From: an uncultured Bacteroidaceae bacterium
GTDB lineage: Bacteria > Bacteroidota > Bacteroidia > Bacteroidales > JAADGE01
DNA: 64,000 nucleotides
Assembly (NCBI GenBank): GCA_964472505.1
Contig: CAYYQW010000002.1
Span: 43,750-107,749, forward strand
Reading direction: 5' to 3'
In this document: positions 1 to 64,000 of the stretch, piece after piece
Position numbering within the stretch: position 1 is the first letter of the stretch
Layout of the letters: the number at the start of each line of letters is the position of its first letter
The notes under the pieces: generated by a model
Database searches by the model: none
Seen by the model: the letters and a program-made list of their open reading frames with translations, nothing else
Told to the model about the DNA's origin: nothing
Position numbers and translations under genes: made by a program

Positions 1-1
1 A

Positions 2-1846
2 GATATTTCTTGTGTAAAATGCCATACGGATGTTACACCGGATCACGAAGAACGCCCGTGCATCAGCGCAGAAAAACCGGATTGTTCCAACTGCCATTCG
101 GATATTTCACAATTTTATTTGGCTTCATCGCACGGAGCTGCCCATTTGGATAATGACCCCAATGCACCATACTGCATTGATTGTCACGGCGGACATGATG
201 TATTGGAAGTTTCCGACTCCGAAGCGAGAGCATATCGCGGAAATATTCCCAAACTTTGCGGCGACTGCCATTCTGATGACACCGAAATGCCCGAAGATAA
301 AACTTCGTACAAAGATTACTCACAAAGTGTGCACGGAAAAGGCTTAACAAGCAAAGGGCTGCTTGTAAGCGCAGTCTGTACCGATTGCCATACCACACAT
401 TTTATTCTTAACTCAGAAGACGAACGTTCGTCAACCAATCATTTCAATGTAGCCACTACCTGTGCAAGCTGCCACAAAGGCATTTATGACGAATATATTA
501 AAAGTCAACATGCTGTTTCAAAAGAAAGTGATAAAAAATATCCGACTTGCGACAATTGCCATACATCGCATACCATTACCGAAATAAGCACTGATGAATT
601 TATGTATGAAATCATGCACCAGTGCCGAGAATGCCATGTGGATTTGGCTGATTCATATTTGGAAACCTACCACGGAAAAGCTTATCTGCTTGGCTCAGAT
701 AATGCCGCTCGTTGCTCCGATTGCCACGGTTCTCACAACATCTACGGAATGGAGCACCCGGAATCAACCGTGCATTTTGATAATATAATTGAAACATGTA
801 AGCAATGCCACACAAACGCCAACGAAAAATTCACGGGATATCTCACACATGCCACTCATTACAACAAAAAGAAATTCCCGGAACTTTATTATACCTATTG
901 GGCAATGACCGGTTTACTGATAGCGGTATTTACCTTTTTCGGAATCCACACCATACTTTGGATTCCTCGTTCAATAAGAGAACGAAGAAAAAACAAAAAA
1001 GCCGGTATTAAGACAAGCGGACGCATTAAATATGTAAAACGATTCGAGAAAGCTCAAATCATCACACACCTTTTTGTTATAATAAGCTTTTTATCATTGG
1101 CCGTTACCGGAATGATTCTAAAATTCGCACACACCGAATGGGCGCAAACCATTGTTAAAATATTCGGAAGTGTGGAAGGCGCCGGTGTTATCCACAGAAT
1201 TGGAGCAACTATTACGTTTGGCTATTTTATTTACCATATCATACATCTAATACAATTACGAAAACGAAAAGGCTTGAGTTTTAAATCATTTTTCTTTGGA
1301 AAAGACTCGCTGGTACCCACCGGAAAAGATTTCAAAGATTTTTGGGCTACCATAAAATGGTTTGTAGGCGCAGGACCGAAACCGGCTTACGGACGCTGGA
1401 CTTATTGGGAAAAATTTGATTATATGGCCGTATTTTGGGGTGTTGCCGTTATTGGTTTCACGGGCTTAATGCTTTGGTTTCCGGAATTTTTCTCTTTGTT
1501 TTTGCCCGGCAAGTTCATCAACATTGCTCAAATCATACACAGCGATGAAGCACTTATGGCCGTAGGTTTTATCTTTACCGTGCATTTTTTCAATACCCAT
1601 TTGCGTCCCGATGCGTTCCCAATGGATACTGTAATTTTTACGGGACACATGCCTTTGGAAAAATTCAAAGAAGAACGTCCGGAAGAATATAAAGAGCTTA
1701 AAGAATCCGGAAAATTAGAAGAACTAACAGAAGAAAAAGAGTTTTCAAAACTCAGGATGCAAGTTATTCGTGCAGCAGGCTTTACTTTTGTAGCCATTGG
1801 GCTTATAACCGTAGCGCTAATAGTTTGGTCGTTGATTGCATTGTAA
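2..1846 (+). CDS. Multiheme c-type cytochrome fused to a membrane b-type cytochrome domain (CbcL-like candidate quinol:cytochrome oxidoreductase). The 5' end lies outside the window.
   Basis: Frame 2 is open from the window edge, so the TTG start at 119 in the ORF track is an artefact; the upstream codons read DISCVKCH...CSNCH. The visible part has ten CXXCH motifs (CVKCH, CSNCH, CIDCH, CGDCH, CTDCH, CASCH, CDNCH, CRECH, CSDCH, CKQCH). These are followed by about 5-6 hydrophobic helices with conserved His residues (ITHLF, VIHRIG, YHIIHL, TVHFFNTHL), as in FdnI/HydC-type cytochromes b. Confidence 0.8.
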   Translation, partial: DISCVKCHTDVTPDHEERPCISAEKPDCSNCHSDISQFYLASSHGAAHLDNDPNAPYCIDCHGGHDVLEVSDSEARAYRGNIPKLCGDCHSDDTEMPEDKTSYKDYSQSVHGKGLTSKGLLVSAVCTDCHTTHFILNSEDERSSTNHFNVATTCASCHKGIYDEYIKSQHAVSKESDKKYPTCDNCHTSHTITEISTDEFMYEIMHQCRECHVDLADSYLETYHGKAYLLGSDNAARCSDCHGSHNIYGMEHPESTVHFDNIIETCKQCHTNANEKFTGYLTHATHYNKKKFPELYYTYWAMTGLLIAVFTFFGIHTILWIPRSIRERRKNKKAGIKTSGRIKYVKRFEKAQIITHLFVIISFLSLAVTGMILKFAHTEWAQTIVKIFGSVEGAGVIHRIGATITFGYFIYHIIHLIQLRKRKGLSFKSFFFGKDSLVPTGKDFKDFWATIKWFVGAGPKPAYGRWTYWEKFDYMAVFWGVAVIGFTGLMLWFPEFFSLFLPGKFINIAQIIHSDEALMAVGFIFTVHFFNTHLRPDAFPMDTVIFTGHMPLEKFKEERPEEYKELKESGKLEELTEEKEFSKLRMQVIRAAGFTFVAIGLITVALIVWSLIAL

Positions 1847-1869
1847 AAACTCCTAATAACATTTAACTT

Positions 1870-1900
1870 AAAAGCCCGAAACATAATTGTTCGGGCTTTT
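1870..1900. terminator. Bidirectional intrinsic terminator between convergent genes
   Basis: The stem is AAAAGCCCGAA / TTCGGGCTTTT with a 9-nt loop. An A-run lies on the left and a T-run on the right. Confidence 0.6.
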
Positions 1901-1923
1901 TAATTAGCTAATTATTCTAAAAA

Positions 1924-2475
1924 CTACTTCAAATGTTTTTCCAACTCTTGTTTAAGCCTCCGCCCTCGGAGGTTGGTGGCTACAATAATACCGTCGCCGT
2001 CAATTAAGAAATTACTTGGTATGCCGCGCACACTATACTTAGCTGCTCCTTCAGAGTTCCACCCTTTAAGGTCGCTTACATGGTATGGCCATTTTAAGTT
2101 ATCATCTTCAATGGCTTTTACCCAAGACGCTTTGTTATTATCAAGCGAAACTCCATAAACAGTAAAACCGGAACCATTCTTAAATTCTTTATCTTTAAAT
2201 TCGTCATAATTAGCAACTACGTGAGGATTTTCACGGCGGCACGGGCCACACCAGGCTGCCCAAAAATCAATCAATACATATTTGCCCTGCAAAGAAGGTA
2301 AAGCGATAGAGTCACCGTCAGGCGAAAGATATTCAAGCTCGGGAGCTTTGTCTCCAATTTCAATACCTACTTTTGGCGTATCCTCAGTATTCTGAGTGGT
2401 TTTAACTTGTCCTTTCTGCGCCGAGAGCGACAACACAAAGAAAAGAGCTGCAATTGTTACAAATATTCGTTTCAT
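1924..2475 (-). CDS. TlpA/ResA-like periplasmic thiol:disulfide oxidoreductase (thioredoxin fold)
   Basis: The protein has a WCGPC active-site motif and a signal peptide (MKRIFVTIAALFFVLSLSAQ). The start was moved to the ATG at 2475. The gene lies next to cytochrome c maturation genes. Confidence 0.85.
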   Translation of the reverse strand: MKRIFVTIAALFFVLSLSAQKGQVKTTQNTEDTPKVGIEIGDKAPELEYLSPDGDSIALPSLQGKYVLIDFWAAWCGPCRRENPHVVANYDEFKDKEFKNGSGFTVYGVSLDNNKASWVKAIEDDNLKWPYHVSDLKGWNSEGAAKYSVRGIPSNFLIDGDGIIVATNLRGRRLKQELEKHLK

Positions 2476-2635
2476 AAAATAAAGTTTATGGGCTTTATTA
2501 CCAAAAAGAGACAATAGTACCCGATTTAAAAAATTGTTTCTAATTTTGAGTGCTGAATATATAACTCAAAATTAAATAAAAGATTATGCAGTCTTTTATT
2601 TTTTTACCATTAAGTTTTAAAGCAGGCCGACAATA

Positions 2636-2667
2636 AAAAAGGCCGACATGTATTTGTCGGCCTTTTT
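2636..2667 (-). terminator. Intrinsic terminator downstream of the 2685-3446 gene
   Basis: The hairpin is AAAAAGGCCGACA-loop-TGTCGGCCTTTTT. A T-run is available on either strand. Confidence 0.6.
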
Positions 2668-2684
2668 ACGATTTCTTAAAGCAA

Positions 2685-3446
2685 TTACTTGAGTTCTGAT
2701 TCCTCAACTAAGACTTTATAAAAGTATCCGTATCCGAAATCTTTATCCAGTACTACAGTTCCTTCAAAGATAACGGTATCTCCTTCTTCTACAGCCTCTA
2801 AAGTTGTGAGCGTTAGGTCAAAATCACCGTCATGCTCCGTTCCGTCTTGCAAATGCACCCAATTACGATCCATAATGGCCGGACTGAATTTAGTAACTAC
2901 ACCGCTTACTTTTACCGGTTTTCCGTCATATTTATCTTTATTTTTGTATAACTCTTCGATAGTTATCGCACCTTCAGGGGTTGCTACGGTTATTTCCTGT
3001 TTTACGGCTTGGTGTTTACCGCTTTGCTCGGTAACGGCTTTTTCAGTATCATGAGGATTTCCCATTCCGTGAGGGCTTTCCATACCGTGCGGCGAATCAC
3101 CATGGGCATGTTCTTGATTCTCTGAAATCGGCTTGGTAGAAATATTGTCCACAAATAATATATTATCAAAAGTGCGTTCGAGCTCTTTGCTTTCAAAATT
3201 CTCCATAACCATGGCACCTGCGTAGTAATATTCATCGCCTACATTGGCATCCGTTTTTGACACAGCCATCCATTTCTCTTCTCCGGCTTCATCTATTTTC
3301 AGGTAGGTGTAGTTTGAGCTTTGAATCACCTCTTTTACGGTTACCGGACTTTGTTGGTCAGCTTCTCCTGATTCGGAACCGTTCTCTGAGCCGCAGGCTG
3401 CAAAAAGAAAAAGAATAGCTATTGCGTAAATTAAATTTTTGTACAT
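2685..3446 (-). CDS. Lipoprotein with two OB-fold-like halves and a His/Met-rich linker (function unknown, possible metal binding)
   Basis: The N-terminus has a lipobox (LFAAC). The central tract reads HAHGDSPHGMESPHGMGNPHD. The C-terminal half (GKPVKVSGVVTKF...NWVHLQDG) resembles YgiW/BOF-type OB-fold proteins from memory only. Confidence 0.6.
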   Translation of the reverse strand: MYKNLIYAIAILFLFAACGSENGSESGEADQQSPVTVKEVIQSSNYTYLKIDEAGEEKWMAVSKTDANVGDEYYYAGAMVMENFESKELERTFDNILFVDNISTKPISENQEHAHGDSPHGMESPHGMGNPHDTEKAVTEQSGKHQAVKQEITVATPEGAITIEELYKNKDKYDGKPVKVSGVVTKFSPAIMDRNWVHLQDGTEHDGDFDLTLTTLEAVEEGDTVIFEGTVVLDKDFGYGYFYKVLVEESELK

Positions 3447-3753
3447 AGTTTTCTGTTATTTTAAATTATTAAATATTTGCATATCAAAATACAAAAATAA
3501 CAACTATTCTTTTTTTCAATGCAAATTTTATAATTTCTGCAATGTTTTTTAAAACAAATAAAAATAAAAACACACAATAAAATGTATTTTCATCGGCCAT
3601 GCTTTCAAAATGACAGGCGGTAGAAACTGAAAATAAAGAATTTAGCATCCGTAATTATCAATAAAGACCTAAGTGCTTTAAAATTCACTTCTTAAAAAAA
3701 AATCAAGACAAGGTCTTTCATTAAAATATCTTTAAATCTTAATTATTTTCTGC

Positions 3754-3761
3754 TATTTTTG
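3754..3761 (+). promoter_or_regulatory. Putative Bacteroidota -7 promoter box (TATTTTTG) for ccsBA
   Basis: The sequence matches TAnnTTTG and ends 17 nt upstream of the ATG at 3779. It sits inside the palindrome TTCTGC-TATTTTT-GCAGAA. Confidence 0.35.
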
Positions 3762-3778
3762 CAGAAAAATTTTTATTT

Positions 3779-6700
3779 ATGAAAACGATATACAACTTTT
3801 TAGCATCTAAAAAATTAACCCTCATTTTGTTGTTGGCCTTATCCGTTGCAACCGGAATAGCAACTTTTGTGGAAGAGGCACACGATACCGAAACCGCTAA
3901 AACTTTAATCTACAGCGCAAGGTGGTTTGAAATTCTTCTGGCTCTTACGGTATTGAATCTCGTACTGGTACTGTACGAATTCGGAATAGGAATAAAAAAC
4001 AGACCGGGCATATTCATTTTACACATTGCTTTTATAGTAATGCTTATCGGAGCAGCACTAACACGCTATGTAGGTTACGAAGGCGTAATGCATATTCGTG
4101 AAGGGAGTCAATCGAACGAAATTCATACCTACTCGGCATTTTTCAAAGCCAAACATACAGAAAACGGAGACAGTACAATAAAAGAAGAAGGAATAACCAT
4201 TGCCAAGTTGGAAACATCACCTTTTTCATTTAACATCCCAACCAAATCCGGAGATTTAAAAATCAGATATAAAGCATATATCCCGCGAGCAAGCAAAACC
4301 ATACGCCAAGTAAGTGAAGGAGGTAAAGAATATCTGGAAATATACACGGCAGGAAGAAGCCGCGGCAATACAAATTTCATATCGCCGGGCGAAAGCCTTA
4401 GTATGGATGAAACGAGCTTTTCATTTGAACCGCAAAACGAGATAAACCAAGCCGGTATTGTTGTGAAAAAAGAAGGAAAAGGCTTTAATATCCGCTCGAG
4501 CGAAAGAATCATACGTTCGACTCCCCAAGGACAAGTAATTGATACACTTAAGATTGATTCCGTCTATGTTTTGGAAAAAGATATTGTATATAATTTACCG
4601 TCTCAAATGTTTGTTTACACCAATTATTATACAAGCGGAATCATTGAATACACATCACAAAACACTGACCGAAGCCTAAAAGACATAATTGTGGTTGCGG
4701 CAGAACTTCAGGGGCAAACTAAGGATTTATATGTACCGGGAGGCAGTAATTATACAGCCGAGTACGATACATATTCAGTCAACAGCACAGAAATTGACTT
4801 AGCCTACGGAATAAAAACAATTGAATTGCCTTTTGCTCTTCAATTAAACGATTTCATACTGGAACGCTACCCCGGCTCCAAAAGCCCGAAATCTTATGAA
4901 AGTCAAGTAACATTAATAGACAAACGAAACGGAACAAAAGAAAAACACAGAATATATATGAATAATGTATTGGATTATGACGGCTATCGTTTTTTTCAAT
5001 CGTCTTATGACCAAGATGAGAAAGGTACGATTCTGTCAGTCAGTTATGATTTTTGGGGTAAATGGGTAACTTATATCAGCTACTTCCTTTTATTTTTAGG
5101 ATTTTTGATACCCTTCTTTAAGAAAAAGTCGCGCTTCAACCTGCTGCGCAAGCGAATAAAAGAAATCAGAGCCGCTCGAAAAGCGCTCATGATTAGCCTG
5201 CTCATCGCAATTGGCTCGCTTGGCAGTGCTCAGGCACAAAATCCGACTGCTACGGTAGATAAAGCGCATTTAAGCAAATTTGAAGAGACCATTGTTCAAT
5301 CATTCGGCGGAAGATTTGAGCCGGTTCATACGCTTGCTGTGGATGTATTGCATAAGGTTTCAAAAACACACACGATTAGTACTCCCGAAAAGGGGAAATT
5401 AAGCCCTATGGAAGCCTTTACAGATATGATGCTCAATCCGCAATACTGGCAAAGTCAAGCCATTGTAAACATATCCAATGAAGCCATTCGGCAGATAGTA
5501 GGCATTAGCGGAGAATATGCAAGCTTTAATCAGTTTTTTGATGCTCGCGGACATTTCAAATTAGGCCAACAATCTGAAGAAGCTTTCAGAAAAAGCCCGG
5601 CAGAACAATCAAAATTCGATAAAGAAGTAATGAAAGTTAACGAACAACTCAACATACTCTCCATGGCCTTTAACGGAGATATGTTACGCATATTCCCCGG
5701 CGAGAAACTGGAAAATTTCAAATGGATTGCTCCTACCGATTCTTTGGCCTACCGCCCGATAACCGGAAAGCTCTCCGTAATTAATGAAGACCTTCAGATA
5801 CAGCCATTTACATTTAACAACTTGTTCGTTCACTACATCAATGCTTTACGCAACGGCGTGATGACTAATGACTACTCTCGAGCCGACCGTATTTTGTCGT
5901 ACATTAAATCCATTCAACGGCAAAGCACGGCTGCCCATATACTGCCCTCGGAAACAAAATTAAAAATGGAGGTACATTACAACAATGCCCGCATATTTGT
6001 AGTGCTGAAATACCTGTATATGATACTGAGTGTGGTTCTGCTTTTACTCACTTTTACCGAAAACTTAAAGGCAAAGCACTCGCCCAAACTCAGCTTGCTC
6101 ACAAACATTCTGTTTGGTGTATTGGCAGCGGCCTTTCTATATCACACCTACGGCATGGGACTCAGATGGTACATTGCCGGGCACGCACCTTGGTCCAACG
6201 GATACGAATCCTTAATATTAGTAGCTTGGGGCGGCTTGCTGGCCGGATTTATTTTTATGAAATACTCACGTATTACTCTTGCAGCAACGGCCTTATTAGC
6301 ATTTTTTGTCTTGCTTACGGCCGGTTTCAGCACTTACGATCCGAAAATGACACCACTGGTACCCGTTCTGGATTCTTATTGGTTAATCATTCACGTAGCG
6401 GCTATGGTTGTGAGTTACGGTTTTCTGGGTATAGGTTTTATTCTCGGAATTATAAATCTGTTTATTTATCTCTTCAAGAAAGAACATAATAAAACACGCA
6501 TAAACCTCACCATAAAAGAGCTGACTAATATTAATGAACTAAATCTGCAAATCGGACTGTTTTTGGCCGTAGCCGGAACTTTTCTCGGTGCCATTTGGGC
6601 CAATGAATCTTGGGGCCGATACTGGGGATGGGATGCCAAAGAAACCTGGGCATTAATCATTCTGCTTGTTTATGCCATAGTTATCCACATGCGGCATTTA

Positions 6701-6943
6701 CCCAAATTCAATGATGCGCTGGTATTTAATATTGCATCGGTTATTGGTTTTGCCAGTGTAATGATGACTTTCTTTGGCGTAAACTATTATCTTACAAAAG
6801 GAATGCACAGCTATGCAGCCGGTGACAAAACAGTCTTCCCGCTTTACGCATGGTTTATTATTATCGGTGTTTTGGCACTGATAACAGCTGCCATAGTCAA
6901 AGAAAAATATATTTTGAAAGATGAAAAAATAAAAACCAAGTAG
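3779..6943 (+). CDS. ccsBA: System II cytochrome c synthase, fused CcsB(ResB)-CcsA
   Basis: The protein is 1054 aa with a ResB-like N-terminal half. The C-terminal half is polytopic and carries the WWD signature WGRYWGWDAKETWALI plus conserved His residues. Fused CcsBA is known in Bacteroides and Helicobacter. Confidence 0.9.
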   Translation: MKTIYNFLASKKLTLILLLALSVATGIATFVEEAHDTETAKTLIYSARWFEILLALTVLNLVLVLYEFGIGIKNRPGIFILHIAFIVMLIGAALTRYVGYEGVMHIREGSQSNEIHTYSAFFKAKHTENGDSTIKEEGITIAKLETSPFSFNIPTKSGDLKIRYKAYIPRASKTIRQVSEGGKEYLEIYTAGRSRGNTNFISPGESLSMDETSFSFEPQNEINQAGIVVKKEGKGFNIRSSERIIRSTPQGQVIDTLKIDSVYVLEKDIVYNLPSQMFVYTNYYTSGIIEYTSQNTDRSLKDIIVVAAELQGQTKDLYVPGGSNYTAEYDTYSVNSTEIDLAYGIKTIELPFALQLNDFILERYPGSKSPKSYESQVTLIDKRNGTKEKHRIYMNNVLDYDGYRFFQSSYDQDEKGTILSVSYDFWGKWVTYISYFLLFLGFLIPFFKKKSRFNLLRKRIKEIRAARKALMISLLIAIGSLGSAQAQNPTATVDKAHLSKFEETIVQSFGGRFEPVHTLAVDVLHKVSKTHTISTPEKGKLSPMEAFTDMMLNPQYWQSQAIVNISNEAIRQIVGISGEYASFNQFFDARGHFKLGQQSEEAFRKSPAEQSKFDKEVMKVNEQLNILSMAFNGDMLRIFPGEKLENFKWIAPTDSLAYRPITGKLSVINEDLQIQPFTFNNLFVHYINALRNGVMTNDYSRADRILSYIKSIQRQSTAAHILPSETKLKMEVHYNNARIFVVLKYLYMILSVVLLLLTFTENLKAKHSPKLSLLTNILFGVLAAAFLYHTYGMGLRWYIAGHAPWSNGYESLILVAWGGLLAGFIFMKYSRITLAATALLAFFVLLTAGFSTYDPKMTPLVPVLDSYWLIIHVAAMVVSYGFLGIGFILGIINLFIYLFKKEHNKTRINLTIKELTNINELNLQIGLFLAVAGTFLGAIWANESWGRYWGWDAKETWALIILLVYAIVIHMRHLPKFNDALVFNIASVIGFASVMMTFFGVNYYLTKGMHSYAAGDKTVFPLYAWFIIIGVLALITAAIVKEKYILKDEKIKTK

Positions 6944-6967
6944 CAGAAAGCTGACTCGAGAAATTAT

Positions 6968-7006
6968 AAATGCCGTCCGAAATCAAATGCTCGGACGGCA
7001 TTTTTA
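6968..7006 (+). terminator. Intrinsic terminator after ccsBA
   Basis: A 13-bp stem AAATGCCGTCCGA / TCGGACGGCATTT is followed by a T-run. Confidence 0.7.
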
Positions 7007-7252
7007 GCATCGGTTCCGACAGGTTTTTATTCTGATTTTTTTCGTATTTTAGTATCGATAATGCCTTAAATCCGGAAGATGTGACATGTCTGATTGAAGT
7101 ACAAACAGGTGGGGACACCTGTTTGGGTGAGATTTGCTTCAATCGGTGTCCTCACCGGCAGCACGCAGAAAAAGACATTCGGAATTAATGTAATGAACGA
7201 AAAACTAATGAAAGAGTCAGTTAGGTGTAGTTGAAATCTTAAAATTAAACCA

Positions 7253-7960
7253 ATGAAAACACAATTAATTTCTTTAATTCTTTTAGTCGTCTTGTCCCAT
7301 TCTTTATCGGCGCAGCGTATTGGTTATCAGGAAATTGATCCCGACAATGTGAGTACATGGCGAGCAGATTCGCCTGAAGCTTATCAGGGCGTCTATCATT
7401 TTGGCGAATCGGAAACGGAATGGGAGCTTAGCTTAATATTTGCCGAAGGACAATGCTACGGGCAAATATCATCCGGCAATTGGAATGCCGAAGGCAATTG
7501 GGTTGTAAATTACACCAATCTGAAAAATACCGAACTGCAAGACAATTGGCTGTTTTCCGACCAAATTAACGGCGAATTTGTGATGTATTACAATGAAAGT
7601 GTTCTTATGAAAGGCTTTAAACTTGACAATTCGAATGACGACCCGGGCGGCAAGGGCTTATATGAAATCGGTTTACAGCATTATCCGATTGAACAATATT
7701 TCGACGGCCGGTTTATTCAAGCTTCTTTAAGAGCGTTAAAGCCTGAAGAATTACAAAAAATGTCAGCTTACGAATTAAAAATAATGCGCAATGAAATATA
7801 TGCCCGCTACGGATACCGCTTTATTCCGGGCGGCGCTATGGACAAATATTTTTCCGATCAAACATGGTATCGCGCAAAGCATGATGATGTAAGTTCATTT
7901 CTTAGCGATTTGGAAATAAAAAATATTCGCATAATTCAGAAAGCCGAAAGGGAGAAATGA
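7253..7960 (+). CDS. YARHG domain-containing secreted protein
   Basis: The protein has a signal peptide and the motif MRNEIYARYGYRF, which is characteristic of the YARHG domain. Confidence 0.8.
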   Translation: MKTQLISLILLVVLSHSLSAQRIGYQEIDPDNVSTWRADSPEAYQGVYHFGESETEWELSLIFAEGQCYGQISSGNWNAEGNWVVNYTNLKNTELQDNWLFSDQINGEFVMYYNESVLMKGFKLDNSNDDPGGKGLYEIGLQHYPIEQYFDGRFIQASLRALKPEELQKMSAYELKIMRNEIYARYGYRFIPGGAMDKYFSDQTWYRAKHDDVSSFLSDLEIKNIRIIQKAEREK

Positions 7961-8000
7961 CTTTGACAGAACTAACTGATTGCCGGCTAACTTTCCAACA

Positions 8001-8558
8001 TTACCCATAGCCGTTTAAATCGCCGGGAGCATTGAAATTTTCAAAAGTATAATTAGTATCCACATAGGCCGTGCGAATTTGCTTCAAAAAATTCTGAACT
8101 TTAAAATCTCCCTTTTCTATCTGTTCAACAATAACAGGCAGTACCTCTTTGCTGTAGCAAGCGGTAAGAGGTTCAATTTTTCCCTTAGGATTACGCGGTA
8201 CAGCAGCATCAAAGCCGTCTATTTTGTTTAACAGAAGATGAAAAAGCTCCTTAGTAAGAAAAGGATTGTCGCAAGGTGCAATCAAATTCAATTTGTTGCC
8301 CGAAAGCCTGAGTGAAGCTTCAATTCCGCCCAAGGGCCCAACATTTTTATAATTATCGGCAACAATAGGGAAATTCAGTTTCTTATAATCTTCATTATTT
8401 GTACTGATAATTATTTCATCAGCCAATTCGTGCATAAGCTCCGTTGCATAATTAATGAGCAGCTTACCTCTAAATCGAATTAACGCTTTATCCCTTCCCA
8501 TTCGGCTGCTTTTACCGCCTGAAAGTATGATTCCGCTTATCTGTTTTCCGTCGAACAT
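8001..8558 (-). CDS. mobA: Molybdenum cofactor guanylyltransferase
   Basis: The N-terminal motif GIILSGGKSSRMGRDKAL is present. The start was moved to the ATG at 8558 (MFDGKQ). Confidence 0.8.
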   Translation of the reverse strand: MFDGKQISGIILSGGKSSRMGRDKALIRFRGKLLINYATELMHELADEIIISTNNEDYKKLNFPIVADNYKNVGPLGGIEASLRLSGNKLNLIAPCDNPFLTKELFHLLLNKIDGFDAAVPRNPKGKIEPLTACYSKEVLPVIVEQIEKGDFKVQNFLKQIRTAYVDTNYTFENFNAPGDLNGYG

Positions 8559-8688
8559 AGCGCTGAACTTTTTTTTCAAATTTAATATATTATTGATGCA
8601 AAGAAAGAAGCCTGCAAGCAAAAAGTTGCAGGCTCTGAATTATGTTAGAATATTTGCGAATGCGCTCCGCTTACAATCTGTCATTCAA

Positions 8689-9537
8689 CTACATGCGTAC
8701 TCGAATGTTAAAGCCAAACATAATTTCACCTTCGGTAAAATCATTTTTATTAAACAAAAAGTTTTGCTGCGGGATAATTTCTCTGAAAGGAGAGGCATAT
8801 ATTTGGAATACGTGAGTCATGGTTACCAATTCTACTCCGAGAGCCAAATTGGGTTTGGGTTCAAAAGCTTCTGTATATTCAGTCATCCCCTCAATATTAA
8901 AAGGATGTCCGTATTCGGCAATTACGGCAATATCATTGTACACTTTTGCACGCCCGCCAAAAGTAAGGCTAATGTTATCGTGATTGATGAGTGAATCAGC
9001 TGCATTTACATGGCTGAATGCCGGAGCTAACAGAAAAGAAATCTTATCGTTAACTCTGTGAGTAATGATTAGCTGTCCAAAATAAGATAAACGGTTAGTG
9101 AACGCATAATCTTTACCGAAAGCTGCTTCATCGCGAGCGTCAATTGCCATGTTACCGTATAATGTAACACCTACGGGCATGGAGTAAGATTCGGTTTGTT
9201 TAAGTGCCTGCCATTTAGCTTGGAAAGATTGCAATTTATTATTTTTTTCGGTACCGAAACCGACCATGATATCATCGGTAATTCCGTAATCAATTCCCAA
9301 ATAGATATTTGAAGGTGCATATAAACCAAAGAGATCGGAAACTTCCTCAATTTTACCGAAACGGTGCTGAATCATGTACTCCCATGAGCCCTTATAGGCC
9401 GTTTCATTGGTTCTGGTATCAATAAGCATTCCGCCTGAAAACGGGGCTATTACCGGAAAATCATTGTCTTGAGCAAAGATATTGGCATCTGCAAAAAAAG
9501 CAAATATAATAGCTGTCAGAAATATTTTTTTTAACAT
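8689..9537 (-). CDS. Putative outer-membrane beta-barrel protein
   Basis: The protein has a signal peptide (MLKKIFLTAIIFAFFADANIFAQ). The sequence alternates hydrophobic and polar residues and is rich in aromatics and Gly. It lies directly downstream of a cytochrome c lipoprotein gene. Confidence 0.6.
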   Translation of the reverse strand: MLKKIFLTAIIFAFFADANIFAQDNDFPVIAPFSGGMLIDTRTNETAYKGSWEYMIQHRFGKIEEVSDLFGLYAPSNIYLGIDYGITDDIMVGFGTEKNNKLQSFQAKWQALKQTESYSMPVGVTLYGNMAIDARDEAAFGKDYAFTNRLSYFGQLIITHRVNDKISFLLAPAFSHVNAADSLINHDNISLTFGGRAKVYNDIAVIAEYGHPFNIEGMTEYTEAFEPKPNLALGVELVTMTHVFQIYASPFREIIPQQNFLFNKNDFTEGEIMFGFNIRVRM

Positions 9538-9639
9538 AGTGTTGTCTTTAAAATAATTAATATTTGAATGGATTATTTAGATAGATACAAAACAGGAGGT
9601 TTATTGGGGTCTGTCTTGCCGCACGACAATTAAAGTCGG

Positions 9640-10011
9640 TTATTCCTCTGCTCCGCCTTCTATCCAGGCTTTAATAAGCCCCAATTCCTGCGATGTAACA
9701 AAACTGTTGTGGCTGCCTTCGTTAAGTTTTATCAACAGGTAGCTGTCATCAGCATTTTCGGTATCAATATACGGCACGCCGTCACCGGAGCTTCCGTCTA
9801 TAAGGGTTTGATAGCTGTTTCCTTCTAAGTTCAAACCGCCGGCATTTCCGTGGCAAGATGTGCAATTATCCGTAATAATGCTTTCAATATTTTCGGCATA
9901 ACTCAGGCCGTCTTCCGGAATTACTACGTCTTCCTGTTCAATCATTTTGTATTCGCAAGAAGCCGTAAAAAGCAAGGCTGCCAATACATAAAAAACGTGT
10001 TTAAATTTCAT
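9640..10011 (-). CDS. Monoheme c-type cytochrome lipoprotein (PSCyt1-like domain)
   Basis: The protein has a lipobox (LFTASC), a single CTSCHGN heme motif and a C-terminal WIEGGA motif, as in planctomycete-type cytochrome c domains. Confidence 0.75.
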   Translation of the reverse strand: MKFKHVFYVLAALLFTASCEYKMIEQEDVVIPEDGLSYAENIESIITDNCTSCHGNAGGLNLEGNSYQTLIDGSSGDGVPYIDTENADDSYLLIKLNEGSHNSFVTSQELGLIKAWIEGGAEE

Positions 10012-10237
10012 AGGTATAAAAGTTTATCTGTGATTAAATAAAATATTTTCAGTATTAAACATATCGGAACTACTTCTATTTCCAATTTTAAAGTCCGACA
10101 CAAAAATATCAATTTCTTTTAGGGTAATCAAGAAAGAATAAGAATTATAAACTGATTTTATCGCATCAAAAAATTGATATATATCAATTTCAGTAGATTC
10201 GTATTGTTTACAATATGGTTTTTTCAATTCCTTTCTC

Positions 10238-10280
10238 AAAAAAAAGGAAGCTGCAAAGCCACTATGCTTATGCAACTTCC
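10238..10280 (-). terminator. Possible intrinsic terminator after the multiheme cytochrome gene
   Basis: On the minus strand the sequence reads GGAAGTTGCA-15 nt-TGCAGCTTCC followed by TTTTTTTT. The loop is large, so confidence is moderate. Confidence 0.45.
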
Positions 10281-10306
10281 TCTAACTGTCAATTAATTAT
10301 AATTGT

Positions 10307-11332
10307 TTATTTTGCTTGCATTGCTTCAATTGTATTATCAAGAAGCGCATTGATGTAGGAAGGATGATGCATCCCGCCGCTGCGATCTTCTTTAATACCG
10401 ATATAATTGAAGTATGCTTGTGCCTCTACCAAGGTATATGTACCGGGTATCACATGGTATTCTGCATCAACAACACCGGCATCAAGTAATAAGCCTGCTA
10501 ATACGTCTAATTTATTATTTACATTAGCCTGTACGCCTTCAAACTCTGTAAAGTTAGCATCCGAATGACAGCCGACACTGTTACATGTATTTAAACTTGC
10601 GTTAAACGAATGTCCGCCTTGGTTATAGTCGGCATCATACTCGCCCATGTGGCAACCGGTACAACTTACCGCACCATGAGTGTGTGCACCATCCGGATAA
10701 TTAACCGAGCCTGCAACTTCGGCAAAGCCTACACCGGCCATTAAGTTAGCTTGCGGGCCATGATGAGGCCCCCAGTGTGTGCTGGTTATTTCAAAATTCC
10801 CGCTGCCGTCAGCAACCGGACCGGCTGTTCTTGTTTGGTGACAGAATGCACATAAATTGGCATCGCCAAAATCATATGTAACAGTTTCATTGTAAATAAA
10901 AGCGATGGGTTCTGTTATTCTGAAACCGTAATCCGTAGAGTCAAAATTGGTATGTAGTCCGTGGCAAGTTCCGCAATTCCATGCAGAGGGAGCACTGATA
11001 TCACCGGAAACTTCACCATTGGTTGTGTACTCTACAAAACCTTCGTGTGAATGGCATTCGGCACAATCGGCGCGTGCGCCGGCATAAGCTACGGCAGCAT
11101 CACCGGAATAATGCTGTGATGTGTTAAATTCAGCTTGAATGACAGCAATTTGAGTTGATTCGTGGCACTCAAGACAAGATACAAGGGCATCATCTCCGTC
11201 AACACCGTCAACACCGTCTTCACCGGCAGGTCCGGCGGGTCCTTCTTTTGTACAGCTCGTTACCATAAAAAGCATAAAAGCCATAGCAATTAATCCTAAA
11301 AAGGAAATCCGTTGAAATTTTCTCATAACCAT
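10307..11332 (-). CDS. Multiheme c-type cytochrome lipoprotein with an N-terminal collagen-like G-X-Y tract
   Basis: The protein has a lipobox (MVTSC) and six G-X-Y triplets (GPAGPAGEDGVDGVDGDD). It has five CXXCH motifs (CLECH, CAECH, CGTCH, CAFCH, CTGCH) and one CX4CH motif (CNSVGCH). Confidence 0.85.
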   Translation of the reverse strand: MVMRKFQRISFLGLIAMAFMLFMVTSCTKEGPAGPAGEDGVDGVDGDDALVSCLECHESTQIAVIQAEFNTSQHYSGDAAVAYAGARADCAECHSHEGFVEYTTNGEVSGDISAPSAWNCGTCHGLHTNFDSTDYGFRITEPIAFIYNETVTYDFGDANLCAFCHQTRTAGPVADGSGNFEITSTHWGPHHGPQANLMAGVGFAEVAGSVNYPDGAHTHGAVSCTGCHMGEYDADYNQGGHSFNASLNTCNSVGCHSDANFTEFEGVQANVNNKLDVLAGLLLDAGVVDAEYHVIPGTYTLVEAQAYFNYIGIKEDRSGGMHHPSYINALLDNTIEAMQAK

Positions 11333-11834
11333 ATAGTTTTTGTTTATTAATAGAATGCTTTTTTGTTAAAGACCCCTATATGGGATGCAAAAAACAATAA
11401 TGTAAAAATATAAAAGATTTAGATGAAAACATCTTATTTAAAATGTTGTCCGGCTGTTAGAAAGTTAATATATATCAATTTTTTAATTGACATTATCAGA
11501 GACAAGATGTCAGATATAAGATATAAGACAATTTTGCTTTCGGGCTGCGAGAGCAGGAGTTTATATCATTTTTGTAAGTTTGTCCGGGGAGAAAACAAGC
11601 GGAAAACCGTCTTTCGGCTGAATTTGACCTGCCGGCGTCTCTTGACCCGGCAGCGTCTGATACACTTTGAACGAAAAAATTATAAATATTAATTATCCAC
11701 TAATTCAATACTTTTTGTCTGCACCCAATCAACGTATAAAAGTCCAAACAGACGTTTTGAAGACCGGGATTATCAGCTTTTCATTAATAACAATCACTTT
11801 TTATCGACAGATTGAATACTGAAAAACTTAAGTT

Positions 11835-12788
11835 TTAAAAAACCGCTTCCACTATTTTTGCAATATTATCGGATTCGCCGAGTGAGTAATAATGTAAAGC
11901 GGGAACACCAAAATCTTTTAATTCCTTCGACTGCATAACGGTCCATTCTATTCCGGCCTGTCGGGCGGCTGCATTGTTTTTGCATGCGGCAATTTCTTTA
12001 ACCAGGTCTTGAGGAATATCAATATTAAAGGTCTGTGGCAATAATTGCATATCTTTTATTCGGCTTATCGGTTTTAGGCCGGGGACTATGGGCACATCAA
12101 TACCGACGGCTCTGCAGCGTTTTACAAAATCGAAATATTTTTGATTATCAAAAAACATTTGCGTAACAATGTACTCAGCTCCGGCTTCTATTTTCTTTTT
12201 AAGGAAATACAAATCGTATTCCATATTAGGAGCTTCGAAATGCTTTTCGGGATAACCGGCTACCCCTACCGAAAAGTCGGTTTTAAAAGGGCTTTTTATA
12301 TCTCGATCCGTAAACTCACCTTTATTCATGGCAGCTATTTGCTCTACCAAATCTGTGGTATGCGCATGCCCGTTTTCTTTTGGTACAAAAAGCCTTTTAC
12401 CTTTAGGCGGATCACCGCGGAGTGCCAATAAATTATTAATACCCAGAAAATTGAGGTCAATCAATGCTTCTTCGGTTTCCTGCACGGAAAAGCCGCCGCA
12501 AATCACATGCGGCACTACCGTAATATCAAACCTATTATGAAGTGCCGAGGCTATGGCTACCGTACCGGGGCGTTTTTGCACCATTTGCTTTTCCAAAAGG
12601 CCGTCCGCTCGTTTTTTATATACGGCTTCTTCCTGGTGGTAAGTTACATTAATATATGAAGGCTGATACTTGAGCAAGGGTTCGGTTGCTCCGTAAAGTT
12701 CTTCAATATGATGTCCCTTTATAGGCGGTAATAACTCAAAAGTAAACAAAGGACTTGAGGCGTTTCTTAATTCTTGTGCTACATTCAT
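11835..12788 (-). CDS. metF: 5,10-methylenetetrahydrofolate reductase
   Basis: The full-length protein has a MetF-like sequence (FTFELLPP, YINVTYH, GVAGYPEKH, YIVTQMFFD). Confidence 0.9.
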   Translation of the reverse strand: MNVAQELRNASSPLFTFELLPPIKGHHIEELYGATEPLLKYQPSYINVTYHQEEAVYKKRADGLLEKQMVQKRPGTVAIASALHNRFDITVVPHVICGGFSVQETEEALIDLNFLGINNLLALRGDPPKGKRLFVPKENGHAHTTDLVEQIAAMNKGEFTDRDIKSPFKTDFSVGVAGYPEKHFEAPNMEYDLYFLKKKIEAGAEYIVTQMFFDNQKYFDFVKRCRAVGIDVPIVPGLKPISRIKDMQLLPQTFNIDIPQDLVKEIAACKNNAAARQAGIEWTVMQSKELKDFGVPALHYYSLGESDNIAKIVEAVF

Positions 12789-12859
12789 CGATTTCTCAAA
12801 TTCAATTTATGATTTCAAATGTTTGGCAATATAAGGCTTTACAAAAAACCGGCAAAACA

Positions 12860-14146
12860 TTATTCAAAATTATAAAAAAAGGCAAAATTCTCTTGGGAAG
12901 AACCATAAGCTATTAAAACGTTTTCATGGTTTCGGTAAAGGTGACGAATGTTGCTGTTGTTATAAAAAAGTGTATATTCTTCAAAATTTTGAGTTTCCAT
13001 GATACCGTAACCGGGAATTAGCAAAAAGTACCGGTTATTAATATGCTGTATTGATTTTGACATGGACGTATGAAATTCAGGTCGAACATTATGCATGTTC
13101 TGCCAAGTTTCACCGTAATCCTTCGATTTATAAACCGTAATCCCCTCATCCTGATTAATCAGAATAAAATCGCCGGCAGCCGTGATATAAAACTTTAGTG
13201 CTAATTCAGGAGCATCGGTAGGCTGCCAAGATATATCATCGACTCCTGATTTATAAAAACGGCCGAAATTGCTCAACATAAACAGACTGTCGTCAGAAAC
13301 CCGATAAATATCCCGAGCAAACTCGTTGTTTGCCAAACCATCGGATACATCTTCCCAACTTTGCCCTTTATCATTGGAAACAAAAAATGCTCGGTCATCG
13401 GAATAGCAACCCGCCCACAAAGTGCCGTCTCCACTTGTATTCAAACGATAAGCCGAATTGAGGTTTGCTAAAGGTTGCTCGCAGATTTCCCAAGAATTCC
13501 CTCGGTCTTGACTGATGCATATACCACCTGATGCGCCGGCAGAAAAATAATCCCCTTCGTCTGTCATCAGCAATTGGGTCGGGCATTGATCGTCTGGGGA
13601 GGGCATAAAATAAGCCCAGTTATAGTAATTATCCGTTTGCTTGTAAAAAAAGCATCCGGCTGCAAGTGTTGTTTTTTGTGTAAGGGTATCAAAAAGTACA
13701 TCTTTGATAAAGGGTACCGTTGTAAGATGCATTGTATCCCACCGACCGGGAGCAAAGGCAGTTCCTCGGATGATCTGTTCAAAATGCTTTTCCCCTTTTT
13801 TATCGGTAATAACGGCCTTTAATTTCTGGATGCTGCTTTCCGTACCGGTTTGCATATAAGTTAGAGCGCGATTATTTTTCACCGGTACAAAATCCCGTGA
13901 AACACTGCCGCCGCCGGTTATTATCTCGAAATGCACGATGAAGTCTTCGGCTTTATAGTCAGCACCTTCCACAGTCATTACTACGCCCACGGAATCGGAA
14001 AAATAGTCCCCGGCTTTGGCCGTTTGATAATTGCCTGTTGTATTTACCGAAAGGGAACGTGTTATTTCTGTAAAAGGAGCTTCACCGGGCGCACAGGCAA
14101 GAAAAAACAAAAAACTAAACAGCAGAAAAAAAGAAGATATTCTCAT
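12860..14146 (-). CDS. Lipoprotein with BNR/Asp-box repeats (beta-propeller-like)
   Basis: The protein has a lipobox (FFLAC) and three Asp-box motifs (SQDRGNSWE, SNDKGQSWE, SKDYGETWQ). Confidence 0.6.
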   Translation of the reverse strand: MRISSFFLLFSFLFFLACAPGEAPFTEITRSLSVNTTGNYQTAKAGDYFSDSVGVVMTVEGADYKAEDFIVHFEIITGGGSVSRDFVPVKNNRALTYMQTGTESSIQKLKAVITDKKGEKHFEQIIRGTAFAPGRWDTMHLTTVPFIKDVLFDTLTQKTTLAAGCFFYKQTDNYYNWAYFMPSPDDQCPTQLLMTDEGDYFSAGASGGICISQDRGNSWEICEQPLANLNSAYRLNTSGDGTLWAGCYSDDRAFFVSNDKGQSWEDVSDGLANNEFARDIYRVSDDSLFMLSNFGRFYKSGVDDISWQPTDAPELALKFYITAAGDFILINQDEGITVYKSKDYGETWQNMHNVRPEFHTSMSKSIQHINNRYFLLIPGYGIMETQNFEEYTLFYNNSNIRHLYRNHENVLIAYGSSQENFAFFYNFE

Positions 14147-14185
14147 AAGGCAACTAATTTTAGGAATTTTCGGTTATCTGTTTGC

Positions 14186-15472
14186 TTAAAAAGGAATAAT
14201 TATCCCGGCATGCAAAGCCAAAGATTGCATTCTGTAATCGAAATCATCCGTATTTTTTGCAAGACTGATAAATGAATGCTCAAAAACGGTATTGATTTTA
14301 AATATTAAAGCATCGCTAAAAGCCAATTGAAAGCCGGTCTGGGCAATAAAACCGACATCGGCTTTTTTGAAAAACTTATGTTGGGCATCGTACAAATGAT
14401 ACTTATAATCAGCTACCGAGCTTGGAGATTCCAAAGTTTGGTATGCATAGCCGATAGTGCGAGCATCGGTGCGCAGGCCGCCGTATAATCCGGCTCCCGC
14501 ATGAAAATGCGTAGGCTTGCTTCCACTTGCGCTGAGGATAAGAGGGACGTTTAAATAATCCAAATCGGTACACGCATCGACCCAAAAAGTATTTTCTGCC
14601 GGCTTATAAATATGGTATTGACTGCTGCTGTCGGTAATACCATAGGATTTTCGCTGAAACATAAGCGCCGTTTCAAAATACAAATTTCCCGATAAATTCA
14701 CCTTTAAACCCGCGCCGCCGCTAAATCCTATTTTGGATTTATAATGTTGGCTTTGCTCACCGCTCAAACCGGCGTATATAATACCGGCTCGGTAGTCAAA
14801 TACAAGATTCTTTTCGCCTGACTTATTTTCAGATGTTTCCGGTTTTTGGCTATTTCCGTCAAAAGTATAAGCCAAACCCATGAGAAACTCATAAGTTCCG
14901 TTTTGTCCCGGCATATTTCCCGTTTCTGTCAAACCTTCGGTATAGCGTAATTCTGTGCTGATACTAAAATTATCATTTAAAAAATATTCAGCCCCGTGCG
15001 ACAAGCTAAAACCGGTGTCATCAACAGTCATAGACTCTGAACCGTGCTTTTCATTTCGGTCAAACACCCGAGCATAATATGAACCCGCTGAGAAAAAAAA
15101 ACTTGGCTGATTAGAGAAGCTCAGTTTTACGGATGCAGGCAAGCGCAAAAAGTCATAATGATAAAAGACTTGATAAGGCATAACCGGCCAATAGGAGAAA
15201 TGCATATAATCATAATCTGTTGCATATGGCTCATAGCAGTAATAAACCGACAAATAATCCAAGCCCGTTGTAAAAGCTATGGCATTATTAAATGCGTATT
15301 CGGCTCGCAGGCCTGTCACCGAGCCCGTTTTATGCGCCCACTTTCCGCTGTAGGTTTCGGTGTTTTGCAAATTGGAAATATTGATTCCGGAATTAAAATT
15401 CAGCTTAAAATTCTGTGAAAAGCCGGCACAGCTTGAGAGCAAAAAAACTGCTCCAATTAAAATATTTTTCAT
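14186..15472 (-). CDS. Outer-membrane beta-barrel protein (porin-family-like)
   Basis: The protein has a signal peptide and an alternating beta-strand pattern. It ends in a C-terminal Phe (GIIIPF), which is typical of outer-membrane proteins. Confidence 0.65.
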   Translation of the reverse strand: MKNILIGAVFLLSSCAGFSQNFKLNFNSGINISNLQNTETYSGKWAHKTGSVTGLRAEYAFNNAIAFTTGLDYLSVYYCYEPYATDYDYMHFSYWPVMPYQVFYHYDFLRLPASVKLSFSNQPSFFFSAGSYYARVFDRNEKHGSESMTVDDTGFSLSHGAEYFLNDNFSISTELRYTEGLTETGNMPGQNGTYEFLMGLAYTFDGNSQKPETSENKSGEKNLVFDYRAGIIYAGLSGEQSQHYKSKIGFSGGAGLKVNLSGNLYFETALMFQRKSYGITDSSSQYHIYKPAENTFWVDACTDLDYLNVPLILSASGSKPTHFHAGAGLYGGLRTDARTIGYAYQTLESPSSVADYKYHLYDAQHKFFKKADVGFIAQTGFQLAFSDALIFKINTVFEHSFISLAKNTDDFDYRMQSLALHAGIIIPF

Positions 15473-15527
15473 AATGAACGCATTTGGTTGGTTAATCTTA
15501 TAAAAAAGTAACGCAATTGTTTTGAGT

Positions 15528-16910
15528 TTATTTTAATTCCCTAATGCTTAATTCTTGAAATCTTACTGTTTGATTATTACACACGCGCAGGCTCATGCGT
15601 TCCAAATCGCTCCAATACAGCCAATCCTCAACTTTTATACGATCCACAAAACGATTATTAAAATACATCTCAACTTTATCCTCCGTTTTTCGTATCTTAA
15701 TCTCAAAGCTATTATTTTGAGACTCATTTTCTATGCTGCTTTCGATAAAATTACCCACATATTTATATTCGCTGTTTACAAACGTCAAAATTCGTGCTCT
15801 TGATGCATCTTTTACCTCAAAAACATGGTAATTCTCATCGTCCTTCATCAACATAAATCCGGCATAACCGGAATAATCAGCTCCTGCAAACCGAGCTTTA
15901 AGCGTAATTTCATAAGCTTCCATTGCAAGAAACTCTTCAGGAAGCCAGCCGGATGCCCAATAACAACCTTTATCAGAATTGACTGTAATCTGTAAACTAC
16001 TGTCAACAAATTCTGCTTTTTTTATTATTTCTTTTTTCTCTGCCCAAGGCTCAATTTCTGTTTCAAAGGTATTTGCAAAAACAGTGTCTCGGGTATCGAT
16101 GTTTAATATTCTCAGATTATCAAAAGCAACTTTTTGTGTTCCGCCAACAGCCAATGAATATTTTAAGAGTCTAATATTGGGCAAATCCCCTTTCGCAACC
16201 ACGGTATCGTTAATAATAAACTCAAATTCATTAGCTGTCACTTTGAGCATAAGCTTATTGGTTACATTGTCTCCGGTCTTAACAGCATCATGGTATGCCC
16301 AATCCGGATTATCTTGCCAATCGCCGCCAATTGAAAACCCGTAACGAAATTTACCGGTTGCTCTTATAAAAAAATATCCGAAACTGCGGGAATCTTTTCC
16401 CAAATAAAAACCAAAACTTTGATTTTGCCCGGAAATTTTTTGCGCATCCGCTTCAATGCTGAAATTCTCGGGAAAATCAATCAAATGATCGATGTATTCC
16501 AAATATTCTGCATCTTTCTTGACATCCAAAACAAATTTTCCGTCTTCAATATATTGTGCTGTTCCGTAGCTGTCGGTAAAACTCCAGGGAGCATTCGGAT
16601 TGCTGAAATCCTCTATATAAACAACCGGCTCTCGCATATATTTAAAAAGTAGAATTACAACAATAATCAAAATCAAACTTATGCCCGTAATTATCCAAAA
16701 TAACCGTTTACGCTTTTTCTTTAAGTCTTTCTCTACATCCGCCTTCACTTCGCGGTATATTTTTTCCACTTCTTCATCTGCAAGTGAAGTAAGCTCCGCC
16801 AATGCCTCTTTGGTAGCGCTGTGATAAGATTTTCTTTCAAGCTCTTTGTCTTTTTCCAGCACCTTTTGTTTCAGAAGCTCAAGAATCTGCTCATCCTTTT
16901 TATAACCCAT
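15528..16910 (-). CDS. Membrane-anchored hypothetical protein with two beta-sandwich-like extracytoplasmic halves
   Basis: A charged N-terminal coiled region is followed by one TM helix (LFWIITGISLILIIVVILLF). Two roughly 170-aa segments of similar character follow. No function was recognised. Confidence 0.55.
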   Translation of the reverse strand: MGYKKDEQILELLKQKVLEKDKELERKSYHSATKEALAELTSLADEEVEKIYREVKADVEKDLKKKRKRLFWIITGISLILIIVVILLFKYMREPVVYIEDFSNPNAPWSFTDSYGTAQYIEDGKFVLDVKKDAEYLEYIDHLIDFPENFSIEADAQKISGQNQSFGFYLGKDSRSFGYFFIRATGKFRYGFSIGGDWQDNPDWAYHDAVKTGDNVTNKLMLKVTANEFEFIINDTVVAKGDLPNIRLLKYSLAVGGTQKVAFDNLRILNIDTRDTVFANTFETEIEPWAEKKEIIKKAEFVDSSLQITVNSDKGCYWASGWLPEEFLAMEAYEITLKARFAGADYSGYAGFMLMKDDENYHVFEVKDASRARILTFVNSEYKYVGNFIESSIENESQNNSFEIKIRKTEDKVEMYFNNRFVDRIKVEDWLYWSDLERMSLRVCNNQTVRFQELSIRELK

Positions 16911-16967
16911 AATTCTTATGTTTTTATAGCTATAAAAATAATAATAAAACTTGGATTTACATGTTTG

Positions 16968-19900
16968 CTATACCAAATTTTCTCCCAATAATTTACCGGC
17001 CTCATCAGAACTTATATCCATACGCCGAGCATAATCCGCAGCTTGGTCTTCCTGCACCTTTTCTACTTTAAAGTACTTGCTTTCCGGATGATTAAAATAC
17101 CAACCGGAAACAGAGGCGGCCGGTTTCATCGCATAAGTTTCCGTAAGCTCTAAATGAGTCTTTTCCTGAGCTTTCAAAAGCTCAAAAATCAGTGCTTTAT
17201 CTCTGTGAACCGGACAAGCCGGATATCCGGCAGCCGGGCGTATGCCCTGAAAAGCTGTTGCTTCTTTGAAATCCAAAAAGTTTTCGTAAACCATTTGGTG
17301 CAGTACCTCGGCAAAAGCTTCGGCCAGTCGATCGGCCAAAACACGCAGCAGCAAAGCGCTGTAATCATCATTATTAGTTTTAAACAGCTGCTCGGCCTTA
17401 TCGGCTCCCACACCGGCCGTTACGGCAAAACAACCGAGATAATCTTTCTTTCCTGAGCTTACGGGGGCAATAAAATCCGACAAACACAAATTGGGGTCTC
17501 CCGATTTTTTCTTTTGCTGATTTCTCAAAAATGAAAACCGTTTAAGCTCTCGCGTACGACTCTCATCCGTATAAACCGTTACATCATCGCCTTCGGAATT
17601 AGCCGGAAAAAAGCCCCAAACGGCCTGTGCTTTCAACAGTTTTTTATCAATAATCTCATCTAACAGTTTTTGTGCATCGTCGAAAAGTGTTTTGGCTTGC
17701 TCTCCTTTTTCCGGATGATTGAAAATATCCGGGTATTTTCCCGTTATTTTCCAACTGTAAAAGAAAAATGTCCAATCAATGTATTCTCGCAAAACGCTCA
17801 AATCAAAATCGTCGATTCGCTGTATGCCAATTCTTTCGGGAACGGGAATAATAAGATTGTCCCAATCGCTGTGTAATTTATTTTGTCGAGCATCCGGCAA
17901 TGAAATATAAGTTTTCTTTTTCTGAGAATTCAAATGTTTCTTGCGCAAATCGGCATAACGCGTTATAATTTCACCTTTAAAAGCTCCGTTTGTTTTATCG
18001 TTCAACAACTTGCTGATAACGCCGGTACTTCTCGAAGCATCTTTCACGTGCACTACGGTATGTGAATATTTTTCGGAAATTTTTACCGCCGTATGAATTT
18101 CGGAAGTTGTGGCGCCGCCAATCAATAAGGGCATTGTAAATTTACGCTTCTCCATGGCTTCGGCCAATGCGGACATTTCAGCCAGTGAGGGGGTTATCAA
18201 ACCGCTGACACCTATTATATCAGCCCCGTGTTTTTCGGCGGCATTTAGAATATCGTCATTGGAAACCATTACGCCCAAATCAATCACCTCAAAATTATTG
18301 CACTCCAAAACCAAGCCCACTATATTCTTACCAATGTCGTGCACATCACCTTTTACGGTAGCCAGCAGAACTTTTCCGGCTGAACTGCTGCCGCCTGTTT
18401 CTGCTATTTCTTCTTTTATGTAGGGTTCCAAAACGGCCACGGCTTTTTTCATTACCCGCGCACTTTTTATTACCTGCGGCAAAAACATTTTTCCGCTGCC
18501 GAACAAATCACCCACGGTATTCATGCCGTCCATCAAAGGCCCTTCAATCACTTTAAGGGCACTGTTTAATGTCTCACGAGCCTCCAAAGCATCTTCTTCC
18601 ACATAATCGGTAATACCTTTAATTAAAGATTTGGTCAGGCGCTCGCTTACGTCAATTGCTTTCCTGTCGGTTTGTGTTTCAGGTATTGATGATTCTTCTT
18701 CCGTATTTTGAGCAAATTCAAGCATGCGCTCGGCAGCATCCTTACGGCGGTTTAGCACCAAGTCTTCTGAAAGCTCAAGCAAAGTTTTGGGAATATCATC
18801 ATAAACCTGCAAATGCGCCGGATTCACAATACCCATATCCATGCCGGCTTTTACAGCATGATACAAAAAAACCGAATGCATGGCCTTACGCACCGTATTA
18901 TTTCCGCGAAAAGCAAATGATAAGTTACTTACGCCGCCGCTGACTTTAGCATGCGGCAAATTATCTTTTATCCAACTTACGGTATTTATAAAATCAAGGC
19001 CATAATTACTATGCTCTTCCATACCGGTGCCAATAGCCAATATATTCGGGTCGAAAATAATATCTTCCGGCGGAAAATTGTTTTTAACCAATAAATCATA
19101 AGAGCGTTTGCAAATTTCTATGCGCCGCTCATAATTATCGGCTTGTCCTGTTTCGTCGAAAGCCATAACAATGGCAGCAGCGCCAAAGCGCCTAATGTAT
19201 TGAGCTCTGCGTATAAGTTCGTCTTCGCCTTCTTTTAAAGAAATTGAATTTACAATGGCTTTTCCCTGCACCCATTGCAAGCCGGCTTTTATCACTTCCC
19301 AATCGGAAGAATCTATTACAAAAGGTACTCTTGATACATCGGGTTCGGTGGCCAAGTGCTTTAGAAAATGCTCCATTGACCCTACGGAGTCCAGCATGGC
19401 TTCATCCATACAAATATCAATGGCCTGTGCGCCACTTTCAATTTGCTGACGAGCAACGGCTACAGCCTCATCAAATTTTTCTTCTTTAATAAGCCGAGCA
19501 AATTTTCGCGAACCCATAACGTTGGTACGCTCACCTATGTTCACAAAATTTATGTCGGGGCTTATGGTCAGGGTTTCCAAACCGCTGAGGCGTGTTTGAG
19601 TTTCTATTTTTTGAAGCTTGCGCGGAACGGTTGTTTTTGCCGCATGCGCAAAAGCCTCAATATGCTTGGGAGTGGTACCGCAACATCCGCCGAGAATATT
19701 AACGCAGGCCGGTTCTAAAAAGCGTTTAATTTCTTCACCCATTATCTCAGGTGTTTGGTCGTATTCGCCCAACTGATTGGGGAAACCGGCATTGGGATAT
19801 ACACTTACGTAAGCGTCGGTAAGTTGAGCCAAGCGTTGTGCATGAGGCAGCATATCTTCGGCACCGGTGGAACAGTTAAGGCCTACGGCCAAAGGTTTTA

Positions 19901-20612
19901 TAAAAGACAAAGAAACGGCAAATGCTTCCAGAGTTTGTCCGGAGAGCGTACGCCCGGCTGAGTCAACCAAAGTACCGGAGATTATCACCGGAATATCTTT
20001 TCCGCTTTCTTCGGCATATTCCTGCAAAGCATACAAAGCGGCTTTGGCATTTAGGGTATCAAATACAGTTTCGATATTCAGTAAATCTACGCCGCCGTCG
20101 GCAAGTCCCTTAATCTGTTGCTTATAGGCATCGCCCATTTCCATAAAGCTTACATCGCGGTAAGCCGGGCTGTTCACATCCGGCGACATGGACAATGTTT
20201 TGTTGGTAGGCCCAACCGAGCCGGTTACAAAACGTTGTTGTGCCTCCGGATTAGCTTTCATAAAATCTTCTGTCGCTTTACGTGCCAATTTAGCAGATTC
20301 CAAATTTAATTCATAAGTTAAATCGGACAGCTCGTAATCAGCTTGCGAAATGGTATTAGCGTTAAAAGTATTGGTTTCGATAATATCGGCACCGGCTTCC
20401 AAATAGCGTTTATGGATTTCATATATCACATCGGGGCGTGTTATGCTTAACAGGTCGTTATTGCCCTGAAGCTGACCGGGATGTTCTTTAAAACGCTCCC
20501 CTCTAAAATCTTCTTCCGTAAGTTGGTATTCCTGAATAACGGTTCCCATGGCGCCGTCGAGCACCATTACTCGTGTATCGAGAATTTTCTTTATAGCGTT
20601 TGATTTGCTCAT
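16968..20612 (-). CDS. metH: Cobalamin-dependent methionine synthase
   Basis: The 1214-aa protein has Hcy-binding, pterin-binding, B12-binding ([10 protein letters not shown]) and AdoMet-activation modules in the canonical order. Confidence 0.95.
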
Positions 20613-20666
20613 AGTTTTGAATTCTTAAATAAATAAAGCGGAAAGATATACATAATCGAAAGAATC

Positions 20667-21049
20667 AACAAACCCATGACTCGGTTTGCAAATAAAACAG
20701 GCTAAATATTATTTTGAGGCGCTGAATGTTATTAAGTCCTATTTTTTTAAGCAGATACTCGTATTTCTGAATTTAACTGCATCTATGTATATTATCGTAT
20801 TAGTGCATTGGCCGGTATAATTTAACCGGGCAATATATAGCCGCTAATGCACGAATAATAACTATAAGCAGTCAGATATTTATTAGTGCATTCGTGGTAA
20901 GTTTTCAATATTGATGAATCCGGAACGAATGCACTAATGCCGATAGTTTTTGTTGTAGTTGTAGCTTATCTGTGAAATAAGGCGGATTACTAATGGAACT
21001 CAACAGCTCAAAATAATATTTTGCCATAAAACACCTTCATGGGTTTGTT
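20667..21049. repeat. Nested inverted-repeat element (MITE-like or structured leader) between metH and the upstream gene
   Basis: The outer inverted repeat is 13 bp (AACAAACCCATGA at 20667-20679, complement at 21037-21049). A second 15-bp inverted repeat follows (AAATATTATTTTGAG at 20704-20718, complement at 21007-21021). Inside is a perfect 14-bp hairpin, ATTAGTGCATTCGT...ACGAATGCACTAAT, at about 20882-20938. A second, weaker hairpin at about 20798-20855 shares the GTGCATT core. Confidence 0.6.
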
Positions 21050-21053
21050 TCTG

Positions 21054-21680
21054 TCATTTTATTTTAACCACAATATCGTTTAAGATTCGTGTGTTGCCGT
21101 CGGGGCCTTTGGCGTGAATATTTTCAAAAATCAATCGCTCGCCGGATTGTAATTTTTTTATGGCAGATTGCTGCTCTTTTGAGAAAAATGCGGAACTCGA
21201 TTCATATGTTTTTTCATCGATGAGAAGCGAGAAATCACTAATTTCAAAATTAAATTTTGGATATTCCGTTAAAAGATCTATTCCTTCAAGCGCCAATAAT
21301 TCATCAACGCTAAACAGTCCGCCTTTACGATTTTGATTATCGCCGAGCACGGCTTTAGGCTTGGGAAGATCGCGCAATTCAAGCTTATATTTGCCTATTA
21401 TTCGGTCTTCATGCACAAGCCTTATTTCGGCTTCATCTTGCGAAGTTTCGGCGGGTATTTTCAGAACGGACTTGCAAGCTTCTTTGGAAGAAGACCAACT
21501 CCCCACATCGGTTAAAACGGAAATCTCGTTACAGGGAATTTCTTCAGCCATTATCACTAAATCATTTGAAACGCCTTTAAAAACATAATTGTTATCAACA
21601 ACTGACAGCACGGATACCTGTGCCGACAATGAAAAAATGCCAAAAAATAATGCTGTGAATAATACTACAAAGTTTTTCAT
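21054..21680 (-). CDS. Secreted hypothetical protein
   Basis: The protein has a signal peptide (MKNFVVLFTALFFGIFSLSAQ). The start was moved to the ATG at 21680. No domain was recognised. Confidence 0.55.
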   Translation of the reverse strand: MKNFVVLFTALFFGIFSLSAQVSVLSVVDNNYVFKGVSNDLVIMAEEIPCNEISVLTDVGSWSSSKEACKSVLKIPAETSQDEAEIRLVHEDRIIGKYKLELRDLPKPKAVLGDNQNRKGGLFSVDELLALEGIDLLTEYPKFNFEISDFSLLIDEKTYESSSAFFSKEQQSAIKKLQSGERLIFENIHAKGPDGNTRILNDIVVKIK

Positions 21681-21824
21681 AGAAATTTGTTTTTTGTTTA
21701 ATAAATATCTTCCATAAAGATAATAAATAACTATCACTTTTGCAGACATTAATGACCAAAACTGTCAAAAATTTTGACTTCGAATTGTAATGATTTTTTT
21801 TTACTTTTAGCGGCAAAAATAATC

Positions 21825-23303
21825 ATGCAAAACTTAGAAGCATATTTTGAACGGTATCGAAAAAACATTGTAGGCATTAATGCTGAATTTGAATCGCCTT
21901 ACGGCACAAAAAAGATTATTTATGCCGATTGGATTGCCAGCGGTCGGCTATACGGCCCCATTGAAGATAAAATGAAAAACTTATTTGGCCCTCTGGTCGG
22001 CAATACTCACTCCGAAGCCAGTGAAACCGGCGTAACGATGACACATATTTATCATCGGGCTCAACAAATTATTAAAGAGCATGTAGGTGCCGATAAGAAC
22101 GACGTAATCATTTCGGAAGGTTCGGGAATGACCGGCGTTACCATTAAGCTGCAAAGAATATTGGGTCTTAAAATTTCGGAACGCGCCAAGATATATTGCA
22201 AAGACACTATTCCCGCAAATGATCGTCCGATTGTTTTTGTTACCCACATGGAGCATCATTCCAACCACACATCTTGGTTGGAAACCATGGCCGATGTAGT
22301 GGTTTTGGAACCGGATGAAAATCTGCTGGTTAGCCCTGCCGCCCTTGAAGCCGAACTGCCGAAATACAAAAACCGAAAACTAAAAATAGGCTCATTCAGT
22401 GCCGGCTCAAATGTTACGGGTATTGTACCTCCCTACTACGAGCTTGCGGAAATAATGCATAAACACGGCGGTTATGCTTTTATAGACTTTGCTGCCGGCG
22501 CACCTTATATTAATATAAACATGCATCCGCCCAAAGCCGAACAACAATTGGATGCCATATATTTTTCGCCACACAAAGCACTCGGAGGCCCGGGAAGTAC
22601 CGGAATTGTAGTTTTCAATAAAAGTCTTTACCAAAATGAAGTACCCGACCACCCCGGTGGCGGCACGGTAACTTGGACCAATCGCTGGAACGAGTATCAT
22701 TACATTGATGATATTGAAGCTCGGGAAGACGGCGGAACACCGGCTTTTCTTCAAACCATACGCGCAGCGCTCACCCTTAAACTGAAAGATCAAATGGGTG
22801 TGGAAAACATTATGAAACGTGAACATGAACTTTCGGAACGTATTTTTTCCGAACTTGAAAAAATCCCCGGCCTGCATATTTTAGCCGGGGAGCAAAAAGA
22901 ACGAATCGGAGTTTTTTCTTTTTATATTGATAATATTCATCATAATCTGTTTGTAAAATTACTGAACGACCGCTACGGTGTTCAAGTACGCGGCGGCTGC
23001 TCATGTGCCGGAACCTATGGACATTACCTGCTGCATGTGGATAAAGAAACGTCCCACCGCATTACTGAAAAAATTAATAAAGGCGACTTGGAAGACAAAC
23101 CCGGCTGGACACGCCTGTCGATTCACCCGACCATGACCAACGATGAGCTTGATATCATTTTGAAAGGCATTAAAGAAATTACCGAGAATATCGATAGTTG
23201 GAAAAAGGATTATTATTTTGACCGACATACCGGAGAATTCTTCCACAAAGAAATGCCCCGAAAAACACCGGAGTTTTTTGACAGTTGGTTCGAAATAGAA
23301 TAA
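21825..23303 (+). CDS. Class V aminotransferase / cysteine desulfurase-like PLP enzyme
   Basis: The PLP-lysine context FSPHKALGGPGSTG is present, and the length and layout are typical. The start was moved to the ATG at 21825. Confidence 0.75.
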   Translation: MQNLEAYFERYRKNIVGINAEFESPYGTKKIIYADWIASGRLYGPIEDKMKNLFGPLVGNTHSEASETGVTMTHIYHRAQQIIKEHVGADKNDVIISEGSGMTGVTIKLQRILGLKISERAKIYCKDTIPANDRPIVFVTHMEHHSNHTSWLETMADVVVLEPDENLLVSPAALEAELPKYKNRKLKIGSFSAGSNVTGIVPPYYELAEIMHKHGGYAFIDFAAGAPYININMHPPKAEQQLDAIYFSPHKALGGPGSTGIVVFNKSLYQNEVPDHPGGGTVTWTNRWNEYHYIDDIEAREDGGTPAFLQTIRAALTLKLKDQMGVENIMKREHELSERIFSELEKIPGLHILAGEQKERIGVFSFYIDNIHHNLFVKLLNDRYGVQVRGGCSCAGTYGHYLLHVDKETSHRITEKINKGDLEDKPGWTRLSIHPTMTNDELDIILKGIKEITENIDSWKKDYYFDRHTGEFFHKEMPRKTPEFFDSWFEIE

Positions 23304-23481
23304 AAGTTTCGTAAAAAATAGTTTCAAACTTCCTTAGCCTGTTTAAAACTATTCGGTTTTAAACGAAAAAAAATGCTTATCAGTTTGATATCAATAAGAT
23401 AGATTTCAAAAAAATAAAAGCAAACTTTACAAAATAGCAAGAATATAATCAATATTTTTGTTGAACTTTCGATTTTTTTAA

Positions 23482-23489
23482 TAATTTTG
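23482..23489 (+). promoter_or_regulatory. Putative -7 promoter box (TAATTTTG) for ftsK
   Basis: The sequence matches TAnnTTTG and lies 37 nt upstream of the ATG at 23526. Confidence 0.3.
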
Positions 23490-23525
23490 TGCTGAACTAA
23501 GCATATAAATACCCCTATTTCATTA

Positions 23526-26042
23526 ATGGCAAGAACAAGACGCAAAAAACCCGGGCGAAAAAAGAAGCCTGACCCGATAGACATTAGGTTAGCAAATTTT
23601 TTCGCAAGTCCGAAAACAAAAAACATTAGTGCAGCCGTATTTTTTCTGCTGGCTATTGCATTTAGTATTTCTTATGTCTCCTTTTTATCGACTTGGAAAT
23701 CAGACCAAAGCGTACTGGATATGAATGTGTTCGATTATCTTTTCGATACGGAAATTCAGGTGCAAAATACAGTAGGAAAATTAGGTTTGGTTCTGTCCCA
23801 CATATTTGTTTACAACCTGTTTGGCCTGCCCTCTATCAGCTTTGCTCTTCTATTTCTCGTTTTTTCACTTTGGTTGATTGGCGTGCAGAGATTATCCTAC
23901 AGTAAAATTATCGGGAATATATTATTTTATACCCTTTGGCTTTCAATTACACTGGCTTTTTTTGAATCCGGAGGCACGCACATATTGGGCGGAAAAGTCG
24001 GAGATACGCTTGGCAATTGGATGATTTCGTTTTTCGGAGAATTTGTTACCGGCCTGATACTTGCAGCTTCCATTTTTCTTTACATGTATTATACCAACAG
24101 CCGATTTCATAATTTTGCTCAAAGCCTCTACTACGGCATTATAAGAAAAGCGGGGCCAACTCTTAAAACAGAAGAATACCAAAAACAAGAAGCCGGATAC
24201 GAAGAAGGAAATACCGGGGCAAAAAACGTTGATTTTGGTGAGGAAGGTATTGATGAACGTAAAATAACCGAAAAAATAAACTATCAATTGGACGATGCCG
24301 GGAAAAAAGTAAAAGCCGGAGCCGATGATTTTGAAGTTCATAATACATTTGAAAACGAAGAGGACGAAACAGAGCTGAAAAACAACGGCAATAATGCTTT
24401 TACAAATATTGAGACCCAACAAGAAGATGCCGGCACGGTACCCAATTTAGGCAGCAAGCTATACGGCGATCTGCAATTGGATGTCAGTTCGCACGAAGAA
24501 GTATTGGCCGAAAGCATTAACAACCGGCCGCAAATTAATTTTGATCCGAAATTGGATTTATCCAACTATAAAATTCCAAGTATCGATTTGCTTCAAAAAA
24601 TTTCAACCAAATTTGAGATTAATAATGAAGAGCTGCTCAGGAATAAAAAGAAAATCGTAAGCACGCTCAAGAATTATAATATAGAAATTACCAAAATAAA
24701 AGCTACGGTAGGGCCTACCATTACGCTTTACGAAATAATTCCCAAACCCGGTGTGCGTATTTCCAAAATTAAAAATTTGGAAGACGACATAGCGCTTAGC
24801 CTTGCTGCACTCGGGATTCGTATTATTGCTCCCATGCCCGGGCGCGGTACCATTGGTATAGAAGTACCCAACGAGAACCCGAAAATTGTTTCGCTGCGTT
24901 CGGTTATTCGTTCGAAAAAATTTCAGGATTCCGATATGGAGCTTCCCATTGCTTTGGGTAAAACCATTTCAAATGAAGCCTATGTTTTTGACCTTACAAA
25001 AATGCCGCACTTACTCGTTGCCGGTGCTACCGGACAAGGTAAATCGGTAGGTTTGAATGTAATTATCAGCTCCATTTTATACAAAAAGCACCCGGCTGAA
25101 GTGAAATTTGTTTTGGTTGACCCGAAAAAAGTGGAGATGACACAATTTGAACGTCTCAACAAACACTTTCTGGCCAGCTTGCCGAACAATGACACCGGAG
25201 AATTAATAGTTACCAATAACCAAAAAGTATTGGAAACCATAAAATCACTAAATGTTGAAATGGACAATCGGTACAAAATTCTCAAAAAGGCCATGGCCAG
25301 AAATATTAAGGAATACAATAAAAAGTTTGTAAGCCGTAAACTGAATCCGGAAAATGGCCACAGGTATTTACCGTATATTGTTCTGATTATTGATGAGTTT
25401 GCCGACCTAATAATGACGGCCGGAAAAGAAATTGAACAACCCATTGCAAGGCTGGCACAGTTGGCAAGAGCCATTGGCATACATTTGATTGTGGCTACGC
25501 AACGGCCATCGACCAATATCATTACCGGTGCCATTAAAGCGAACTTCCCCGGACGTATTGCTTTTAAAGTAGCCTCAATGATTGACTCCCGAACCATTAT
25601 TGACTCTCCGGGCGCCAACCGATTGGTAGGCCGCGGTGATATGCTTATAACCAAAGGTAACGACTTGATACGCCTGCAATGTGCTTTTGTGGATACACCC
25701 GAACTGGATGATATTACTGAAAACATAGACAAGCAACAAGGCTATCCCATGCCCTATTTCCTTCCGGAGCCCGAAAGCGAAGAAGAAGCCGGACCCGGTG
25801 AAGTAAACTTAGCCGAACGTGATGAATTGTTTGAAGATGCAGCCAGAATAATTGTAATGAATCAACAAGGCTCCACTTCATTGATTCAAAGAAAGATGTC
25901 TATAGGCTATAACCGAGCCGGCAGAATAGTGGATCAATTAGAAAAAGCCGGTATTGTAGGCCCCGGAAGAGGCAGCAAGCCGCGAGATGTTTTACTGCAA
26001 GACGAATATTCTTTGGAGCAACTCTTAAACAGCCTTCCGTAA
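23526..26042 (+). CDS. ftsK: DNA translocase FtsK
   Basis: The protein has N-terminal TM helices, a low-complexity linker and Walker A (GATGQGKS). It also has the motor motifs IVATQRPS and DSRTIID, and a C-terminal gamma wHTH domain. Confidence 0.95.
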   Translation: MARTRRKKPGRKKKPDPIDIRLANFFASPKTKNISAAVFFLLAIAFSISYVSFLSTWKSDQSVLDMNVFDYLFDTEIQVQNTVGKLGLVLSHIFVYNLFGLPSISFALLFLVFSLWLIGVQRLSYSKIIGNILFYTLWLSITLAFFESGGTHILGGKVGDTLGNWMISFFGEFVTGLILAASIFLYMYYTNSRFHNFAQSLYYGIIRKAGPTLKTEEYQKQEAGYEEGNTGAKNVDFGEEGIDERKITEKINYQLDDAGKKVKAGADDFEVHNTFENEEDETELKNNGNNAFTNIETQQEDAGTVPNLGSKLYGDLQLDVSSHEEVLAESINNRPQINFDPKLDLSNYKIPSIDLLQKISTKFEINNEELLRNKKKIVSTLKNYNIEITKIKATVGPTITLYEIIPKPGVRISKIKNLEDDIALSLAALGIRIIAPMPGRGTIGIEVPNENPKIVSLRSVIRSKKFQDSDMELPIALGKTISNEAYVFDLTKMPHLLVAGATGQGKSVGLNVIISSILYKKHPAEVKFVLVDPKKVEMTQFERLNKHFLASLPNNDTGELIVTNNQKVLETIKSLNVEMDNRYKILKKAMARNIKEYNKKFVSRKLNPENGHRYLPYIVLIIDEFADLIMTAGKEIEQPIARLAQLARAIGIHLIVATQRPSTNIITGAIKANFPGRIAFKVASMIDSRTIIDSPGANRLVGRGDMLITKGNDLIRLQCAFVDTPELDDITENIDKQQGYPMPYFLPEPESEEEAGPGEVNLAERDELFEDAARIIVMNQQGSTSLIQRKMSIGYNRAGRIVDQLEKAGIVGPGRGSKPRDVLLQDEYSLEQLLNSLP

Positions 26043-26089
26043 AAACAGCAATAAGTACGTATAAATAACGTTTTCAGTGAAAACAAAAA

Positions 26090-26767
26090 ATGATTATGAA
26101 GCACACACTTAGTATTTTGATTTTTTTTAGCTTTATTTTTAACGCAAGCTACGCGCAGGACGAAAGCCCGGAAGGCAAAGACCCGAAAGCAAAAGCCGTA
26201 CTGGATGAAATCGCAAAAAAAACAGAAGCTTTAGATAATCTGCAACTAAAATTTCATTATCAAATAATAAATAATCAGACTAAGCAAACGCAAAGCTACA
26301 AAGGTCATGCTTTTATAAAAGGAAATAAATACAAATTAATTATTCCGGCCTTGGAAATTATTTCGGACGGTAATTCCGTATGGACCTACCAAAAAGAGGT
26401 ACGTGAAGTAAGCATCCAAAAAGCAGACCCCGAAGATGAAAGCATCTTTAATCCCGCCAAATTATATACCATATACAAACGCGGATTCAAATACCAATAT
26501 CTGGGCGAACACAGCCGCGACGGCATGAACTTGGCAATAATTGACCTATACCCGGAGCAGCCCGGCAAAAAAAGCTTTACACGCGTAAGAGTTGAGGCCG
26601 ATACCGACAAGAATCGGATTATTTCATTTACCACTTTCGGAAAAGACGGTATTGATTATGTGGTAGAATTCTCCGACTTCAAACCAAATATAAAAATACC
26701 CGAAGGCTTTTTTACTTTTAACGAAGAAAAATATCCGGAGGACACGGAAATAATTGATATGCGCTGA
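26090..26767 (+). CDS. LolA-like outer-membrane lipoprotein carrier protein
   Basis: The protein has a signal peptide and is about 220 aa. The gene sits immediately downstream of ftsK, a conserved synteny. Confidence 0.7.
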   Translation: MIMKHTLSILIFFSFIFNASYAQDESPEGKDPKAKAVLDEIAKKTEALDNLQLKFHYQIINNQTKQTQSYKGHAFIKGNKYKLIIPALEIISDGNSVWTYQKEVREVSIQKADPEDESIFNPAKLYTIYKRGFKYQYLGEHSRDGMNLAIIDLYPEQPGKKSFTRVRVEADTDKNRIISFTTFGKDGIDYVVEFSDFKPNIKIPEGFFTFNEEKYPEDTEIIDMR

Positions 26768-27484
26768 TTAAAAGTTCAAATAAAAATCTTTTGTAAGCCT
26801 TTTATACTCGGGAGAGTAATTATGCCGACCCCCGGTTTCAATAACCAACTTATTTTCTTCCGGCTTTATTTCATTCAAGCCAAAGGTTAAAAGCATGCGT
26901 TTAGGCGCTTTATCCGGTGTGGGAAATACCGTCAACCGGCGCTGCAAATACAAAGCTTTTCGCAAACAGATTGCAGCGAAACCTGAGCTATGCTCGGCCG
27001 GGATTATTACCGAAAAACGAGCGTTTTTTTTCAGGATTTTTCTTACACCCGCTATTAAATCCAAATACTCAAGTTCGGCAATATGTTTTGCAGTACGTAA
27101 TGCTTCCGATTGCGGCAAAAGTCCGTTTTTATAAAAAGGCGGATTGCATACAATATGGCAATACTGTTGGGAGGATATTTCGGAATAATTCTTAAAATCA
27201 TCGTGAACCGGAAATATTCGTTTACTGAAAGGCGAGTTTTTAATATTTTCGCAGGCCAAATCAAAAGCGGATTTTTCCTTTTCGAGCGCATAAATTTTAG
27301 CCTGCGGATTTTTTTGAGCCGCCATTAATGCAATTAAACCGGTGCCGGTGCCAATATCCAAAACAGTATCTGCTTTGGAAAAATCAGCAAAAGCACCAAG
27401 CAAAACTCCGTCGGTACCTACCTTCATTACATAATCGCTTTGCTTAATACTAAACTTTTTAAACCGAAATACCGATTCAGCCAT
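26768..27484 (-). CDS. tRNA1(Val) adenine-N6 methyltransferase (TrmN6/YfiC-like)
   Basis: The protein has a SAM-binding motif (VLDIGTGTGLIAL) and the N6-adenine MTase motif IV (VCNPPFY). Confidence 0.8.
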   Translation of the reverse strand: MAESVFRFKKFSIKQSDYVMKVGTDGVLLGAFADFSKADTVLDIGTGTGLIALMAAQKNPQAKIYALEKEKSAFDLACENIKNSPFSKRIFPVHDDFKNYSEISSQQYCHIVCNPPFYKNGLLPQSEALRTAKHIAELEYLDLIAGVRKILKKNARFSVIIPAEHSSGFAAICLRKALYLQRRLTVFPTPDKAPKRMLLTFGLNEIKPEENKLVIETGGRHNYSPEYKRLTKDFYLNF

Positions 27485-27498
27485 GCCGATTTCAAATA

Positions 27499-29004
27499 TT
27501 AAAAAGGAGCATTACCATCATCGGAAGGGAAACCGCCAAAATCAACCGGGTCATCGTCGTCATTCATTTTGGATTGAATAGTTGCAAAACCGTCATCGCC
27601 AATGGGCATTAAATTGCCGGTTCCGTAATCCTCAAAACGCGCAAAATGTTCGATGAATTTCAATTTCACATCGGTAACCGGTCCGTTTCTGTGCTTGGCA
27701 ATAATTAGCTCCGCCAAGCCTTGGGTTGAGTTTCCTTCATGATCTTCCAATAAGCCCATTTTTTCGGGACGGTGAATAAACATTACAATATCGGCATCCT
27801 GCTCAATGGCACCGGATTCTCGAAGGTCAGACAATTGCGGGCGTTTTTCTCCGGAGCGCATCTCCACCGAACGGTTGAGCTGTGAAAGCGCTATAATGGG
27901 CAAGTTCAGTTCTTTAGCAATAGCCTTCAAACCCCTTGAAATCATACTTACCTCCTGCTCGCGATTTCCGCGTGTTTCGGGCGGCCCGCTCATGAGTTGT
28001 AAGTAGTCAATTATGATTAAGTGAATATCATGTTTTTGAGTTAATTGGCGGCATTTTGAGCGCAGCTCAAACAAACTGATGGCCGGTGTATCATCAATAA
28101 AAATTCCGGCGTCATACAAGTTACTTACTTTGCTTTCCAGTTGCTTCCATTCATTATCGGACAGTTTTCCGGATCTAATTTTGTTACTGTCCAGCTCTGT
28201 TTCTGATGAAATCAGTCGGTTAACCAATTGCACGGAAGACATCTCCAAGGAAAACAGAGCCACATTCTTTTTATGTTCAACGGCCATATTGCGCGTCATA
28301 GACAATACGAAAGCCGTTTTACCCATAGAAGGGCGAGCGGCAATAATCACTAAATCGGAAGGTTGCCAACCGGAAGTTACGCGATCCAAATCGGCAAATC
28401 CGGCCGGGGCTCCGCTCAAACTGTCTTCGCGTTGGTAGCGTTGTTCCAGCTCGTCGAGGGCTTGATCCATAACCACATTAATACGTTCGGTAGATTTTTT
28501 TACGCTGCCCATGGCCAGCTCAAAAACTTCTTTTTGTGAAAATTCCAGAAGATCATCCACATCGGAACTTTCGTCATAAGCCTTACTTTGAATTTCGGAA
28601 CAAAGTACAATAAGCTTTCGCTGAATATATTTTTCGGCTATAATTTTCGCATGATAATTGATATGCGCACCGGTGCCCACGCGGGTTGTGAGTCCTACAA
28701 CATAACCCGGCCCTCCGACCGATTCAAGATCTTCGTTCTTTTTAAGCTGTTCCAAAACTGTATGGTAGTCAATGGGGCGGCTGTTGGTTGATAAATCTTT
28801 TATCGCCTGAAAAATCTTTTGATTGGCCGGCTCATAAAAACTCTCCGGACTTAATAAGCCTAAAACATCAATTTCCCGATTTTTTTCCAGCATGATTGCT
28901 CCCAATACATCTTTCTCAATTTCAATTGCCTGCGGAGGAAGCTTGCCTAATTCTTTTTCATAATCAAACACTTTGGTTTTTTGGTATCCGTTCTTTTTTG
29001 CCAT
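27499..29004 (-). CDS. dnaB: Replicative DNA helicase
   Basis: The protein has Walker A (ARPSMGKTAF), the IIDYLQLM motif and the QLNRSVE motif. It also has an acidic C-terminal extension. Confidence 0.95.
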   Translation of the reverse strand: MAKKNGYQKTKVFDYEKELGKLPPQAIEIEKDVLGAIMLEKNREIDVLGLLSPESFYEPANQKIFQAIKDLSTNSRPIDYHTVLEQLKKNEDLESVGGPGYVVGLTTRVGTGAHINYHAKIIAEKYIQRKLIVLCSEIQSKAYDESSDVDDLLEFSQKEVFELAMGSVKKSTERINVVMDQALDELEQRYQREDSLSGAPAGFADLDRVTSGWQPSDLVIIAARPSMGKTAFVLSMTRNMAVEHKKNVALFSLEMSSVQLVNRLISSETELDSNKIRSGKLSDNEWKQLESKVSNLYDAGIFIDDTPAISLFELRSKCRQLTQKHDIHLIIIDYLQLMSGPPETRGNREQEVSMISRGLKAIAKELNLPIIALSQLNRSVEMRSGEKRPQLSDLRESGAIEQDADIVMFIHRPEKMGLLEDHEGNSTQGLAELIIAKHRNGPVTDVKLKFIEHFARFEDYGTGNLMPIGDDGFATIQSKMNDDDDPVDFGGFPSDDGNAPF

Positions 29005-29195
29005 AATTCTTTGTAATATATTCCGATGGTTATAAAATCAACTTTCAAAAACTTGTAAGCAGGCTACAAACATACAACATTTGTAGGTTTGTATAAATGA
29101 ATTTGACTCATTAATATCAACAAGTTTCTTTTTGTTTTTAACAAGACAAATATTTTTTTTGCGCCAAACTTTTGGATGCAAAATCGAGTAAGAAA

Positions 29196-30464
29196 TTATG
29201 TTTTCTGCTTTTTCTTTTTGGCTGCGGGAAATAATACATTATTGAGTATCAGACGGTAGCCCGGAGAATTGGGATAAAGTTTAAGTTCCGTTTTGGGGTC
29301 TCCCACATAATGGCGATAATCTTCCGGATCGTGTCCGCCGTAGAAGGTCCAAAAGCCTTGCCCAAAAACTCCGTGTATATATCTGGCTTCTTCAAACTTT
29401 CTGTTTTGGCCCATTATCAATACTTCGGGTTTTATAAATTCCTTACGAAAAGCTGTGGTTTGACCCATAAAACCTTTAATTACTGCCGTATGGTTTTGAG
29501 TGAGCATGGTAGGCACGGGATCCCATTTGGCCGAAAATTCAAATAAACTAAAATAGTCATTATCGGGCTGAACGGGTCGTGTAGGAGGCACATCAATATT
29601 AGAAAATTCATACTCAAAAGGGTTGCGGCTTATGGTAAAGTCCGTAAAAGCCAGTGTTTGAGAAAAATCTAATTTTTCCTGACAATCCGGATCAGCCGGG
29701 TCACCGTCGAACATGGTTTCGCAGATATCGGTATTTTGAGCGGCCAAGGCAATATCATAGGTATCGGTAGCCGAGCACATGACAAATAAAAAGCCGCCGT
29801 TCATGATGTACTCTTTAATCTGCATCACAACAAAAAGCTTAAGCTCTGAAACTTTCCCGAAACCTAAAGCAAGTGCGTCGGCTTCGGCTTTTCTTTTAGT
29901 TTCGATATACCAAGGTGCGTTTCTGTATGCTCCGTAAAATTTACCGTACTGACCCGTAAAATCTTCATGATGCAAGTGCAACCAATCGTAATCAGCCAAT
30001 TTTCCTTCAATAACTTCTTTGTCATAAATCATATCATGAGGGATTTCGGCATAAGTCAATGCCAAAGCCACGGCATCGTCCCAGGGCAACATTTCATCGG
30101 GCGCATAAATGGCTATTTTTGGGGCTTTTTCCAAGGCAACTTTATCCATATTAACAGCCGGAGAAGCGATATTATCGTATATTAAAGATATCTCGGCATC
30201 GGAAACTATTTCATACGAAATGCCTCTTACAATGCATTCGGTTTCAATCTCTCGCGCATATACCATACTAAAGCTGCCGCCTCTGTAGTTGAGCAACCAA
30301 TTGGCTTTTCCGCCGTTTTCAAGCACCCAGTATGTAACACCGTAGGCTTTCAAATGGTTTTTTTGTTGCTCATCCATTGGTATTAATATATGATTAGCCA
30401 ATAATTGACCGGCCAATACGATTAAAACTGTCAGGCTGACTATTTTTTTTATCATTTTTTTCAT
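29196..30464 (-). CDS. Secreted hypothetical protein
   Basis: The ORF is 422 aa and begins with a signal peptide. No diagnostic motif was recognised. Confidence 0.55.
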   Translation of the reverse strand: MKKMIKKIVSLTVLIVLAGQLLANHILIPMDEQQKNHLKAYGVTYWVLENGGKANWLLNYRGGSFSMVYAREIETECIVRGISYEIVSDAEISLIYDNIASPAVNMDKVALEKAPKIAIYAPDEMLPWDDAVALALTYAEIPHDMIYDKEVIEGKLADYDWLHLHHEDFTGQYGKFYGAYRNAPWYIETKRKAEADALALGFGKVSELKLFVVMQIKEYIMNGGFLFVMCSATDTYDIALAAQNTDICETMFDGDPADPDCQEKLDFSQTLAFTDFTISRNPFEYEFSNIDVPPTRPVQPDNDYFSLFEFSAKWDPVPTMLTQNHTAVIKGFMGQTTAFRKEFIKPEVLIMGQNRKFEEARYIHGVFGQGFWTFYGGHDPEDYRHYVGDPKTELKLYPNSPGYRLILNNVLFPAAKKKKQKT

Positions 30465-30540
30465 TAATTTTTACAATTAATAAACCCATATATCGGCAAA
30501 TTTATTTTCCCGATATACCGATTATTTTTAATCAAACTCA

Positions 30541-32775
30541 CTAAAAAACATCAAAGCCTTTGCGTTTTTCACCGTTTCGCCAACGCTCAACACCAAGCCT
30601 GTCTCCGTTTTCATCGTAATATTTCCAACGCCCGTGTTTTTGACCGTTTTTATAAGCGCCTTCGATTTTTAAGCTGCCGGTTCTAAAATAGTATTTGGCA
30701 TCACCGTGAGCTTTTCCGTCGTCATATTCTATTTCGGATTTACGCGCTCCGTTGTCATGAAATTCGGAGTATAATTTAAGTTCATTATCGGAATCGTATT
30801 CTGCAAGAGCTTTAACTGTTTTCTTAGGCGTATCGTAAAAGAAAAAGCATTCTCCTTGCGGCTCGCCTTTATCATAGTTTACCGAATGCATAATATTACC
30901 GCTTTCGTAATAGCTTTTCCATAATCCTTGGGGTTTTCCGTCTTTTATTTGGCCTTCGGTTTTCACTTTATTGGTTCCCGCAAAATGCCGGGTATAAAAA
31001 GTATCTTTATCGGCAAATTCATCGGGAAGCTCAACCATAAACTCCATAGAATCAATATAATCGCGAAAAGAAATATCGGAAGTTTCCATTTCCATACGTT
31101 CCAGTCGGTCAATATTCACCGCATTCGGATTATGTTTTGCCTTTAAGGTGGTTTTAAAAATATCGCCTTCCGAAACCAACTGAAAACCAATGGATGAAAA
31201 ACTCAATATAAAGTCCCGATTTTCTTTTACGGCCTTTTTGTCTTCGGGTGTACTGTAAGCATATAAGTTCTCGTATATTTGGGGTGTACGAATAAAAACG
31301 GTTAAATTGGATTTTCCTTTAAATTCATTCTTGAAATCGGTAAAATCTTCCAAATTATTTAAGGTACGGCCGGTAATATAATCATCAATCACGGTCTTTA
31401 ATACATCGGGGGAATTACTTAATACGACAAAATCTTCGATATAAGTAAAATACGGTTTTTCTAAATTACGAAACAAGTCACCAAAAAATAATTTAAAGAA
31501 ATTACGCCTGTCTAAATAAAAAATATCGAAATTTTTATATTTAATATCAGAAAATTTAACGGGACTGCGGCGTTTTACTTTTTTTGTGATTTCGCCCATG
31601 CCCGCTTTTGCATTTGCTATATTGTTGGTATGAATAATGACCACCACATCTTCCAATCGGCGTTCATTGTCGGGTCTTAATTTCAGAAAAGCAATTTCAT
31701 TTCCGATCCAACTAAAAAATTGTTCTTCAATGTTTATTCCAAAATATTTCTCGATTTTATTTACATTATCTTCAATGTCTTCCATATCTTGGGCATTGCC
31801 GGCGCGGTATTGCTCGGTAAGATTCGTATAAAAATCCATATAATTATCAAAACCCATGGAAAAGTACAGGGCCGTTTGGTCGGAAGCAACGCGCCAAGCC
31901 GACATACTTCCCGGACGCACGCCGGCAAGAGCTTTCACATAGGAACCAATAGAATCTACACCGGTATAGCCATCGAAACTCAACAGCTCTTCTTGCAAGT
32001 ACATATCAAAAGCAGAGAAAGTCAACGACCGGGCAATCATTTCTGCCGACTCGGAATCTTCGGTAAGATAAGATTTCATAAAAGCCTGCAATTGATTGTA
32101 ATTAAAATAAAACCTAAAGAGTTCCTTGCCTGCAAGCTTATTACTTACCTTTACAAAGTCAATGTTTTTATCCCAATAGTTATCATTCATTCCGTCAACG
32201 GATTTCTCAATAAGGCTTCCGGTAAAGCTAACAACAAGCAGGTTATCGGTTAAAGTTAAATAGATCATTTCTCGAGGATCCTCAATGGAACGCAGCTCAA
32301 AAATGGTTTGTCCGTTATATTCTCTTTCGCGCAAGTTGAAACCCTCGGCATAGCTGAGTGTGGTATTGAGCTTTGGGCGAATCATGGCTGCAATATCTTT
32401 CATGTCGGCCACAAACAGAATGTCCCAATCAACGCCTGAGGTCATGTGAACGGAAGTCAAAAGCGAGCGCCCCGACAGTACGGCATCTGCAACTTTGTTA
32501 TTTGCCAAAAAAGCATCCAACAATTCAATATCGGAATTTATTTCGGAAAAATAGGGATTTTTAATCAGGTATTTCCAGACTTCACTATTGCTTATTTCGG
32601 TCCAGGCACCGGAGAGGTCAGAGGTTTGTACCATGAAAACGGAATTTTCGGGTACTACGGTGAGCGAATCGCGTTTGGGCGGCTTTACCCAATATTTATT
32701 GTAAGCCCACCATCCGCCTACACCTATTACAACTATAAGAATCAGAATAAATAAAAAACGAAAAAACTTTTTCAT
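30541..32775 (-). CDS. Membrane-anchored protein with C-terminal MORN/YwqK-like repeats
   Basis: An N-terminal TM helix is present. The C-terminus has repeated G-x-G-x-W-x-x-Y-type units (GKPQGLWKSYYESG, GKAHGDAKYYFRTG, GQKHGRWKYYDENG). Confidence 0.65.
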   Translation of the reverse strand: MKKFFRFLFILILIVVIGVGGWWAYNKYWVKPPKRDSLTVVPENSVFMVQTSDLSGAWTEISNSEVWKYLIKNPYFSEINSDIELLDAFLANNKVADAVLSGRSLLTSVHMTSGVDWDILFVADMKDIAAMIRPKLNTTLSYAEGFNLREREYNGQTIFELRSIEDPREMIYLTLTDNLLVVSFTGSLIEKSVDGMNDNYWDKNIDFVKVSNKLAGKELFRFYFNYNQLQAFMKSYLTEDSESAEMIARSLTFSAFDMYLQEELLSFDGYTGVDSIGSYVKALAGVRPGSMSAWRVASDQTALYFSMGFDNYMDFYTNLTEQYRAGNAQDMEDIEDNVNKIEKYFGINIEEQFFSWIGNEIAFLKLRPDNERRLEDVVVIIHTNNIANAKAGMGEITKKVKRRSPVKFSDIKYKNFDIFYLDRRNFFKLFFGDLFRNLEKPYFTYIEDFVVLSNSPDVLKTVIDDYITGRTLNNLEDFTDFKNEFKGKSNLTVFIRTPQIYENLYAYSTPEDKKAVKENRDFILSFSSIGFQLVSEGDIFKTTLKAKHNPNAVNIDRLERMEMETSDISFRDYIDSMEFMVELPDEFADKDTFYTRHFAGTNKVKTEGQIKDGKPQGLWKSYYESGNIMHSVNYDKGEPQGECFFFYDTPKKTVKALAEYDSDNELKLYSEFHDNGARKSEIEYDDGKAHGDAKYYFRTGSLKIEGAYKNGQKHGRWKYYDENGDRLGVERWRNGEKRKGFDVF

Positions 32776-33077
32776 GGGTATAATATTATGTATTTCAGAT
32801 TTACAATTTTTTTATCTCTAAAGGCTGTTCCAAAATTATAATATTTTCAGCAAAACAGCTTAAAGGAACACTTTTTTTTCAACAAAAGATTTCCGTGAAT
32901 TAAGCATTAAAAAAAACTGTTTTAAGAAAGTAAGCCCATCTTAAAAGCGTAAAAAAATAAACTGTTTTAAAAAGCTGTAATATTTATCGGTATTTTTTTT
33001 ATCTTTACCTTCCAAAAGGAAAATTAGAATTGAACAGGGACAAAAAAGAGAAATTTTAACCATCTAAAATTACTATA

Positions 33078-33461
33078 ATGAATAATCCACTAACCGGAAA
33101 AACCATTCTGATTGCAGAAGATGAAGAAATGAATTTTACCCTTTTGAATGAAATCTTCAAGAAAAAGGGAATGACAATTGTTAAGGCCGTAACCGGCACC
33201 GAAGCTGTTGATCAATTTCTCAAGCATAAAGATACCATTGATATCATATTAATGGATATTAAAATGCCGGAAAAAAACGGGTACGATGCTACACGCGAAA
33301 TAAAAGCCGTAAAAAAAGATGTACCCGTAATAGCACAAACGGCTTATGCCATGTCGGGCGAAAAGGACTTAAGCACCGAAGCGGGATGCGATGCCTACAT
33401 TACCAAACCGGTGATTATTAAGGAACTCATTGATTTAGTAATAACACTACTTAATAAATAA
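33078..33461 (+). CDS. Stand-alone response regulator receiver (CheY-like)
   Basis: The receiver is canonical: an acidic pocket (AEDEE), a phosphoacceptor context (IILMDIKMP), a conserved Thr (AQTAY) and a conserved Lys (ITKP). Confidence 0.9.
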   Translation: MNNPLTGKTILIAEDEEMNFTLLNEIFKKKGMTIVKAVTGTEAVDQFLKHKDTIDIILMDIKMPEKNGYDATREIKAVKKDVPVIAQTAYAMSGEKDLSTEAGCDAYITKPVIIKELIDLVITLLNK

Positions 33462-33478
33462 AAGCTACACATTAATAT

Positions 33479-35923
33479 ATGCCTGATAACTCATATATAA
33501 AAAAAGATTTACCGGAAGATATCAAGCAGCGCTATCTTGAGGCAGCCATGAATCTGCCCGTAAACATCGGCATATTTGCCATTGACCGAAATTATGAGTT
33601 TATCCTTTTCAATAAAACCTATAAAGAATACATCAAAGAAATATTTGGTAAAACCGTAAAAATCGGGGAAAATTACTTAGATACTTTTTCACAATACCAG
33701 GATATTGTAAAGGAAAAAGCCACTATTGACCAAGCTTTGCAAGGCGTTAAATTTGACCAAGTCGGGCATTACACCTACAATGACAGAAAATACTATTTTA
33801 AAGACACTTACAAGCCAATAAGCGACAATTCAGGTACAATTATCGGAGCAGTTATTCATTACCGAAACATTACCCTGAAAAAACGCCGAGAATTAAGCTG
33901 GAACGCCCTTCTGAACATTAGCCAAAAAGCTCATGAAACAGAAAAACTGAAAGATTTCATTGAAGACATCAGAAATGAGCTTGCAAAAATAATAGATACC
34001 GGCAATTTTTTTGTTGCACTGTACAACGAAGAAAACAAACGTTATTCATTTCCGTATTACAAAGACAAATATGACGATATAAATTTTTATGAACAATACG
34101 ATTTATCAAACAGCAGTACGGATTATGTAAGAAGAACCGGCGAACCGCTTATTTTAAATGACAAATTAGCTCAAAAGCTCGAAGAACAAAAAACAATTAA
34201 ACTTTACGGAACGCATTCTCCGTCGTGGATGGGTATTCCGCTAAAAACCGATGAAGGCGTAATTGGCGTGTTGGTGGTACAAAATTATGAAAAGCCTAAC
34301 CAATACTCCAAAGAGGATCTTGAAACACTTACCTTTATCTCAGGGCATCTTGCCGGGGCTCTGCAAAGAAAAAGATCGGAAGAAAAACTTAAAACAACGG
34401 CAAAACAATTACAACACGCGCTTGAAATTGCCAAATTAGCCGTTGTCAAAATAGAGCTAAAAGAACAAAAGGTAAGTCTTACGGAGGAAGCCTGTAAAAT
34501 GTTTGGATTAAAAACGCAGGCCAACCACCTGCCGCTTGAAGGCTTCAAAGATATTGTTTACGCCAAAGATCGCACACTGTTTAATCGGCTGATTTCAAAA
34601 GTCAAAGGCACGGGTATTATATATTCCGAGGAATTTCGTATCGTAAATCAAAAAACCAAAAAACTTATTTATCTCAATGCCAAAGCGGAGCTTAACGAGC
34701 GACAATATCCTTTGAACTTTGAAATAAACTTGCTGCTCCAGGATGTAAGCAAACAACACAAAGACAAGTTAATTTTAAAAAAAGCCAAAGAAACGGCCGA
34801 ACGCTCCGATAAACTCAAAAGTGCATTCCTGGCCAATATGTCGCATGAAATACGAACACCCATGAATGCCATACTGGGTTTTTCCGAATTCTTGACTAAA
34901 GGCGGTATTTCCGAAAGTGCTGCTAAGCTCTATGCCGAATACATTTCAAAAAGTGCGGAAGATCTGCTCCGACTTTTAAACGATATTCTGGATACAGCCA
35001 AAATAGAAGCCGGTGAGCTCAAAATAAAAACCGAAAGTTTTGACCTGCATCAACTGCTCAGCGAAATAAAAATGACTTTTGAAAACGAGCAGAGAAACAT
35101 GAAAAAACAACACATACGTTTCAAGCTTAAAAATGCAGTTGAATCCGATAAATTATTCATAAAAGCAGACCGAGTAAGGCTTAAACAGGTTTTCACAAAT
35201 CTTTTGAATAATGCCTTTAAATTCATCAACGAAGGACACATTCATTTCGGATATCGAATAAAAGCGGCGGACACTATAGAATGTTTCGTGGAAGACACCG
35301 GGCCGGGTATTCCGGAGAACAAAAAAGATCTGGTATTCAGCCGGTTTGGACAAATTACCGATGATAAAATAATGCATCCCGGCGGCACCGGTTTAGGGCT
35401 TTCAATCACCAAAAATCTAATTGAGAATATGGGCGGCAGCATTGATTTTGAATCCAAACCCGAAGCGGGCACAAAATTCACTTTTGAACTGCCGTTTGAA
35501 AAATCCGATTTGAACGAGTCCGATGAGCACTCAACCATCCTGCCCGAGCGCATAAAAGATAAAAAATTTCTGATTATTGAAAATAATAAATTAAACATTA
35601 AATTGGTCAAAGGGCTTTTAAAAGGATTACCCCACAAAAATGAATATCTGTTCTCCGAAAATGAAAAAAATATTGTTGAACAAGTTAATTATTACAAACC
35701 GGATTCAGTTATTATCAATACCCAATTCCCCAATGCCCATAATATTGTGAAACAAATAAGAGAAGCCAAGCCAAGCAATAAAGATATTGCAATAATCGGG
35801 CTGAGTAATTTTGCCGATGAAAAAGATTTGGAAAACGCCAATAAAGCCGGCATTGATGATCTGATCTCGAAACCCTATAACTTTGAAAATTTTTTCGGCA
35901 TTATATACAAATACATACATTAA
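33479..35923 (+). CDS. PAS/GAF sensor histidine kinase with a degenerate C-terminal receiver
   Basis: The kinase has an H-box (SHEIRTPMNAILGF), N-box (NLLNNAFKF), G1 (EDTGPGI) and G2 (GGTGLGLSI). The C-terminal REC-like domain has ENN in place of the acidic pair, and N in place of the phosphoacceptor Asp (VIINTQFP). Confidence 0.9.
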   Translation: MPDNSYIKKDLPEDIKQRYLEAAMNLPVNIGIFAIDRNYEFILFNKTYKEYIKEIFGKTVKIGENYLDTFSQYQDIVKEKATIDQALQGVKFDQVGHYTYNDRKYYFKDTYKPISDNSGTIIGAVIHYRNITLKKRRELSWNALLNISQKAHETEKLKDFIEDIRNELAKIIDTGNFFVALYNEENKRYSFPYYKDKYDDINFYEQYDLSNSSTDYVRRTGEPLILNDKLAQKLEEQKTIKLYGTHSPSWMGIPLKTDEGVIGVLVVQNYEKPNQYSKEDLETLTFISGHLAGALQRKRSEEKLKTTAKQLQHALEIAKLAVVKIELKEQKVSLTEEACKMFGLKTQANHLPLEGFKDIVYAKDRTLFNRLISKVKGTGIIYSEEFRIVNQKTKKLIYLNAKAELNERQYPLNFEINLLLQDVSKQHKDKLILKKAKETAERSDKLKSAFLANMSHEIRTPMNAILGFSEFLTKGGISESAAKLYAEYISKSAEDLLRLLNDILDTAKIEAGELKIKTESFDLHQLLSEIKMTFENEQRNMKKQHIRFKLKNAVESDKLFIKADRVRLKQVFTNLLNNAFKFINEGHIHFGYRIKAADTIECFVEDTGPGIPENKKDLVFSRFGQITDDKIMHPGGTGLGLSITKNLIENMGGSIDFESKPEAGTKFTFELPFEKSDLNESDEHSTILPERIKDKKFLIIENNKLNIKLVKGLLKGLPHKNEYLFSENEKNIVEQVNYYKPDSVIINTQFPNAHNIVKQIREAKPSNKDIAIIGLSNFADEKDLENANKAGIDDLISKPYNFENFFGIIYKYIH

Positions 35924-35980
35924 AAGTAAATATAAGCCCGGAATAATACATTAAATTTCTAACTAACTAAATTATTTTAC

Positions 35981-36322
35981 ATGACATTTGAACATATAGA
36001 CTTAAGCATGTTAGAAGCGCTTTATAAAGACAACCCAAAGCGTTTGAAAGAAATAACAAAAAAGTATGCCGATACAATCAGTGAGCTTATCGGAAAACTG
36101 GAACAAGCCGCAAAAGAAAAAGAAAAAAGTGCACAAAAAAATTCTGCTCACAGCCTAAAAACAGCTTTCAAATACTTGGGTATGGAGGAACTCTCGGAAA
36201 CTTCTCGACAGATTGAAGCATTAGCCGAAAAAGACGATGAAACAATTGAAAAGCATGTAAGCAAAATTACCGAAAAATGGCAGCAGGCAAAAACAGAAGT
36301 TGACAAGTTTGTAAACGCATAA
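35981..36322 (+). CDS. Hpt (histidine phosphotransfer) domain protein
   Basis: The protein is 113 aa and helical, with the Hpt motif AHSLKTAFKYLG. Confidence 0.7.
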   Translation: MTFEHIDLSMLEALYKDNPKRLKEITKKYADTISELIGKLEQAAKEKEKSAQKNSAHSLKTAFKYLGMEELSETSRQIEALAEKDDETIEKHVSKITEKWQQAKTEVDKFVNA

Positions 36323-36387
36323 ATCTCCAAAACTCATCCAAAGCAATTAGGCTAAAAATTGTAAAGCTTTACGCTAACTATTTTTTT

Positions 36388-39312
36388 ATGACAGAAAACA
36401 GCTTTTTGGCGGAATGTGCCAAAAAAATACAAATAAAATATAAAAACCGGCTCGACAAAATTTGTATCGTAAGTCCAAACGAGCGCACAAAAATTTATTT
36501 AAACGCTGCTCTGGCAAGCCAAAATAAAGGCCCGCAGTGGGCTCTGAAAGCTTACGGGCTTCGGCAACTGGCTGAAGAAATAACCGGCTTGCGCTCAGAA
36601 AATAAAATCAAACTGATTTTTACACTTTACGATATTTTTAAAAAACATTTTAAGGAACATGCTGATTTTAAGTATGATTTGGACTTATTTTATTCACTGG
36701 GCGAAGTTATTTTAAACGATTTTAATGAAATTGACAATTGGCTGGCCGAACCGGAGCAAATTTTCCGAAATATTAAAAATGTAAAAGAAATAGAATCGCT
36801 CTACGACCACCTGAATGATGCGCAAAAAGAAACCTTACAAAAATTTCGTTTGGTTTTCTCCGATAAGCAACCCAGTAAAGAAAAAGAAAAACTCTTGCAA
36901 ATTTGGAACATCATGCCCAAGCTATACAAGGCTTTCAGAGAAAAACTACTGAAAGAAAAAAAAGTGTACGGCGGGCTGTGTATGCGTGAAATGAGCCGGA
37001 TGCTGAAAAACGATACGGCCGTTCTTCCTAAATTCGAAACATTTATTTTCATAGGCTTCAATGCGCTCACCAAAGCTGAAATGAGCCTTCCGAAATACCT
37101 GATGCAAGGAGGAAAAGTCGAATATTTTCAAGACAGCGATGCCTACTATCAGTTTGACGAAAAACAAGAAGCCGGCCTTTTTATACGAAAAAACAGTGAA
37201 GAACTAAAGCTTGATGCTTCAAATGTCAAAAAACTGATACCGTCCGAAAAAAAAGAAAGCAATCGAAAAATAGATATTTACGGTGCTCCCGGCAATATTG
37301 CACAAGCTAAAATTGTCTCAAAAATACTACAAGACACAAAAAATATCGGCAGCGAAACTGCCGTAGTATTGGCCGACGAAAGTTTGATGATGCCGGCACT
37401 GCATGCGCTGCCGAGCAATATATCGGAAATAAACATAGGCATGGGAATAAGCATGCCCGAAACCAAAACATACGGCTTGGCCGAACGTTTTATGAAAATC
37501 CATAAAACCGATGACCAAAAACCGGGTATTAAAACTTATTCGCACAAAGATATCACGGCCATATTAAAACATCCGGCAGTACGCAGGCAAGCTCCGGATG
37601 ATGCCGAAGAACTTCTGAATGAAATTGCAGAAAACAATATTGTTGCCGTGCCCGCAAAACACCTGATAGAAAACCGTCCGGAAATATTCAAGCTGCTCTT
37701 TACGGCTATTCCCGAAGAAGATGCCGGGCATATTTTATTGAATCGGCTTTTGGCAATACTGTTTCTAATTTTTGAACGTGAAAATCCTGAAGAGCTCACA
37801 GCCAAAGAAAGTCTCGAAAATGAAGCTGTTTTTGCCGCCTACAAAAAAATCAACACACTTTCGGATTTACTGAAAGAGCGTCCGGAAAATCTCAAAATAA
37901 GCTTCACGGCTCAATTGCTCAACAAAATTCTGCGCGAAATAAGCATTCCCTTTAAAGGAAAAAAAGCAACAGGCCTGCAAATGTTGGGTGTGCTGGAAAC
38001 TCGCAATTTGGATTTTAAAAACCTCATTATTTTGGGAATGAACGAAGGCAATTTTCCGCAGATACAACATGCTCCGAGTTTTCTGACCCAAAGTATTCGC
38101 TTCGCTTTCGGGCTGCCTATGGTGCAATACCAAGATGCCGTTTATGCTTATCTGTTTTACCGTTTGCTGCAACGCAGCCAAAATATTGCTTTGGTATATA
38201 ATAATCTTGCAAGTAACGAAATTGGCGAAAAAAGCCGCTTTATAAAACAGCTTGAATACGAATCCGGTTTCAATATTAAAGAACATCAATACTATCAAAA
38301 AATTGAGCTAAGAAAAACAGCGAAAATAGATATTAAAAAAGATACCGATGTTTTGGGAAAAATAGACATTTTCAACTTTAAAGAAACGAAAGGAAAGCGC
38401 ATGCTGTCGGCTTCGGCAATTAACAGCTATATAAACTGTCCTTTGCAATTTTACTTTAAATACATAGCCGGCTTGCGCGAAAAAGAAGCGGCCGACGATG
38501 AAATCTCCCCGGCACTTTTTGGCGAAATACTGCATAAAGCAGCGGAAATTATGTATGAAAAAATCAGCAAAAAACAAAGCAACGGCCTTATTAAGACCGA
38601 TGCACTAAAAGCCGAAAAACAAAATGCGGCAAACTATGTTTCGGAAGCTTTTGAACAGGTTTTTGCCGATAATAAACATCAAAAAGCATTGTTGGAAGGC
38701 AAAGGACAAATTGTAAGCGAAGTTCTCAGGCAATATCTGCTTTTAATTATTCGTACCGATATGCAATACGCTCCGTTTAAAATTTATTCGCTTGAAAAAG
38801 CAAAAAACTACACAGCTGCTCTGAACCTAAGCACCCCGAAGGGAACTAAGAAAGTGGTATTCGGCGGAATTATTGACCGCGTAGATATAAAAAATGATAG
38901 TTATCGGATAATTGATTACAAAACCGGCACAGTAGATAAAAAATTTGCCAATTTCGAAGACCTGTTCACATCCGAAAATAATTACAAATACAAAAGCATT
39001 ATACAAATGCATCTGTACGGTTGGATGTTTAAAAGTAAAACAGGGAAAAGCAATATACAGCCCGGCATATATGACTTAAAACAAATGAACAGCCCGGCAT
39101 TTGCACCTGAAATCAGTCAAAAATCAGAAAAGCGAGGCAAAAGAGACTTCATAGCTGACTCCGATTTTTTTACGGAGAGCATGGACACATTTTTGGAAAA
39201 ACTCAAAGAACTGCTTGTTGAGCTGTTTAATCCCGATATTCCTTTTAGCCAAACCACACATGAAGAGAATTGCAGTTTTTGCCCTTACAAAACCATCTGC
39301 GGAAGAAAATAA
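36388..39312 (+). CDS. AddB-like PD-(D/E)XK nuclease family protein
   Basis: The C-terminal RecB-type nuclease motif is GIIDRVD...RIIDYKTG. A four-Cys arrangement (CPLQ ... CSFCPYKTIC) resembles the AddB Fe-S staple. Confidence 0.7.
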   Translation: MTENSFLAECAKKIQIKYKNRLDKICIVSPNERTKIYLNAALASQNKGPQWALKAYGLRQLAEEITGLRSENKIKLIFTLYDIFKKHFKEHADFKYDLDLFYSLGEVILNDFNEIDNWLAEPEQIFRNIKNVKEIESLYDHLNDAQKETLQKFRLVFSDKQPSKEKEKLLQIWNIMPKLYKAFREKLLKEKKVYGGLCMREMSRMLKNDTAVLPKFETFIFIGFNALTKAEMSLPKYLMQGGKVEYFQDSDAYYQFDEKQEAGLFIRKNSEELKLDASNVKKLIPSEKKESNRKIDIYGAPGNIAQAKIVSKILQDTKNIGSETAVVLADESLMMPALHALPSNISEINIGMGISMPETKTYGLAERFMKIHKTDDQKPGIKTYSHKDITAILKHPAVRRQAPDDAEELLNEIAENNIVAVPAKHLIENRPEIFKLLFTAIPEEDAGHILLNRLLAILFLIFERENPEELTAKESLENEAVFAAYKKINTLSDLLKERPENLKISFTAQLLNKILREISIPFKGKKATGLQMLGVLETRNLDFKNLIILGMNEGNFPQIQHAPSFLTQSIRFAFGLPMVQYQDAVYAYLFYRLLQRSQNIALVYNNLASNEIGEKSRFIKQLEYESGFNIKEHQYYQKIELRKTAKIDIKKDTDVLGKIDIFNFKETKGKRMLSASAINSYINCPLQFYFKYIAGLREKEAADDEISPALFGEILHKAAEIMYEKISKKQSNGLIKTDALKAEKQNAANYVSEAFEQVFADNKHQKALLEGKGQIVSEVLRQYLLLIIRTDMQYAPFKIYSLEKAKNYTAALNLSTPKGTKKVVFGGIIDRVDIKNDSYRIIDYKTGTVDKKFANFEDLFTSENNYKYKSIIQMHLYGWMFKSKTGKSNIQPGIYDLKQMNSPAFAPEISQKSEKRGKRDFIADSDFFTESMDTFLEKLKELLVELFNPDIPFSQTTHEENCSFCPYKTICGRK

Positions 39313-39483
39313 CTTTTTTTAAAAAAAATTATTTACTCAAAAGTATTTAATCTGACTCTTGCAAATATTTAATATGCAGAATTTTATATCCGGAAATCCG
39401 TCAAAAACCAAAGCATACTTTCAAAATAAACGACTTTTTTTGAAAAAAAGCTTCAATTATTTTGGTGATAATAAAAATGGTTT

Positions 39484-39491
39484 TACTTTTG
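39484..39491 (+). promoter_or_regulatory. Putative -7 promoter box (TACTTTTG) for tRNA-Lys
   Basis: The sequence matches TAnnTTTG and ends 19 nt upstream of the tRNA 5' end. Confidence 0.4.
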
Positions 39492-39510
39492 CACCGCCTT
39501 TGAAGGAAAT

Positions 39511-39583
39511 GACTCGCTAGCTCAGTCGGTAGAGCAACGGCCTTTTAAGCCGTGGGTCCTGCGTTCGAATCGCAGGCGGGTCA
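39511..39583 (+). tRNA. tRNA-Lys (anticodon UUU)
   Basis: A cloverleaf can be read directly. The acceptor stem GACTCGC/GCGGGTC includes one G-U pair. The D-loop is AGCTCAGTCGGTAGAGC, the anticodon loop is CTTTTAA and the T-arm is GGTTCGAATC-like (GCGTTCGAATCGC). The gene is 73 nt with no encoded CCA. Confidence 0.9.
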
Positions 39584-39586
39584 CTC

Positions 39587-39622
39587 AAAAAAGCCGAAAA
39601 CAATTTGTTTGCGGCTTTTTTT
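39587..39622 (+). terminator. Intrinsic terminator after tRNA-Lys
   Basis: The hairpin GCCGAAAACA-ATT-TGTTTGCGGC has 9 of 10 positions paired. It is followed by T7. Confidence 0.7.
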
Positions 39623-39694
39623 GTTTTGTATCCCGAAAATTTCTCTTCGTACACAGTAAGCTCTCAATCAGGTATTTAATGATTCCTAAAGCAA

Positions 39695-40267
39695 TTATTT
39701 TGCAATAATTTTATAAGTTACCTCAGCCACATCGCCTACGGTACTGCCTCCGTCAACTCCGTACTTTGTACGATCAATTTCAGCGGTACCGATAAATTCA
39801 AGAGTTTTTCCGGAAGCTTCAAAACGAATCGGGACTTTTTCTTTCAAAGAAACTCCGCGCATGCTAAGCGTTCCGGCTACTACATACAAATTATCTTTTA
39901 TGCGTGTTAGTTTATCGCCTTTGAATTCTATTTTAGGGTACTTCTCCACATAAAAGAAATCGGAAGTGCGTATGTGTTCATCACGTTTTTTAACTCCGGT
40001 ATCAATGGTTTTGACTTCTAAACTCAAGTACACAAAACCTTCTTGGTTGATTTTGTCAAAATCTATGGTTCCGCTTATTCCGCCCATGGTTCCGTCCACA
40101 CTGAATAAACCCATATTGGAAATCTTAAATTTAAAGGAAGAAGCATCACCGTCAATTTGATAACGACCTTCCGTGCCAAACAGTTCTCCTTCGCCTTCCT
40201 GAGCAGAAGTAAAGGTTATTAAGAAAGTCATTAAAAAACTCATTAAAATAAATGAATATTTATACAT
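39695..40267 (-). CDS. YceI family (polyisoprenoid-binding) protein
   Basis: The protein has a signal peptide, and its length and motifs (FKISNMGLFSVDGTMGG, RDEHIRTSDFF) are typical of YceI-like domains. Confidence 0.8.
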   Translation of the reverse strand: MYKYSFILMSFLMTFLITFTSAQEGEGELFGTEGRYQIDGDASSFKFKISNMGLFSVDGTMGGISGTIDFDKINQEGFVYLSLEVKTIDTGVKKRDEHIRTSDFFYVEKYPKIEFKGDKLTRIKDNLYVVAGTLSMRGVSLKEKVPIRFEASGKTLEFIGTAEIDRTKYGVDGGSTVGDVAEVTYKIIAK

Positions 40268-40492
40268 AATTATAAATTTTAGGTATTGAATCTTTGTTGC
40301 CCTGTAACTAATTACGCCAAGTTTTCATTTCAAACAACAATTATTGACTCAATGGTTCATAAATAAAATTAACCGGGCGGATTAAAAACCCTTGCAATAT
40401 AAACGATTTTCAAAGTAAACAAATAATCGTTTATCAAAAATCCCGACATTTCTTTTCATAATCAAAGCCGGTATGATTACAAAAACAGAACT

Positions 40493-41251
40493 TTAAAACC
40501 CAAATATCGAGAAACCGCCGTCCACGGCAAGCGTTTGTCCGGTAATGTAGCTTGCCTGCGGTGAGCAAAAGAACAAAACTGCAGAAGCTACTTCGCCGGG
40601 CTCTCCCACTCTTTTCATGGGCGTTCTGTCCAAAACTTCTTTTTTGTATGCATCATCTTTTAAAACCTGCTTAGCCAGCGGAGTAGCAATGTACCACGGT
40701 GCTATGGCATTCACACGAATACCGTCTTCGGCCCACTCGGCGGCCAGGTTTTTGGTCAGCTGATTCATGGCAGCTTTTGTCATGGCATACAATGCGCCGG
40801 TGCGTATGTGTGTAAGTCCGGCTACCGAGCTCATAAACACCACATTTCCTTGCTTTGATTTTTTGATGAGCGGGTATAATTTACGCGTCAATTCATAAGC
40901 CGAGCGCAAATTGGTATTAATGAGTTTTTCAAACTCACCGTCTTCCACGTCTTTAGCAGCTTTTCTGATATTGGAGCCGGCATTGTTCACCAATACATCC
41001 AATTGTTTGTAGTTGGATTCGGTTTCCAAAACCACCTTTTCAATACCTTCAGCTGTGCTCAAATCAGCGGCTATTACGCGGGTTTTTCCGCCAAGCTCAT
41101 CGGCCGATTTTTTGAGCTGCACCAAGTCGCGAGCCACCATAATCACTTCAGCTCCGCGTATGATGAATTCATTGGCCGCCGCATAGCCTATTCCCTTGCT
41201 TGCGCCCGTTATTAGTACGGTTTTTTCGATAAAATCTTTGTTGTTTTGCAT
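40493..41251 (-). CDS. Short-chain dehydrogenase/reductase (SDR)
   Basis: The protein has the motifs TGASKGIG and NNAG, and the catalytic YAMTK (YxxxK). Confidence 0.9.
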
Positions 41252-41326
41252 CCTGTTTTTTTTGTTTCCGGTTGGCTAAAGATATAAAATTTTTCTTAGA
41301 GTCCATTTTCAAAAATCCACGTTCAT

Positions 41327-41545
41327 AAAAATTTGCCAAATTTGTACCCGTAAAAAGCCTGAAAATCAATAATTTCCCGGCTACCAAGCAAGCCCAAATT
41401 CGGCAGTTTTAAAAGAAACACTTCAAAACGTCCGGAGGACTTTTGAACGTGTGGGCAGAAAGGCGGGCGGTAGGTTTTTATCGACCATGACGTTTTGAAG
41501 TCCTCCGGACGTTCAAAAGTCATTGACCCACGAAACACAAGCACC
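41327..41545 (+). repeat. Palindromic repeat locus 1 (modules A0-C0-B0)
   Basis: A0 (41327-41410) is a diverged copy of the A module. C0 is a bulged hairpin at 41418-41452 and B0 is a bulged hairpin at 41487-41523. The tail CACGAAACACAAG is shared with locus 2. Confidence 0.85.
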
Positions 41546-41679
41546 AACACACATAACAAAAAAATATCACATTTATATTTGCATTTTTGATTTCTTTTTA
41601 TTTGCTTTACAAGCGAAAACAAAACCAAACTGTATTTTGAATGAATCTTAGAAACCAAAAACCGAAAAGCACCGCTTTT

Positions 41680-41716
<37 letters not shown>

Positions 41717-41874
41717 AATAGCTTTTTCCGATATACCACGACAAAATATATTTTCATTTTATGCAAGAATAAGTTTATTCGGAAGGTGCTGTTAAAATTT
41801 TCTTTGCGGAATATTTAACAGCTATAAACGTTTTTTATAATTCGAAAAAATTTATTAATCATAAAAAATTGCAC

Positions 41875-43167
41875 ATGAAATTACATCACTTTAAATCTAT
41901 AACCCTATTTATTGCAGCTGTATTTTTTTTCTTTCAAAGTTGTGAAAAAGAGAACTATCAAGCTGCCGAAAGTACAAATGAGATAAAAAAAGAAACAATT
42001 ACCAAGAGCAACCCGCACAGCGTTTCGGAAAATGAAGCAGAGCAGTTTGCTTTAAATTTTTATAATACACATTTTAGTAACAAGAAAAACCAAAAAATTA
42101 AGAACCTAAAAAAAGTGAAAGTTCCCATACCCGGGAAAAAGCTTTATGCGGCCGAGATGGAACCCAAAGGCTATGTTATTATGTCGGATGACAAAAGAAA
42201 CGTACCGGTTTTTTCGTTTTCGGAAAACGGATCGTTTGATTATAAAAGTTTAGACGATTTGCCCCCGGGAGTAAAAGAATGGGCTACTGAATTTTTGCTG
42301 ATGAATCTGCACTTGCAGAGCAACCATGATAAATCGCAAAAAGAAAACCGACAAACCCAATTGTGGAACACCTACCTCGACAACAATACCGAAGAAAAAA
42401 TAATTACTCCGGAAGAATGCGATCATTATTTTGTTGAGCACGTGCAAACCATATATGATGACTGCATTATGGAAACCGCTTGGGGACAAGGGCCTCCATA
42501 TAATCTACTAACTCCGATATGCGATGATGACGGAGACCACACTCCCGCCGGCTGTGTAGCCGTAGCCATGGCGCAGGTAATGAAGTATTGGCAACATCCC
42601 GATGACTTTTCTTGGGACATCTTGAAAAACTATTATTCATCCAATGAAACAAACCGAAGCGCCTACGAGGCAGCCGGACTAATGAAAAACATCGGCGATA
42701 ATGTTTCAATGAATTACGGATGTGACGGTTCCGGTGCTTCTCTAAATAAAGCAAAAAAAGCTTTGGATAATGACTACGGCTACAATGACAATATTGTGTA
42801 TGATGATTATCATATTGATGATATCAAAAATAATATACAATTCGGGTATCCGGTAATTTTGGGCGGCTTTAGAACAGTTCAAGAATGGCTCGGGATAAAA
42901 ATATATCTGAACGGGCACGCTTGGGTAGCCGATGGTTATTGGTTGGAATACGACCGCTACAAAGAAGTATGTTATACAGGAGGTGGTGTTCCGCTTGAAC
43001 GTTATTATTCAAAAAATTATCAATACTACATTCACATGAATTGGGGTTGGAGTAATAGAAGCGGAGAAAACACTTGGTATTACAGCAATGAACTTACTGC
43101 ACCCGATAACGGCTCCGGAAATGATTACCAATGGAATAAAAGCATGATTATAAATATTCACCTTTAA
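41875..43167 (+). CDS. C10 family (streptopain/SpeB-like) cysteine peptidase lipoprotein
   Basis: The protein has a lipobox (FFQSC) and an N-terminal propeptide-like region. The catalytic Cys context is PAGCVAVAMAQVMKYW and the catalytic His context is NGHAWVADGY. The HMNWGW motif is also present. All three contexts match SpeB-type signatures. Confidence 0.85.
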   Translation: MKLHHFKSITLFIAAVFFFFQSCEKENYQAAESTNEIKKETITKSNPHSVSENEAEQFALNFYNTHFSNKKNQKIKNLKKVKVPIPGKKLYAAEMEPKGYVIMSDDKRNVPVFSFSENGSFDYKSLDDLPPGVKEWATEFLLMNLHLQSNHDKSQKENRQTQLWNTYLDNNTEEKIITPEECDHYFVEHVQTIYDDCIMETAWGQGPPYNLLTPICDDDGDHTPAGCVAVAMAQVMKYWQHPDDFSWDILKNYYSSNETNRSAYEAAGLMKNIGDNVSMNYGCDGSGASLNKAKKALDNDYGYNDNIVYDDYHIDDIKNNIQFGYPVILGGFRTVQEWLGIKIYLNGHAWVADGYWLEYDRYKEVCYTGGGVPLERYYSKNYQYYIHMNWGWSNRSGENTWYYSNELTAPDNGSGNDYQWNKSMIINIHL

Positions 43168-43177
43168 AACAGACACC

Positions 43178-43633
43178 ATGAAAAACATACTTTTAATTTT
43201 AAGCACTTTAGCATTAATAATGCTGTTTGAAAATTGCGACAAAAACGGAGAATTTATATGCACCGCAGACCATTTTGTTTTTTTAGACGAAAATGGTGAA
43301 GATATTTTTAATACAGAGAGTAATTGTTACATTGATACGTCGGATATTAAGGTTTTTACTCCGGAGAATGAAGAATATCCCATTATATTTGGATTTAGCG
43401 ACAGTTTGAAAATGTACAGCATAGATATAGGGATAAATGGCAAAATCGGACAGGAAGATACTACATTTATTCAGTTCGGAGATTTTAATGTGGATACCAT
43501 TCGTGCCGTTTACACAGAAGAAGGACATTTACAGATTGATGAAATGTATTACAACGACTCATTAATTGAATCATTTTGCAATACACCAAAAGCTCATAAA
43601 ATCACCGTAAAACCGGATTCTGTTTACAACTAA
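43178..43633 (+). CDS. Small lipoprotein, candidate cognate protease inhibitor (staphostatin/Bfi-like by position only)
   Basis: The protein is 151 aa with a lipobox (LFENC). It starts 10 nt after the peptidase stop. The function is inferred only from the known protease-inhibitor gene pairing. Confidence 0.55.
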   Translation: MKNILLILSTLALIMLFENCDKNGEFICTADHFVFLDENGEDIFNTESNCYIDTSDIKVFTPENEEYPIIFGFSDSLKMYSIDIGINGKIGQEDTTFIQFGDFNVDTIRAVYTEEGHLQIDEMYYNDSLIESFCNTPKAHKITVKPDSVYN

Positions 43634-43663
43634 AGCCGGTTTACGCATGAGGGAGGCTGAATC

Positions 43664-44342
43664 AAAAAATCTGCCGGATTTCTACCCATAAAAAGCCGAT
43701 AAGTCAATAAGCTTCCAACTACCAAGCAAACCCAAATCCGGCAGATTTATTTGTTTAGCTAAATCTGTCCGACCGCTTTGAGCGGTCAGACGGATTGAAA
43801 CCCTGACGTTTTGAAGTCCTACGGACGTTCAAAAGTCATAGCCGCGGCACGATTTTCAACCAACCGCAAGTAAAACCTCACGAAACACAAGTCCGCCAAT
43901 ACCCGAAACACTTCAAAACGTCCGACAGGACTTTTGAACGTGTGGGCGAAAGAACAGGCCGTAAATTTTCACAGACCATGACGTTTTGAAGTCCTGCCGG
44001 ACGTTCAAAAGTCATAGCCGCGGCACGATTTTCAACCAAACGCAAGTAAAACCTCACGAAACACAACTTCGATAATACCCGAAACACTTCAAAACGTCCG
44101 ACAGGACTTTTGAACGTGTGGGCGGAAGAGTAGCTGAATAAATAAACCCATGACCTTTTGAAATTGATAAAAATCTGCCGGATTTTTACCCATAAAAAGC
44201 CGATAAGTCAATAAGCTTCCAGCTACCAAGCAAACCCAAATCCGGCAGATTTATTTGTTCAGCTAAATCTGTCCGACCGCTTTGAGCAGTCAGACGGATT
44301 GAAATCCTGACGTTTTGAAGTCCTCCGGACGTTCAAAAGTCA
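43664..44342 (+). repeat. Palindromic repeat locus 2 (modules A1-B1-C1-B2-C2-truncated B-A2-B3)
   Basis: The direct repeats 43664-43838 and 44168-44342 are 175 nt long, 504 nt apart, with 6 mismatches. The B hairpins are at 43805-43838, 43980-44013 and about 44307-44342. The C hairpins are at 43908-43943 and 44084-44119. The B-to-B period is 175 nt and the C-to-C period is 176 nt. Confidence 0.9.
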
Positions 44343-44476
44343 GGAATGAATCAAGCAAATATTTATTATTTTTGTCTTCTTTATACAAAAAACCGTTTTA
44401 ACATCGCATTTAAAACGGATAATTTACGTTATCCAAACATACATATTCATTTTTTAAATTAAAATTGGGGACAAAA

Positions 44477-45667
44477 ATGAGAATCATATTTTTGATTATT
44501 GCACTGTCTTTTTTAAGCATGCCCTTGGCCGAAGCTCAAAGTATGGTGGAAGAAGAAATCAAAAAGCTGACAAGGGAATCCGACAACATAGATACGGCCG
44601 TAAAACTTCATCGTGCCGAAAAACCGGATTCCACTTCAAAAGAATACCAAGCAGCCATTAACACCATTGCCAAAAGCCGCGAAAAACTTATGAGCCATCA
44701 GGATGAGAATGCTAAAGCCATAAAAAGCCTGCAAAAAGAAATAGATGAGTTGGAGCGAAAGAAAAAAAGAGCTTTGCAGTGGGAAACCCGCGAACAGGAA
44801 CTGGAAAGGCGCAAACAAGAGATTGGCCGCAGCATACTGGTTATGAGCAAATTGCTTGATGTTGAATCCACGAATCTGGAAACACGTAAAGCCGTGGAGG
44901 ATGCCAAAGAAAAGTACAGAACCAATATAGACAGAAACGTAGCCGGTTTTGCAGCCTACATTGTATCCATAAATACGATGGCGAAAGAAAAAGCTGCCGG
45001 ATACAATTTAAAAGAAGGTTTAGTACTTCTTGACAAAGACAACAACTCAAATTTTACGCAACGGCTGCGCAGCGGTGCCCTGAATATAGGCATGATAACC
45101 GGAGGGATTTTAAGCTACGATGCCATAAAAGCCGATAAAACCGGAAGTGCCGTAGGCTACATTGTAGCCGCTTTGGCCATTAAAGGAGCCGATTTTTATA
45201 TGTCGGGAAAAGACATTATAGAAGATCGTCTGAATGCCAAACGCACTTATGATGCCATGATACGGAACACGCTGTTCGGAGATATCATCAGGGAAGATTC
45301 GGCTAATGTTATGCGGTTAAAAAATCATGCCGACAGTTTGTTTCAAATAGCCAAACCATACATAGGTACACACGAAGACTCGGTATTCATAAAAGACGAC
45401 TGGATGCCCTCTTTATCCACGCTCAATGTGGCCGAAACCGTATTGGATGATATGAAAAATGCCGTTTTTTATTGGGAGCGAATAATTACCGAATGTGATT
45501 ACATATTGAATGAATTTAATCCTTCGCCCGTTTCTCAAAGAAAATTAAAATCCATCAAAAATTCGGCTAAAAGTGCCGTGAGCAGTTGGGTATATCTTTC
45601 GGAGCAATTTGCTTTTCGCATCAGTTTCTTGAAAGAAGTTCACAAACGTGATTTACTGAGAGAATAA
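44477..45667 (+). CDS. Secreted/membrane hypothetical protein with an N-terminal coiled coil
   Basis: The protein has a signal peptide (MRIIFLIIALSFLSMPLAEAQ), a charged coiled-coil segment and Gly/Ala-rich hydrophobic stretches. The start was moved to the ATG at 44477. Confidence 0.6.
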   Translation: MRIIFLIIALSFLSMPLAEAQSMVEEEIKKLTRESDNIDTAVKLHRAEKPDSTSKEYQAAINTIAKSREKLMSHQDENAKAIKSLQKEIDELERKKKRALQWETREQELERRKQEIGRSILVMSKLLDVESTNLETRKAVEDAKEKYRTNIDRNVAGFAAYIVSINTMAKEKAAGYNLKEGLVLLDKDNNSNFTQRLRSGALNIGMITGGILSYDAIKADKTGSAVGYIVAALAIKGADFYMSGKDIIEDRLNAKRTYDAMIRNTLFGDIIREDSANVMRLKNHADSLFQIAKPYIGTHEDSVFIKDDWMPSLSTLNVAETVLDDMKNAVFYWERIITECDYILNEFNPSPVSQRKLKSIKNSAKSAVSSWVYLSEQFAFRISFLKEVHKRDLLRE

Positions 45668-45670
45668 GCA

Positions 45671-45708
45671 AAAAAGCCGCTGCTCGGAAAGTCCGAACTG
45701 CGGCTTTT
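45671..45708. terminator. Bidirectional terminator between convergent genes
   Basis: The hairpin AAAAAGCCGC...GCGGCTTTT is imperfect. An A-run and a T-run flank it. Confidence 0.5.
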
Positions 45709-45733
45709 GTTGAAAAGTCAGCGAACAAATAAA

Positions 45734-46390
45734 TTATCCGTTCACTTTTTTATGATCGGCCAGAAATTTTTCCAAACCAATGTCGGTAAGCGGGTGTTTG
45801 AGCAAACCCATGATAGCATCCAGCGGTGCGGTAACCACATCGGCTCCGGCTTCGGCACAATCAATAATGTGTTGCGTATGACGAATGGATGCGGCCAATA
45901 CCTGAGTATCATATCCATAGAGTGAATACATTTGTGAGATTTTATAAATCAATTCAACACCGTCGGAACTGATGTCATCCAAGCGTCCGATAAAGGGAGA
46001 AACATAAGTAGCACCGGCTTTTGCGGCCAAGAGAGCTTGCCCGACAGAAAAAACCAGAGTGCAATTGGTTTTAATACCTTTGTCGGTAAAATATTTGATG
46101 GCTTTTATGCCGTCTTTTATCACGGGTACTTTAACCGTAATTTGCGGATGCAAAGCTGCTAAAGCTTCGCCTTCTTTTACCATTCCCTCAAAATCAGTGG
46201 CTATTACTTCGGCGCTTACATCGCCGTCCACGATATCGCAGATGGTACGATAATGTTTTATGATATTATCATGGCCTTTGATGCCTTCTTTGGCCATAAG
46301 GGAAGGATTGGTTGTAACGCCGTCGAGTACACCGAGATCTTGTGCTTCTTTTATTTGTTCGAGATTGGCTGTGTCAATAAAAAATTTCAT
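45734..46390 (-). CDS. Fructose-6-phosphate aldolase / transaldolase family 3B
   Basis: The protein starts [31 protein letters not shown] and has the Schiff-base Lys context (TVKVP). At 218 aa it has the typical length of the TalC/Fsa subfamily. Confidence 0.9.
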
Positions 46391-46469
46391 GATTATAATA
46401 TTTAAAAAGTGATATATTTTAAGCTTGTATTAGCCCGGTTCGTATGTGAGAAGTTCCTCTAAAAAAAGA

Positions 46470-46569
46470 GGGGCAAGCTACTCACATCGCACCGCTACAA
46501 CCGCCGTACCCTTGCTTCCGTCAAGACCTGGGGGAGTTAGGCAGGAGCTGGTCGTATGAGACTTACCCC
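46470..46569 (-). ncRNA. ffs: Small (4.5S-type) SRP RNA
   Basis: The minus strand reads GGGGTAAGTCTCATACGACCAGCTCCTGCCTAACTCCCCCAGGTCTTGACGGAAGCAAGGGTACGGCGG...GTAGCTTGCCCC. The conserved domain IV core is CCAGGTC..GAC-GGAA-GCAAGGGTA with a GGAA tetraloop. The 5' GGGG..AAG pairs with the 3' CTT..CCCC, and a T-run follows. The ends are approximate. Confidence 0.7.
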
Positions 46570-46575
46570 GGATTG

Positions 46576-46583
46576 CAAAGATA
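46576..46583 (-). promoter_or_regulatory. Putative -7 promoter box (TATCTTTG) for the SRP RNA
   Basis: On the minus strand the sequence matches TAnnTTTG and ends 6 nt upstream of the proposed GGGG 5' end. Confidence 0.45.
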
Positions 46584-46865
46584 AAAACAGTATTATTCTT
46601 GCCAAAAAAAAGAATGAATTTTATGAAAAAACATTCTAAAGTTCATCAAAAAAAACAGAAGAGGAATTGAACCATAGTAAATTAGAGAAATCAGCAAGTG
46701 AAACTTTGGATAAAAAGAACGGTAAAAGTTTTTATATTACAGCTAATAAAAAGCATAAGTAATTGTGTTTAAATAATCTAAAAATCACTTGTCTTATTGC
46801 AGCTGTATATAATTTTCACAAATATTTTTTCGTTCATACAGTTGAGCAAAATATATAAAATACCG

Positions 46866-46873
46866 TATATTTG
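46866..46873 (+). promoter_or_regulatory. Putative -7 promoter box (TATATTTG)
   Basis: The sequence matches TAnnTTTG and lies 25 nt upstream of the ATG at 46899. Confidence 0.35.
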
Positions 46874-46898
46874 TAATTGAAAAAGCAATTAAATAATC

Positions 46899-47546
46899 AT
46901 GAAAAACACCATGACAAAATATATTAAACCAATCATTGCTCTTACGGCCTTCCTGCTTATTAGCAGCATAGCTGTACATGCACAGAAAATATTAACTTAC
47001 GAAGAACTTTTGAGCCCGGAAACTCGAAAAAAAGGCGATATTGTAGCTATGGAAATTAACGGGCTCGATACGAATTATGTGGTAATGATGTCGCCGTTGG
47101 TAATTTTTCCGGAAAGGAAATTTAAAAACAAACGCGAAAAAAGGCGCTACAACCGAATGGTGCGTAATGTAATTAAGGTGTATCCGTATTCGCAGATCAT
47201 AAAACAAATATTTATAGAAACGGAGCTTGCTTTGCGCCAAATGGACAATGAACGCGAACGAAAAAAATACATCAAACGAAAGGAAGAACAACTGAAACAA
47301 CAATTTGAGAAAGATATTCGCAAAATGACTTACACTCAGGGGCGAATACTGATTCGTTTGGTAGATCGCGAAACCGGACGCACGAGTTATGAAATAATAA
47401 AACATTTTAAAGGCGGTCTGTCTGCATTTTTTTGGCAATCAATTGCCAAAATTTTTAGTACCGACCTAAAGTATGAATACGACAAAGAGGGTGAAGAAGA
47501 GTGGATTGAAGAGATTGTAGCCAAAATTGAAAACGGACAATTGTAA
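46899..47546 (+). CDS. Secreted hypothetical protein, K/R/E-rich (DUF4294-like from memory)
   Basis: The ORF is 215 aa and begins with a signal peptide. The family assignment is low confidence. Confidence 0.6.
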   Translation: MKNTMTKYIKPIIALTAFLLISSIAVHAQKILTYEELLSPETRKKGDIVAMEINGLDTNYVVMMSPLVIFPERKFKNKREKRRYNRMVRNVIKVYPYSQIIKQIFIETELALRQMDNERERKKYIKRKEEQLKQQFEKDIRKMTYTQGRILIRLVDRETGRTSYEIIKHFKGGLSAFFWQSIAKIFSTDLKYEYDKEGEEEWIEEIVAKIENGQL

Positions 47547-47686
47547 AAAGACTTATTGAATTAGTCTTGCAGCAGAATTTTTCAGAAGTCGAATTTCAGA
47601 CGCATCAAATCCCCCGTCAGTTCATAGGCAAACGTTGAAAGACAGGACATTTGAAAGTGTATGCGAGCTTAAATTTTTGTTTGGAA

Positions 47687-48394
47687 TTATTTCGAAATTA
47701 TATTCAAATTATCCATTAAATCATCTTTATATGACTTTGCAATGGGAATGGCTTGGGTACCGGATTTCAAAGCAATAATTATCATATTGTCCTCAATGGC
47801 TTTTATTTTCTCCAAATTCACAATAAACGAACGATGCACCCGCTTGAAAGTTTCTGCGGGCAGTTTTTGCATCATGGCTTTCATGGTAAAATGGATGGTA
47901 TGTTTATCATCGGGTGTGTAGATATTTACATAATTTTCCATGGCTTCAATCCACAAAATTTCCGAATACAATATCCGTACGAATGATGATGAAGTGTTTT
48001 TTACAAAAATACCGTGTTCCGTGGATTCTTTATCAACGGTTTCGTGTATTTCTTTAGCTTTATTTACGGCTTTCAAAAAACGCGGAAACTGTATGGGCTT
48101 CAGTAAATAATCGGTAACTTGGTATGATATGGCATCCACCGCATATTTTTCTTTAGCGGAGACTACAATTACCTGGGGAAGGTCGTGGGTAACTTCCAGA
48201 AGTTCCACTCCGGTCATGTCCGGCATTTCTATATCCAAAAAGACCAAATCGATCTCTTTATCTTTTGACAAAAGATTTGCCGCCTCTGTGGCATTATCAA
48301 AAGATTGTTTTAACTCAAGAAAATCGGTTTTTGCGATGTACTTTTCCAATACAATTCGTGAAACCTTCTCATCATCAACAATAATACATTTCAT
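47687..48394 (-). CDS. LytTR-family response regulator
   Basis: The receiver domain (MKCIIVDDEKVSR..., LVFLDIEMPDMTG, SAKEKYA, YLLKP) is followed by a LytTR DNA-binding domain (IHFTMKAMMQKLP..FKRVHRSFIVN). The ORF-track start at 48694 is an upstream read-through, and the ATG at 48394 is used here. Confidence 0.85.
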   Translation of the reverse strand: MKCIIVDDEKVSRIVLEKYIAKTDFLELKQSFDNATEAANLLSKDKEIDLVFLDIEMPDMTGVELLEVTHDLPQVIVVSAKEKYAVDAISYQVTDYLLKPIQFPRFLKAVNKAKEIHETVDKESTEHGIFVKNTSSSFVRILYSEILWIEAMENYVNIYTPDDKHTIHFTMKAMMQKLPAETFKRVHRSFIVNLEKIKAIEDNMIIIALKSGTQAIPIAKSYKDDLMDNLNIISK

Positions 48395-48518
48395 AATTTT
48401 TGCGTTTGAAGTAATATTCACCAAAGATATAAAATGCTTAAAATAAAAAAAAACTTTTAAGCTTGCATTGTATCGCCGGAATAAATATCTTTGGTACCAC
48501 AAAGCAAAAAACATAACC

Positions 48519-49928
48519 ATGCTCAAACGCCTTTTTCCATTTATTTGTGCCGTATTAACAATCATACCGGTTTCAGCCCAAAATCTTCTTGAAGAGAATG
48601 AACTGGTTGAAGCTAAAGAGTTTAATTCAATAGACGAGGCTCTGCGCGAACCCGAAAATGTATATAAGTTAAATTTGGGGCACTTAGGCCTCAAAGAAAT
48701 ACCTGAAGAAGTGTATCGGTTCAGAAAGCTTCAAGTTCTGGATCTTTGGAATAACGATATTGCCCACATTCCGGCGGAAATACGCGATTTGCCGAATTTG
48801 CAATTCTTAAACGTTAGCGGAAATAAACTAAAAACACTGCCCACGGAATTGGGCGAGCTGCGATTTCTGATGATGATAGAAGCCGAAGAGAATCAAATAG
48901 AATATATTCCAAATATTATATGCACGCTTCCCGATCTGGAAAGTCTGAATCTGAGCAATAACCAATTACAGGAGCTGCCCTCAAATATCGGAGAGCTTAA
49001 AAGTTTGATGAACCTAAACTTGAGTAATAACAAAATTACCGTCTTGCCGGCTTCTTTCGGGAACTTAGGCGAGCTGCAAAGCGTAAACTTATCAAACAAT
49101 GAGCTGAAAGAATTGCCGCCCGAAATTCAAGATTTAAAAAGTGTGAAAATTTTTGATATTAAAAGTAATCTGCTTTTAGAATTGCCCCCGCAAATCAGTA
49201 AATTGAACCAAATACCTTATCTGAACATCAGCAACAATGAGTTGCGCAAGCTTACGCCGTCCATCGGAGAAATGGATATGCTCTTGATGCTTGATTTATC
49301 AAAAAATCAACTCTCAGGCTTGCCGGATGAAATCGGAAAACTGAAAGGGCTTTTCGAATTAAATCTTTCGGAGAATAAAATTGTTGAACTCAACTCCAAT
49401 ATAGGCAAACTAAATAATTTACAATATTTGAATCTGCAAAAAAATGTGTTGCGCGAATTACCTCCGGAAATAGGACAAATGACTTCTTTAGTAGAAATGG
49501 ATTTGTCTTCAAATATTCTTTTGCAACTAAACCCCGAAATAGGAAAACTGACGAGTCTCACAAAGCTGAATATCTACAACAACCAATTATCTGCCTTGCC
49601 GCCCGAAATTGGCAGTGCGTCAGCTCTGGAAGAATTAAATGCAAGTTATAACAGTTTAAAAAAATTACCGCCCGCTATCGGAGACATTAGCTCGCTGAAA
49701 AGTCTAAATTTTTCCAATAATCAACTTTCCGACTTACCAATTGAAATTGGAAATTTATCAAAATTAGAAGGGCTTGACCTGAACAGTAATGAATTATCGA
49801 CGCTTCCGCCGAGTATTTCAAACCTAAATAATTTGCAATACATTTATCTGCGTAACAATAATTTTTCGGAGGATGAAGTGGAAAACATAAAAAAACAATT
49901 GCCCGATTTTATAAAAATCCGAATATAA
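48519..49928 (+). CDS. Secreted leucine-rich repeat (LRR) protein
   Basis: The protein has a signal peptide (MLKRLFPFICAVLTIIPVSAQ). About 17 consecutive 23-aa repeats of the form LxxLxLxxNxLxxLPxxIGxL follow. Confidence 0.85.
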   Translation: MLKRLFPFICAVLTIIPVSAQNLLEENELVEAKEFNSIDEALREPENVYKLNLGHLGLKEIPEEVYRFRKLQVLDLWNNDIAHIPAEIRDLPNLQFLNVSGNKLKTLPTELGELRFLMMIEAEENQIEYIPNIICTLPDLESLNLSNNQLQELPSNIGELKSLMNLNLSNNKITVLPASFGNLGELQSVNLSNNELKELPPEIQDLKSVKIFDIKSNLLLELPPQISKLNQIPYLNISNNELRKLTPSIGEMDMLLMLDLSKNQLSGLPDEIGKLKGLFELNLSENKIVELNSNIGKLNNLQYLNLQKNVLRELPPEIGQMTSLVEMDLSSNILLQLNPEIGKLTSLTKLNIYNNQLSALPPEIGSASALEELNASYNSLKKLPPAIGDISSLKSLNFSNNQLSDLPIEIGNLSKLEGLDLNSNELSTLPPSISNLNNLQYIYLRNNNFSEDEVENIKKQLPDFIKIRI

Positions 49929-49947
49929 ACAAGACTCCATATTGCAT

Positions 49948-49984
49948 AAAAAACCCCCGATTGACATGCAAGCGGGGGTTTTTA
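49948..49984. terminator. Bidirectional terminator between convergent genes
   Basis: The hairpin is AAAACCCCCG-loop-CGGGGGTTTT. Confidence 0.6.
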
Positions 49985-49996
49985 TAAGTTTCTTTG

Positions 49997-50728
49997 CTAA
50001 TTATCTATGTTCTCTTTTTCCTTTTTTTGTCGAGCTTCTGTCTTTTTCAACTCATCATCCAATTCATTCAATTCTTTACTTTTGCGTTGATATTCCTGCT
50101 CGTTAATTTCATTCTTTCTGCGTTTTTCTTCAAGCTTACTGCGCGCTTGTTCCACTTTTTGGCGTGCCGAGCTTAATTTTTCTTCTGATTTTTTCATCTT
50201 TTCCTTGGCTTTTCGGCGAGCTTCTTCTGCTCTTTTCTTCCCGTAGTCGCTCTTATCTAATTCGTCATTATCTTTTCCGTCGGTTTTGCCTTTGTCTTTT
50301 TTGTCAGTTTTATCTTTTTTATCGGCTTTGTCTTTTTTATGCTCTTCGTCTTTCTTTTGTTTTTCCTTATCTTGTTTTTCTTTATCTTGTTTGTCTCGTT
50401 TCTCTTTGTCTTGCTTGTCTCGCTTTTCTTTATCTTCTTTATCCCTCTTCTCTTTGTCTTTTTTATCTTGTTTTTCTTTATCTTCTTTATCTTGCTTCTC
50501 TTTTTCGTCTTTATCCGGTTTTAATTTATCATTATCCGGTTTGGGCTTAAGGTCATCCTTTTGCTTGTCTTTGTCGGTAGCATCATTATGCTTTCCTTTT
50601 TTTTCTTTATCATTGGTCTTTCCTTCTTTTTGTTCGGTTTTACCTTTATCGTTAGTTTTTTGGGCATACACCGTATCGGCAAATCCAATAAAAGCAAGAA
50701 CCAATAAAATGCTTATAAGTTTTTTCAT
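49997..50728 (-). CDS. Secreted K/D/E-rich low-complexity repeat protein
   Basis: The protein has a signal peptide (MKKLISILLVLAFIGFADTVYAQ). Tandem octapeptide units follow (DKEKQDKE, DKEKQDKK, DKEKRDKE, DKEKRDKQ x2 ...), encoded at about 50350-50525. The C-terminus is a charged coiled coil. Confidence 0.6.
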   Translation of the reverse strand: MKKLISILLVLAFIGFADTVYAQKTNDKGKTEQKEGKTNDKEKKGKHNDATDKDKQKDDLKPKPDNDKLKPDKDEKEKQDKEDKEKQDKKDKEKRDKEDKEKRDKQDKEKRDKQDKEKQDKEKQKKDEEHKKDKADKKDKTDKKDKGKTDGKDNDELDKSDYGKKRAEEARRKAKEKMKKSEEKLSSARQKVEQARSKLEEKRRKNEINEQEYQRKSKELNELDDELKKTEARQKKEKENIDN

Positions 50729-50769
50729 GACTGAATGTTTTTAAATGAATAATTGTAATCCTAAGGCTT

Positions 50770-50970
50770 TTAGATACTGTTTAATAAGCTGTCTGCCTTT
50801 TTTTCCAACTCTTCCGATTTTTTCTCAATTTCTTCAGCGTTTTCAAGTGCCTTTTCTGCTTGCTCCACTTGAACACTGTCAGCTGCGTTTTCGTCTTTTT
50901 GGTCTTTAGCATCGGGATTACAGCCTAAGATAAATACTGCCAAAACCGCAGCGGTTAATAATTTTTTCAT
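50770..50970 (-). CDS. Small acidic lipoprotein
   Basis: The protein is 66 aa with a lipobox (ILGC) and a helical E/K-rich remainder. Confidence 0.45.
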   Translation of the reverse strand: MKKLLTAAVLAVFILGCNPDAKDQKDENAADSVQVEQAEKALENAEEIEKKSEELEKKADSLLNSI

Positions 50971-51071
50971 GGTCTTATATTTAAAATTAAATAAAATATT
51001 CTTTCATACAATAACAAAAGTATAACTTTTTTGCTGAAAACAGATGCATCTGAGCGATCTGTTTGGATAAA

Positions 51072-51122
51072 AAACGCACCCTTTTCAAAATATTGCAGGA
51101 AATTTTGAAAAAAGGGTGCGTA
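51072..51122 (-). terminator. Long hairpin terminator downstream of the thiolase gene
   Basis: The hairpin is ACGCACCCTTTTCAAAAT...ATTTTGAAAAAAGGGTGCGT, an imperfect stem of about 18 bp. Confidence 0.55.
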
Positions 51123-51134
51123 TGATGTTACCGG

Positions 51135-52313
51135 TTAAGACAAATTCTCGATTACCAAGGCAGAAGCTCCTCCGCCTCCGTTGCACAAAGCAGCCACACC
51201 GTAGCGAGCTTTATTTTGTTTCAATACATTCAGCAATGTAACACTGATTCTTGCACCGGAAGCTCCCAAAGGATGCCCCAGCGAAATACCGCCGCCGTTC
51301 ACATTCACGCGGCTTTCGTCTAAGCCCAAATCTTTGACGGCTGCCAAAGCCACTGCGGCAAAAGCTTCATTTATCTCATAATATTCTATTTGCTCTTGCT
51401 TTAAGCCGGCTTTTTTCAGTGCATTTTTCACGGCTCCGGCGGGTGAAGTTGTAAACCATTCGGGTGCCTGTGCATAATCGCCGTAGCCAATAATTTTAGC
51501 GAGCGGTTTTACACCCAATTCTTTAAGTTTTTCGGCACTTACCAATATTATCGCCGAAGCTCCGTCGTTGATTGTGGAAGCGTTAGCTGCTGTTACGGTT
51601 CCGTCTTTTTGAAATACGGGTCGCAATGAGGACACTTTTTCATAGCGCACATTTTTATACTCTTCATCGGTATCTACTACTATATTGCCTTTTCGGGTGC
51701 TAATCTCCACCGGTACAATTTCATCTTTAAAACGTCCTTCGGCTATAGCTTTTTCAGAACGCTTATAGGACTGTACCGCATAACGGTCTTGTTCTTCTCT
51801 GCTAAAATTTTTCTCCTTAGCGCATAACTCGGCTGCATTACCCATGTGGTAATCATTATAAACATCCCAAAGTCCGTCTTTTATCATTCCGTCCTGCAAT
51901 TTACCGTCGCCCAATTTTTGGCCGGAACGCATTCCGGGCACATAATGCGGAACTTGAGACATATTTTCCATGCCGCCGGCTACCACCACATCGTTATCGC
52001 CCAGCATAATGCTTTGTGCAGCAAACATAACGGACTTCATTCCTGAAGAGCAAACCTTATTTACCGTGGTGCAAGGCACATTATTCGGAATGCCGGCAAA
52101 CAAAGCTGCCTGCCGTGCCGGCGCTTGGCCCAGTCCGGCCGAAAGCACATTGCCCATGAATACCTCATTGGTTATTTCGGGTTTTAAATCTACTTTTTCA
52201 AAAGCGCCTTTTATAGCTGCCGCTCCCAATTTTGTTGCAGAAACGCCGGATAAGGCGCCCATAAAACTACCTAAAGGCGTACGCACCGCCGATACTATAT
52301 ATACTTCTTTCAT
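51135..52313 (-). CDS. Acetyl-CoA C-acetyltransferase (thiolase II)
   Basis: The catalytic Cys context is NKVCSSGMKS. The C-terminal motifs are GHPLGASG and CNGGGGASA. Confidence 0.95.
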   Translation of the reverse strand: MKEVYIVSAVRTPLGSFMGALSGVSATKLGAAAIKGAFEKVDLKPEITNEVFMGNVLSAGLGQAPARQAALFAGIPNNVPCTTVNKVCSSGMKSVMFAAQSIMLGDNDVVVAGGMENMSQVPHYVPGMRSGQKLGDGKLQDGMIKDGLWDVYNDYHMGNAAELCAKEKNFSREEQDRYAVQSYKRSEKAIAEGRFKDEIVPVEISTRKGNIVVDTDEEYKNVRYEKVSSLRPVFQKDGTVTAANASTINDGASAIILVSAEKLKELGVKPLAKIIGYGDYAQAPEWFTTSPAGAVKNALKKAGLKQEQIEYYEINEAFAAVALAAVKDLGLDESRVNVNGGGISLGHPLGASGARISVTLLNVLKQNKARYGVAALCNGGGGASALVIENLS

Positions 52314-52703
52314 TGCAATTTATTTTTTATGATTACAAAAAATGATACCATACAAATATATAAATATTTTGCTTTCTTACAATAAAAGACCAAAATTTTG
52401 CTGTACCAAGCTGATACACAGTAAATAAATAGTGTTTGACAGAAAACTGCAAATTCAATTCACTGCGCAGGTCAGATGTTTTCACCCGGCGCAAAACAGT
52501 CAACATTAAAACACCGTGTAGTAAAAACGCACACCGACGCAGGGTTTTGCTGTGCCAGGCTGAAACACAGGAGCTAAATATTTGTTATCCTCAAACACTT
52601 TCTTAGTCTTAATCCTACCGTTGTAAGACAAAAACAGCCGAAAGTCGAAATAGATATTCAGAGGTCTTTTTTATTATTATATTTGTATTGAAAAATACCA
52701 TGC

Positions 52704-53960
52704 ATGAGTTTTGCTAATTACTATTTCAATCGTTTTAATTCCGATAAACCGCTAATAAAAGAAAATCCACCCAAAGATTTAGCGCTTATTTGCGTAATTC
52801 CGGTATATAATGAAAGCGCTTTAAGCGGCACGCTGCAATCAATTATTGAAACTAATCAGCCGAGACAATCGGCCGAAATTATTGCAGTAGTAAACCAAGC
52901 TGAAAATGCTCCCGAAACTGTAAGCCGACAAAACGAAGAAACTTACCGCGAAGCGCTTGAATATAAAGAAAAGTTCAACGGAAAACTGCAATTGCATGTT
53001 TTATTCTACAGAGATTTTCCAAAAAAACATGCCGGTGTGGGCTTGGCACGCAAAAAAGGCATGGATGAGGCTCTGCATCGCTTTAATGCTTTGAACAAGC
53101 CGGAAGGTATCATTTGCTGCACCGATGCCGACTGTACCCTTGAAAATAATTTCTTTAACGCTTTGGAAAGCCATTTTGCAAACCATCCAAATACGCAAGG
53201 TGTATCCGTGCATTTTGAGCACCGCCTGAATGATAAAGAGCTGAGTTCGGAAGATCGCAAACGCATCATCTCTTATGAGTTGCATCTGCGGTATTATAAT
53301 CAGGCTTTACGCTATATCAAGTTCCCTTTTGCATTTCAGACCATCGGTTCAAGCTTTGCCGTTCGTGCCGAAAGCTATGCCCGACAAGGCGGAATGAATA
53401 AGAAAAAAGCCGGTGAAGACTTCTATTTTTTACAAAAAATTATAGAATCCGGCGGATTTTATGATTTAACAAATACCGGCGTGTATCCTTCGGCCAGAAG
53501 CAGCGACCGTGTTCCTTTCGGTACCGGAGCAGCCGTAAAAAAGATGCAGGAAGATAACAGTTGCGCTTACTCCACCTATGCTTTAGAATCGTTCTTTGAG
53601 ATTCAAAAATTTTTAGACAGACGCCTTGAGCTTTATAAAGGAGAATTGATAATCACAAATTTTGGAGAATGTACCGCTGCATTTTTGGAACAAGAAAAGT
53701 TCGCAAAAGATTTAGAACAAATTAAGCGAATAAGTAAAACACCTAAAATGTTTGAAAAGCACTTTTATTCGAAGTTCAATGCTTTTAAAATGGTAAAATA
53801 TTTAAACTTTGCCCAAAGATATTTTTATCCGGCACAAAACACATACTCAGCCGCCCAAAGATTATTTGCGCACTTGCAACCCGATGAAGATATTAATACC
53901 GAAGAAAAATTATTAGCAGCTTACAGAAAGTATGCGAAAAACAACCCGCAAAAAAGATAA
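52704..53960 (+). CDS. Family 2 glycosyltransferase
   Basis: The N-terminal GT-A motif is VIPVYNES, the DxD-like motif is CTDADC, and the motif GEDFYF is present. Confidence 0.75.
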   Translation: MSFANYYFNRFNSDKPLIKENPPKDLALICVIPVYNESALSGTLQSIIETNQPRQSAEIIAVVNQAENAPETVSRQNEETYREALEYKEKFNGKLQLHVLFYRDFPKKHAGVGLARKKGMDEALHRFNALNKPEGIICCTDADCTLENNFFNALESHFANHPNTQGVSVHFEHRLNDKELSSEDRKRIISYELHLRYYNQALRYIKFPFAFQTIGSSFAVRAESYARQGGMNKKKAGEDFYFLQKIIESGGFYDLTNTGVYPSARSSDRVPFGTGAAVKKMQEDNSCAYSTYALESFFEIQKFLDRRLELYKGELIITNFGECTAAFLEQEKFAKDLEQIKRISKTPKMFEKHFYSKFNAFKMVKYLNFAQRYFYPAQNTYSAAQRLFAHLQPDEDINTEEKLLAAYRKYAKNNPQKR

Positions 53961-53974
53961 GATAAGAAAACAAA

Positions 53975-54013
53975 TTATTGGCAATTAATCATTATATTTG
54001 CCATAAATTTGAC
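53975..54013 (+). promoter_or_regulatory. Promoter/operator-like motif 1 (TTGGCAAT-N12-TTGCC-A-TAAATTTG) upstream of the AbiEi-like gene
   Basis: The motif contains a TAAATTTG -7 box (54004-54011). It also contains an inverted repeat, TTGGCAA...TTGCCA. A near-identical motif recurs at 54751-54791. Confidence 0.5.
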
Positions 54014-54046
54014 ACAAGCCCAAAAACAAACAAAATCAAAACTAAA

Positions 54047-54754
54047 TTGCAAATAGCAGATTTAAAAGAACATTTCAGAAATAAAAACTATTTTTATACA
54101 TCTGATATTGTTGAATTTTACCGTAAATTAACACCCAATATTCCCAAAACAACCGTTAATTGGCGAGTATATGAACTAATAAATAAAGGTGTTCTTGAGC
54201 GAATGGGACGCGGCAAATTCAAGTTTGGCGAAACCTTACTTTTTAAGCCTAAAAATACATCGAAAATTATAAAAGTTAATAATCTGATAAAAAAGCAACT
54301 TCCTTTTATAAATTATTGTATATGGACTTCAAATATTATCAATGAGTTTAGTTTGCATATAAACAAGATAAATTATACCATAATTGACACCGAAAGAGAG
54401 GCCTCTAAATCAGTATTATTTTTACTTAAAGATTATTACAAGCATGTTTTCTATAAAGCATCCAAAGAAATGTTTGTTGATTATTTCCCTGATTTAAAGA
54501 ATATTATCATTATCCGGGATTTAGTTACAGAAGCGCCTGTTCAATCAGTCAATAAGATACCGACTGTTACAATTGAAAAATTACTTGTTGATTTATATTG
54601 CGATAGTGAATTTGAATACCTTCAAGGGAATGAATTATCATATATTTATAAGAATGCCTTTGATAAATATACTGTTAATGAAAGCAAATTGTTAAGATAT
54701 GCAAGCCGAAAAGGGAAAAAAGTCGAAATATTAAAATTTATAAACAATCAATAA
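54047..54754 (+). CDS. AbiEi-like putative antitoxin (winged-HTH N-terminus)
   Basis: The gene sits immediately upstream of an AbiEii-type gene. The wHTH-like segment reads TVNWRVYELINKGVLERMGRGKFKF. The start is uncertain: there is no in-frame ATG near the 5' end, and the TTG at 54047 is the first plausible start after the promoter motif. Confidence 0.55.
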   Translation: MQIADLKEHFRNKNYFYTSDIVEFYRKLTPNIPKTTVNWRVYELINKGVLERMGRGKFKFGETLLFKPKNTSKIIKVNNLIKKQLPFINYCIWTSNIINEFSLHINKINYTIIDTEREASKSVLFLLKDYYKHVFYKASKEMFVDYFPDLKNIIIIRDLVTEAPVQSVNKIPTVTIEKLLVDLYCDSEFEYLQGNELSYIYKNAFDKYTVNESKLLRYASRKGKKVEILKFINNQ

Positions 54755-54791
54755 TTTGGCAATACATAAATATAGTTGCCGTAAATTTGTT
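54751..54791 (+). promoter_or_regulatory. Promoter/operator-like motif 2 (TTGGCAAT-N12-TTGCC-G-TAAATTTG) overlapping the antitoxin stop
   Basis: The architecture and spacing match motif 1. The -7 box at 54782-54789 ends 5 nt before the toxin ATG at 54795. Confidence 0.5.
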
Positions 54792-54794
54792 TTT

Positions 54795-55862
54795 ATGATT
54801 TCTGAAAAATGTTTAACAATAGAATGGATTGAGAATATAACTAAAAGGCATAAAGTTAGAGATAAAATATTAGTCGAAAAAGTAATACGTGCATTGTTTC
54901 TTCTTGAAGGACTTGCAGAAGAAGAACTTGATTTCGTTTTTAAAGGCGGAACAGCATTAATGCTTTTGACAGGCAGCACAAAACGATTATCAATAGATAT
55001 TGATATTATTATCCAAAGAAACACCGAATTAAATAATATTCTGTCCAATATTGTATCGCAGAAATACTTTACGGGATTTAAAATACAAAACAGAAAAATA
55101 AGCTCGAATATACAAAAATCACATTTTAAGCTGTATTACAAGCCTGTATTTAGGACAAATAAAACAGAAGAATTTATTTTATTAGATGTTTTATTTGAAA
55201 AGTCTCAATATTTGAATACAACCACAATTCCTGTTCACTCATTATTTGTGAAACAACTTGATGAGCCGGTATATGCAAAAGTCCCTGATTTTAACAATAT
55301 TTTGGGTGATAAACTCACAGCATTTGCACCGGAAACAACTGGAATTCCTTATGAAAAGAACGGTAAAGTTATGGGAAAAGAAATTATAAAGCAACTGTAT
55401 GATATAGGAACAATATTCAAACTAATAGATAATTTGTCCGCTGTAAAACAGACCTTTATCAAATTTGCTTTAACAGAGTTAAAATACAGAAACATTGAAA
55501 ATGATGTTAGTACGGTTTTAACGGATATTTATGAAACATCATTAAGCATAGCAACAAAAGGAAAAGCGGGGAAAGCAAGATTTGATATTTTAAAAACAGG
55601 CTTAAGGCAGATTACAGCATTTATATTTTCTGAAAATTACCATATCGAAAAAGCAATTATTGACGCTTCAAAAGCCGCATATCTGTCAAAGCTTATTCAA
55701 TTAGACAGCAATAAATTTATAAGGTTTGAAAACCCGATGCAAATAACAGATTGGATAATTGAGCAACCATTTTACACAAAATTAAACAAACTTAAAAAAA
55801 CGAATCCTGAAGCTTTCTTTTATTGGTATAAGATATATGAATTAGAAACAATTAACGGATAA
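54795..55862 (+). CDS. AbiEii/AbiGii-family nucleotidyltransferase toxin (type IV TA)
   Basis: The N-terminal NTase signature FKGGTALMLL...RLSIDIDII is characteristic of DUF1814/AbiEii. The start is set at the ATG at 54795. Confidence 0.8.
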   Translation: MISEKCLTIEWIENITKRHKVRDKILVEKVIRALFLLEGLAEEELDFVFKGGTALMLLTGSTKRLSIDIDIIIQRNTELNNILSNIVSQKYFTGFKIQNRKISSNIQKSHFKLYYKPVFRTNKTEEFILLDVLFEKSQYLNTTTIPVHSLFVKQLDEPVYAKVPDFNNILGDKLTAFAPETTGIPYEKNGKVMGKEIIKQLYDIGTIFKLIDNLSAVKQTFIKFALTELKYRNIENDVSTVLTDIYETSLSIATKGKAGKARFDILKTGLRQITAFIFSENYHIEKAIIDASKAAYLSKLIQLDSNKFIRFENPMQITDWIIEQPFYTKLNKLKKTNPEAFFYWYKIYELETING

Positions 55863-55869
55863 AATAATC

Positions 55870-56757
55870 ATGAAATACACAAAAATAGCTATCGTTCAAC
55901 TATTAATCATTCTGCTTTTGTCATTTACTGCAGAAGCTCAAAACAATCCGGCCGACAGCAGCCGCAATGCTTTACTTTGGAAAATAGAAAGGCCGGACAT
56001 GCCCGCTCCCTCCTACCTTTTCGGCACGGTGCATCTGATACCGGAAGCTGACTTCTTCTTTACCGACTCTATGGAAGCAGCATTTGATAAATCAAAACAG
56101 TTAATACTTGAAATTGACATAAATATTCCCATATTTAAGCAGCTGATGCTGGCAAAAGACATCTATCTGCCCAACAGGCAAAGGCTGGAAGATTATATGA
56201 CCAAAGAAGCTTACCGGCAATATCGGTCCGACTTGCTTGATTCGCTGCAAATAAGTGAAACAACCGTAAACATGACGGCACGAATTAAACCCATTTTCGC
56301 ATCGGGTTTAATTTTGAACGAGTTGTTGAAAAATCCGATTCAATACGAAAAGTTTTTAAATGATCGCGCATCCGAAAAGAAGTTTGCAGTTAAAGGCCTT
56401 GAAACCATTGATTATCAGATGGAAGTTGTAAACAGTATTTCCATAGAAGAACAAATACAAATGTTGGCAGAAGGCGGCAATGCAGCCGGCATGAAACGCG
56501 ATTACGATATTTTAATACAAACCTACAAAGCGCAGGACATAGAAGCTTTAGCTAAACTCATTGAAAGTGAAGAGTTCTCAGCTGATGCACAGCAACAACT
56601 CTTGAGCAACAGAAATAATAATTGGATACCAATTATAGAAAAAGAAGTTCTCAAAATGCCGTCTTTCATTGCCGTAGGCGCCGGACACTTGGCCGGAAAT
56701 ACCGGCATTATTGAACTTTTAACAAAGAAAGGTTTTACATTAACTCCCATAAAATAA
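55870..56757 (+). CDS. TraB/GumN family protein
   Basis: The protein has a signal peptide and the motifs GTVHLIPE and AVGAGHLAG. Confidence 0.8.
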   Translation: MKYTKIAIVQLLIILLLSFTAEAQNNPADSSRNALLWKIERPDMPAPSYLFGTVHLIPEADFFFTDSMEAAFDKSKQLILEIDINIPIFKQLMLAKDIYLPNRQRLEDYMTKEAYRQYRSDLLDSLQISETTVNMTARIKPIFASGLILNELLKNPIQYEKFLNDRASEKKFAVKGLETIDYQMEVVNSISIEEQIQMLAEGGNAAGMKRDYDILIQTYKAQDIEALAKLIESEEFSADAQQQLLSNRNNNWIPIIEKEVLKMPSFIAVGAGHLAGNTGIIELLTKKGFTLTPIK

Positions 56758-56769
56758 CATCACAGCAAC

Positions 56770-59190
56770 ATGCACATAAACAGAATATCTCTTTTTTGTT
56801 TCATACTCTTTTTTTTCGGAATATCCGGAGCTTATGCCCAAAAGAAAAGTCTTAGAGCAGAAAAGACAAAAACCGGAACCATTCGTATTGACGGGATACC
56901 GGATGAAGAAATTTGGCTTAAAGCCGAAACGGCCGGCGACTTTACGGAATGGGATCCCTCACCCGGGCAAAAACCGGAAGACAAAACTATTGCCAAAATT
57001 GCCTACGACGAAAGAGCCATTTATCTGTTGGGTATAATGTACACAAGTGAACACAGCAAGCTGTCAACCGAACTAACCGAGCGCGATGACGCCGGCACCA
57101 CCGATAATTTTGGCCTGGTTTTCGACCCTTTCGGAGATGATAATTTGAGCTACTGCTTTGGAATTACGGCTGCCGGCGTACAATTCGATTTTAAACTCCG
57201 GGAAAACGGTGATGATTTCAGTTGGAATGCCGTATGGAAAAGCAAAGTAAACATAACCGACAGCGCTTGGATTGCAGAAATTGAAATTCCCTATTCCGCC
57301 CTTCGTTTTCCGAAAGATGCTTTAAGTAAACGAAAAATAAATATTATACGATTCTTTAGCCAAGGCAGAAGACAAGTGAGTTGGCAACCCGTGAACCCTA
57401 CGCAAAACAACTTTAACCTGAGCAACGGCTATCTTGAAAATTTTGAAATTCAAGATGCGCCCATCCGTTTATCGCTTTCGCCTTATGTCTCGGCTTATGC
57501 CGAAAAACAAGCCGGGCTTCAAAACAGCAGCTATTACCTGAAAGGCGGCGCCGATTTAAAATACGGCATCAATGAAAGTTTTACTTTAGATATGATGCTC
57601 ATACCGGATTTCGGGCAAGTGCGTTCCGATGACCAAAGCTTAAATTTATCGCCTTATGAAATATACTACAGCGAGAAACGCTCGTTTTTCTTGGAAGGAA
57701 CGGAGCTTTTTGATAAAGCCGGAATTTTTTATTCCGGAAGAATAGGCGGAACTCCGAGAAACTATTATTTAGCTCATGAAGAAACCGAAAATAATGAAAT
57801 TATAACCAATAACCCTTCTGACGTGCAGCTTTTAAACGCCACCAAACTCTCCGGAAAAACAAGAACAGGAACATCGGTAGGTCTTCTCAATGCGCTTAGC
57901 CTGAAATCGCAAGCCCTTATAGAAGATACCATTACAAATAATGAGCGCAGATTGACTACCCAAAATTTTACCAATTATAATGTAACAGCAGTTCAGCAAA
58001 ACTTAAAAAATAATTCATACATAAGCCTTATTAATACCAATATGCTTATTCCGAATTCTGATTTTTCGGCCAATGTAAGCGGAGCAGATTTTAAGCTTGC
58101 CGAAAAAACTAAAACATACGCTCTTTTCGGAAACGCAGCATACAGCCGAAATAAATATTCAAGCGACTCCATAAACGACGGATATTTTTACGAACTCAGC
58201 TTCAGAAAAATAAAAGGAAACTTCAAATTTGAAGCTCAAAGAGAGCTCAAGAATGATAGCTATAACCCAAATTATATGGGCTATCTGCAGAGAAATAACA
58301 TTATTGAAAACGAAGGAAGCCTTAGCTATACCTTTTACAATCCTACGGAAAAATGGCTAAGAATAAACGCCTCTGTATTTTTGGGGCACGAAGTAAATTA
58401 TTTGCCGAAGCATCTGCAGTCGCTATATACCGGCTTTAATATTTACACACTTACGCATCAGCACCTGAGTATATGGCTCAGAGGTGCTATGGAGCTGACA
58501 GACTCATACAGTTTTGATGAAACGCGGACAAGCGATAAATACTTACGCAGAAAACCGGCACGCAATATATCAGCCGGGTTTTCTACCAACTATTCCAAAG
58601 CTTTTGCTTTTGATATCAACACCGGTTTTTGGTACAATTCCGACGGGAAGCAAAACGGTTATCATATACAAGCCTCACCGCGTTTTAAACCTACGGATTA
58701 TTTGATGATTGTAGCAAGAAGCAATTTTAACTCCGGTAAGAGCTACGGTTATGTTTACACCGATGTGTCGAATATAGTTTTCGGTATGCGCTTGCGCGAT
58801 GATATTCAAAATACTTTAGACACTAAACTGATTTTCAATAATAAATCCTCCTTAAGCTTGAGGCTCAGCCATATACGCTCAACCGTAGAATATGACGGTG
58901 CTTTCACATTGGATAATGAAGGTTTTATGCAAGCTGCTGAATATGAATTAGGCCCCATAGAATACAACATGCTGAATGCTTATCTGATATATCAGTTGGA
59001 ATTTGCACCCGGCAGCTTTTTGTCCTTAGCTTGGCAAAACAATATCATAGCTTCCAAAGCAGCTATCTATGACAGTTATTTCAACGCATTATCCGAGAAC
59101 TTCAGAAACAACCCGAACAACAGCATATCATTAAAAGTATTGTTTTATATTGATTATTTTACTACAAAAAATAAACTGCGAAAGTTATAA
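56770..59190 (+). CDS. Large secreted/outer-membrane protein (CBM9-like N-terminus plus DUF5916-like beta-rich body, from memory)
   Basis: The protein is 806 aa, begins with a signal peptide and is rich in aromatics and beta-strand character throughout. Confidence 0.7.
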   Translation: MHINRISLFCFILFFFGISGAYAQKKSLRAEKTKTGTIRIDGIPDEEIWLKAETAGDFTEWDPSPGQKPEDKTIAKIAYDERAIYLLGIMYTSEHSKLSTELTERDDAGTTDNFGLVFDPFGDDNLSYCFGITAAGVQFDFKLRENGDDFSWNAVWKSKVNITDSAWIAEIEIPYSALRFPKDALSKRKINIIRFFSQGRRQVSWQPVNPTQNNFNLSNGYLENFEIQDAPIRLSLSPYVSAYAEKQAGLQNSSYYLKGGADLKYGINESFTLDMMLIPDFGQVRSDDQSLNLSPYEIYYSEKRSFFLEGTELFDKAGIFYSGRIGGTPRNYYLAHEETENNEIITNNPSDVQLLNATKLSGKTRTGTSVGLLNALSLKSQALIEDTITNNERRLTTQNFTNYNVTAVQQNLKNNSYISLINTNMLIPNSDFSANVSGADFKLAEKTKTYALFGNAAYSRNKYSSDSINDGYFYELSFRKIKGNFKFEAQRELKNDSYNPNYMGYLQRNNIIENEGSLSYTFYNPTEKWLRINASVFLGHEVNYLPKHLQSLYTGFNIYTLTHQHLSIWLRGAMELTDSYSFDETRTSDKYLRRKPARNISAGFSTNYSKAFAFDINTGFWYNSDGKQNGYHIQASPRFKPTDYLMIVARSNFNSGKSYGYVYTDVSNIVFGMRLRDDIQNTLDTKLIFNNKSSLSLRLSHIRSTVEYDGAFTLDNEGFMQAAEYELGPIEYNMLNAYLIYQLEFAPGSFLSLAWQNNIIASKAAIYDSYFNALSENFRNNPNNSISLKVLFYIDYFTTKNKLRKL

Positions 59191-59259
59191 ATAGAAACCG
59201 GGTGCATAAAGTTCCAAAACTTCCGCACCCGATTATAATTTTCGTATCAAAAAATCACT

Positions 59260-59676
59260 CTATCCTTTTACCACACCTTTGATATAAAGCGTCTGACGAC
59301 TTTCCTGAATATTCATGGTAAGTGTAACGGTCTTATTAAAGACACCGACATCATCAGCTTCAAAGACCACCGACACTTTGATGGTTTCTTTCGGAGCTAT
59401 CGGTCGTCGCGGATACTCAATATTTGTGCACCCGCATGAGGCTTGTGCATTGGTAATCAATATGGGTTTGCCGGATACATTCGTAAGTTCATACTCTACG
59501 GTAGTAGCCGAACCAAATTCTACTTCACCGAGGTCAACGGTAGTTTTATTCCAATTGATTTCTTTATCCGAATCCTGACTTAAAGTCCCGTTTCCGCCGC
59601 TCCATGTCTGAGCTGATAAAGGAAAGGCTCCTATGGCAAGAACTAAAAGAAAAAGAACTGTTGTATTGATTTTCAT
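59260..59676 (-). CDS. DUF1573 domain-containing protein
   Basis: The protein has a signal peptide and the diagnostic ASCGCT motif. The start was moved to the ATG at 59676. Confidence 0.8.
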   Translation of the reverse strand: MKINTTVLFLLVLAIGAFPLSAQTWSGGNGTLSQDSDKEINWNKTTVDLGEVEFGSATTVEYELTNVSGKPILITNAQASCGCTNIEYPRRPIAPKETIKVSVVFEADDVGVFNKTVTLTMNIQESRQTLYIKGVVKG

Positions 59677-60007
59677 TGTTATAATATTTATTATTAAAAA
59701 ATGGGATAATTCGAAAGTATATTTCACTTTGTATGCTCCAAATCAGAAACGCAATTTAAGAAAATTTATTATTTATTTCAAGGCTTATTAAACATACGCT
59801 TCATACCCATACAAAAGCTTTCTTTATAACTTTTTTAGCAACTGAAAAATTAGGAATTCATTTTTTTATATGTTTTTGCATGCTTTTTGTGTGGTGATAA
59901 ATTAAAAAAGACTTTACATTTTTTCAAATTAGAAAAAGATTCTTAATTTTGTTAAAATTCAAGTTGCAGCGAAGCAGACTTGATCAGTTGATATAAATTC
60001 TCTTTTT

Positions 60008-60535
60008 ATGAACAGTAAAAAAGAAATGCTCAGTCAAATGGAAACGGATAATATTCGTATTTCTTATACCGGTCCGTTTGATGCTCAGGTACTTTCGGTG
60101 ATGGCAAAGAATATTGAATTCTCATTGTCAAATAATCCCTCGGTAAATAAAAAAATGTTCAAGATATTTTTAGAATTGGCGCAAAACATTTCTTTTTATT
60201 CTATAGAGAAAGATCAATCGGATAAACAGGGAATCGGCACCTTAACCATTAAAGAATATGAAGAGTACTTTCTGTTTGCTACCGGTAATATTATAAATCA
60301 TAAAGATGCCGAAATTGTAATTGAACGATGCGAAAAAATTAACTCATTGGACAGAAACAGCCTGAGAGAATTTAAGCGAAAAGCCAGAAACCGTGCACAC
60401 AGTGCAACCGGCGGAGGAAACATCGGGCTGATACAAGTGGCACTTACCTCCCGAAACAAATTACAATATAAAACCATACCGCTCGAAAAAGGAGAATCCT
60501 ATTATATAGTAGCCGCAAAAATTGATAAAAATTAG
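60008..60535 (+). CDS. SiaB-like GHKL-fold protein kinase, paralog 1
   Basis: The N-box-like motif is FLELAQN and the G2-like motif is GGGNIGLIQVALTS. At 175 aa the size fits. A DUF1987 gene follows the pair of paralogs. Confidence 0.7.
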   Translation: MNSKKEMLSQMETDNIRISYTGPFDAQVLSVMAKNIEFSLSNNPSVNKKMFKIFLELAQNISFYSIEKDQSDKQGIGTLTIKEYEEYFLFATGNIINHKDAEIVIERCEKINSLDRNSLREFKRKARNRAHSATGGGNIGLIQVALTSRNKLQYKTIPLEKGESYYIVAAKIDKN

Positions 60536-60538
60536 ACA

Positions 60539-61087
60539 ATGATAATAAACGATAAGTACAAATTAACTGAAAATCCGCACGACAATGCGGTTCGATTCTT
60601 TTTTAAAGGACCGGTTGATCAGCGTATTTTATCGCTTACCGGTGATTATATAAACACCATAGAAGAAATAGAACGAAACGCCGGCAGAAAATTGTTTAAA
60701 ACATTTCTGGAATTGGCTCAAAATATCTCTTATTACTCGGATGAGACCGTTCAAATTAATGATAAAACAACCGGCGGAGGCACAATCATCATCAAAGAAT
60801 CTGATACCCATTTTTATTTGCTTACGGGGAATACCGTTAAAAACCAAAACATCATACCAATTATTGAAAAATGCGAATACATAAACAGCTTAGACAGAGA
60901 CAGCCTGCGCGAATACAAACGCAAAGAACGCAACCGGCAACCGGGCGTTAAAGGCAATGCCAATATCGGACTCATTCAAGTGGCTCTTACTTCGGCAAAT
61001 GCTCTGGATGTAGAAGTAAATCCCATTGATGAAAATAAAGTCTATTTCTCAATAGTAGTTACCATTGACAAACAAAAAAACAAATAA
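60539..61087 (+). CDS. SiaB-like GHKL-fold protein kinase, paralog 2
   Basis: It shares these motifs with paralog 1: FLELAQNIS, INSLDRxSLRExKRKxRNR and NIGLIQVALTS. The gap to paralog 1 is 3 nt. Confidence 0.7.
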   Translation: MIINDKYKLTENPHDNAVRFFFKGPVDQRILSLTGDYINTIEEIERNAGRKLFKTFLELAQNISYYSDETVQINDKTTGGGTIIIKESDTHFYLLTGNTVKNQNIIPIIEKCEYINSLDRDSLREYKRKERNRQPGVKGNANIGLIQVALTSANALDVEVNPIDENKVYFSIVVTIDKQKNK

Positions 61088-61093
61088 ATCACA

Positions 61094-61480
61094 ATGAAAA
61101 ATCTCGAAATACAAGGTTCACACAAAGATTTTTTTATACCAACCGTAAAATTCAACGCAGATACCGGTATTTGTGAAATAGCCGGAGAATCATTTCTTGA
61201 GGACACCGTAGAATTTTACAAACCCATTATTGCTTGGTTGGAAGAATTTACCGAAACCGAAAAAAAGCCCATCGCTTTAGTTATCAAACTGACTTATTTT
61301 AATACCAGTACTTCCAGAAGTTTACTGGACATTCTCAACGTATTGAAAAATTATGAAGACAATGGAGGCGAGGTAGTAATTAATTGGCATTATGACCCTT
61401 CCGATGTTGATATGGAAGAAGATATTGAAGACTATATGATTGATACCGGACTGGAAATCAATTTAATACCCACAGAATAA
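61094..61480 (+). CDS. DUF1987 (SiaC-like) partner-switch protein
   Basis: The protein is 128 aa. The motifs TPxVxF...G...I.GES.PE-like (IPTVKFNADTGICEIAGESFLED) and LTYFNTSTSRSLLDIL match the DUF1987/SiaC pattern. Confidence 0.7.
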   Translation: MKNLEIQGSHKDFFIPTVKFNADTGICEIAGESFLEDTVEFYKPIIAWLEEFTETEKKPIALVIKLTYFNTSTSRSLLDILNVLKNYEDNGGEVVINWHYDPSDVDMEEDIEDYMIDTGLEINLIPTE

Positions 61481-61488
61481 ACTTCGAC

Positions 61489-61695
61489 ATGGCAAAGAAA
61501 AAATTTAACTATAAACAGTCACTTGAAGAAATTCAAACCATTATAGATGAAATTGAGGAAGACGAAATTGATGTTGACGAGTTATCCGGTAAAATAAAAA
61601 AAGCTTCCGAATTGATAAAAGCATGTAAAACGCAGTTGCGAAAAACCGAAACCGAAATTGAAAATGTACTTTCGGATGATGAAACCGAAAAATAA
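61489..61695 (+). CDS. xseB: Exodeoxyribonuclease VII small subunit
   Basis: The protein is 68 aa and helical. The layout FNYKQSLEEIQTIIDEIE....D.DEL is typical of XseB. Confidence 0.7.
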   Translation: MAKKKFNYKQSLEEIQTIIDEIEEDEIDVDELSGKIKKASELIKACKTQLRKTETEIENVLSDDETEK

Positions 61696-61750
61696 GAAAC
61701 GGTACGGATATTGTATAAAATCTTGCATCAAATAATCACAAACCAATTTT

Positions 61751-64000
61751 ATGAAACGACAGTTGCTCATATTATTTCTGATAATTCCGCTGCTGTCAAC
61801 TGCGCAAACCTATAAAAATGTAAAGTTTACCGGAAGTATCAAAGCCGGCTTTACCGAAGGAGGCAACCAAACCGTCAATGAACTGCTTGCCGAAGAGTTT
61901 GCAAAATTCCTAAATGTAGAACTTGAAAAAACCACCATCGAATGGGGCGATGTATTTGCTAAAAACGGAAAAATCCCTAAAGACTACCAAACAAACCCGG
62001 AAATTGCATACACACCGGATGCTCTGAAAAAATCTGACTTTATTTGCGGAACCGTATATGAACTGGACTGGAGAAAAAAGTTTTTTGATTATGCCGGCAT
62101 TGTTCAAGTTAGCGATTTGCTCATTGTAAGAAAAAATGTAACCAAAAATATTAACAGCATACAAGACTTAAAAGGACTTACCATAGCATTCCTGGAAAAT
62201 TCTACTTATGAAACCGAAATAAATGCCATTAACAAAGAAATAGACAGCGGCATAAACCTGCTGCCGGTAAGTTCTGAAAAGGAAGGATTAAATATTCTTA
62301 CCCAAGGCAAAGCTGACGGACTCATTACGGTTTCATACCTCGCTTTAGCTTACCTTAAAAAATATCAAAGCCTGAAACTGGCATTTCCCGTATCGGAACC
62401 GCAAAACGTGGGCTGGGTTATCCGAAAAAATAATGAAGAGCTAAAACAAGAAATTGAAAATTTCTTTGAAACCATAAAAGGTGACGGCACTTTGAATAAA
62501 ATTTTCAGAGAAAAATACGGTATCTCCTACTCCACTTACCTTGAGATCATAAACTCTTATGCACAATCAACAAAAGGAACCGACAGCCGAGATTTTGACG
62601 CCATAAAAGAATCCGGAAAAATAATCATTGCACTTCGCGACCGCGAAATGATATACCACCGATACGGACAAAAACAGTTCAATCATTATCTGGCCGAAGA
62701 ATTTGCCCAATACTTGGGCTTGCAGCACGAAATAGTCATTACCAAAGAATTTTCAGATTTTTGGGAAAATGAAAACGGAGAAATACTCAAAGACAGCGCA
62801 TACCTGCCCCCGTGGTTTACTCAGTTTGATGTTGCCTGCGATTTAATAGCACCACTTGATTGGCGGCTAAAAAAAGCAGATGTAATAGATTTCATGCCCA
62901 ATGCCATGGTAGTAATCGGGCGAAAAGGAACGAAAATAAATTCCGTTGACGACCTGAGAGGACTGCGCGGAATAACCTCAAGAGGTTCTTCTTACGAACA
63001 CGCCCTCAAACAAAACAACATTAAAGATTTGATATACAGCCAAGGGAATGAATTTTTTAAAAATGTTATTTCCGGAAAAGCTGACTATACCATTTCAAAC
63101 ATTGCCGTATTCAATCTTTCGGAATATCCGGAATTGGAAGCTAAATTTATACTTGGAGAAATAACCCAAATGGGCTGGGCAATTAAGAAAAATCAACCGG
63201 CATTGCGGCAAAAAGTTTTGGAATTTTTTGAATATGCTCAGGAAGGCGGTATTATTGACAATTACTTTAAAGAGCAAACCGGCATGACCATGAAGTCGGC
63301 CAGAAATTATCTGAACGCACTGCAGGAAACCTACCAACACGGATTTTTCCCTTTTATGTTCTACGGCGCCGATCAAGGCTTGCCCCGCGAAGAAATTCTC
63401 AGCCTTTTTCAAGACAATAAAGGTTACATCTGGTTTGGAACCTATTCCGGTGCCGTAAAGTATAACGGCAGGGATATGCGAGTATTTAATAAAGCAAACG
63501 GGCTGAGCGACAATACCGTTTTTGATATCAAACAAGACCAAAACGGGCGTATGTATTTTGCCGGAGAAAACGGCATAAACATTTCCGATGAAAATACGGC
63601 AAACTTTAAATCCGTTTTTAAAGGAACGGTTTTTAAAGAAATTTTCATTGACCAAAATCAAAATAAATTTTTCTACGGAGATGCCGGCGTCTTCATACTC
63701 GACAAGAAGGGCAATAAGATTCATCTCAATAATGAGCTGGATAATATACCCCAAAATGTCCGCAGCATCACTCAGGAACCCAAAGGAGGCGACATTGTAA
63801 TAGCCTCTGCCGAAGGAACATACAGGCTAAACTCTACCCTCTCCGTTTCCGAAAAAATCTCTGACGGCTATTACCATTATGCCCTGTTCAGTTCCGACGG
63901 AAACCTGTGGGTATCTTCAGACGAAGGTTTATTCTTTGTACAAAATAAGCACTTTACAAAACCCGATCGTTACGAAAACTTAAATCACACTCTAAATATT
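61751..64000 (+). CDS. Large periplasmic sensor: two SBP_bac_3-like solute-binding domains followed by regulator-propeller repeats. The 3' end lies outside the window.
   Basis: My own translation from the ATG at 61751 is open to the window edge (750 codons). The ORF track omits it because it has no stop codon. The protein has a signal peptide (MKRQLLILFLIIPLLSTAQ) and two periplasmic-binding-like halves (GKADGLITVSYLAL, SGKADYTISNIAVF). Repeats follow of the type GYIWFGTYSGAVKYNG, NGRMYFAGENGI and DGNLWVSSDEGLFF. Confidence 0.8.
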   Translation, partial: MKRQLLILFLIIPLLSTAQTYKNVKFTGSIKAGFTEGGNQTVNELLAEEFAKFLNVELEKTTIEWGDVFAKNGKIPKDYQTNPEIAYTPDALKKSDFICGTVYELDWRKKFFDYAGIVQVSDLLIVRKNVTKNINSIQDLKGLTIAFLENSTYETEINAINKEIDSGINLLPVSSEKEGLNILTQGKADGLITVSYLALAYLKKYQSLKLAFPVSEPQNVGWVIRKNNEELKQEIENFFETIKGDGTLNKIFREKYGISYSTYLEIINSYAQSTKGTDSRDFDAIKESGKIIIALRDREMIYHRYGQKQFNHYLAEEFAQYLGLQHEIVITKEFSDFWENENGEILKDSAYLPPWFTQFDVACDLIAPLDWRLKKADVIDFMPNAMVVIGRKGTKINSVDDLRGLRGITSRGSSYEHALKQNNIKDLIYSQGNEFFKNVISGKADYTISNIAVFNLSEYPELEAKFILGEITQMGWAIKKNQPALRQKVLEFFEYAQEGGIIDNYFKEQTGMTMKSARNYLNALQETYQHGFFPFMFYGADQGLPREEILSLFQDNKGYIWFGTYSGAVKYNGRDMRVFNKANGLSDNTVFDIKQDQNGRMYFAGENGINISDENTANFKSVFKGTVFKEIFIDQNQNKFFYGDAGVFILDKKGNKIHLNNELDNIPQNVRSITQEPKGGDIVIASAEGTYRLNSTLSVSEKISDGYYHYALFSSDGNLWVSSDEGLFFVQNKHFTKPDRYENLNHTLNI

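Follow-up and report, generated by a model that had tools for sequence, protein, structure and literature searches.

[quoted passage not shown] It belongs to the CbcL/MtrH/MtoC family, whose members carry 3 to 23 CXXCH motifs (9 in CbcL). MtoC and MtrH, from Betaproteobacteria that oxidise Fe(II) or reduce Fe(III), are encoded together with the porin-cytochrome genes MtrAB/MtoAB and are proposed quinone reducers. Homologues with 19 haems and six helices have already been catalogued within the family (Zhong & Shi 2018, PMC6295460, Table S2), among them PKP08298.1 of HGW-Bacteroidetes-4 (Bacteroidetes bacterium; 913 aa) and Cabys_319 of Caldithrix abyssi (920 aa), by BLAST and phylogeny only and with no account of function, gene context or mechanism; the paper on the Caldithrix genome is silent on the 19-haem gene. 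In Geobacter, quinol oxidation is coupled to periplasmic multihaem cytochromes by two further systems, CbcBA (the seven-haem CbcA with a C-terminal helix, plus the dihaem cytochrome b CbcB) and ImcH. The cytochrome b fold in question is known from E. coli FdnI (PDB 1KQF chain C), a 217-aa subunit in its own right, which takes up electrons from FdnGH and passes them to menaquinone.

A CbcL-family gene at the left edge of the window

The window, a 64,000-nt stretch of DNA, opens within a gene whose product, judged by homology and predicted fold, joins a multihaem cytochrome c to a dihaem cytochrome b in the manner of CbcL and belongs to the CbcL/MtrH/MtoC family. Its parts are as follows.

2..1846, + strand: CbcL-family gene, 3′ two-thirds (aa 303-916 of 916; open frame, full gene on contig L082)
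2..871, + strand: periplasmic c-type haem domain, second (membrane-proximal) ten-haem module (CXXCH count; Pfam)
878..967, + strand: linker transmembrane helix TM0, periplasm to cytoplasm (hydropathy; AlphaFold helix 293-334; conservation)
1034..1606, + strand: FdnI/HydC-type four-helix dihaem cytochrome b core (profile, Foldseek, four His)
1394..1423, + strand: RWTYWEKFDY motif where TM3 ends on the cytoplasmic side (family conservation; alignment to FdnI)
1748..1840, + strand: sixth, C-terminal transmembrane helix (hydropathy; AlphaFold helix 583-613)

The frame (614 codons, first stop at 1844-1846) is open at the left window edge, beyond which lie the 5′ 906 nt of the gene. The public contig L082, which matches window positions 1-7119 with 0 mismatches, carries the whole gene at 5274-8024 (− strand), whose ATG precedes window base 2 by 906 nt; the upstream extension suggested with the original prediction thereby supplied both the true start and the upstream genes. 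The listed TTG start at 119, already suspected to be wrong, is rejected: homologues align from residue 1 of the fragment, as does a relative with 94% identity over 100% coverage (P0001), and the ATG lies further upstream. The full protein has 916 aa, a Sec signal peptide (MRILLINLLLLTAGLTAFA) and 19 CXXCH motifs, in line with the 'ten-heme or larger' cytochrome c that had been predicted. Ten of these are in the window fragment, at aa 4, 28, 58, 86, 126, 154, 183, 208, 238 and 266 (codon starts at nt 11, 83, 173, 257, 377, 461, 548, 623, 713 and 797), compared to a mean of 0.14 and a maximum of 2 in 2000 residue shuffles of the first 290 aa, and Pfam Cytochrome_C7 and Cytochrom_c3_2 exceed their cut-offs in this module. 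Translation, shuffles, hydropathy and AlphaFold thus agree with the predicted order of ten CXXCH motifs followed by a multi-helix membrane domain. Because the ten-haem module is 37% identical to the N-terminal nine-haem module (E = 5e-46, in P0001), the two go back to a tandem duplication, and this duplication accounts for the presence of 19 c haems instead of the 9 of CbcL. Automated annotation ('cytochrome c3 family protein', 'hypothetical') overlooks the cytochrome b half of the protein.

Hydropathy and AlphaFold secondary structure predict six helices (~aa 293-322, 350-374, 390-423, 468-492, 503-532 and 583-613 of the fragment), with Lys/Arg-rich loops on the predicted cytoplasmic side; TM0 contains a nearly invariant histidine (His316, nt 947-949) and is followed by such a loop. 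The membrane domain shows the strongest conservation of the entire protein. When a profile built from 27 family sequences was searched against the PDB, the sole match was E. coli FdnI (1kqf_C; E = 2.4e-13); this profile was required, since the b domain was left unmatched in a single-sequence phmmer search of the fragment against the PDB. Furthermore, Foldseek aligned the predicted model (pLDDT 90.5) to FdnI with a probability of 1.00 and a TM score of 0.77. The HMM check that had been suggested therefore favours a cytochrome b, although PF01292 itself remained just below threshold for the protein (24.6-28.3 bits, cut-off 30.1); in the family, 26 of the 27 members match PF01292 at E ≤ 0.01. NCBIfam TIGR01583 scored 26 bits with a cut-off of 115.85. 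In the profile alignment, His356, His398, His513 and His528 correspond to FdnI H18, H57, H155 and H169, which we take to be the haem ligands of the 1KQF structure (numbered as in the alignment). None of the four varies in 44 fused homologues, Geobacteraceae CbcL among them, and so the paired histidines, whose absence had been named as an argument against a b-type cytochrome, are present. Judged from this alignment, the cytoplasmic-side haem b would be held by His356 (1067-1069) and His528 (1583-1585) and the periplasmic-side haem b by His398 (1193-1195) and His513 (1538-1540).

The most conserved stretch in the family is RWTYWEKFDY, with Y468, E470 and K471 invariant. It aligns to FdnI 108-117 (GKYNAGQKMMF), a segment that presumably contains residues lining the quinone/HQNO pocket, and by analogy we regard it as a putative menaquinol site. 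The sixth helix is without a counterpart in FdnI and is typical of CbcL-family proteins (six-helix pattern, PMC6295460 Table S2).

The CbcL-like reading stands because BLASTP aligns the protein to a Geobacteraceae 'cbcY' product (P0342, MBP1752741.1) with 39% identity over 553 aa (E = 2e-126), and the two are collinear; in the b domain, identity to the Geobacteraceae orthologue rises to about 50%. This protein and others with the exact haem spacing of GSU0274, retrieved by a profile search built from nine-haem representatives, served as stand-ins for GSU0274, and one with identical spacing (P0371) is 36% identical to P0001 (E = 7e-131). An exported multihaem c domain, six helices, an FdnI-type b domain matched by profile and by fold, its His ligands and full-length homology were all found, as expected of this family and of the CbcL-like architecture originally predicted. 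A stand-alone FdnI/HydC subunit was considered and rejected: the domain is fused to a cytochrome c, its scores are below cut-off, and no FdnG/H or hydrogenase genes turned up among the neighbouring genes scanned.

Relatives are present in 388 species genomes, mostly of Bacteroidales; the best 80 of the 388 come, with few exceptions, from Bacteroidales or Chlorobiota/Ignavibacteria-type MAGs, and the family comprises more than 7,600 protein clusters (90% identity). On these counts the family is common in sediment Bacteroidota. The original expectation that such an architecture would be uncommon in Bacteroidota is thus rejected, all the more since 19-haem forms are listed in PMC6295460, and the same wide distribution and earlier catalogue undercut the suggestion that it hints at an unusual respiratory branch. 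A preprint notes CbcL-family and cbcBA homologues in Bacteroidetes genera that it calls metal-reducing.

Gene neighbourhood and the conserved island of relatives

Downstream of the gene, the window contains the following features.

1870..1903, strand not assigned: G+C-rich hairpin flanked by A and T runs, on which the CbcL-family and ResA-like genes converge
1924..2514, − strand: ResA/TlpA-like thiol-disulfide oxidoreductase, which reduces apocytochrome c cysteines (Pfam AhpC-TSA, Redoxin, Thioredoxin_8)
3779..6943, + strand: fused ResB and CcsA (CcsBA), system II cytochrome c synthase, 1054 aa (Pfam ResB, Cytochrom_C_asm)
8689..9537, − strand: DUF5777 outer-membrane beta-barrel protein, 282 aa (Pfam PF19089, E = 4e-67)
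9640..10011, − strand: monohaem c-type cytochrome, 123 aa, lipoprotein-type signal LLFTASC (one CXXCH; weak cytochrome c551 match)
10307..11332, − strand: lipoprotein-type multihaem cytochrome, 341 aa, signal LFMVTSC (five CXXCH and one CX4CH)

The dedicated maturation set and the nearby cytochrome genes of the original prediction are thus in place. Some of the model scores fall short of their cut-offs: the NCBIfam ResA match, TIGR03144 for the CcsB part of CcsBA (176.6 bits, cut-off 187.6) and, narrowly, Pfam Cytochrome_C7 for the multihaem lipoprotein. The DUF5777 barrel is a candidate outer-membrane component; its profile found no relative in the PDB, and our literature search found no paper mentioning DUF5777. 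Porin-cytochrome conduits of the MtrAB, PioAB or Pcc type pair a large barrel of 20-28 strands with a periplasmic decahaem or octahaem cytochrome inserted in it. No MtrB-like protein was seen near the gene and no MtrAB-like genes at its locus; the conserved neighbour is the small DUF5777 barrel with its mono- and pentahaem lipoproteins. The hairpin, whose surroundings (1847-1915) fold with −16.8 kcal/mol (z = −5.0 versus shuffles), is likely a bidirectional intrinsic terminator by this folding estimate; it is not listed by a consensus terminator scan, and the locus of the 94%-identical relative (L001) has an extra ImcH-like gene at this site.

Upstream, on L082, an 826-aa fusion of a 16-haem cytochrome c to a cytochrome b, a 506-aa octahaem cytochrome and the CbcL-family gene follow one another on one strand with gaps of ~70 nt, and the gene order in L001 is the same. 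The octahaem protein matches the IhOCC of Ignicoccus hospitalis (PDB 4QO5) with E = 6.4e-113 and HAO/HDH more weakly. Among 81 loci searched, it adjoins the CbcL-family gene only in L001; in other species, the 16-haem paralogue directly abuts that gene, or the island carries CbcBA-like genes instead.

This island was surveyed in 35 species loci with full 10-kb flanks. A tetrahaem gene lies near the CbcL-family gene in 32 of them, and DUF5777, a lipoprotein cytochrome of the pentahaem type (cf. 10307..11332) and a CbcB-like cytochrome b in 30 each. A CbcA-like seven-haem protein is found in 29 of the 35, a homologue of the L016 copy of the monohaem cytochrome (cf. 9640..10011) and a Crp/Fnr regulator each in 28, an ImcH-like protein in 27 (directly downstream in 23) and CcsBA in 24. 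The ImcH-like, CbcBA-like and Crp genes of this canonical island are absent from the sequence of the present genome that was seen. Our literature search returned nothing specific on multihaem or extracellular electron transfer genes of Prolixibacteraceae, or on ImcH in Bacteroidota.

Proposed electron path and alternative readings

Taken together, the protein is most likely, as far as homology and context can tell, a menaquinol oxidase that feeds periplasmic and outer-membrane cytochromes. The Sec signal sends the 19-haem c-type domain (two tandem nine-to-ten-haem modules) to the periplasm, and the linker helix brings the chain back to the cytoplasm, followed by the FdnI-type four-helix bundle and the sixth helix. 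In our model, menaquinol would be oxidised beside the cytoplasmic-side haem, by the invariant RWTYWEKFDY motif, with its protons freed to the cytoplasm, and the electrons would cross the membrane via the two b haems, assisted by the membrane potential, and reach the periplasm through the chain of 19 c haems. The same scheme has been put forward for Geobacter CbcL with low-potential acceptors. The acceptors would be periplasmic and outer-membrane cytochromes; candidates here are the IhOCC-like octahaem immediately upstream and the DUF5777 barrel with the two lipoprotein cytochromes 7-9 kb downstream. As to its physiological role, we favour an inner-membrane CbcL-family menaquinol oxidase in the anaerobic respiration of extracellular or otherwise low-potential acceptors, a reading that family and context place just on the probable side, because most relatives lie in a conserved island with CbcBA-like, ImcH-like, tetrahaem and barrel modules.

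More tentatively, and with some doubt, the 19-haem protein might be the inner-membrane end of an undescribed trans-envelope conduit of Bacteroidota that passes electrons to a new kind of outer-membrane module, made of the DUF5777 barrel and the mono- and pentahaem lipoproteins. The duplicated c-haem wire could span much of the periplasm, and a barrel with monohaem and pentahaem lipoproteins would loosely resemble a split Cyc2. If this were true, the island (Crp/Fnr, CbcBA-like, CbcL-like, ImcH-like, tetrahaem, CcsBA) would be a self-contained, potential-tuned kit for extracellular respiration in abundant sediment Bacteroidales.

The immediate operon partner is an octahaem of the HAO clade, and as such it counts against an extracellular role and points to a soluble periplasmic substrate. 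The favoured reading is further weakened by the lack of ImcH-like, CbcBA-like and Crp genes in the sequence seen of this genome and by the small size of the DUF5777 barrel. It is conceivable, if unlikely, that the CbcL-family protein and its 16-haem paralogue serve a periplasmic octahaem reductase of the IhOCC type (for nitrite, hydroxylamine or a related soluble substrate) as its menaquinol dehydrogenase, and just as unlikely that the operon is a reductase system for nitrogen oxides or similar compounds instead of one for extracellular electron transfer. The tight, co-oriented gene order on L082 and in L001 and the strong match to 4QO5 argue for both, and IhOCC has been described as an octahaem nitrite reductase (PMC9250108). 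However, among the 81 loci searched the octahaem gene is a neighbour only within this one lineage. Furthermore, a 19-haem wire would be unnecessary, since the HAO- and Nrf-type reductases known so far rely on quinol dehydrogenases that are small tetrahaem proteins. A standard nitrite or sulfite reductase operon had been named as a finding that would speak against the original prediction; the IhOCC-like octahaem directly upstream touches on this point, but an Nrf or Mcc operon was rejected, as no match to NrfA (a CXXCK pentahaem, which goes with an NrfH-type tetrahaem quinol dehydrogenase) or MccA was found among the neighbours and the octahaem is of the IhOCC/HAO clade. That the protein is a subunit of a standard complex (Nrf nitrite reductase, Mcc sulfite reductase or formate dehydrogenase-N) is the least probable reading of all: NCBIfam models of NrfH, NapC/NirT and the FdnI gamma subunit do match, but far below their curated cut-offs, the full-length homology goes to CbcL, and no NrfA, MccA, FdnG/H or hydrogenase genes are among the neighbouring genes scanned in the window and on L082.

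The direction of electron flow could also be the opposite, as proposed for MtoC, with extracellular or periplasmic donors reducing the c-haem wire, then the b haems and finally, on the cytoplasmic side, menaquinone. In its b domain the protein resembles FdnI, which is a quinone reducer on that side, and CbcL, MtrH and MtoC are found in Fe(II) oxidisers as well as in Fe(III) reducers without any sequence feature that separates the two directions (PMC6295460). However, the genes conserved next to it encode ImcH and CbcBA homologues, and the only role known for these two systems is quinol oxidation in metal reducers; no oxidase or autotrophy genes were seen near the gene within the window. Most carriers are Bacteroidales of sediments, which as a rule live as anaerobic heterotrophs. 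We therefore consider reverse flow improbable, and likewise that the protein, like FdnI, would build a proton-motive force. Very improbable, finally, is a membrane domain that is a haem-free anchor or a degenerate cytochrome b, which would leave a tethered haem wire that does not react with quinones; the scores of PF01292 and the NCBIfam FdnI models below their curated cut-offs would fit such an anchor, but the four FdnI ligand positions are invariant histidines in the 44 homologues, the membrane domain is the most conserved part, and the fold match to FdnI is confident.

Significance and comparison with known systems

Anoxic sediments, aquifers and bioelectrochemical reactors are rich in Bacteroidales, which live there as fermenters. 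The family and its conserved island are a concrete and widespread genetic candidate for the respiration of minerals, humics or electrodes in this order, and in the island, homologues of each of the three inner-membrane quinol oxidases of Geobacter stand beside an uncharacterised barrel of the outer membrane. Since the family, even in its 19-haem form, has already been catalogued, the window gene alone adds little; it does offer a testable target.

Compared to CbcL, the protein has the same order of signal, multihaem c domain, linker helix, FdnI/HydC-type dihaem b domain and sixth helix, with six helices at similar relative positions and the four invariant histidines. It differs in its length (916 aa versus 619) and its number of c haems, in the haem spacing of the membrane-proximal module and in its host, which belongs to Bacteroidota instead of Desulfuromonadota. 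Its neighbours differ as well, namely the IhOCC-like octahaem and the 16-haem paralogue in this genome and genes of the CbcBA-like, ImcH-like and DUF5777 types in relatives. With the 19-haem homologues of Zhong & Shi it has in common the length class, 19 near-identically spaced CXXCH motifs and six helices, and it is a further, roughly 60%-identical member of that subfamily. MtoC and MtrH share family and architecture with it according to PMC6295460, a likeness that follows the published description. FdnI shares the four-helix dihaem b fold, the four aligned His positions and the location of the conserved motif at its quinone pocket; only about 15% of the b domain is identical, however, and in the present protein this domain is fused to a c-haem wire, with two helices more than in FdnI and a longer TM2-TM3 loop. 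CbcBA and ImcH, finally, would fulfil the same task with different proteins. CbcBA is divided over two subunits, and its cytochrome b clears the PF01292 cut-off by a wide margin; ImcH is without b haems. Homologues of both adjoin the CbcL-type gene in most Bacteroidales loci.

A complete 19-haem gene with a duplicated c domain

The CbcL-type gene at the left edge of the window (2-1846, + strand) translates into 614 stop-free codons, in which CXXCH occurs ten times, first at aa 4 and last at aa 266, and six hydrophobic helices lie C-terminal to the last motif; shuffling of the same residues gave a mean of 0.14 motifs (maximum 2). This bears out the original prediction of ten haem motifs followed by a multi-helix domain. 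The TTG at 119 in the ORF track is indeed not the start, since no stop interrupts the frame before the window edge and homologues cover the fragment from residue 1 on, as seen with P0001, a homologue with 94% identity and 100% coverage of the fragment. The missing part was found on L082, a Logan assembly contig from run ERR2407578 (another ENA record from this run carries the label microbial mat metagenome), retrieved via exact-sequence look-up of the neighbouring ResA-like protein. Read in reverse complement, the contig agrees with the window over 1-7119 (0 mismatches) and reaches 8,077 nt beyond it upstream. The complete protein has 916 aa, a typical Sec signal (MRILLINLLLLTAGLTAFA) and 19 CXXCH, justifying the earlier wording "ten-heme (or larger)"; window residue 1 is residue 303. 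Of the best 120 homologues, all but two likewise carry 19 CXXCH, at lengths of 867-962 aa. In P0001, residues 21-300 align to 301-600 with 37% identity (E 5e-46), which marks the c domain as tandemly duplicated.

The membrane half and its kinship to Geobacter CbcL

The His-bearing helices had been read as a cytochrome b, with PF01292-like searches as a check. For the target alone, PF01292 (Ni_hydr_CYTB) gave 24.6-28.3 bits (cut-off 30.1), and the NCBIfam FdnI models stayed far under cut-off. A profile of 27 diverse members matched a single PDB entry, chain C of 1KQF (E. coli FdnI; E 2.4e-13). In the profile alignment, His356, His398, His513 and His528 (window-fragment numbering) lie on FdnI His18, His57, His155 and His169, of which we take, from the 1KQF structure, His18/His169 to be the ligands of haem bC and His57/His155 those of haem bP. 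All four are invariant in 44 aligned fused homologues, Geobacteraceae CbcL among them. The AlphaFold model of the b domain (pLDDT 90.5) matches FdnI in Foldseek with a probability of 1.00 and a TM of 0.77; no other PDB entry matched significantly, and therefore the family has no solved structure. The lack of paired His ligands that would have spoken against the reading is thus not seen, profile and fold agree, and by homology the domain is a cytochrome b; a haem-free membrane anchor is contradicted by the same evidence. In a full HMMER scan, the b domain (aa 290-614) was found in 2,302 clusters at 50% identity, fused to 0 to 22 CXXCH. Two further histidines, His316 (window 947-949, linker helix TM0) and His533 (window 1598-1600, just past TM4), are nearly invariant but correspond to none of the FdnI ligands; they may belong to a quinone site or a proton path, or may be a further ligand.

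Geobacter sulfurreducens CbcL (GSU0274) has 619 aa, six helices and nine motifs at 34, 57, 82, 105, 129, 158, 186, 229 and 257 (Zhong & Shi 2018, Table S2, PMC6295460). A profile search seeded with nine-haem representatives recovered exactly this spacing in P0371, P0386, P0388 and others. It also picked up entries under the name "cbcY [Geobacteraceae bacterium]", together with proteins from Trichlorobacter, Desulfuromonadales and Geobacteraceae whose annotation is cytochrome c3 family. The target is collinear with Geobacteraceae cbcY (39% identity over 553 residues, E 2e-126; roughly 50% between the b domains), and P0001 is 36% identical to P0371 (E 7e-131). Because architecture and homology both fit, the CbcL-like reading is supported, and it is sharpened by the 19 haems, the duplicated module and the FdnI-type ligands.

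Distribution and gene neighbourhood

The expectation that this architecture is uncommon in Bacteroidota and marks an unusual respiratory branch is not supported. Homologues at E 1e-3 make up 7,693 of 8,000 scored candidates, and a strict peptide-pattern scan, in which a single genome stood for each species, confirmed 388 occurrences of relatives; the best 80 loci are almost all Bacteroidales (many Prolixibacteraceae) or "Chlorobi"-labelled MAGs. The closest matches of the window's DnaB are "Bacteroidota bacterium" (78%) and Bacteroidales (66-68%), and therefore its assignment to Bacteroidota is reasonable. CbcL/MtrH/MtoC homologues, which have between 3 and 23 haem motifs and in most cases six helices, are known from 15 phyla, and the published table already lists a 913-aa Bacteroidetes protein and Caldithrix abyssi Cabys_319 (920 aa), both with 19 haems (Zhong & Shi 2018, PMC6295460) and with a spacing that agrees with the target's. 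Given family size and this listing, the 19-haem architecture is neither rare in Bacteroidota nor newly seen, and the target is a further member of a family already known and catalogued.

More interesting than the gene itself is a conserved Bacteroidales island with a DUF5777 outer-membrane module. The neighbour genes of the window and of L001, the locus of the 94%-identical relative, were mapped by tblastn onto 81 loci, followed by those of L016, a complete Prolixibacteraceae chromosome. Each partner was found in 24-32 of the 35 species loci with 10-kb flanks.

Usual gene order of the island
1, Crp/Fnr-type regulator
2, lipoprotein cytochrome, five-haem plus CX4CH
3, monohaem lipoprotein
4, DUF5777 beta-barrel
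5, CbcA-like seven-haem cytochrome with C-terminal helix
6, CbcB-like 206-aa PF01292 cytochrome b (84.5 bits)
7, 19-haem gene
8, ImcH-like, 500 aa, three N-terminal helices, one CX3CH and six CXXCH at Geobacter ImcH positions
9, tetrahaem c554-like cytochrome
10, CcsBA

A typical island is L016 4210-18099; others are in L006, L008, L012, L022-L024 and further loci. In it, each of the three inner-membrane quinol oxidases of Geobacter has a homologue (CbcBA-, CbcL- and ImcH-like), and these stand side by side. cbcBA homologues have been described in Prolixibacter, Marinilabiliales, Labilibaculum and Caldithrix (Joshi, Chan & Bond, bioRxiv 10.1101/2021.04.15.440034), and ImcH has been noted in Bacteroidota (Geobacter ImcH preprint). 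DUF5777 is tightly linked to multihaem cytochrome clusters; no paper on it was found in the searchable literature, and the window's barrel has no PDB relative by profile. The barrel and the 123-aa monohaem lipoprotein next to it bear a loose resemblance to a Cyc2-type cytochrome-porin in split form.

Genes around the target in this genome
L082 9683-12163, -, CbcL-family paralogue upstream of the window, 826 aa, 16 CXXCH, PF01292 67.9 bits (above cut-off)
L082 8095-9615, -, octahaem cytochrome, 506 aa, about 0.98-2.5 kb to the left of the window
Window 2685-3446, -, lipoprotein between the ResA-like and CcsBA genes, 253 aa, weak DUF1980_C match only
Window 7253-7960, +, YARHG-domain protein between CcsBA and the DUF5777 module
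Window 8001-8621, -, MobA-like molybdenum cofactor guanylyltransferase, likewise between them
Window 8689-9537, -, DUF5777 barrel
Window 48468-49928, +, leucine-rich-repeat protein, 486 aa

Paralogue and octahaem genes lie upstream of the target and share its strand, with spacings of about 70 nt; a tetrahaem gene is divergent from them. The paralogue is about 31% identical to the target, and in L002, L004 and L005 a homologue of it is the target's direct neighbour. A strong hairpin (z = -5.0) marks the target's 3' end, beyond which the gene faces the ResA-like gene. In L001, where the region compared is 12752-14335, a 498-aa ImcH-like gene lies between stop codon and terminator; here it is cleanly absent, with a 77-nt spacer (window 1847-1923) instead and no copy elsewhere within the 64-kb window. 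The DUF5777 barrel and two lipoprotein cytochromes follow 7-9 kb downstream and are encoded on the opposite strand; this layout is also found in a few other species (L027, L035, L042, L064). The 253-aa lipoprotein is again a neighbour of the target or of CcsBA in L005, L025, L051, L058 and L077. The MobA-like and YARHG genes are shared by L001 only, and the former is a hint that a molybdoenzyme is encoded at another site of the genome. The leucine-rich-repeat protein has strong but sub-threshold matches to the Xanthomonas type III effector models XopAE, XopAC and XopL, probably through its repeats only.

A putative path of electrons

Domain composition, topology signals (the Sec signal; loops rich in Lys/Arg that follow TM0, TM2 and TM4), the four histidines and the FdnI-like fold define the target, and its biochemical core is very probably a quinol:cytochrome c electron-transfer module. 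His356 and His528 are predicted to hold a haem near the cytoplasm, His398 and His513 one near the periplasm. An invariant RWTYWEKFDY, placed where TM3 ends on the cytoplasmic side, is aligned with a segment that we take to line the FdnI quinone pocket, and menaquinol is therefore probably oxidized in this region, on the cytoplasmic side. Electrons would then move outward across the membrane and along the 19 c haems.

Respiration of extracellular or low-potential acceptors is the physiology that we favor, by a small measure. Its strongest rival, that both CbcL-family fusions serve an IhOCC-like reductase in this organism, draws on the octahaem gene that adjoins target and paralogue, the product of which matches IhOCC of Ignicoccus hospitalis (PDB 4QO5; E 6.4e-113), described as an HAO-clade octahaem nitrite reductase (PMC9250108). 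However, among 81 loci the octahaem gene stands next to the target only in L001, of the same lineage, and its position between two CbcL-family genes was observed in this lineage only, so we consider such a service unlikely. Reverse operation as a quinone reductase has a precedent in the direction proposed for MtoC (PMC6295460) and is more improbable still. Membership of the target in Nrf, Mcc or Fdn complexes was contradicted by tests on the target.

The duplication of the haem wire may, speculatively, make soluble shuttles less necessary or even dispensable. The proposed scheme would be of the same energy-dissipating, potential-assisted type as that suggested for CbcL and CbcBA of Geobacter (Geobacter ImcH preprint).

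Follow-up and report, generated by a model that had tools for sequence, protein, structure and literature searches.

A probable REP/BIME-like composite of palindromic repeat DNA directly upstream of metH in a Bacteroidales-like genome

The 383-nt element of nested inverted repeats that lies directly upstream of metH, in the 64,000-nt stretch of DNA analysed here (hereafter the window), is in our assessment a REP/BIME-like composite of palindromic repeat DNA and not a dedicated metH regulator, a reading to which we assign a probability of about 60%. The core of the element is an orphan pair of diverged hairpin repeats of a kind associated with GxxExxY genes, with no such gene nearby, and the pair is nested in a second, locus-specific imperfect inverted repeat of ~60 nt, made up of a 13-bp and a 35-nt segment. 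Copies of the hairpin family are scattered over unrelated loci, and the outer 13-bp and 15/35-nt inverted repeats are particular to the metH locus. A close relative lacks the element at the orthologous position and has a different gene order there. An earlier note on this DNA had raised two alternatives, a MITE-like insertion and a structured metH leader, and of these the repeat-DNA side comes closer to what we found. As such the element is rather ordinary, and the main interest, a modest one, lies in the link between the hairpins and a GxxExxY nuclease gene.

Genes around the element are oriented on the minus strand, according to the listing of open reading frames. metH is a 1214-aa ORF (20612->16968, minus strand) in which all five MetH Pfam domains are present, and the ORF upstream of it (231 aa, 21749->21054, minus strand) has a GldM_4th domain (GldM C-terminal; Pfam). 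The genome encodes a Bacteroidales-type small SRP RNA, as found by cmscan of the window, and JGI metagenome contig Ga0153773_1000385 matches the window. We found an identical MetH in five assemblies from four sequencing runs or samples (two assemblies share one run), including microbial-mat runs of PRJEB25599, and the 441-nt intergenic region was identical and in the same orientation in all five of these same-species assemblies. Two relatives were found via the upstream ORF, namely a close strain with a 97% identical GldM-like protein (L092) and a relative in which the locus is arranged differently (L091).

Table 1 Features of the intergenic region upstream of metH, in window coordinates
Feature	Position	Strand	Remarks
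Entire intergenic region, 441 nt	20613..21053	-	GldM_4th-ORF stop 21054-21056 to metH ATG 20612-20610
Outer inverted repeat, metH-distal arm, TCATGGGTTTGTT (plus-strand)	21037..21049	.	Perfect 13 bp; conserved in L092
Inner inverted repeat, distal arm, 35 nt	20991..21025	.	Perfect 15-bp core 21007-21021
Hairpin B	20882..20938	.	Perfect 14-bp stem 20882-20895/20925-20938; 29-nt loop
Hairpin A	20798..20857	.	22-nt arms 20798-20819/20836-20857, 82% complementary
Inner inverted repeat, proximal arm, 35 nt	20700..20734	.	Perfect 15-bp core 20704-20718
18-nt segment between proximal inner and outer arms	20681..20698	.	Present here, absent in L092 (alignment)
Outer inverted repeat, metH-proximal arm, AACAAACCCATGA (plus-strand)	20667..20679	.	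Perfect 13 bp
TTTG, possible metH -33 box	20672-20669	-	Within proximal outer arm; suggested by motif scan
Possible Bacteroidetes-type -7 box, TATCTTTC	20641..20648	-	Motif scan; one mismatch to TAnnTTTG

The repeat architecture described in the earlier note was upheld. Both the 13-bp outer and the 15-bp inner inverted repeats are perfect, the latter being the core of a larger 35-nt repeat whose arms are 77% complementary, and the gaps between the outer arms and the neighbouring genes are as noted, 4 nt to the upstream stop codon and 55 nt to the metH ATG (Table 1). Equally present are the perfect 14-bp hairpin (hairpin B), with the palindrome TCAATATTGA in its loop at 20905-20914, and a second hairpin on the same core (hairpin A); the core 11-mer ATTAGTGCATT occurs four times in the element, with one mismatch in one copy, and zero times elsewhere in the 64 kb. 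The proximal outer arm is also able to pair locally, in a terminator-like hairpin at 20689-20668. Two small ORFs inside the element (40 and 44 aa) had no family match and carry two non-synonymous changes in L092. We also considered the whole element as one large degenerate palindrome, which was ruled out because the two spacers that separate the repeats from the hairpins do not mirror each other: they are no more alike than shuffled sequence, 348 of 1000 shuffles scoring equally well.

Judged by their sequences, hairpins A and B are diverged members of a dispersed repeat family with 17-nt arms, hairpin A being the more diverged of the two. A scan of metagenome contigs with the pattern ATTAGTGCATT-N15-45-AATGCAC[G/T]AAT returned 61 loci, from which the family was defined as two inverted 17-nt arms, ATT[A/C]GTGCATT[A/C]GTGGC, around a variable loop of 9-28 nt (75 distinct hairpins). 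An extension of the arm that had not been queried, [AC]GTGGC, was matched at 5 or more of 6 positions in both arms in 50 of 69 distinct hits, distributed over 37 loci, while the chance of such a match in both arms is 7e-5 per hit. The family thus delimited was found in 37 or more metagenome contigs, at intergenic sites unrelated to one another and beside unrelated housekeeping genes, and takes the form of singles, pairs and long arrays that reach up to 14 arms. Gene pairs flanking the clusters were convergent (9), tandem (14) or divergent (4).

We built a covariance model (R1) from 55 family hairpins, which scored hairpin B at 39.3 bits (E = 3e-7) and hairpin A at 38.3 bits (E = 5e-7; E ~3e-7 to 8e-7 overall), with nothing above 13 bits in the rest of the 64 kb. 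Since the window's own core served to retrieve the family, 22 of 34 arm positions match by construction and only the other positions constitute independent evidence; at these unqueried positions the window's four arms match the family at 16 of 24 (P ~1e-4). The start of the hairpin B loop resembles that of a long-loop subfamily, GG(C)TAA[G/A][T/C]TTT, and hairpin A of L092 lies closer to the family consensus than that of the window, one arm reading AGTGGC where the window has AGCGGC and the second arm having CG instead of GG at its positions 12-13. Across the family, arm positions 4 and 12 are either A or C, and the partner arm does not change to compensate. This argues against selection for perfect RNA pairing and is more in line with recognition of the sequence of the arm, or of a single strand in an irregular fold.

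Likeness to the family is confined to the hairpins. Outside the hairpin arms none of the 383 nt matches the 61 hairpin-bearing loci, and the unit beyond these arms matches only this species and the close strain L092. Flanking inverted repeats of the outer or inner type were not found beyond chance at any of 41 other hairpin clusters, such that they were rejected as a general property of the family; since the outer repeats are unique to this locus, the hairpin family alone does not explain them. Within ~78 kb of this genome we found two family hairpins at one locus only, which is sparse for a REP-like family. No family hairpins were found in viral contigs, no match was found in Rfam (ten hairpin-bearing loci; one array at E <= 1), and the literature searched held no description of the family.

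In the close strain the element differs by 14 substitutions and lacks 18 nt (window 20698-20681), and its orientation is that of the five same-species assemblies (six of six). Intergenic divergence between L092 and the window amounted to 14 of 423 aligned positions (3.3%), which is below the value for third codon positions in metH (15.6%, P = 5e-9) and does not exceed that for the upstream gene (6.2%). A block of 152 nt at 20844-20995, including hairpin B, which is identical in L092, showed zero changes. The low divergence and the unchanged block hint, at the level of sequence comparison, at constraint or homogenisation, and the block as proof of selection is weakened by a change-free run of 169 nt in the adjacent aminotransferase coding sequence. 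Within the inner repeat, L092 has two substitutions in the distal arm and three in the proximal arm, one of the latter inside the 15-bp core. Two of these five changes create Watson-Crick pairs, one breaks a pair, and the remaining two give G-U pairs on the metH-sense strand only; in this small sample, drawn from the two distinct sequences of the element compared (window and L092), four of five changes may keep or improve pairing of a metH-sense RNA.

No trace of the element was found in L091, whose MetH is 91% identical over 614 aa. L091 keeps the order FtsK-aminotransferase-GldM-like, followed by a 245-aa hydrolase-like gene on the other strand, and its metH has an upstream region of only 80 nt with an exact Bacteroidetes -7 box, TACTTTTG. 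A 64% orthologue of the hydrolase lies ~46 kb away in the window's genome, and no remnants of the L091 hydrolase gene were found in the 441-nt intergenic region. From this comparison, the element occupies a point of differing gene order between relatives. A search for MetH homologues gave only ~60% identical fragments and no close relatives, while a MetH scan of the GTDB species set identified L002 as closest (74% MetH identity), with an unrelated upstream region. The element was absent upstream of metH in L091, L002 and 20 further relatives. In the window, the TTTG in the proximal outer arm and TATCTTTC, 20 nt downstream of it, form a plausible candidate metH promoter according to the motif scan, and L092 shares this candidate. 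Were the promoter genuine, most of the element would lie upstream of the metH transcript.

Composition is the single point that favours reading the palindromes as chance features of an AT-rich spacer (window G+C 38.6%), the fallback of the earlier note, and shuffle controls refute that reading, leaving it a probability close to nil. The metH-sense (minus) strand has a predicted fold of -112 kcal/mol (z = -5.4) and the plus strand folds at z = -4.1, 0 of 100 shuffles fold as well as the element, the longest inverted repeat in shuffled flanks is at most 11 nt compared to the 15 and 13 nt observed, and the hairpins match an independently recurring family. Folding that is nearly equal on both strands is as expected for symmetry at the DNA level. 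The same fold bears on another explanation, that a functional RNA derived from domesticated repeat hairpins is carried on a gldM-like/metH co-transcript, either as a long 5' leader controlling metH or as an intercistronic stem serving as a cleavage site for a double-strand RNase or as a block to exonucleases, which we consider improbable. The fold is very stable on the metH-sense strand, but the plus strand folds nearly equally; the stem begins 4 nt past the upstream stop codon, but the candidate metH promoter would lie downstream of most of the element. Intergenic divergence is below that of neighbouring third-codon positions and the 152-nt block is unchanged, whereas a change-free run of similar length occurs in nearby coding DNA. 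Of the inner-stem changes in L092, two yield G-U pairs on the metH-sense strand only; on the other side, the locus tolerates an 18-nt indel and a substitution within the 15-bp core, and family arms vary without compensation at positions 4 and 12. Like the leaders of cobalamin and SAM riboswitches, the element is a long structured region upstream of a methionine-cycle gene, but it differs from them in that no covariance model matches it even at E <= 10 and that L091, L002 and the 20 other relatives do not conserve it ahead of metH. An Rfam cmscan of the window at gathering thresholds gave no family matching the element, and a cmscan of the element at E <= 10 returned only chance-level sub-threshold matches to eukaryotic miRNA and snoRNA families and to IsrR (an antisense RNA, 12 bits); Rfam likewise found no riboswitch in the metH loci of 20 relatives, including 3 kb upstream. 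The leader or riboswitch alternative is not supported for the element. The earlier note had itself taken occurrence at unrelated loci as evidence against a metH-specific regulator, and since the hairpin family does occur at unrelated loci, such a regulator is refuted on those terms; the absence of the element upstream of relatives' metH tells against a metH-specific structured leader. With no evidence for a new methionine, folate or B12 riboswitch, the region is not worth pursuing as one.

It is unlikely, on balance, that the whole 383-nt unit is a MITE with imperfect terminal inverted repeats of ~60 nt, carrying the hairpin pair and mobilised in trans by a transposase encoded elsewhere. The perfect 13-bp ends, the subterminal 35-nt repeat, the length of 383 nt, the lack of coding capacity and the intergenic position would all suit such an element, as would its absence from L091, and they recall the Correia elements of Neisseria, which are non-coding MITEs of ~100-400 bp with terminal inverted repeats, located between genes and able to alter the transcripts of neighbouring genes. 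Unlike these, the element has no target-site duplication (flanks ...AAGAATC and TCTGTCA...), no further copy of it was found, and only its internal hairpins recur. The window does contain another true multi-copy mosaic repeat (41.3 and 43.7-44.3 kb), which indicates that the genome tolerates such elements, but no second copy of the 383-nt unit or of its ends was found in the 64-kb window or in ~14 kb of extra same-genome sequence, BLAST gave no match of the element in plasmids or phages, a scan of viral contigs did not recover the inner repeat pair, and neither the 61 hairpin-bearing loci, which match in the hairpin arms alone, nor the dissimilar spacers (348 of 1000 shuffles as good) favour this reading. 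What stands of the MITE-like insertion as earlier proposed is that its hairpins belong to a dispersed multi-copy family; the target-site duplication and a second copy of the whole unit were not found, and the suggested check for same-genome copies revealed none in ~78 kb, with the hairpin arms alone recurring at loci of other genomes. We regard it as very unlikely that the element is a phase-variable inverton, with the ~256-288 nt enclosed by the inner repeats inverted by a site-specific recombinase, so that a promoter would point either to metH or away from it. As in Bacteroidales invertons, a 15-bp core within a 35-nt inverted repeat surrounds a few hundred intergenic bases directly upstream of a gene, and the genome is Bacteroidales-like (assigned by its Bacteroidales small SRP RNA), but six consensus assemblies, in which a minority orientation would not show, have a single orientation, no exact TAnnTTTG promoter consensus occurs at 20735-20990 on either strand, no recombinase was seen among the neighbouring genes examined, and L092 has a mismatch inside the core repeat. 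To our knowledge, an extra outer repeat and internal repeat-family hairpins are not features of known invertons.

Under the preferred reading as REP/BIME-like repeat DNA, the hairpins would have been acquired at a rearrangement site once the lineage had diverged from that of L091, either through the mechanism that spreads the family or through recombination. The outer repeats may be an older palindrome that received the pair by insertion, an arrangement described for some REP dimers (PMC3733652), or else may belong to a larger repeat unit. Effects on expression, if there are any, would be generic. In a read-through transcript the long stems, starting 4 nt past the upstream stop codon, would serve as a barrier or processing structure at the 3' end and would insulate metH, whose own promoter probably lies in the last ~65 nt.

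Known repeat systems offer partial parallels. REP dimers spaced 20-100 bp apart and REP dimers nested in longer palindromes are documented (PMC3733652), so that a hairpin pair inside a local palindrome has precedent. The element shares with REP/BIME sequences its short imperfect palindromes outside genes, the occurrence of the family as singletons, dimers 20-100 bp apart and clusters, a copy number that varies between strains, and the position of some dimers inside longer palindromes, as with the metH pair. It differs from the GTAG- and CGTC-tagged REP families (Di Nocera et al. 2013, PMC3733652) in having no such end tag, the arm starting with ATT[A/C]GTGC, and from REP/BIME sequences more generally in its longer arms (17 nt), built from a doubled 8-mer, and its long and variable loops (9-28 nt). 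The recurrent partner is moreover a PD-(D/E)XK protein of the GxxExxY type, whereas Y1 (RAYT) was not among the common families in 80 neighbouring ORFs, and this genome has one locus in ~78 kb while other genomes hold arrays. A second parallel is provided by the NTS/SRM hairpin repeats, which flank the gene of the small GIY-YIG single-strand nuclease SsnA in the order NTS-ssnA-NTS (Nat Commun 2025, PMC11893778). Both systems have a single-domain nuclease gene of ~100-125 aa flanked by repeats on both sides, with the same hairpin also scattered elsewhere in genomes, but the protein here is of the PD-(D/E)XK superfamily and not GIY-YIG, the repeat sequence is unrelated, the window is without a nuclease gene, and the partnership here is a putative one, drawn from sequence.

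The sole recurrent neighbour of the hairpins was a GxxExxY protein of 124-128 aa (TIGR04256, PF13366; PD-(D/E)XK superfamily). Among 80 distinct ORFs within 300 nt of hairpins, PDDEXK_3/GxxExxY was the top family with six, and no transposase, including Y1_Tnp, was among the commonest Pfam families. Arrays characteristically bracket the GxxExxY gene in Bacteroidales and Ignavibacteria MAGs. At one such locus (L076) an arm ends at the base before the GxxExxY stop codon and its inverted partner lies 15 nt upstream of the start, which places the gene in the hairpin "loop" within arrays. One hairpin-flanked GxxExxY protein is annotated in Bacteroidales MAGs, and at an array-flanked Bacteroidales MAG locus hairpins occurred within 20 kb only around the GxxExxY gene, in numbers that varied between assemblies. 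Three further GxxExxY loci, chosen by protein similarity alone (~80-83% identity) and including one from an Ignavibacteria MAG, all had adjacent arms (3/3). An HMM built from six hairpin-flanked proteins detected no GxxExxY ORF in the 64-kb window and none was seen in ~78 kb of this genome; many family copies elsewhere are likewise orphans without a GxxExxY gene. The scanned viral contigs yielded no GxxExxY genes.

We tentatively propose, at somewhat under even odds, that the small GxxExxY PD-(D/E)XK protein has its cognate nucleic-acid partner in the hairpin family, which would make this the third pairing of a nuclease with hairpin repeats beside RAYT-REP and SsnA-NTS. The gene would reside in the "loop" between inverted arms, with arrays growing and shrinking around it, and orphan hairpins such as the metH pair would be scattered products or targets of the enzyme that mark sites of cleavage or recombination, which would fit the difference in gene order exactly at the metH spot. 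If the protein does act on the hairpin, this would provide a function for GxxExxY/PF13366, a small protein, very abundant and of unknown function, to which the family is tightly linked, add a PD-(D/E)XK example to the few nuclease-repeat partnerships, and explain why metagenome assemblies break at these loci. The GxxExxY copy examined has over 5,500 related protein clusters at 90% identity, many of them on very short contigs. A useful by-product of the analysis is the hairpin family itself, which is new to Rfam and to the literature searched and is strongly conserved in sequence across Bacteroidales and Ignavibacteria MAGs.

Small genes for GxxExxY proteins (PF13366 / TIGR04256) are enclosed by inverted 17-nt arms, or by arrays, of one hairpin family. 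We found that hairpin-flanked GxxExxY genes retained ~80-95% identity across Bacteroidales and Ignavibacteria MAGs, and protein clusters related to GxxExxY numbered more than 5,500. The arrangement is similar to that of REP-RAYT and NTS-ssnA-NTS, but differs from both in having a PD-(D/E)XK protein at the GxxExxY loci. At one such locus, represented by the assemblies L093, L098 and L095, the count of downstream hairpins depended on the assembly, indicating that these arrays either expand and contract or break assemblies. About 10 hits to the 11-mer core pattern (loci L027, L040, L049, L054, L057, L065, L071, L075, L082 and L085) fell outside the family; these were long perfect palindromes, with flanks mirror-imaged too, that contained the 11-mer by coincidence, and could represent either fold-backs created during assembly or DNA with hairpin ends.

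Coordinates of hairpin-associated loci and other features (L-numbers, metagenome or MAG loci)
Feature	Location	Strand	Detail
GxxExxY gene with hairpin arms	L026:815-1641
	L060:1023-1971
	L076:399-1378
	L093:9749-10682
	L106:3946-4423
	L108:10441-11514
	L110:9940-10450
Hairpins 3' of GxxExxY gene	L093:10408-10682		five
	L098:2230-2389		three
Same downstream stretch	L095:10408-10837		scaffold gap filled with N
Hydrolase-like gene	L091:5482-6219		245 aa
Hydrolase orthologue	L104:14487-15137
Mosaic repeat units	window 41322-41522 and 43660-44342		~90, 132, 174 nt
Genes flanked by mosaic repeat	window 41869-43633
SRP RNA, Bacteroidales-type small	window 46467-46575	-	Rfam match, 91.6 bits
tRNA	window 39511-39583	+	Rfam match
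Multi-haem cytochrome cluster	L099:11601-19494

In the relative L091, whose MetH is 91% identical, an alpha/beta-hydrolase-like gene separates the GldM-like gene from metH; its orthologue in the window's genome (64%) lies ~46 kb distant, such that the metH-upstream element marks a gene-order breakpoint.

Unrelated to that element, the window carries another multi-copy mosaic palindromic repeat, with a 35-nt core (TGACGTTTTGAAGTCCTCCGGACGTTCAAAAGTCA) present in four copies and 15-bp inverted repeats (AAATCTGCCGGATTT). The mosaic repeat had no match in an Rfam search of the whole window, which returned only the small SRP RNA and one tRNA. Outside the window, on its low-coordinate side, clustered genes for large multi-haem cytochromes adjoin ResB-type cytochrome c biogenesis genes, suggesting that the organism inhabits microbial mats and carries out extracellular or metal-linked electron transfer.

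Follow-up and report, generated by a model that had tools for sequence, protein, structure and literature searches.

The intergenic DNA of the window (the whole stretch of DNA analysed here, 64 kb in length) raises the question of what its short, bulged hairpins represent and which molecule would read them. Seven of these hairpins, each of 35–38 nt, were found in two intergenic loci, and they occur in two forms, B and C, in which the central seven base pairs of the stem appear to be flipped relative to each other. The first-pass annotation of the sequence had put forward that the hairpin structure is conserved rather than a protein-coding frame, and had named Y1 transposases and integron integrases as possible readers, along with a role in stabilising or terminating transcripts. 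From the comparisons described below, the B and C hairpins are probably REPs arranged in a BIME-like mosaic, belonging to a family which in related genomes flanks a RAYT-like Y1/HUH gene, an arrangement known as a REPtron.

Organisation of the repeat cluster

The main cluster (locus 2) occupies an 830-bp intergenic gap (43634–44465) with a plus-strand gene on either side, namely a 151-aa ORF upstream, itself located downstream of a Peptidase_C10 gene, and a 400-aa ORF downstream. The cluster starts 30 nt past the stop codon and runs in the order A1 (43656–43796), B1, a 69-nt linker, C1, a 34-nt linker, B2, the first linker again, C2, A2 and B3 (Table 1). The left arm of A2 is broken by an insert which contains a remnant of the 5′ arm of B (ATGACCTTTTGAA). 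The smaller locus 1 lies 2.3 kb to the left of the main cluster, between divergent genes, and consists of a diverged A module followed by a C hairpin, a 34-nt linker and a B hairpin, the doublet being 88% identical to 43905–44015. For the arm motifs of the hairpins, 8 and 7 occurrences were counted in the window, where 0.57 and 0.49 would be expected. The B1–C1 and B2–C2 units had been described as a tandem repeat of 175/176 nt, and this was recovered by Tandem Repeats Finder with a period of 176 nt.

Table 1. Features of the two hairpin loci, with positions in the window.
Feature	Position	Strand	Details
Diverged copy of module A (~80%)	41322–41411	+	Directly left of the locus-1 doublet; blastn self-matches to 44164–44253, and of 41327–41411 to 43665–43749
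C-type REP-like hairpin	41418–41452	− (bulged-G frame)	Loop GGA on the plus strand
B-type REP-like hairpin	41487–41523	+	Loop TCC; inverted doublet with the C copy 34 nt upstream
Module A1 inverted repeat	43656–43759		26-nt inverted repeat with 52-nt loop; fold
Module A second hairpin, unrelated	43762–43796		16-nt arms, 3-nt loop; inverted repeat and fold
BIME-like core, 176-nt tandem unit	43800–44129		B, 69-nt linker, C, 34-nt linker; Tandem Repeats Finder: 1.9 copies, 94% matches
B1 REP-like hairpin	43804–43838	+	Loop TAC
C1 REP-like hairpin	43908–43943	− (frame)	Loop TGTC on the minus strand
B2 REP-like hairpin	43978–44015	+	Loop TGCC
C2 REP-like hairpin	44084–44119	−	REP-like fold
Module A2	44131–44300		Copy of A1 and second hairpin; direct repeat, 97%
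B3 REP-like hairpin	44307–44343	+	Loop TCC

Neither the small ORF within the repeat (43878–44087, minus strand) nor the neighbouring 151-aa and 400-aa ORFs had a match in Pfam. Module A and the linkers had no match in any of the fetched loci, which suggests that these parts are specific to this genome. Two public contigs of the same organism were found to terminate inside the repeat block. No presence/absence polymorphism of the cluster was seen, since public contigs from this organism do not differ from the window. A CRISPR-like array was also considered for this locus and was rejected because the ‘spacers’ are themselves repeated.

Fold of the hairpins and relationship between B and C

Each copy in the window was found to consist of an outer stem of 4–5 bp, a bulged G, a 7-bp helix, a second bulged G on the opposite arm, a GTCC/GGAC apical stem and a loop of 3–4 nt. 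This agrees with the first-pass annotation with regard to the 7-bp helix, the two opposite single-nucleotide bulges and the loop length in every copy. The apical stem, which had been given as 3–5 bp, is 4 bp throughout. When folded as RNA, the window copies gave free energies of −14.2 to −16.0 kcal/mol (z −3.4 to −5.3), with at most 1 of 200 shuffled sequences being equally stable. DNA folds gave −9.2 and −9.6 kcal/mol with z-scores of −3.8 and −3.6 (about −3.7), so that the folds are more stable than shuffled controls for both nucleic acids.

The sequence of B can be written as ACG TTTTGAA GTCC loop GGACG TTCAAAA GT, and the reverse complement of C as ACG TTCAAAA GTCC loop GGACG TTTTGAA GT, the latter being the frame of B with the heptamers exchanged. 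This relationship had been noticed from the window and was confirmed. The 5′ arms of B and C are perfectly complementary over 13 nt, and the same holds for their 3′ arms. The stem core, GACG-N7-GTC/GACG-N7′-GTC, is pseudo-two-fold symmetric. It is our own reading of this symmetry that B and C may share one bulged duplex, which the loop closes at opposite ends. Such a relationship would account for the apparent flip of the heptamers and also for the perfect complementarity of the 5′ arms and of the 3′ arms.

The loops of B and C had also been thought to track each other. This is the case for locus 1, where the loops GGA and TCC are exact complements. At locus 2 the reverse complement of GACA is TGTC, which is one base off TGCC, and the two remaining B loops of this locus read TAC and TCC. 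In the DNA minimum-energy fold of locus 2 two separate hairpins were retained, and the corresponding fold of locus 1, where the loops are exact complements, was a long inter-hairpin structure. With the heptamers swapped, an inverted pair loses the nested complementarity by which it could fold into one long palindrome. Swapped pairs may plausibly be so common because long palindromes, which are unstable, are avoided.

Covariation and conservation in other genomes

An exact-frame scan was conducted on one reference genome per species, with the three central positions of the heptamer and the loop left free. At least 97 loci from at least 33 MAGs were obtained. Among the matches listed, the source labels were nearly all Bacteroidales or Bacteroidota and included Lentimicrobiaceae, Rikenellaceae, Salinivirgaceae, Tenuifilaceae, Paludibacter and one ‘Chlorobiota’ MAG. 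The free triplets were perfect Watson–Crick complements in 124 of the 137 copies among these matches, where about 2 would be expected by chance, and nine paired versions of the triplet were seen among them (TTG/CAA, TCC/GGA, CAA/TTG, TTA/TAA, ACT/AGT, TCA/TGA, TCT/AGA, GGA/TCC and GCC/GGC).

For the 112 distinct copies among the matches listed, 93.7% of cells were paired and the covariation score was 0.380, compared with 0.107 for column shuffles, with none of 500 shuffles scoring as high. Sliding the 3′ partner of these copies by one column lowered the pairing to about 50%. The outer pair, which had no role in the selection of copies, was GC in 56, AU in 43, CG in 10 and other or unpaired in 3 of the copies among the matches listed. 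The two-bulge structure was also predicted independently from the copies by RNAalifold. It should be noted that copies within one genome share ancestry and are not independent, so that copy counts overstate the number of compensatory events, for which the distinct paired versions are a safer guide. There is strong evidence that the pairing of the hairpin arms is under selection. The proposal that the hairpin structure, and not a coding frame, is conserved was thus upheld by the covariation across at least 33 genomes, by the RNAalifold prediction, by the near-invariance of the bulged bases and by the location of the copies outside genes (see below).

A separate count of 185 copies among the matches listed, in which the bulge positions were left free, showed these positions to be near-invariant, the first bulge being G in 185 of 185 and both bulges being G, in the canonical frame, in 167. 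The loop varies across the family. Read on the bulged-G strand, it was found to start with T in 190 of 217 copies (88%) and to end with C in 164 of 217 (76%) among the matches listed, a bias which gives the element a defined strand. No conserved guide tetranucleotide was found in the flanks of the hairpins, the 5′ flank being merely T-rich and G-poor, and GTAG is present at neither foot. The inverted repeats of Bacteroides invertible promoters have the consensus ARACGTWCGT. This consensus gave no match and the candidate was rejected.

Given the stability of the hairpins when folded as RNA, it was considered whether they are primarily RNA elements, namely structures selected as RNA which would serve the flanking transcripts as 3′-end stabilisers, terminators or processing sites, with the link to a transposase being incidental. 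The position of the cluster, so shortly past a stop codon and with both flanking genes on the plus strand, would suit such a role, and for REPs of other bacteria both transcription and a function as RNA elements have been reported (Di Nocera et al., 2013; PMC3733652). However, no U-tract follows the hairpins, and intrinsic terminators were rejected for the lack of a T-run. Both orientations of the hairpin are present within one cluster, and the copies of locus 1 lie between divergent genes. Among the matches listed, G–U wobble pairs made up about 1% of the covarying pairs and were no commoner than mismatches, which favours a DNA palindrome over an RNA-only structure. No Rfam family reached its gathering threshold, and at a permissive threshold only chance-level miRNA and snoRNA matches were returned (E 0.016 or weaker). 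A primary role as RNA would furthermore leave unexplained the two-way association with a Y1/HUH gene that is described below. This reading is therefore considered unlikely, and the transcript role suggested at first would be secondary at most, with its terminator part failing for want of the U-tract.

Distribution of the hairpins

Stop-free frames of 150 aa or more make up 80% of the sampled DNA, yet only 18 of 207 copies among the matches listed fall within them. Single MAGs were found to carry at least 49, at least 41 and at least 18 copies from the sampled loci alone. Among the matches listed, many genomes contained two subtypes in a ratio of about 1:1, these being TTTTGAA with TTCAAAA, TTTTGAA with TTCAAAT, or TTTCCAA with TTTCCAT. 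Adjacent copies among these matches were frequently inverted with gaps of 6–21 nt, and swapped heptamers were seen in 35 of the 47 adjacent inverted pairs listed, as in the window. Direct tandem arrays of fixed period were also present, and tandem units that repeat about every 139, 167, 176 or 191 nt were seen in several genomes. A scan of 2.9 million viral contigs gave 1 match, which indicates that the element is not phage-borne.

The hairpins therefore show several features by which REPs and BIMEs are recognised. They are short imperfect palindromes of 35–38 nt which fold as a single strand, they are present in multiple copies outside genes, and they alternate in orientation, with two subtypes and conserved linkers. 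The unpaired 5′ GT[AG]G which marks the GTAG superfamily of REPs is absent.

A RAYT-like gene beside the hairpins in related genomes

All-against-all clustering of the ORFs from the hairpin-selected loci revealed one small ORF family at a median distance of 16 nt from the hairpins, present at six loci in six assemblies among the at least 97 hairpin-selected loci. At one locus (L015) the gene is frameshifted and lies between B(+) C(−) B(+) triplets on both sides, with the same TTTTGAA/TTCAAAA subtypes as in the window. The reverse test was made with 80 metagenome loci chosen by protein similarity alone. Hairpins of the same frame were found at 10 of the 80, the nearest lying within about 160 nt of the gene, and in 6 of the 10 they were present on both sides. 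The heptamers at these 10 loci differ (CTGCCAG, CCGGCGG, CTGTCAG and CTTCCAG), and at the protein-selected loci the bulged base shifts in step on both arms (G/G, A/A, T/T or T/G). Many of the other protein-selected loci were flanked by different palindromes, for example ACCTGACAGGT...ACCTGTCAGGT, which fits with each enzyme lineage having a repeat of its own. The REPtron arrangement, in which the same hairpins flank a RAYT gene, is thus seen in related genomes. In the 64-kb window itself, tblastn with the RAYT-like protein detected no such gene, and the window copies are on this ground non-autonomous.

The RAYT-like protein has a length of about 220 aa, with invariant NHFH (HUH) and YIHxNP motifs and a YPWSSY tail, and its HUH strand is followed by an insert that varies. 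In the WQ motif, which has been linked to the recognition of GTAG, F stands in place of the tryptophan. Of the NCBIfam families, REP_Tyr_transpos was the sole one matched, by 26 of the 26 aligned homologues (best E 3e-17), with scores of 52–57 bits which are below the curated cut-off of 80. The Pfam family Y1_Tnp scored 22.3 bits against a cut-off of 23. The sole sequence match in the PDB was to 4ER8, the TnpA-REP of E. coli in complex with a REP hairpin. An AlphaFold model of the protein (pLDDT 88.5, pTM 0.86) also gave 4ER8 as its best Foldseek match (E 3.6e-7, TM 0.66 on target), followed by the IS200, ISDra2 and IS608 transposases. More than 1,200 homologues were found, some sources using the name RayT for them. 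The protein thus combines the HUH and Tyr motifs of the RAYT class with a Y1/HUH fold, the NCBIfam match being below its cut-off and the fold being a predicted one. On the basis of this sequence and model, a Y1 transposase would be among the readers of the hairpins, in line with what had been proposed from the window.

As the enzyme is of the same superfamily, it was also considered whether IS200/IS605-type elements, or miniatures derived from them (PATE/MITE), have these hairpins as their subterminal ends. The 176-nt units would then be whole non-autonomous transposons with a left and a right end, and not REPs served by a domesticated single-copy RAYT. The transposases of IS200, IS608 and ISDra2 are the next-best fold matches, and the fixed-period tandem units of several genomes could be regarded as such elements. 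However, the protein has the hallmarks of class 2 (RAYT), namely YIHxNP instead of Y...Q, the C-terminal YPWSSY extension and best matches to TnpA-REP, and a tnpB partner was not noticed beside the gene in the loci read in detail. Both hairpin types, moreover, appear to be one bulged duplex and not distinct left and right ends. There is accordingly little probability that the hairpins are transposon ends.

Integron attC sites are bulged imperfect palindromes which are read on single strands and have all of their extrahelical bases on one strand. It is highly improbable that the hairpins are sites for such another protein, whether attC-like sites for an integrase, an option raised at first, or GAC-N8-GTC operator pairs for a dimeric regulator, since the general likeness to attC and the palindromic GAC...GTC ends on each arm are outweighed, for attC, by a spacing of 34–190 nt that is too small for cassettes, bulges on opposite arms, the absence of RYYYAAC/GTTRRRY core sites and the lack of any recurrent integrase-like family among the neighbouring ORFs of the hairpin-selected loci, and, for an operator, by the at least nine central triplets and wholly different heptamers which keep their intrastrand complementarity, a variation that a sequence-reading double-strand binder would not allow.

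Proposed mechanism and significance

E. coli TnpA-REP requires the bulged imperfect palindrome in single-stranded REP DNA (PMC8266576). If the B and C hairpins are REPs, a mechanism may be proposed for them by analogy with this enzyme and with the TnpA of IS200/IS605. In transiently single-stranded DNA, the strand reading ACG...GTCC-loop-GGACG...GT would fold into the double-bulged hairpin. The RAYT-like enzyme would bind the folded DNA by its shape and by its invariant bases, these being the bulged Gs, the AC/GT steps and the GTCC/GGAC cap, and would then cut and rejoin the DNA close by, so that copies would spread and rearrange over time. The 7-bp helix would mainly be a spacer, its sequence being free to vary while remaining paired. 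A recognisable hairpin would be provided on the plus strand by B and on the minus strand by C, and the loop-flipped C would preserve the substrate of the protein while preventing adjacent inverted copies from making up one long perfect palindrome. Copies which are transcribed may form stable RNA hairpins as a by-product.

Neither AAGTCC nor GGACGTT occurs in any of the manually listed REPs in Table S1 of Quentin et al. (2018; PMC6006769). The REP core is thus absent from the published manual table. The hairpins represent a REP family of Bacteroidales that had not been catalogued before, but as REP/BIME elements they are of a known kind and do not make up a new system. More tentatively, they could belong to a distinct phylum-wide class of REPs, built on a pseudo-two-fold double-bulged module and read by a RAYT lineage that has lost the GTAG/WQ guide. 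B and C would then be one duplex in two circularly permuted forms, the loop sitting at one end or the other. If this possibility were true, each DNA strand would offer a valid substrate while long perfect palindromes are avoided. If the protein belongs to the large RAYT subclass 2.1 (group 1), for which no REPs have been reported (PMC6006769), the hairpins would be the first cognate repeats for that group.

The feature is real and well supported, and it is of moderate interest. For Bacteroidales, it supplies a REP model that is clean, covaries strongly and can easily be searched with, and the enzyme family matched to it counts more than 1,200 homologues. It also offers a natural test case for how a RAYT recognises shape (two bulges at fixed spacing) in place of a GTAG guide. 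On the practical side, the hairpin clusters break metagenome assemblies and attract spurious gene calls. To our knowledge, REP–RAYT systems have been studied almost entirely in Proteobacteria, with those of Bacteroidetes being described only as ‘atypical’ and found by hand.

Comparison with known systems

The hairpins share with the REPs of E. coli, the repeats associated with TnpA-REP, the form of short bulged imperfect palindromes which are extragenic and present in multiple copies. The Y and Z subtypes of the E. coli BIME resemble B and C in that two subtypes alternate in orientation with conserved linkers between them, and, as in the E. coli REPtron, hairpins flank a Y1/HUH gene, the predicted fold of which is closest to 4ER8. 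However, the family described here has no 5′ GTAG tag and has two symmetric single-G bulges, whereas the E. coli REP has one central bulge. The protein differs from TnpA-REP in its length of about 220 aa, in the variable insert after the HUH strand and in the F which takes the place of the conserved W. The flanking hairpin clusters are also sometimes in direct order, and not just in inverted order as in the E. coli REPtron.

The REPIN–RAYT systems of Pseudomonas and Enterobacteria, with RAYT groups 2 and 3, have reportedly been described by Bertels and Rainey. Inverted REP doublets as a common unit and an associated RAYT gene are found in both cases. Unlike those of REPINs, the doublets here are mostly heptamer-swapped (35 of 47 among the matches listed), which makes a long nested REPIN hairpin through the central helix impossible, and long direct tandem arrays are also common.

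The subterminal hairpins of IS200/IS605 elements (IS608, ISDra2) are likewise imperfect, act as single strands and are associated with a Y1/HUH enzyme of the same fold. There they mark an autonomous insertion sequence at both of its ends and operate together with tetranucleotide guide/target pairs. The hairpins here differ in being dispersed and clustered on their own.

CGTC-tagged REPs are known from Bacteroidetes and Chlorobi, occur mostly as head-to-head dimers and also lack GTAG (Di Nocera et al., 2013; PMC3733652). They have an unpaired terminal CGTC, an uninterrupted stem of 8–9 bp, a loop of 4–5 nt, a CCA tail and no associated transposase (PMC3733652). CGTC is present on the complementary strand of the hairpins described here, but it lies within a double-bulged stem of 15–16 bp. 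The hairpins have no CCA tail, and a RAYT-like gene is associated with them. An assignment to this superfamily was accordingly rejected.

A further close comparison is with the Bacteroidetes RAYT subclass 2.6 (Bertels group 5), for which ‘atypical secondary structures’ and REPs without GT[AG]G have been described (Quentin et al., 2018; PMC6006769). This subclass, and also subclasses 2.4 and 2.1, resemble the present system in the phylum, in a YIH[QN]NP-type Y motif followed by a serine motif, and in REPs without GT[AG]G (PMC6006769). The REPs of subclass 2.6, as they appear in rows of part 6 of the published table, are GC-rich simple stems and in this respect unlike the hairpins described here (PMC6006769). 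The motifs of the RAYT-like protein are mixed, with YIH[NQ]NP resembling subclass 2.6, and with the NHFH HUH motif and the LF[EQ] at the position of the W motif resembling those listed for subclass 2.1 (PMC6006769).

Repeat modules of the window and the genes between them

Besides the B and C hairpins (REP-like, double-bulged), the window carries three copies of a further repeat, module A (see table), in which a 26-nt inverted repeat, whose loop is 52 nt long, precedes another strong hairpin, AATCTGTCCGACCGCT TTG AGCGGTCAGACGGATT. No copy of this module was found outside the window in any of the fetched loci, and it may represent a genome-specific MITE-like module. The insert carried by copy A2 contains a remnant of a B 5′ arm. 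Two contigs from the same organism end inside the repeat block, the JGI contig (L099) at window position 44363 and the Logan contig (L100) at 43891. As these independent public assemblies both break within the block, it is suggested that more near-identical repeat copies are present elsewhere in the genome.

The repeat clusters at 41322–41523 and 43656–44343 flank a two-gene block (41869–43633) on both sides, an arrangement that may be either coincidence or a sign of repeat-associated gene flux. Just right of the hairpin doublet of locus 1 lies a perfect (AG)17 microsatellite, and the 144-aa ORF of the public gene calls that overlaps this tract is probably a spurious call. Imperfect tandem repeats of considerable length (periods 9, 15, 18, 24 and 48) were also observed at 50271–50530, where the plus strand is T-rich; the minus strand of these repeats probably codes for a repetitive protein. 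The window was placed in the Bacteroidales due to its match to the small SRP RNA of this order.

Features of the window and of fetched locus L015
Feature	Position	Strand	Remarks
Module A (A1)	43656–43796
Module A (A2)	44131–44300
Module A (third copy)	41322–41411
144-aa ORF	about 41323–41757	minus	overlaps A-like module, hairpins and (AG)17 tract
(AG)17 microsatellite	41682–41715		intergenic, upstream of Peptidase_C10 gene
Peptidase_C10 gene	within 41869–43633		Inhibitor_I69 propeptide domain
151-aa ORF	within 41869–43633		no family match
tRNA	39511–39583	plus
Bacteroidales small SRP RNA	46467–46575	minus	91.6 bits
RAYT-like gene	L015 6838–7493	minus	embedded in B/C hairpin triplets

RAYT-like genes and secreted proteins near hairpins in other loci

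The RAYT-like (Y1/HUH transposase-like) gene of L015 has a frameshift immediately ahead of the HUH motif; it is either a pseudogene or the product of an assembly error. Its stop codon is immediately followed by a truncated hairpin, with the C 5′ arm fused to the linker. Within locus L131, the RAYT-like gene lies inside a direct tandem array (about 190–1760) of eight hairpins of the same orientation (ACACCGGCGGGTCCTACGGACACCGCCGGGT), four on either side of the gene and most with a spacing of 139 nt.

Clustering of ORFs from 98 sources, namely the window and 97 hairpin-selected loci among the matches listed, gave one large cluster represented in 24 of them (raw count), including L011, L012, L044, L049, L052, L055, L069, L074 and L078. 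Its ORFs frequently lie within a few hundred nt of hairpins. The majority are big secreted proteins whose C-terminal tails, of the form ...GIYFIKI...KIIIQ, are of the kind typically seen in sorting domains for type IX secretion.

Follow-up and report, generated by a model that had tools for sequence, protein, structure and literature searches.

The window, by which we mean the whole 64,000-nt stretch of DNA analyzed, comes from an uncultured Bacteroidales bacterium. Its last part (60008–64000, plus strand) consists of siaB1, siaB2, a siaC-like gene, xseB and the start of a long sensor gene (Table 1). A preliminary description, made by reading the sequence, had given these gene coordinates together with spacings of 3, 6, 8 and 55 nt and a last reading frame still open at 64000, all of which hold. 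A divergent DUF1573 gene lies on the other side of the 280-nt AT-rich gap that precedes siaB1. On the plus strand there is a single match to TAnnTTTG within 59728–64000, TAATTTTG at 59944–59951; this motif occurs in the window at close to chance frequency (104 found versus 87 expected), and the match is a weak candidate for the operon promoter. No plus-strand terminator signal above chance was found, and the genes 3′ of the sensor gene are convergent and unrelated, which is where the operon stops.

We consider it likely that siaB1-siaB2-siaC-xseB-siaA-like is a five-gene SiaABC-type serine/threonine partner-switch module forming one operon. The partner switch itself is well supported; the analysis establishes that all three components are homologous to their Sia counterparts and have the catalytic and phosphosite motifs, and it also establishes the membrane topology, the tight packing of the operon and its conservation across genomes.

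Table 1. Positions of genes and other features in the window (position 1 is its first nucleotide).
Feature	Position	Strand	Details
Intergenic region before siaB1, with the putative promoter of the operon	59728..60007	+	280-nt AT-rich gap
Candidate Bacteroidetes-type -7 motif, TAATTTTG	59944-59951	+	TAnnTTTG match
siaB1, SiaB-family (DUF6272) predicted small Ser/Thr protein kinase, 175 aa	60008..60535	+	Pfam, NCBIfam, PDB match
siaB2, second predicted SiaB-family kinase, 182 aa	60539..61087	+	Pfam, NCBIfam, PDB match
siaC-like, DUF1987/SiaC-family regulatory phosphoprotein, 128 aa	61094..61480	+	Pfam, PDB, AF2 model
Predicted phospho-acceptor T71, motif YFNTST	codon 61304-61306	+	aligned to P. 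aeruginosa SiaC T68
xseB, exodeoxyribonuclease VII small subunit, 68 aa	61489..61695	+	Pfam, TIGR01280
siaA-like sensor phosphatase gene, first 750 codons	61751..64000	+	open at window edge
Signal peptide of sensor	61751-61807	+	
SBP domain 1 of sensor	about 61823-62521	+	
SBP domain 2 of sensor	about 62561-63331	+	aa 271-527, MltF N-terminal model
Start of sensor beta-propeller	63377	+	

The SiaB-family kinases and the SiaC-like protein

The three small proteins had been described as two SiaB-like kinases and a DUF1987 protein, and profile searches bear this out. Both kinases match Pfam DUF6272 (SiaB1 1.3e-29, 103 bits; SiaB2 3.6e-31, 108 bits; cutoff 26.6) and pass the family cutoff of 85 bits of NCBIfam NF038262 (SiaB_fam_kinase), with 120.3 and 124.4 bits, respectively. 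Their sole significant PDB match is 6kko_A, the SiaB of Pseudomonas aeruginosa (PaSiaB; 7e-10 for SiaB1 and 3.8e-10 for SiaB2). The SiaC-like protein matches Pfam SiaC (PF09345) with 1.1e-38 and 132 bits versus a cutoff of 24.5, and only P. aeruginosa SiaC (PaSiaC) is a significant match in the PDB (6e-15). With the equivalog-level NCBIfam models for P. aeruginosa SiaB and SiaC (NF038264, NF038265), all three proteins score below the cutoffs (SiaB1 65.3 and SiaB2 63.6 versus 225; the SiaC-like protein 84.2 versus 150). Judged by their sequences, they are members of these families and not orthologues of the Pseudomonas proteins.

SiaB1 and SiaB2 are 43% identical and have in common the blocks FLELAQNIS, INSLDRxSLRE and NIGLIQVALTS, as previously noted. 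Each carries an N-box (ELAQN; E56...N60 in SiaB1, E58...N62 in SiaB2), aligned to IEMTQN of PaSiaB, and an ATP-lid-like segment, which reads GGGNIGL in SiaB1 and GNANIGL in SiaB2. The kinases of related loci form two anciently diverged paralogue clades under similar constraint: B1, into which SiaB1 falls, and B2, whose gene is always immediately upstream of the main SiaC. ELAxN is kept in both clades, with its E aligned to E61, the predicted catalytic residue of PaSiaB (PMC7647112), and GN and (G)xIGL are conserved to at least 90% in both. The glycine-rich lid varies more within B2 than within B1, and on this account the predicted kinase activity of SiaB2 is less certain. Duplication of the kinase had been put forward as a difference from P. 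aeruginosa. This is correct insofar as there are two SiaB genes here versus one in SiaABCD, but it is not specific to this locus, as at least two SiaB genes are present in 31 of 50 well-flanked loci; the duplication is ancient and the norm in this clade, rather than peculiar to the window locus. Among the best 150 profile matches there are five natural SiaB-SiaC fusion proteins, which lend indirect support to the predicted phosphorylation of SiaC by SiaB on threonine.

An ungapped alignment places N70/T71/S72 of the SiaC-like protein on N67/T68/S69 of PaSiaC, in which T68 is the phosphosite, and these three residues are invariant in 23 homologues. The predicted acceptor T71 thus lies within LTYFNTSTSRS, the segment that had been suggested, by analogy, as the likely phosphorylation region. 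In the AF2 model (pLDDT 90.5), helix 71–89 (α2) opens at T71, matching the position of the threonine phosphorylated in P. aeruginosa SiaC, at the N-terminus of α2. Foldseek aligns the model to the known SiaC structures with TM 0.83–0.86 over 6kko_C, 6kkp and 6k4f (0.86 to 6kko_C), and the next-best structural match is RsbV in the RsbV/RsbW complex. SiaC is also the most conserved component, with a median identity to the window protein of 70% in type-A loci versus 46–55% for the other components, which would fit a hub docking several partners.

The sensor phosphatase and the conservation of the cluster

The C-terminus of the sensor was taken from an identical metagenome contig (L001:9664–14361), whose product has the same N-terminal 750 amino acids. 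The full-length protein has 1565 aa, and its gene would end at window-equivalent position 66448. Pfam recognizes SBP_bac_3 and Reg_prop in the in-window part of the ORF, which, with an MltF-type match at aa 271–527, agrees with the two solute-binding domains and propeller repeats described earlier; on the full sensor it finds SBP_bac_3, Reg_prop, Y_Y_Y (1166–1227), a coiled coil and SpoIIE. A single TM helix lies at about 1233–1253. The conjecture that the off-window C-terminus might be PP2C/SpoIIE proved right: a SpoIIE/PP2C domain occupies aa 1362–1564 (2.1e-19), and its only PDB match is 6k4e (SiaA-PP2C; 5.3e-32). The PP2C motifs GDFY, DCTGHGVPGA, SDG and DDI are identical to those of SiaA, and the metal-binding Asp and Gly residues, which in SiaA are D457, D474, G477, D600, G601 and D653 (PMC7647112), are all present.

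On the input side the two phosphatases differ. SiaA has two TM helices and a HAMP domain (PMC7647112), whereas in the window protein a signal peptide and about 1200 aa of periplasmic sensor (two SBP domains, propellers and Y_Y_Y) are followed by one TM helix and then by a coiled coil, in keeping with the earlier characterization of its ligand-binding region as unusually elaborate. No HAMP domain was found in the full 1565-aa sensor, and its input architecture is not of the SiaA type. The hybrid two-component sensors of Bacteroides have the same Reg_prop propeller/Y_Y_Y module before a single TM helix, but in the window sensor two SBP_bac_3 domains come before this module, which is wired to PP2C where the Bacteroides sensors have a histidine kinase, a receiver and an AraC output. 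Reg_prop/Y_Y_Y modules homologous to that of the sensor also sit on HisKA/HATPase in other proteins.

A survey of gene neighborhoods showed that the cluster is conserved: the SiaB/SiaC/PP2C core is found at 80 species-level Bacteroidales/Bacteroidota genome loci, and because it recurs so widely the gene set is far beyond chance. The only recurring families at these loci are SiaC (80), SiaB (74), PP2C proteins (56) and XseB (19), with copy numbers that vary between one and three for both the kinases and the SiaCs. The PP2C proteins carry diverse inputs, including periplasmic SBP/propeller, TPR, PAS, YfiR-like and receiver-coupled types. At one locus (L008), for example, TPR-HK, REC and REC-PP2C proteins are encoded, and a histidine kinase and receiver domains feed PP2C. 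Loci of this type resemble the HptB-HsbR-HsbA-HsbD switch of P. aeruginosa and the BgrSTUWV-BgrR switch of Sinorhizobium, in which the unphosphorylated antagonist regulates an enzyme and not a sigma factor (PMC8457831). Those systems differ from the window in that their antagonists are STAS proteins and their outputs are diguanylate cyclases encoded nearby.

Proposed signal flow and output of the switch

Like the window, the SiaABCD system of P. aeruginosa (PA0172–PA0169) combines SiaA, which is a PP2C phosphatase, with the small GHKL-like kinase SiaB and with SiaC, a phosphoprotein of the DUF1987 type; in the PDB, every window component has the corresponding Sia protein as its best or only match. 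The genes are ordered B-B-C-(xseB)-A in the window versus A-B-C-D in SiaABCD, and siaD, with its GGDEF domain, has no counterpart in the window operon and its surroundings. The RsbU/RsbV/RsbW and SpoIIE/SpoIIAA/SpoIIAB switches of Bacillus follow the same logic, with a PP2C phosphatase opposing a GHKL kinase on one Ser/Thr of a small α/β antagonist. Their antagonist, however, is a canonical STAS protein, whereas that of the window is a DUF1987 fold variant; moreover, the window has no linked sigma factor gene, and its phosphatase is a periplasm-sensing membrane protein.

By this logic, the sensor would expose about 1200 residues to the periplasm, comprising two amino-acid-type solute-binding domains, β-propellers and Y_Y_Y, and ligand binding there would be transmitted through the one TM helix and the coiled-coil stalk to the cytoplasmic PP2C domain. 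The latter would take the phosphate off T71 of the SiaC-like protein, and both SiaB-family kinases would put it back. Unphosphorylated SiaC may then bind and regulate an effector via its α2/α3 face; unlike in P. aeruginosa, this effector would not be a co-encoded diguanylate cyclase, but would be encoded elsewhere in the genome. In this scheme we infer the direction of signal flow, the action of both kinases on a single SiaC, and the role of SiaC, rather than a kinase, as the carrier of the output.

The earlier statement that no GGDEF output is visible can be extended: there is no GG[DE]EF ORF in the window, in the 10 kb downstream, or within ±10 kb of about 80 species-level loci. Nor was any further conserved gene family or effector candidate found within ±10 kb of the 80 loci. 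In the SiaC-like protein, R103, L107 and D79 of PaSiaC are replaced by D106, D110 and N82, respectively, and the α3 surface is invariantly acidic in the window family, unlike that of PaSiaC. As the SiaD-contacting α3 positions R103 and L107 have been swapped for invariant acidic residues, the partner of SiaC must differ. With close to even probability, the SiaB/SiaC core of Bacteroidales may be a c-di-GMP-independent hub, served by many PP2C sensors, up to three kinases and one to three SiaC paralogues, in which the near-invariant acidic α2/α3 face would control a conserved unlinked effector, or the read-out would pass via a sequestering SiaB paralogue. Such a hub would add a new class of output to those of DUF1987 partner switches, and the order in which it occurs has members in the gut and the rumen.

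A classical anti-sigma-style switch, with a kinase as the output, we regard as improbable. Here, one SiaB paralogue would sequester the effector (e.g. a sigma factor or enzyme), and unphosphorylated SiaC would bind the kinase and free the effector; of the duplicated pair, one would then be a "pure" kinase and the other the sequestering partner. SiaB has been described as anti-sigma-like (PMC7647112). SiaB/SiaC are structurally related to RsbW/RsbV-type pairs, as the RsbV match of the SiaC model illustrates, and the retention of two ancient SiaB clades under similar constraint and the variable lid glycines of B2 speak for this reading, which would also account for the lack of a visible output domain. 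However, sigma genes are normally co-operonic in systems of this style, and at none of the 80 loci does the cluster come with a sigma factor gene or another conserved partner. Furthermore, neither clade has lost the N-box E/N or the IGL motif expected of active kinases, and a second SiaB partner is not reported in PMC7647112 or PMC8457831.

It is also unlikely that the locus belongs to a split SiaABCD system, ordinary except that siaD is unlinked, whose output would still be c-di-GMP and whose SiaD-like GGDEF cyclase, carrying a coiled-coil stalk, would be encoded elsewhere in the genome. In favor of this reading, the locus has homologues of SiaA, SiaB and SiaC, the three components that act before the output, and the N67/T68/S69 triad through which PaSiaC binds SiaD (PMC8457831) is invariant as N70/T71/S72. 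Against this stand the three substitutions at SiaD-contacting residues and the absence of GG[DE]EF ORFs from the window and from ±10 kb of about 80 loci. To our knowledge, GGDEF proteins are also few or lacking in Bacteroidales genomes.

The xseB gene

XseB matches Exonuc_VII_S (PF02609; 3.9e-11, 43.3 bits versus a cutoff of 24) and TIGR01280 (40.5 bits versus a cutoff of 35); xseA is absent from this window. A place for XseB within the module, e.g. as an adaptor of SiaC or its helical-hairpin target, by which periplasmic sensing would be tied to exonuclease VII, is very improbable and largely refuted by gene-context data. In its favor, xseB is packed in 8 nt after siaC and 55 nt before the sensor gene, it borders on the gene of the 1560-aa sensor in either of two arrangements (C-XseB-sensor and sensor-XseB), and it encodes a small helical protein, PaSiaC being known to bind a helical coiled coil. 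However, in most Sia clusters (about 60 of 80) no xseB lies close by, a HEPN/MNT pair stands in for it at one locus (L023) and a Thr-synthase-like gene is inserted at another (L020), the Sia-linked XseBs form no separate clade, and XseB evolves faster than SiaC (median identity 48% versus 70%). More probably, xseB is a co-transcribed passenger, an ordinary housekeeping gene carried by synteny and not part of the switch. In 53 of 80 metagenome loci, xseA is directly followed by an equally similar relative (40–56% identity), and one contig with the order xseA-xseB-propeller sensor indicates that this synteny is ancestral.

Components of the cluster and their relation to the Sia proteins

The preliminary description, made from sequence alone, had proposed two paralogous small kinases, a DUF1987 protein and XseB in four packed genes, followed by a long open ORF encoding two solute-binding domains and propeller repeats, and all of this is borne out here. 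The ORF listing gives the same coordinates, with gaps of 3, 6 and 8 nt between the first four genes and 55 nt before the sensor gene. SiaB1 and SiaB2 are 43% identical, share the blocks FLELAQNIS, INSLDRxSLRE and NIGLIQVALTS, and both score above the curated cutoff (85 bits) of the NCBIfam model "SiaB family protein kinase"; the other two small proteins are assigned by Pfam to SiaC/PF09345 and Exonuc_VII_S. None of the window proteins is assigned by the Pseudomonas equivalog models of NCBIfam. A scan of the operon for sigma-70 promoters and intrinsic terminators, whose model does not include Bacteroidetes promoters, stayed at chance level (24 vs 21 expected and 10 vs 8 expected), TAnnTTTG is only slightly commoner than expected across the whole window, and the Rfam scan of the window placed no RNA element within or close to the operon.

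Features of the window and of related loci (L numbers), with coordinates
Feature	Coordinates	Strand	Description
siaB1	60008-60535	+	175 aa; Pfam DUF6272, 1.3e-29; NCBIfam SiaB family, 120 bits
siaB2	60539-61087	+	182 aa; Pfam DUF6272, 3.6e-31; NCBIfam SiaB family, 124 bits
siaC-like	61094-61480	+	128 aa; Pfam SiaC/PF09345, 1.1e-38
xseB	61489-61695	+	68 aa; Pfam Exonuc_VII_S, 3.9e-11
sensor gene	start 61751, still open at 64000	+	Pfam SBP_bac_3 and Reg_prop
tRNA-Lys(TTT)	39511-39584	+	
small SRP RNA	46467-46575	-	Bacteroidales type, RF04183; 91.6 bits
K/D/E-rich repeat gene	49997-50728	-	secreted protein, 243 aa; DNA periods 24 and 48
DUF6577 and AbiEii pair	53978-55862	+	AbiE-type toxin-antitoxin or abortive-infection module
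replaced sensor	L008:10633-17319		type-A relative
xseA-xseB-sensor	L106:3-1309		short contig
HEPN/MNT pair	L023:10465-11210	+	nucleotidyltransferase-like
DUF1987 paralogue	L055:19983-20312	-	109 aa; motif FEHLNTHST
channel-like gene	L055:17932-19944	-	670 aa; Pfam Pentapeptide_3 and Ion_trans_2
permease-AAA gene	L007:2011-7278	-	~1750 aa

The sole PDB match of each kinase is P. aeruginosa SiaB (PaSiaB, 6kko_A; 7e-10 for SiaB1, 4e-10 for SiaB2), and ELAQN in both aligns with the PaSiaB segment holding the predicted catalytic E61. The possibility that SiaB2 may be a pseudokinase was considered: the lid segment, kept as G-G/T-G-N-I-G-L in the B1 clade, is more variable in the B2 clade; the N-box and IGL are kept in both.

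The SiaC-like protein likewise has PaSiaC as its sole PDB match (6e-15), and its AlphaFold model (23 homologues, pLDDT 90.5) superimposes on PaSiaC structures with TM-scores of 0.83-0.86, the next structural neighbour being RsbV in the RsbV/RsbW complex. In the ungapped alignment T71, the first residue of helix 71-89 in the model, coincides with the phosphosite T68, which agrees with the earlier proposal of LTYFNTSTSRS as the likely phosphorylation region. N70, T71 and S72, invariant among the 23 homologues, correspond to PaSiaC N67, T68 and S69, the triad required for SiaD binding (PMC8457831). At several SiaD-contacting positions of helices alpha-2 and alpha-3, PaSiaC D79, R103 and L107 are replaced here by N82, D106 and D110, and alpha-3 carries an almost invariant acidic segment, D-x-D-M-E-E-D-I-E-D-Y. 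This pattern of residues suggests that the protein has a conserved partner surface, different from that of Pseudomonas.

Several metagenome contigs (JGI 3300012009 and 3300012002, and the ENA microbial-mat project PRJEB25599) encode an identical SiaC-like protein, and the sensor of locus L001, identical to that of the window over its first 750 aa, gives a full product of 1565 aa. The full sensor comprises SBP_bac_3, another SBP-like domain, matching the MltF N-terminal model (271-527, NCBIfam), Reg_prop, Y_Y_Y (1166-1227), a coiled-coil region and the SpoIIE/PP2C domain (1362-1564) whose presence beyond the window had been left conditional. Hydropathy indicates a signal sequence at the N-terminus and a single TM helix (~1233-1253), which puts ~1200 residues in the periplasm and the coiled coil with the PP2C domain in the cytoplasm. 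The single PDB match of the C-terminal 336 aa is the PP2C domain of P. aeruginosa SiaA (6k4e, 5.3e-32), with identical GDFY, DCxGHGVPGA, SDG and DDI motifs corresponding to the active-site residues given by Poh et al. (PMC7647112). The sensor is a candidate receptor for a periplasmic ligand. Four proteins (P0128, P0129, P0130, P0134) of 860-970 aa, encoded on long contigs, are ~40% identical to its dual-SBP/propeller region, carry no Y_Y_Y or SpoIIE annotation, and could represent the module as a free-standing periplasmic protein.

Conservation and gene order in related genomes

The preliminary description had called for a survey of gene neighbourhoods in Bacteroidota. Scanning species-representative genomes with the SiaC alignment, and labelling ORFs by BLAST, recovered 80 loci, nearly all from Bacteroidales/Bacteroidota MAGs, in which SiaC, SiaB and PP2C recur broadly. 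Three main layouts can be distinguished. Type A, that of the window, is B1-B2-C-XseB-sensor (~1560 aa); type B is B1-C'-B2-C-(TPR-PP2C)-sensor (1560 aa)-XseB; and type C, found mostly in rumen and gut MAGs, has a divergent PP2C gene followed by B1-C'-B2-C-C''. The simpler forms B-C and B-C-C are also seen. In neighbour-joining trees B1 and B2 form old paralogue clades and SiaC falls into three position-specific clades, only the main one being present in the window; YFNTS and the acidic alpha-3 are kept in all SiaC classes.

Among the 50 loci flanked by 2.5 kb or more on each side, two or more SiaB genes are present in 31 and two or more SiaC genes in 27, and a PP2C gene lies within 10 kb in 41. 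The PP2C proteins near related clusters differ widely in input: some carry TPR or PAS domains, others YfiR-like plus PAS or propeller/Y_Y_Y modules, and others a receiver domain with a TPR histidine kinase upstream. Conservation in type-A loci is highest for SiaC, with a median identity to the window of 70% (sensor 55%, SiaB2 49%, XseB 48%, SiaB1 46%). In one type-A relative (L008) the giant sensor is missing, and its place is taken by HTH/transposase-like fragments and then a TPR histidine kinase, a free-standing receiver and a receiver-PP2C protein, so that a two-component relay feeds the SiaB-SiaB-SiaC-XseB core there.

The putative switch and its output

A partner switch of the SiaABC type is the best-supported reading of the locus. 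A periplasmic signal would control the PP2C domain of the sensor, this domain and the two kinases, which may be redundant or specialised, would set the phosphorylation state of SiaC T71 in opposition to each other, and unphosphorylated SiaC would act on a target. Homology, motifs, topology, gene packing and conservation are observed; the direction of signalling, the division of labour between the kinases and the output are inferred. In the literature searched, the sole known purpose of SiaABC in P. aeruginosa is switching on the cyclase SiaD, and we found no SiaABC studies outside that species and no Bacteroidota partner switches of this type. Searchable work on DUF1987 is confined to one P. 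aeruginosa paper, which describes the domain as widespread and probably regulating adjacent proteins.

Judged by sequence, the locus falls within the SiaB, SiaC and SiaA-PP2C families. With the defining cyclase missing, however, it does not count as a SiaABCD system. The preliminary description had seen no GGDEF output in the window, and this extends further: no GGDEF gene lies downstream of the sensor on the identical contig, where convergent, unrelated genes follow, and no GG[DE]EF ORF occurs in any related locus. All-against-all clustering of the ORFs of 81 loci (L001 and L006-L085) limits broad recurrence to SiaC, SiaB, PP2C and XseB. Other neighbour families (such as esterase, FtsX/MacB, CitMHS, DUF481, SSB, CorC, MFS, DUF364, NTPase, a thioredoxin-like T9SS protein and the AA_permease-AAA giant protein) were rejected as conserved partners, being lineage-specific synteny with none spanning the various cluster architectures. 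A DUF1987 profile search of 1.84 billion representatives gave 4301 clusters, and among the best 150 five are in-frame fusions of SiaB to SiaC and several are tandem SiaC-SiaC proteins, with no SiaC fused to an output domain.

That the switch acts on an unlinked SiaD-like cyclase encoded elsewhere would fit the known Pseudomonas system and the invariant triad; the differing contact residues and the absence of GG[DE]EF ORFs within ±10 kb of the related clusters point away from it, and we regard this as unlikely. It is similarly improbable that one SiaB paralogue is an anti-sigma-like sequestering partner; the structural neighbourhood of SiaC, which includes RsbV/RsbW, speaks for this, and the N-box and IGL kept in both kinase clades speak against it. 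Compared with P. aeruginosa SiaABCD, the Bacteroidales core has no linked cyclase, expanded kinase and SiaC sets and interchangeable sensor inputs, and the predicted target-contacting surface of SiaC is almost invariant but different, which is why the locus suggests a regulatory output that has yet to be characterised. This kinase/phosphoprotein/phosphatase core is widespread in Bacteroidales, rumen and gut MAGs included, as the locus and its ~80 relatives indicate. The components as such are not new, since current automatic annotation would already name them correctly; what is new is how they are wired and that the output is missing.

The fusions (P0174, P0197, P0230, P0256 and P0284) are DUF6272 plus SiaC proteins of 311-334 aa, the tandem proteins have ~255-270 aa, and P0193 is a SiaC with a 110-aa C-terminal extension lacking a family assignment. 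Type-B loci (L053, L054, L055, L059, L070) carry, convergent to xseB, a distant DUF1987 paralogue, and directly downstream of it a protein with pentapeptide repeats and a K+-channel pore (TIGYGD), possibly an ion channel under DUF1987 control; the window lacks both genes. The permease-AAA protein, also absent from the window, has an N-terminal amino-acid permease and a C-terminal AAA ATPase region; in six loci (L007, L011, L053, L054, L055, L060), which represent two architectures, it is found at a distance of 1.5-4 kb from the Sia genes.

XseB and other features of the window

XseB passes the XseB family models, and no match to xseA was found in the window or in 85 genome loci (tblastn, E. 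coli XseA query). A word-index search returned a single homologue, and a metagenome scan with a 6-sequence alignment gave 80 loci: xseA lies immediately upstream of xseB, as the canonical pair, in 53, a SiaA-like sensor or SiaC is adjacent in 8, and 18 contigs have neither. Sia-linked XseBs form no single separate clade. A dedicated XseB paralogue was rejected on the xseA pairing in relatives and the clade data, and XseB as the switch target is largely refuted. We conclude that xseB is probably an ordinary housekeeping gene, placed beside the sensor gene by synteny and co-transcribed, and not a switch component.

On one short contig (L106 and L102), xseA-xseB is followed directly by a propeller-type sensor gene, which hints that the xseB-sensor adjacency is older than the separation of xseB from xseA. 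In L023 a HEPN/MNT-like pair, identified by eye from translations, occupies the siaC-sensor slot that is xseB's place in other type-A loci, and in L020 xseB and the sensor gene are separated by an additional gene.

Elsewhere in the window, the small SRP RNA agrees with a Bacteroidales origin. The AbiE-type module has a GC content of 0.28-0.31 against ~0.39 around it, which suggests a horizontally acquired islet, and the + strand reaches an extreme AT skew (-0.51) because of the K/D/E-rich gene, which consists mostly of KDKEKQD-type tandem repeats.
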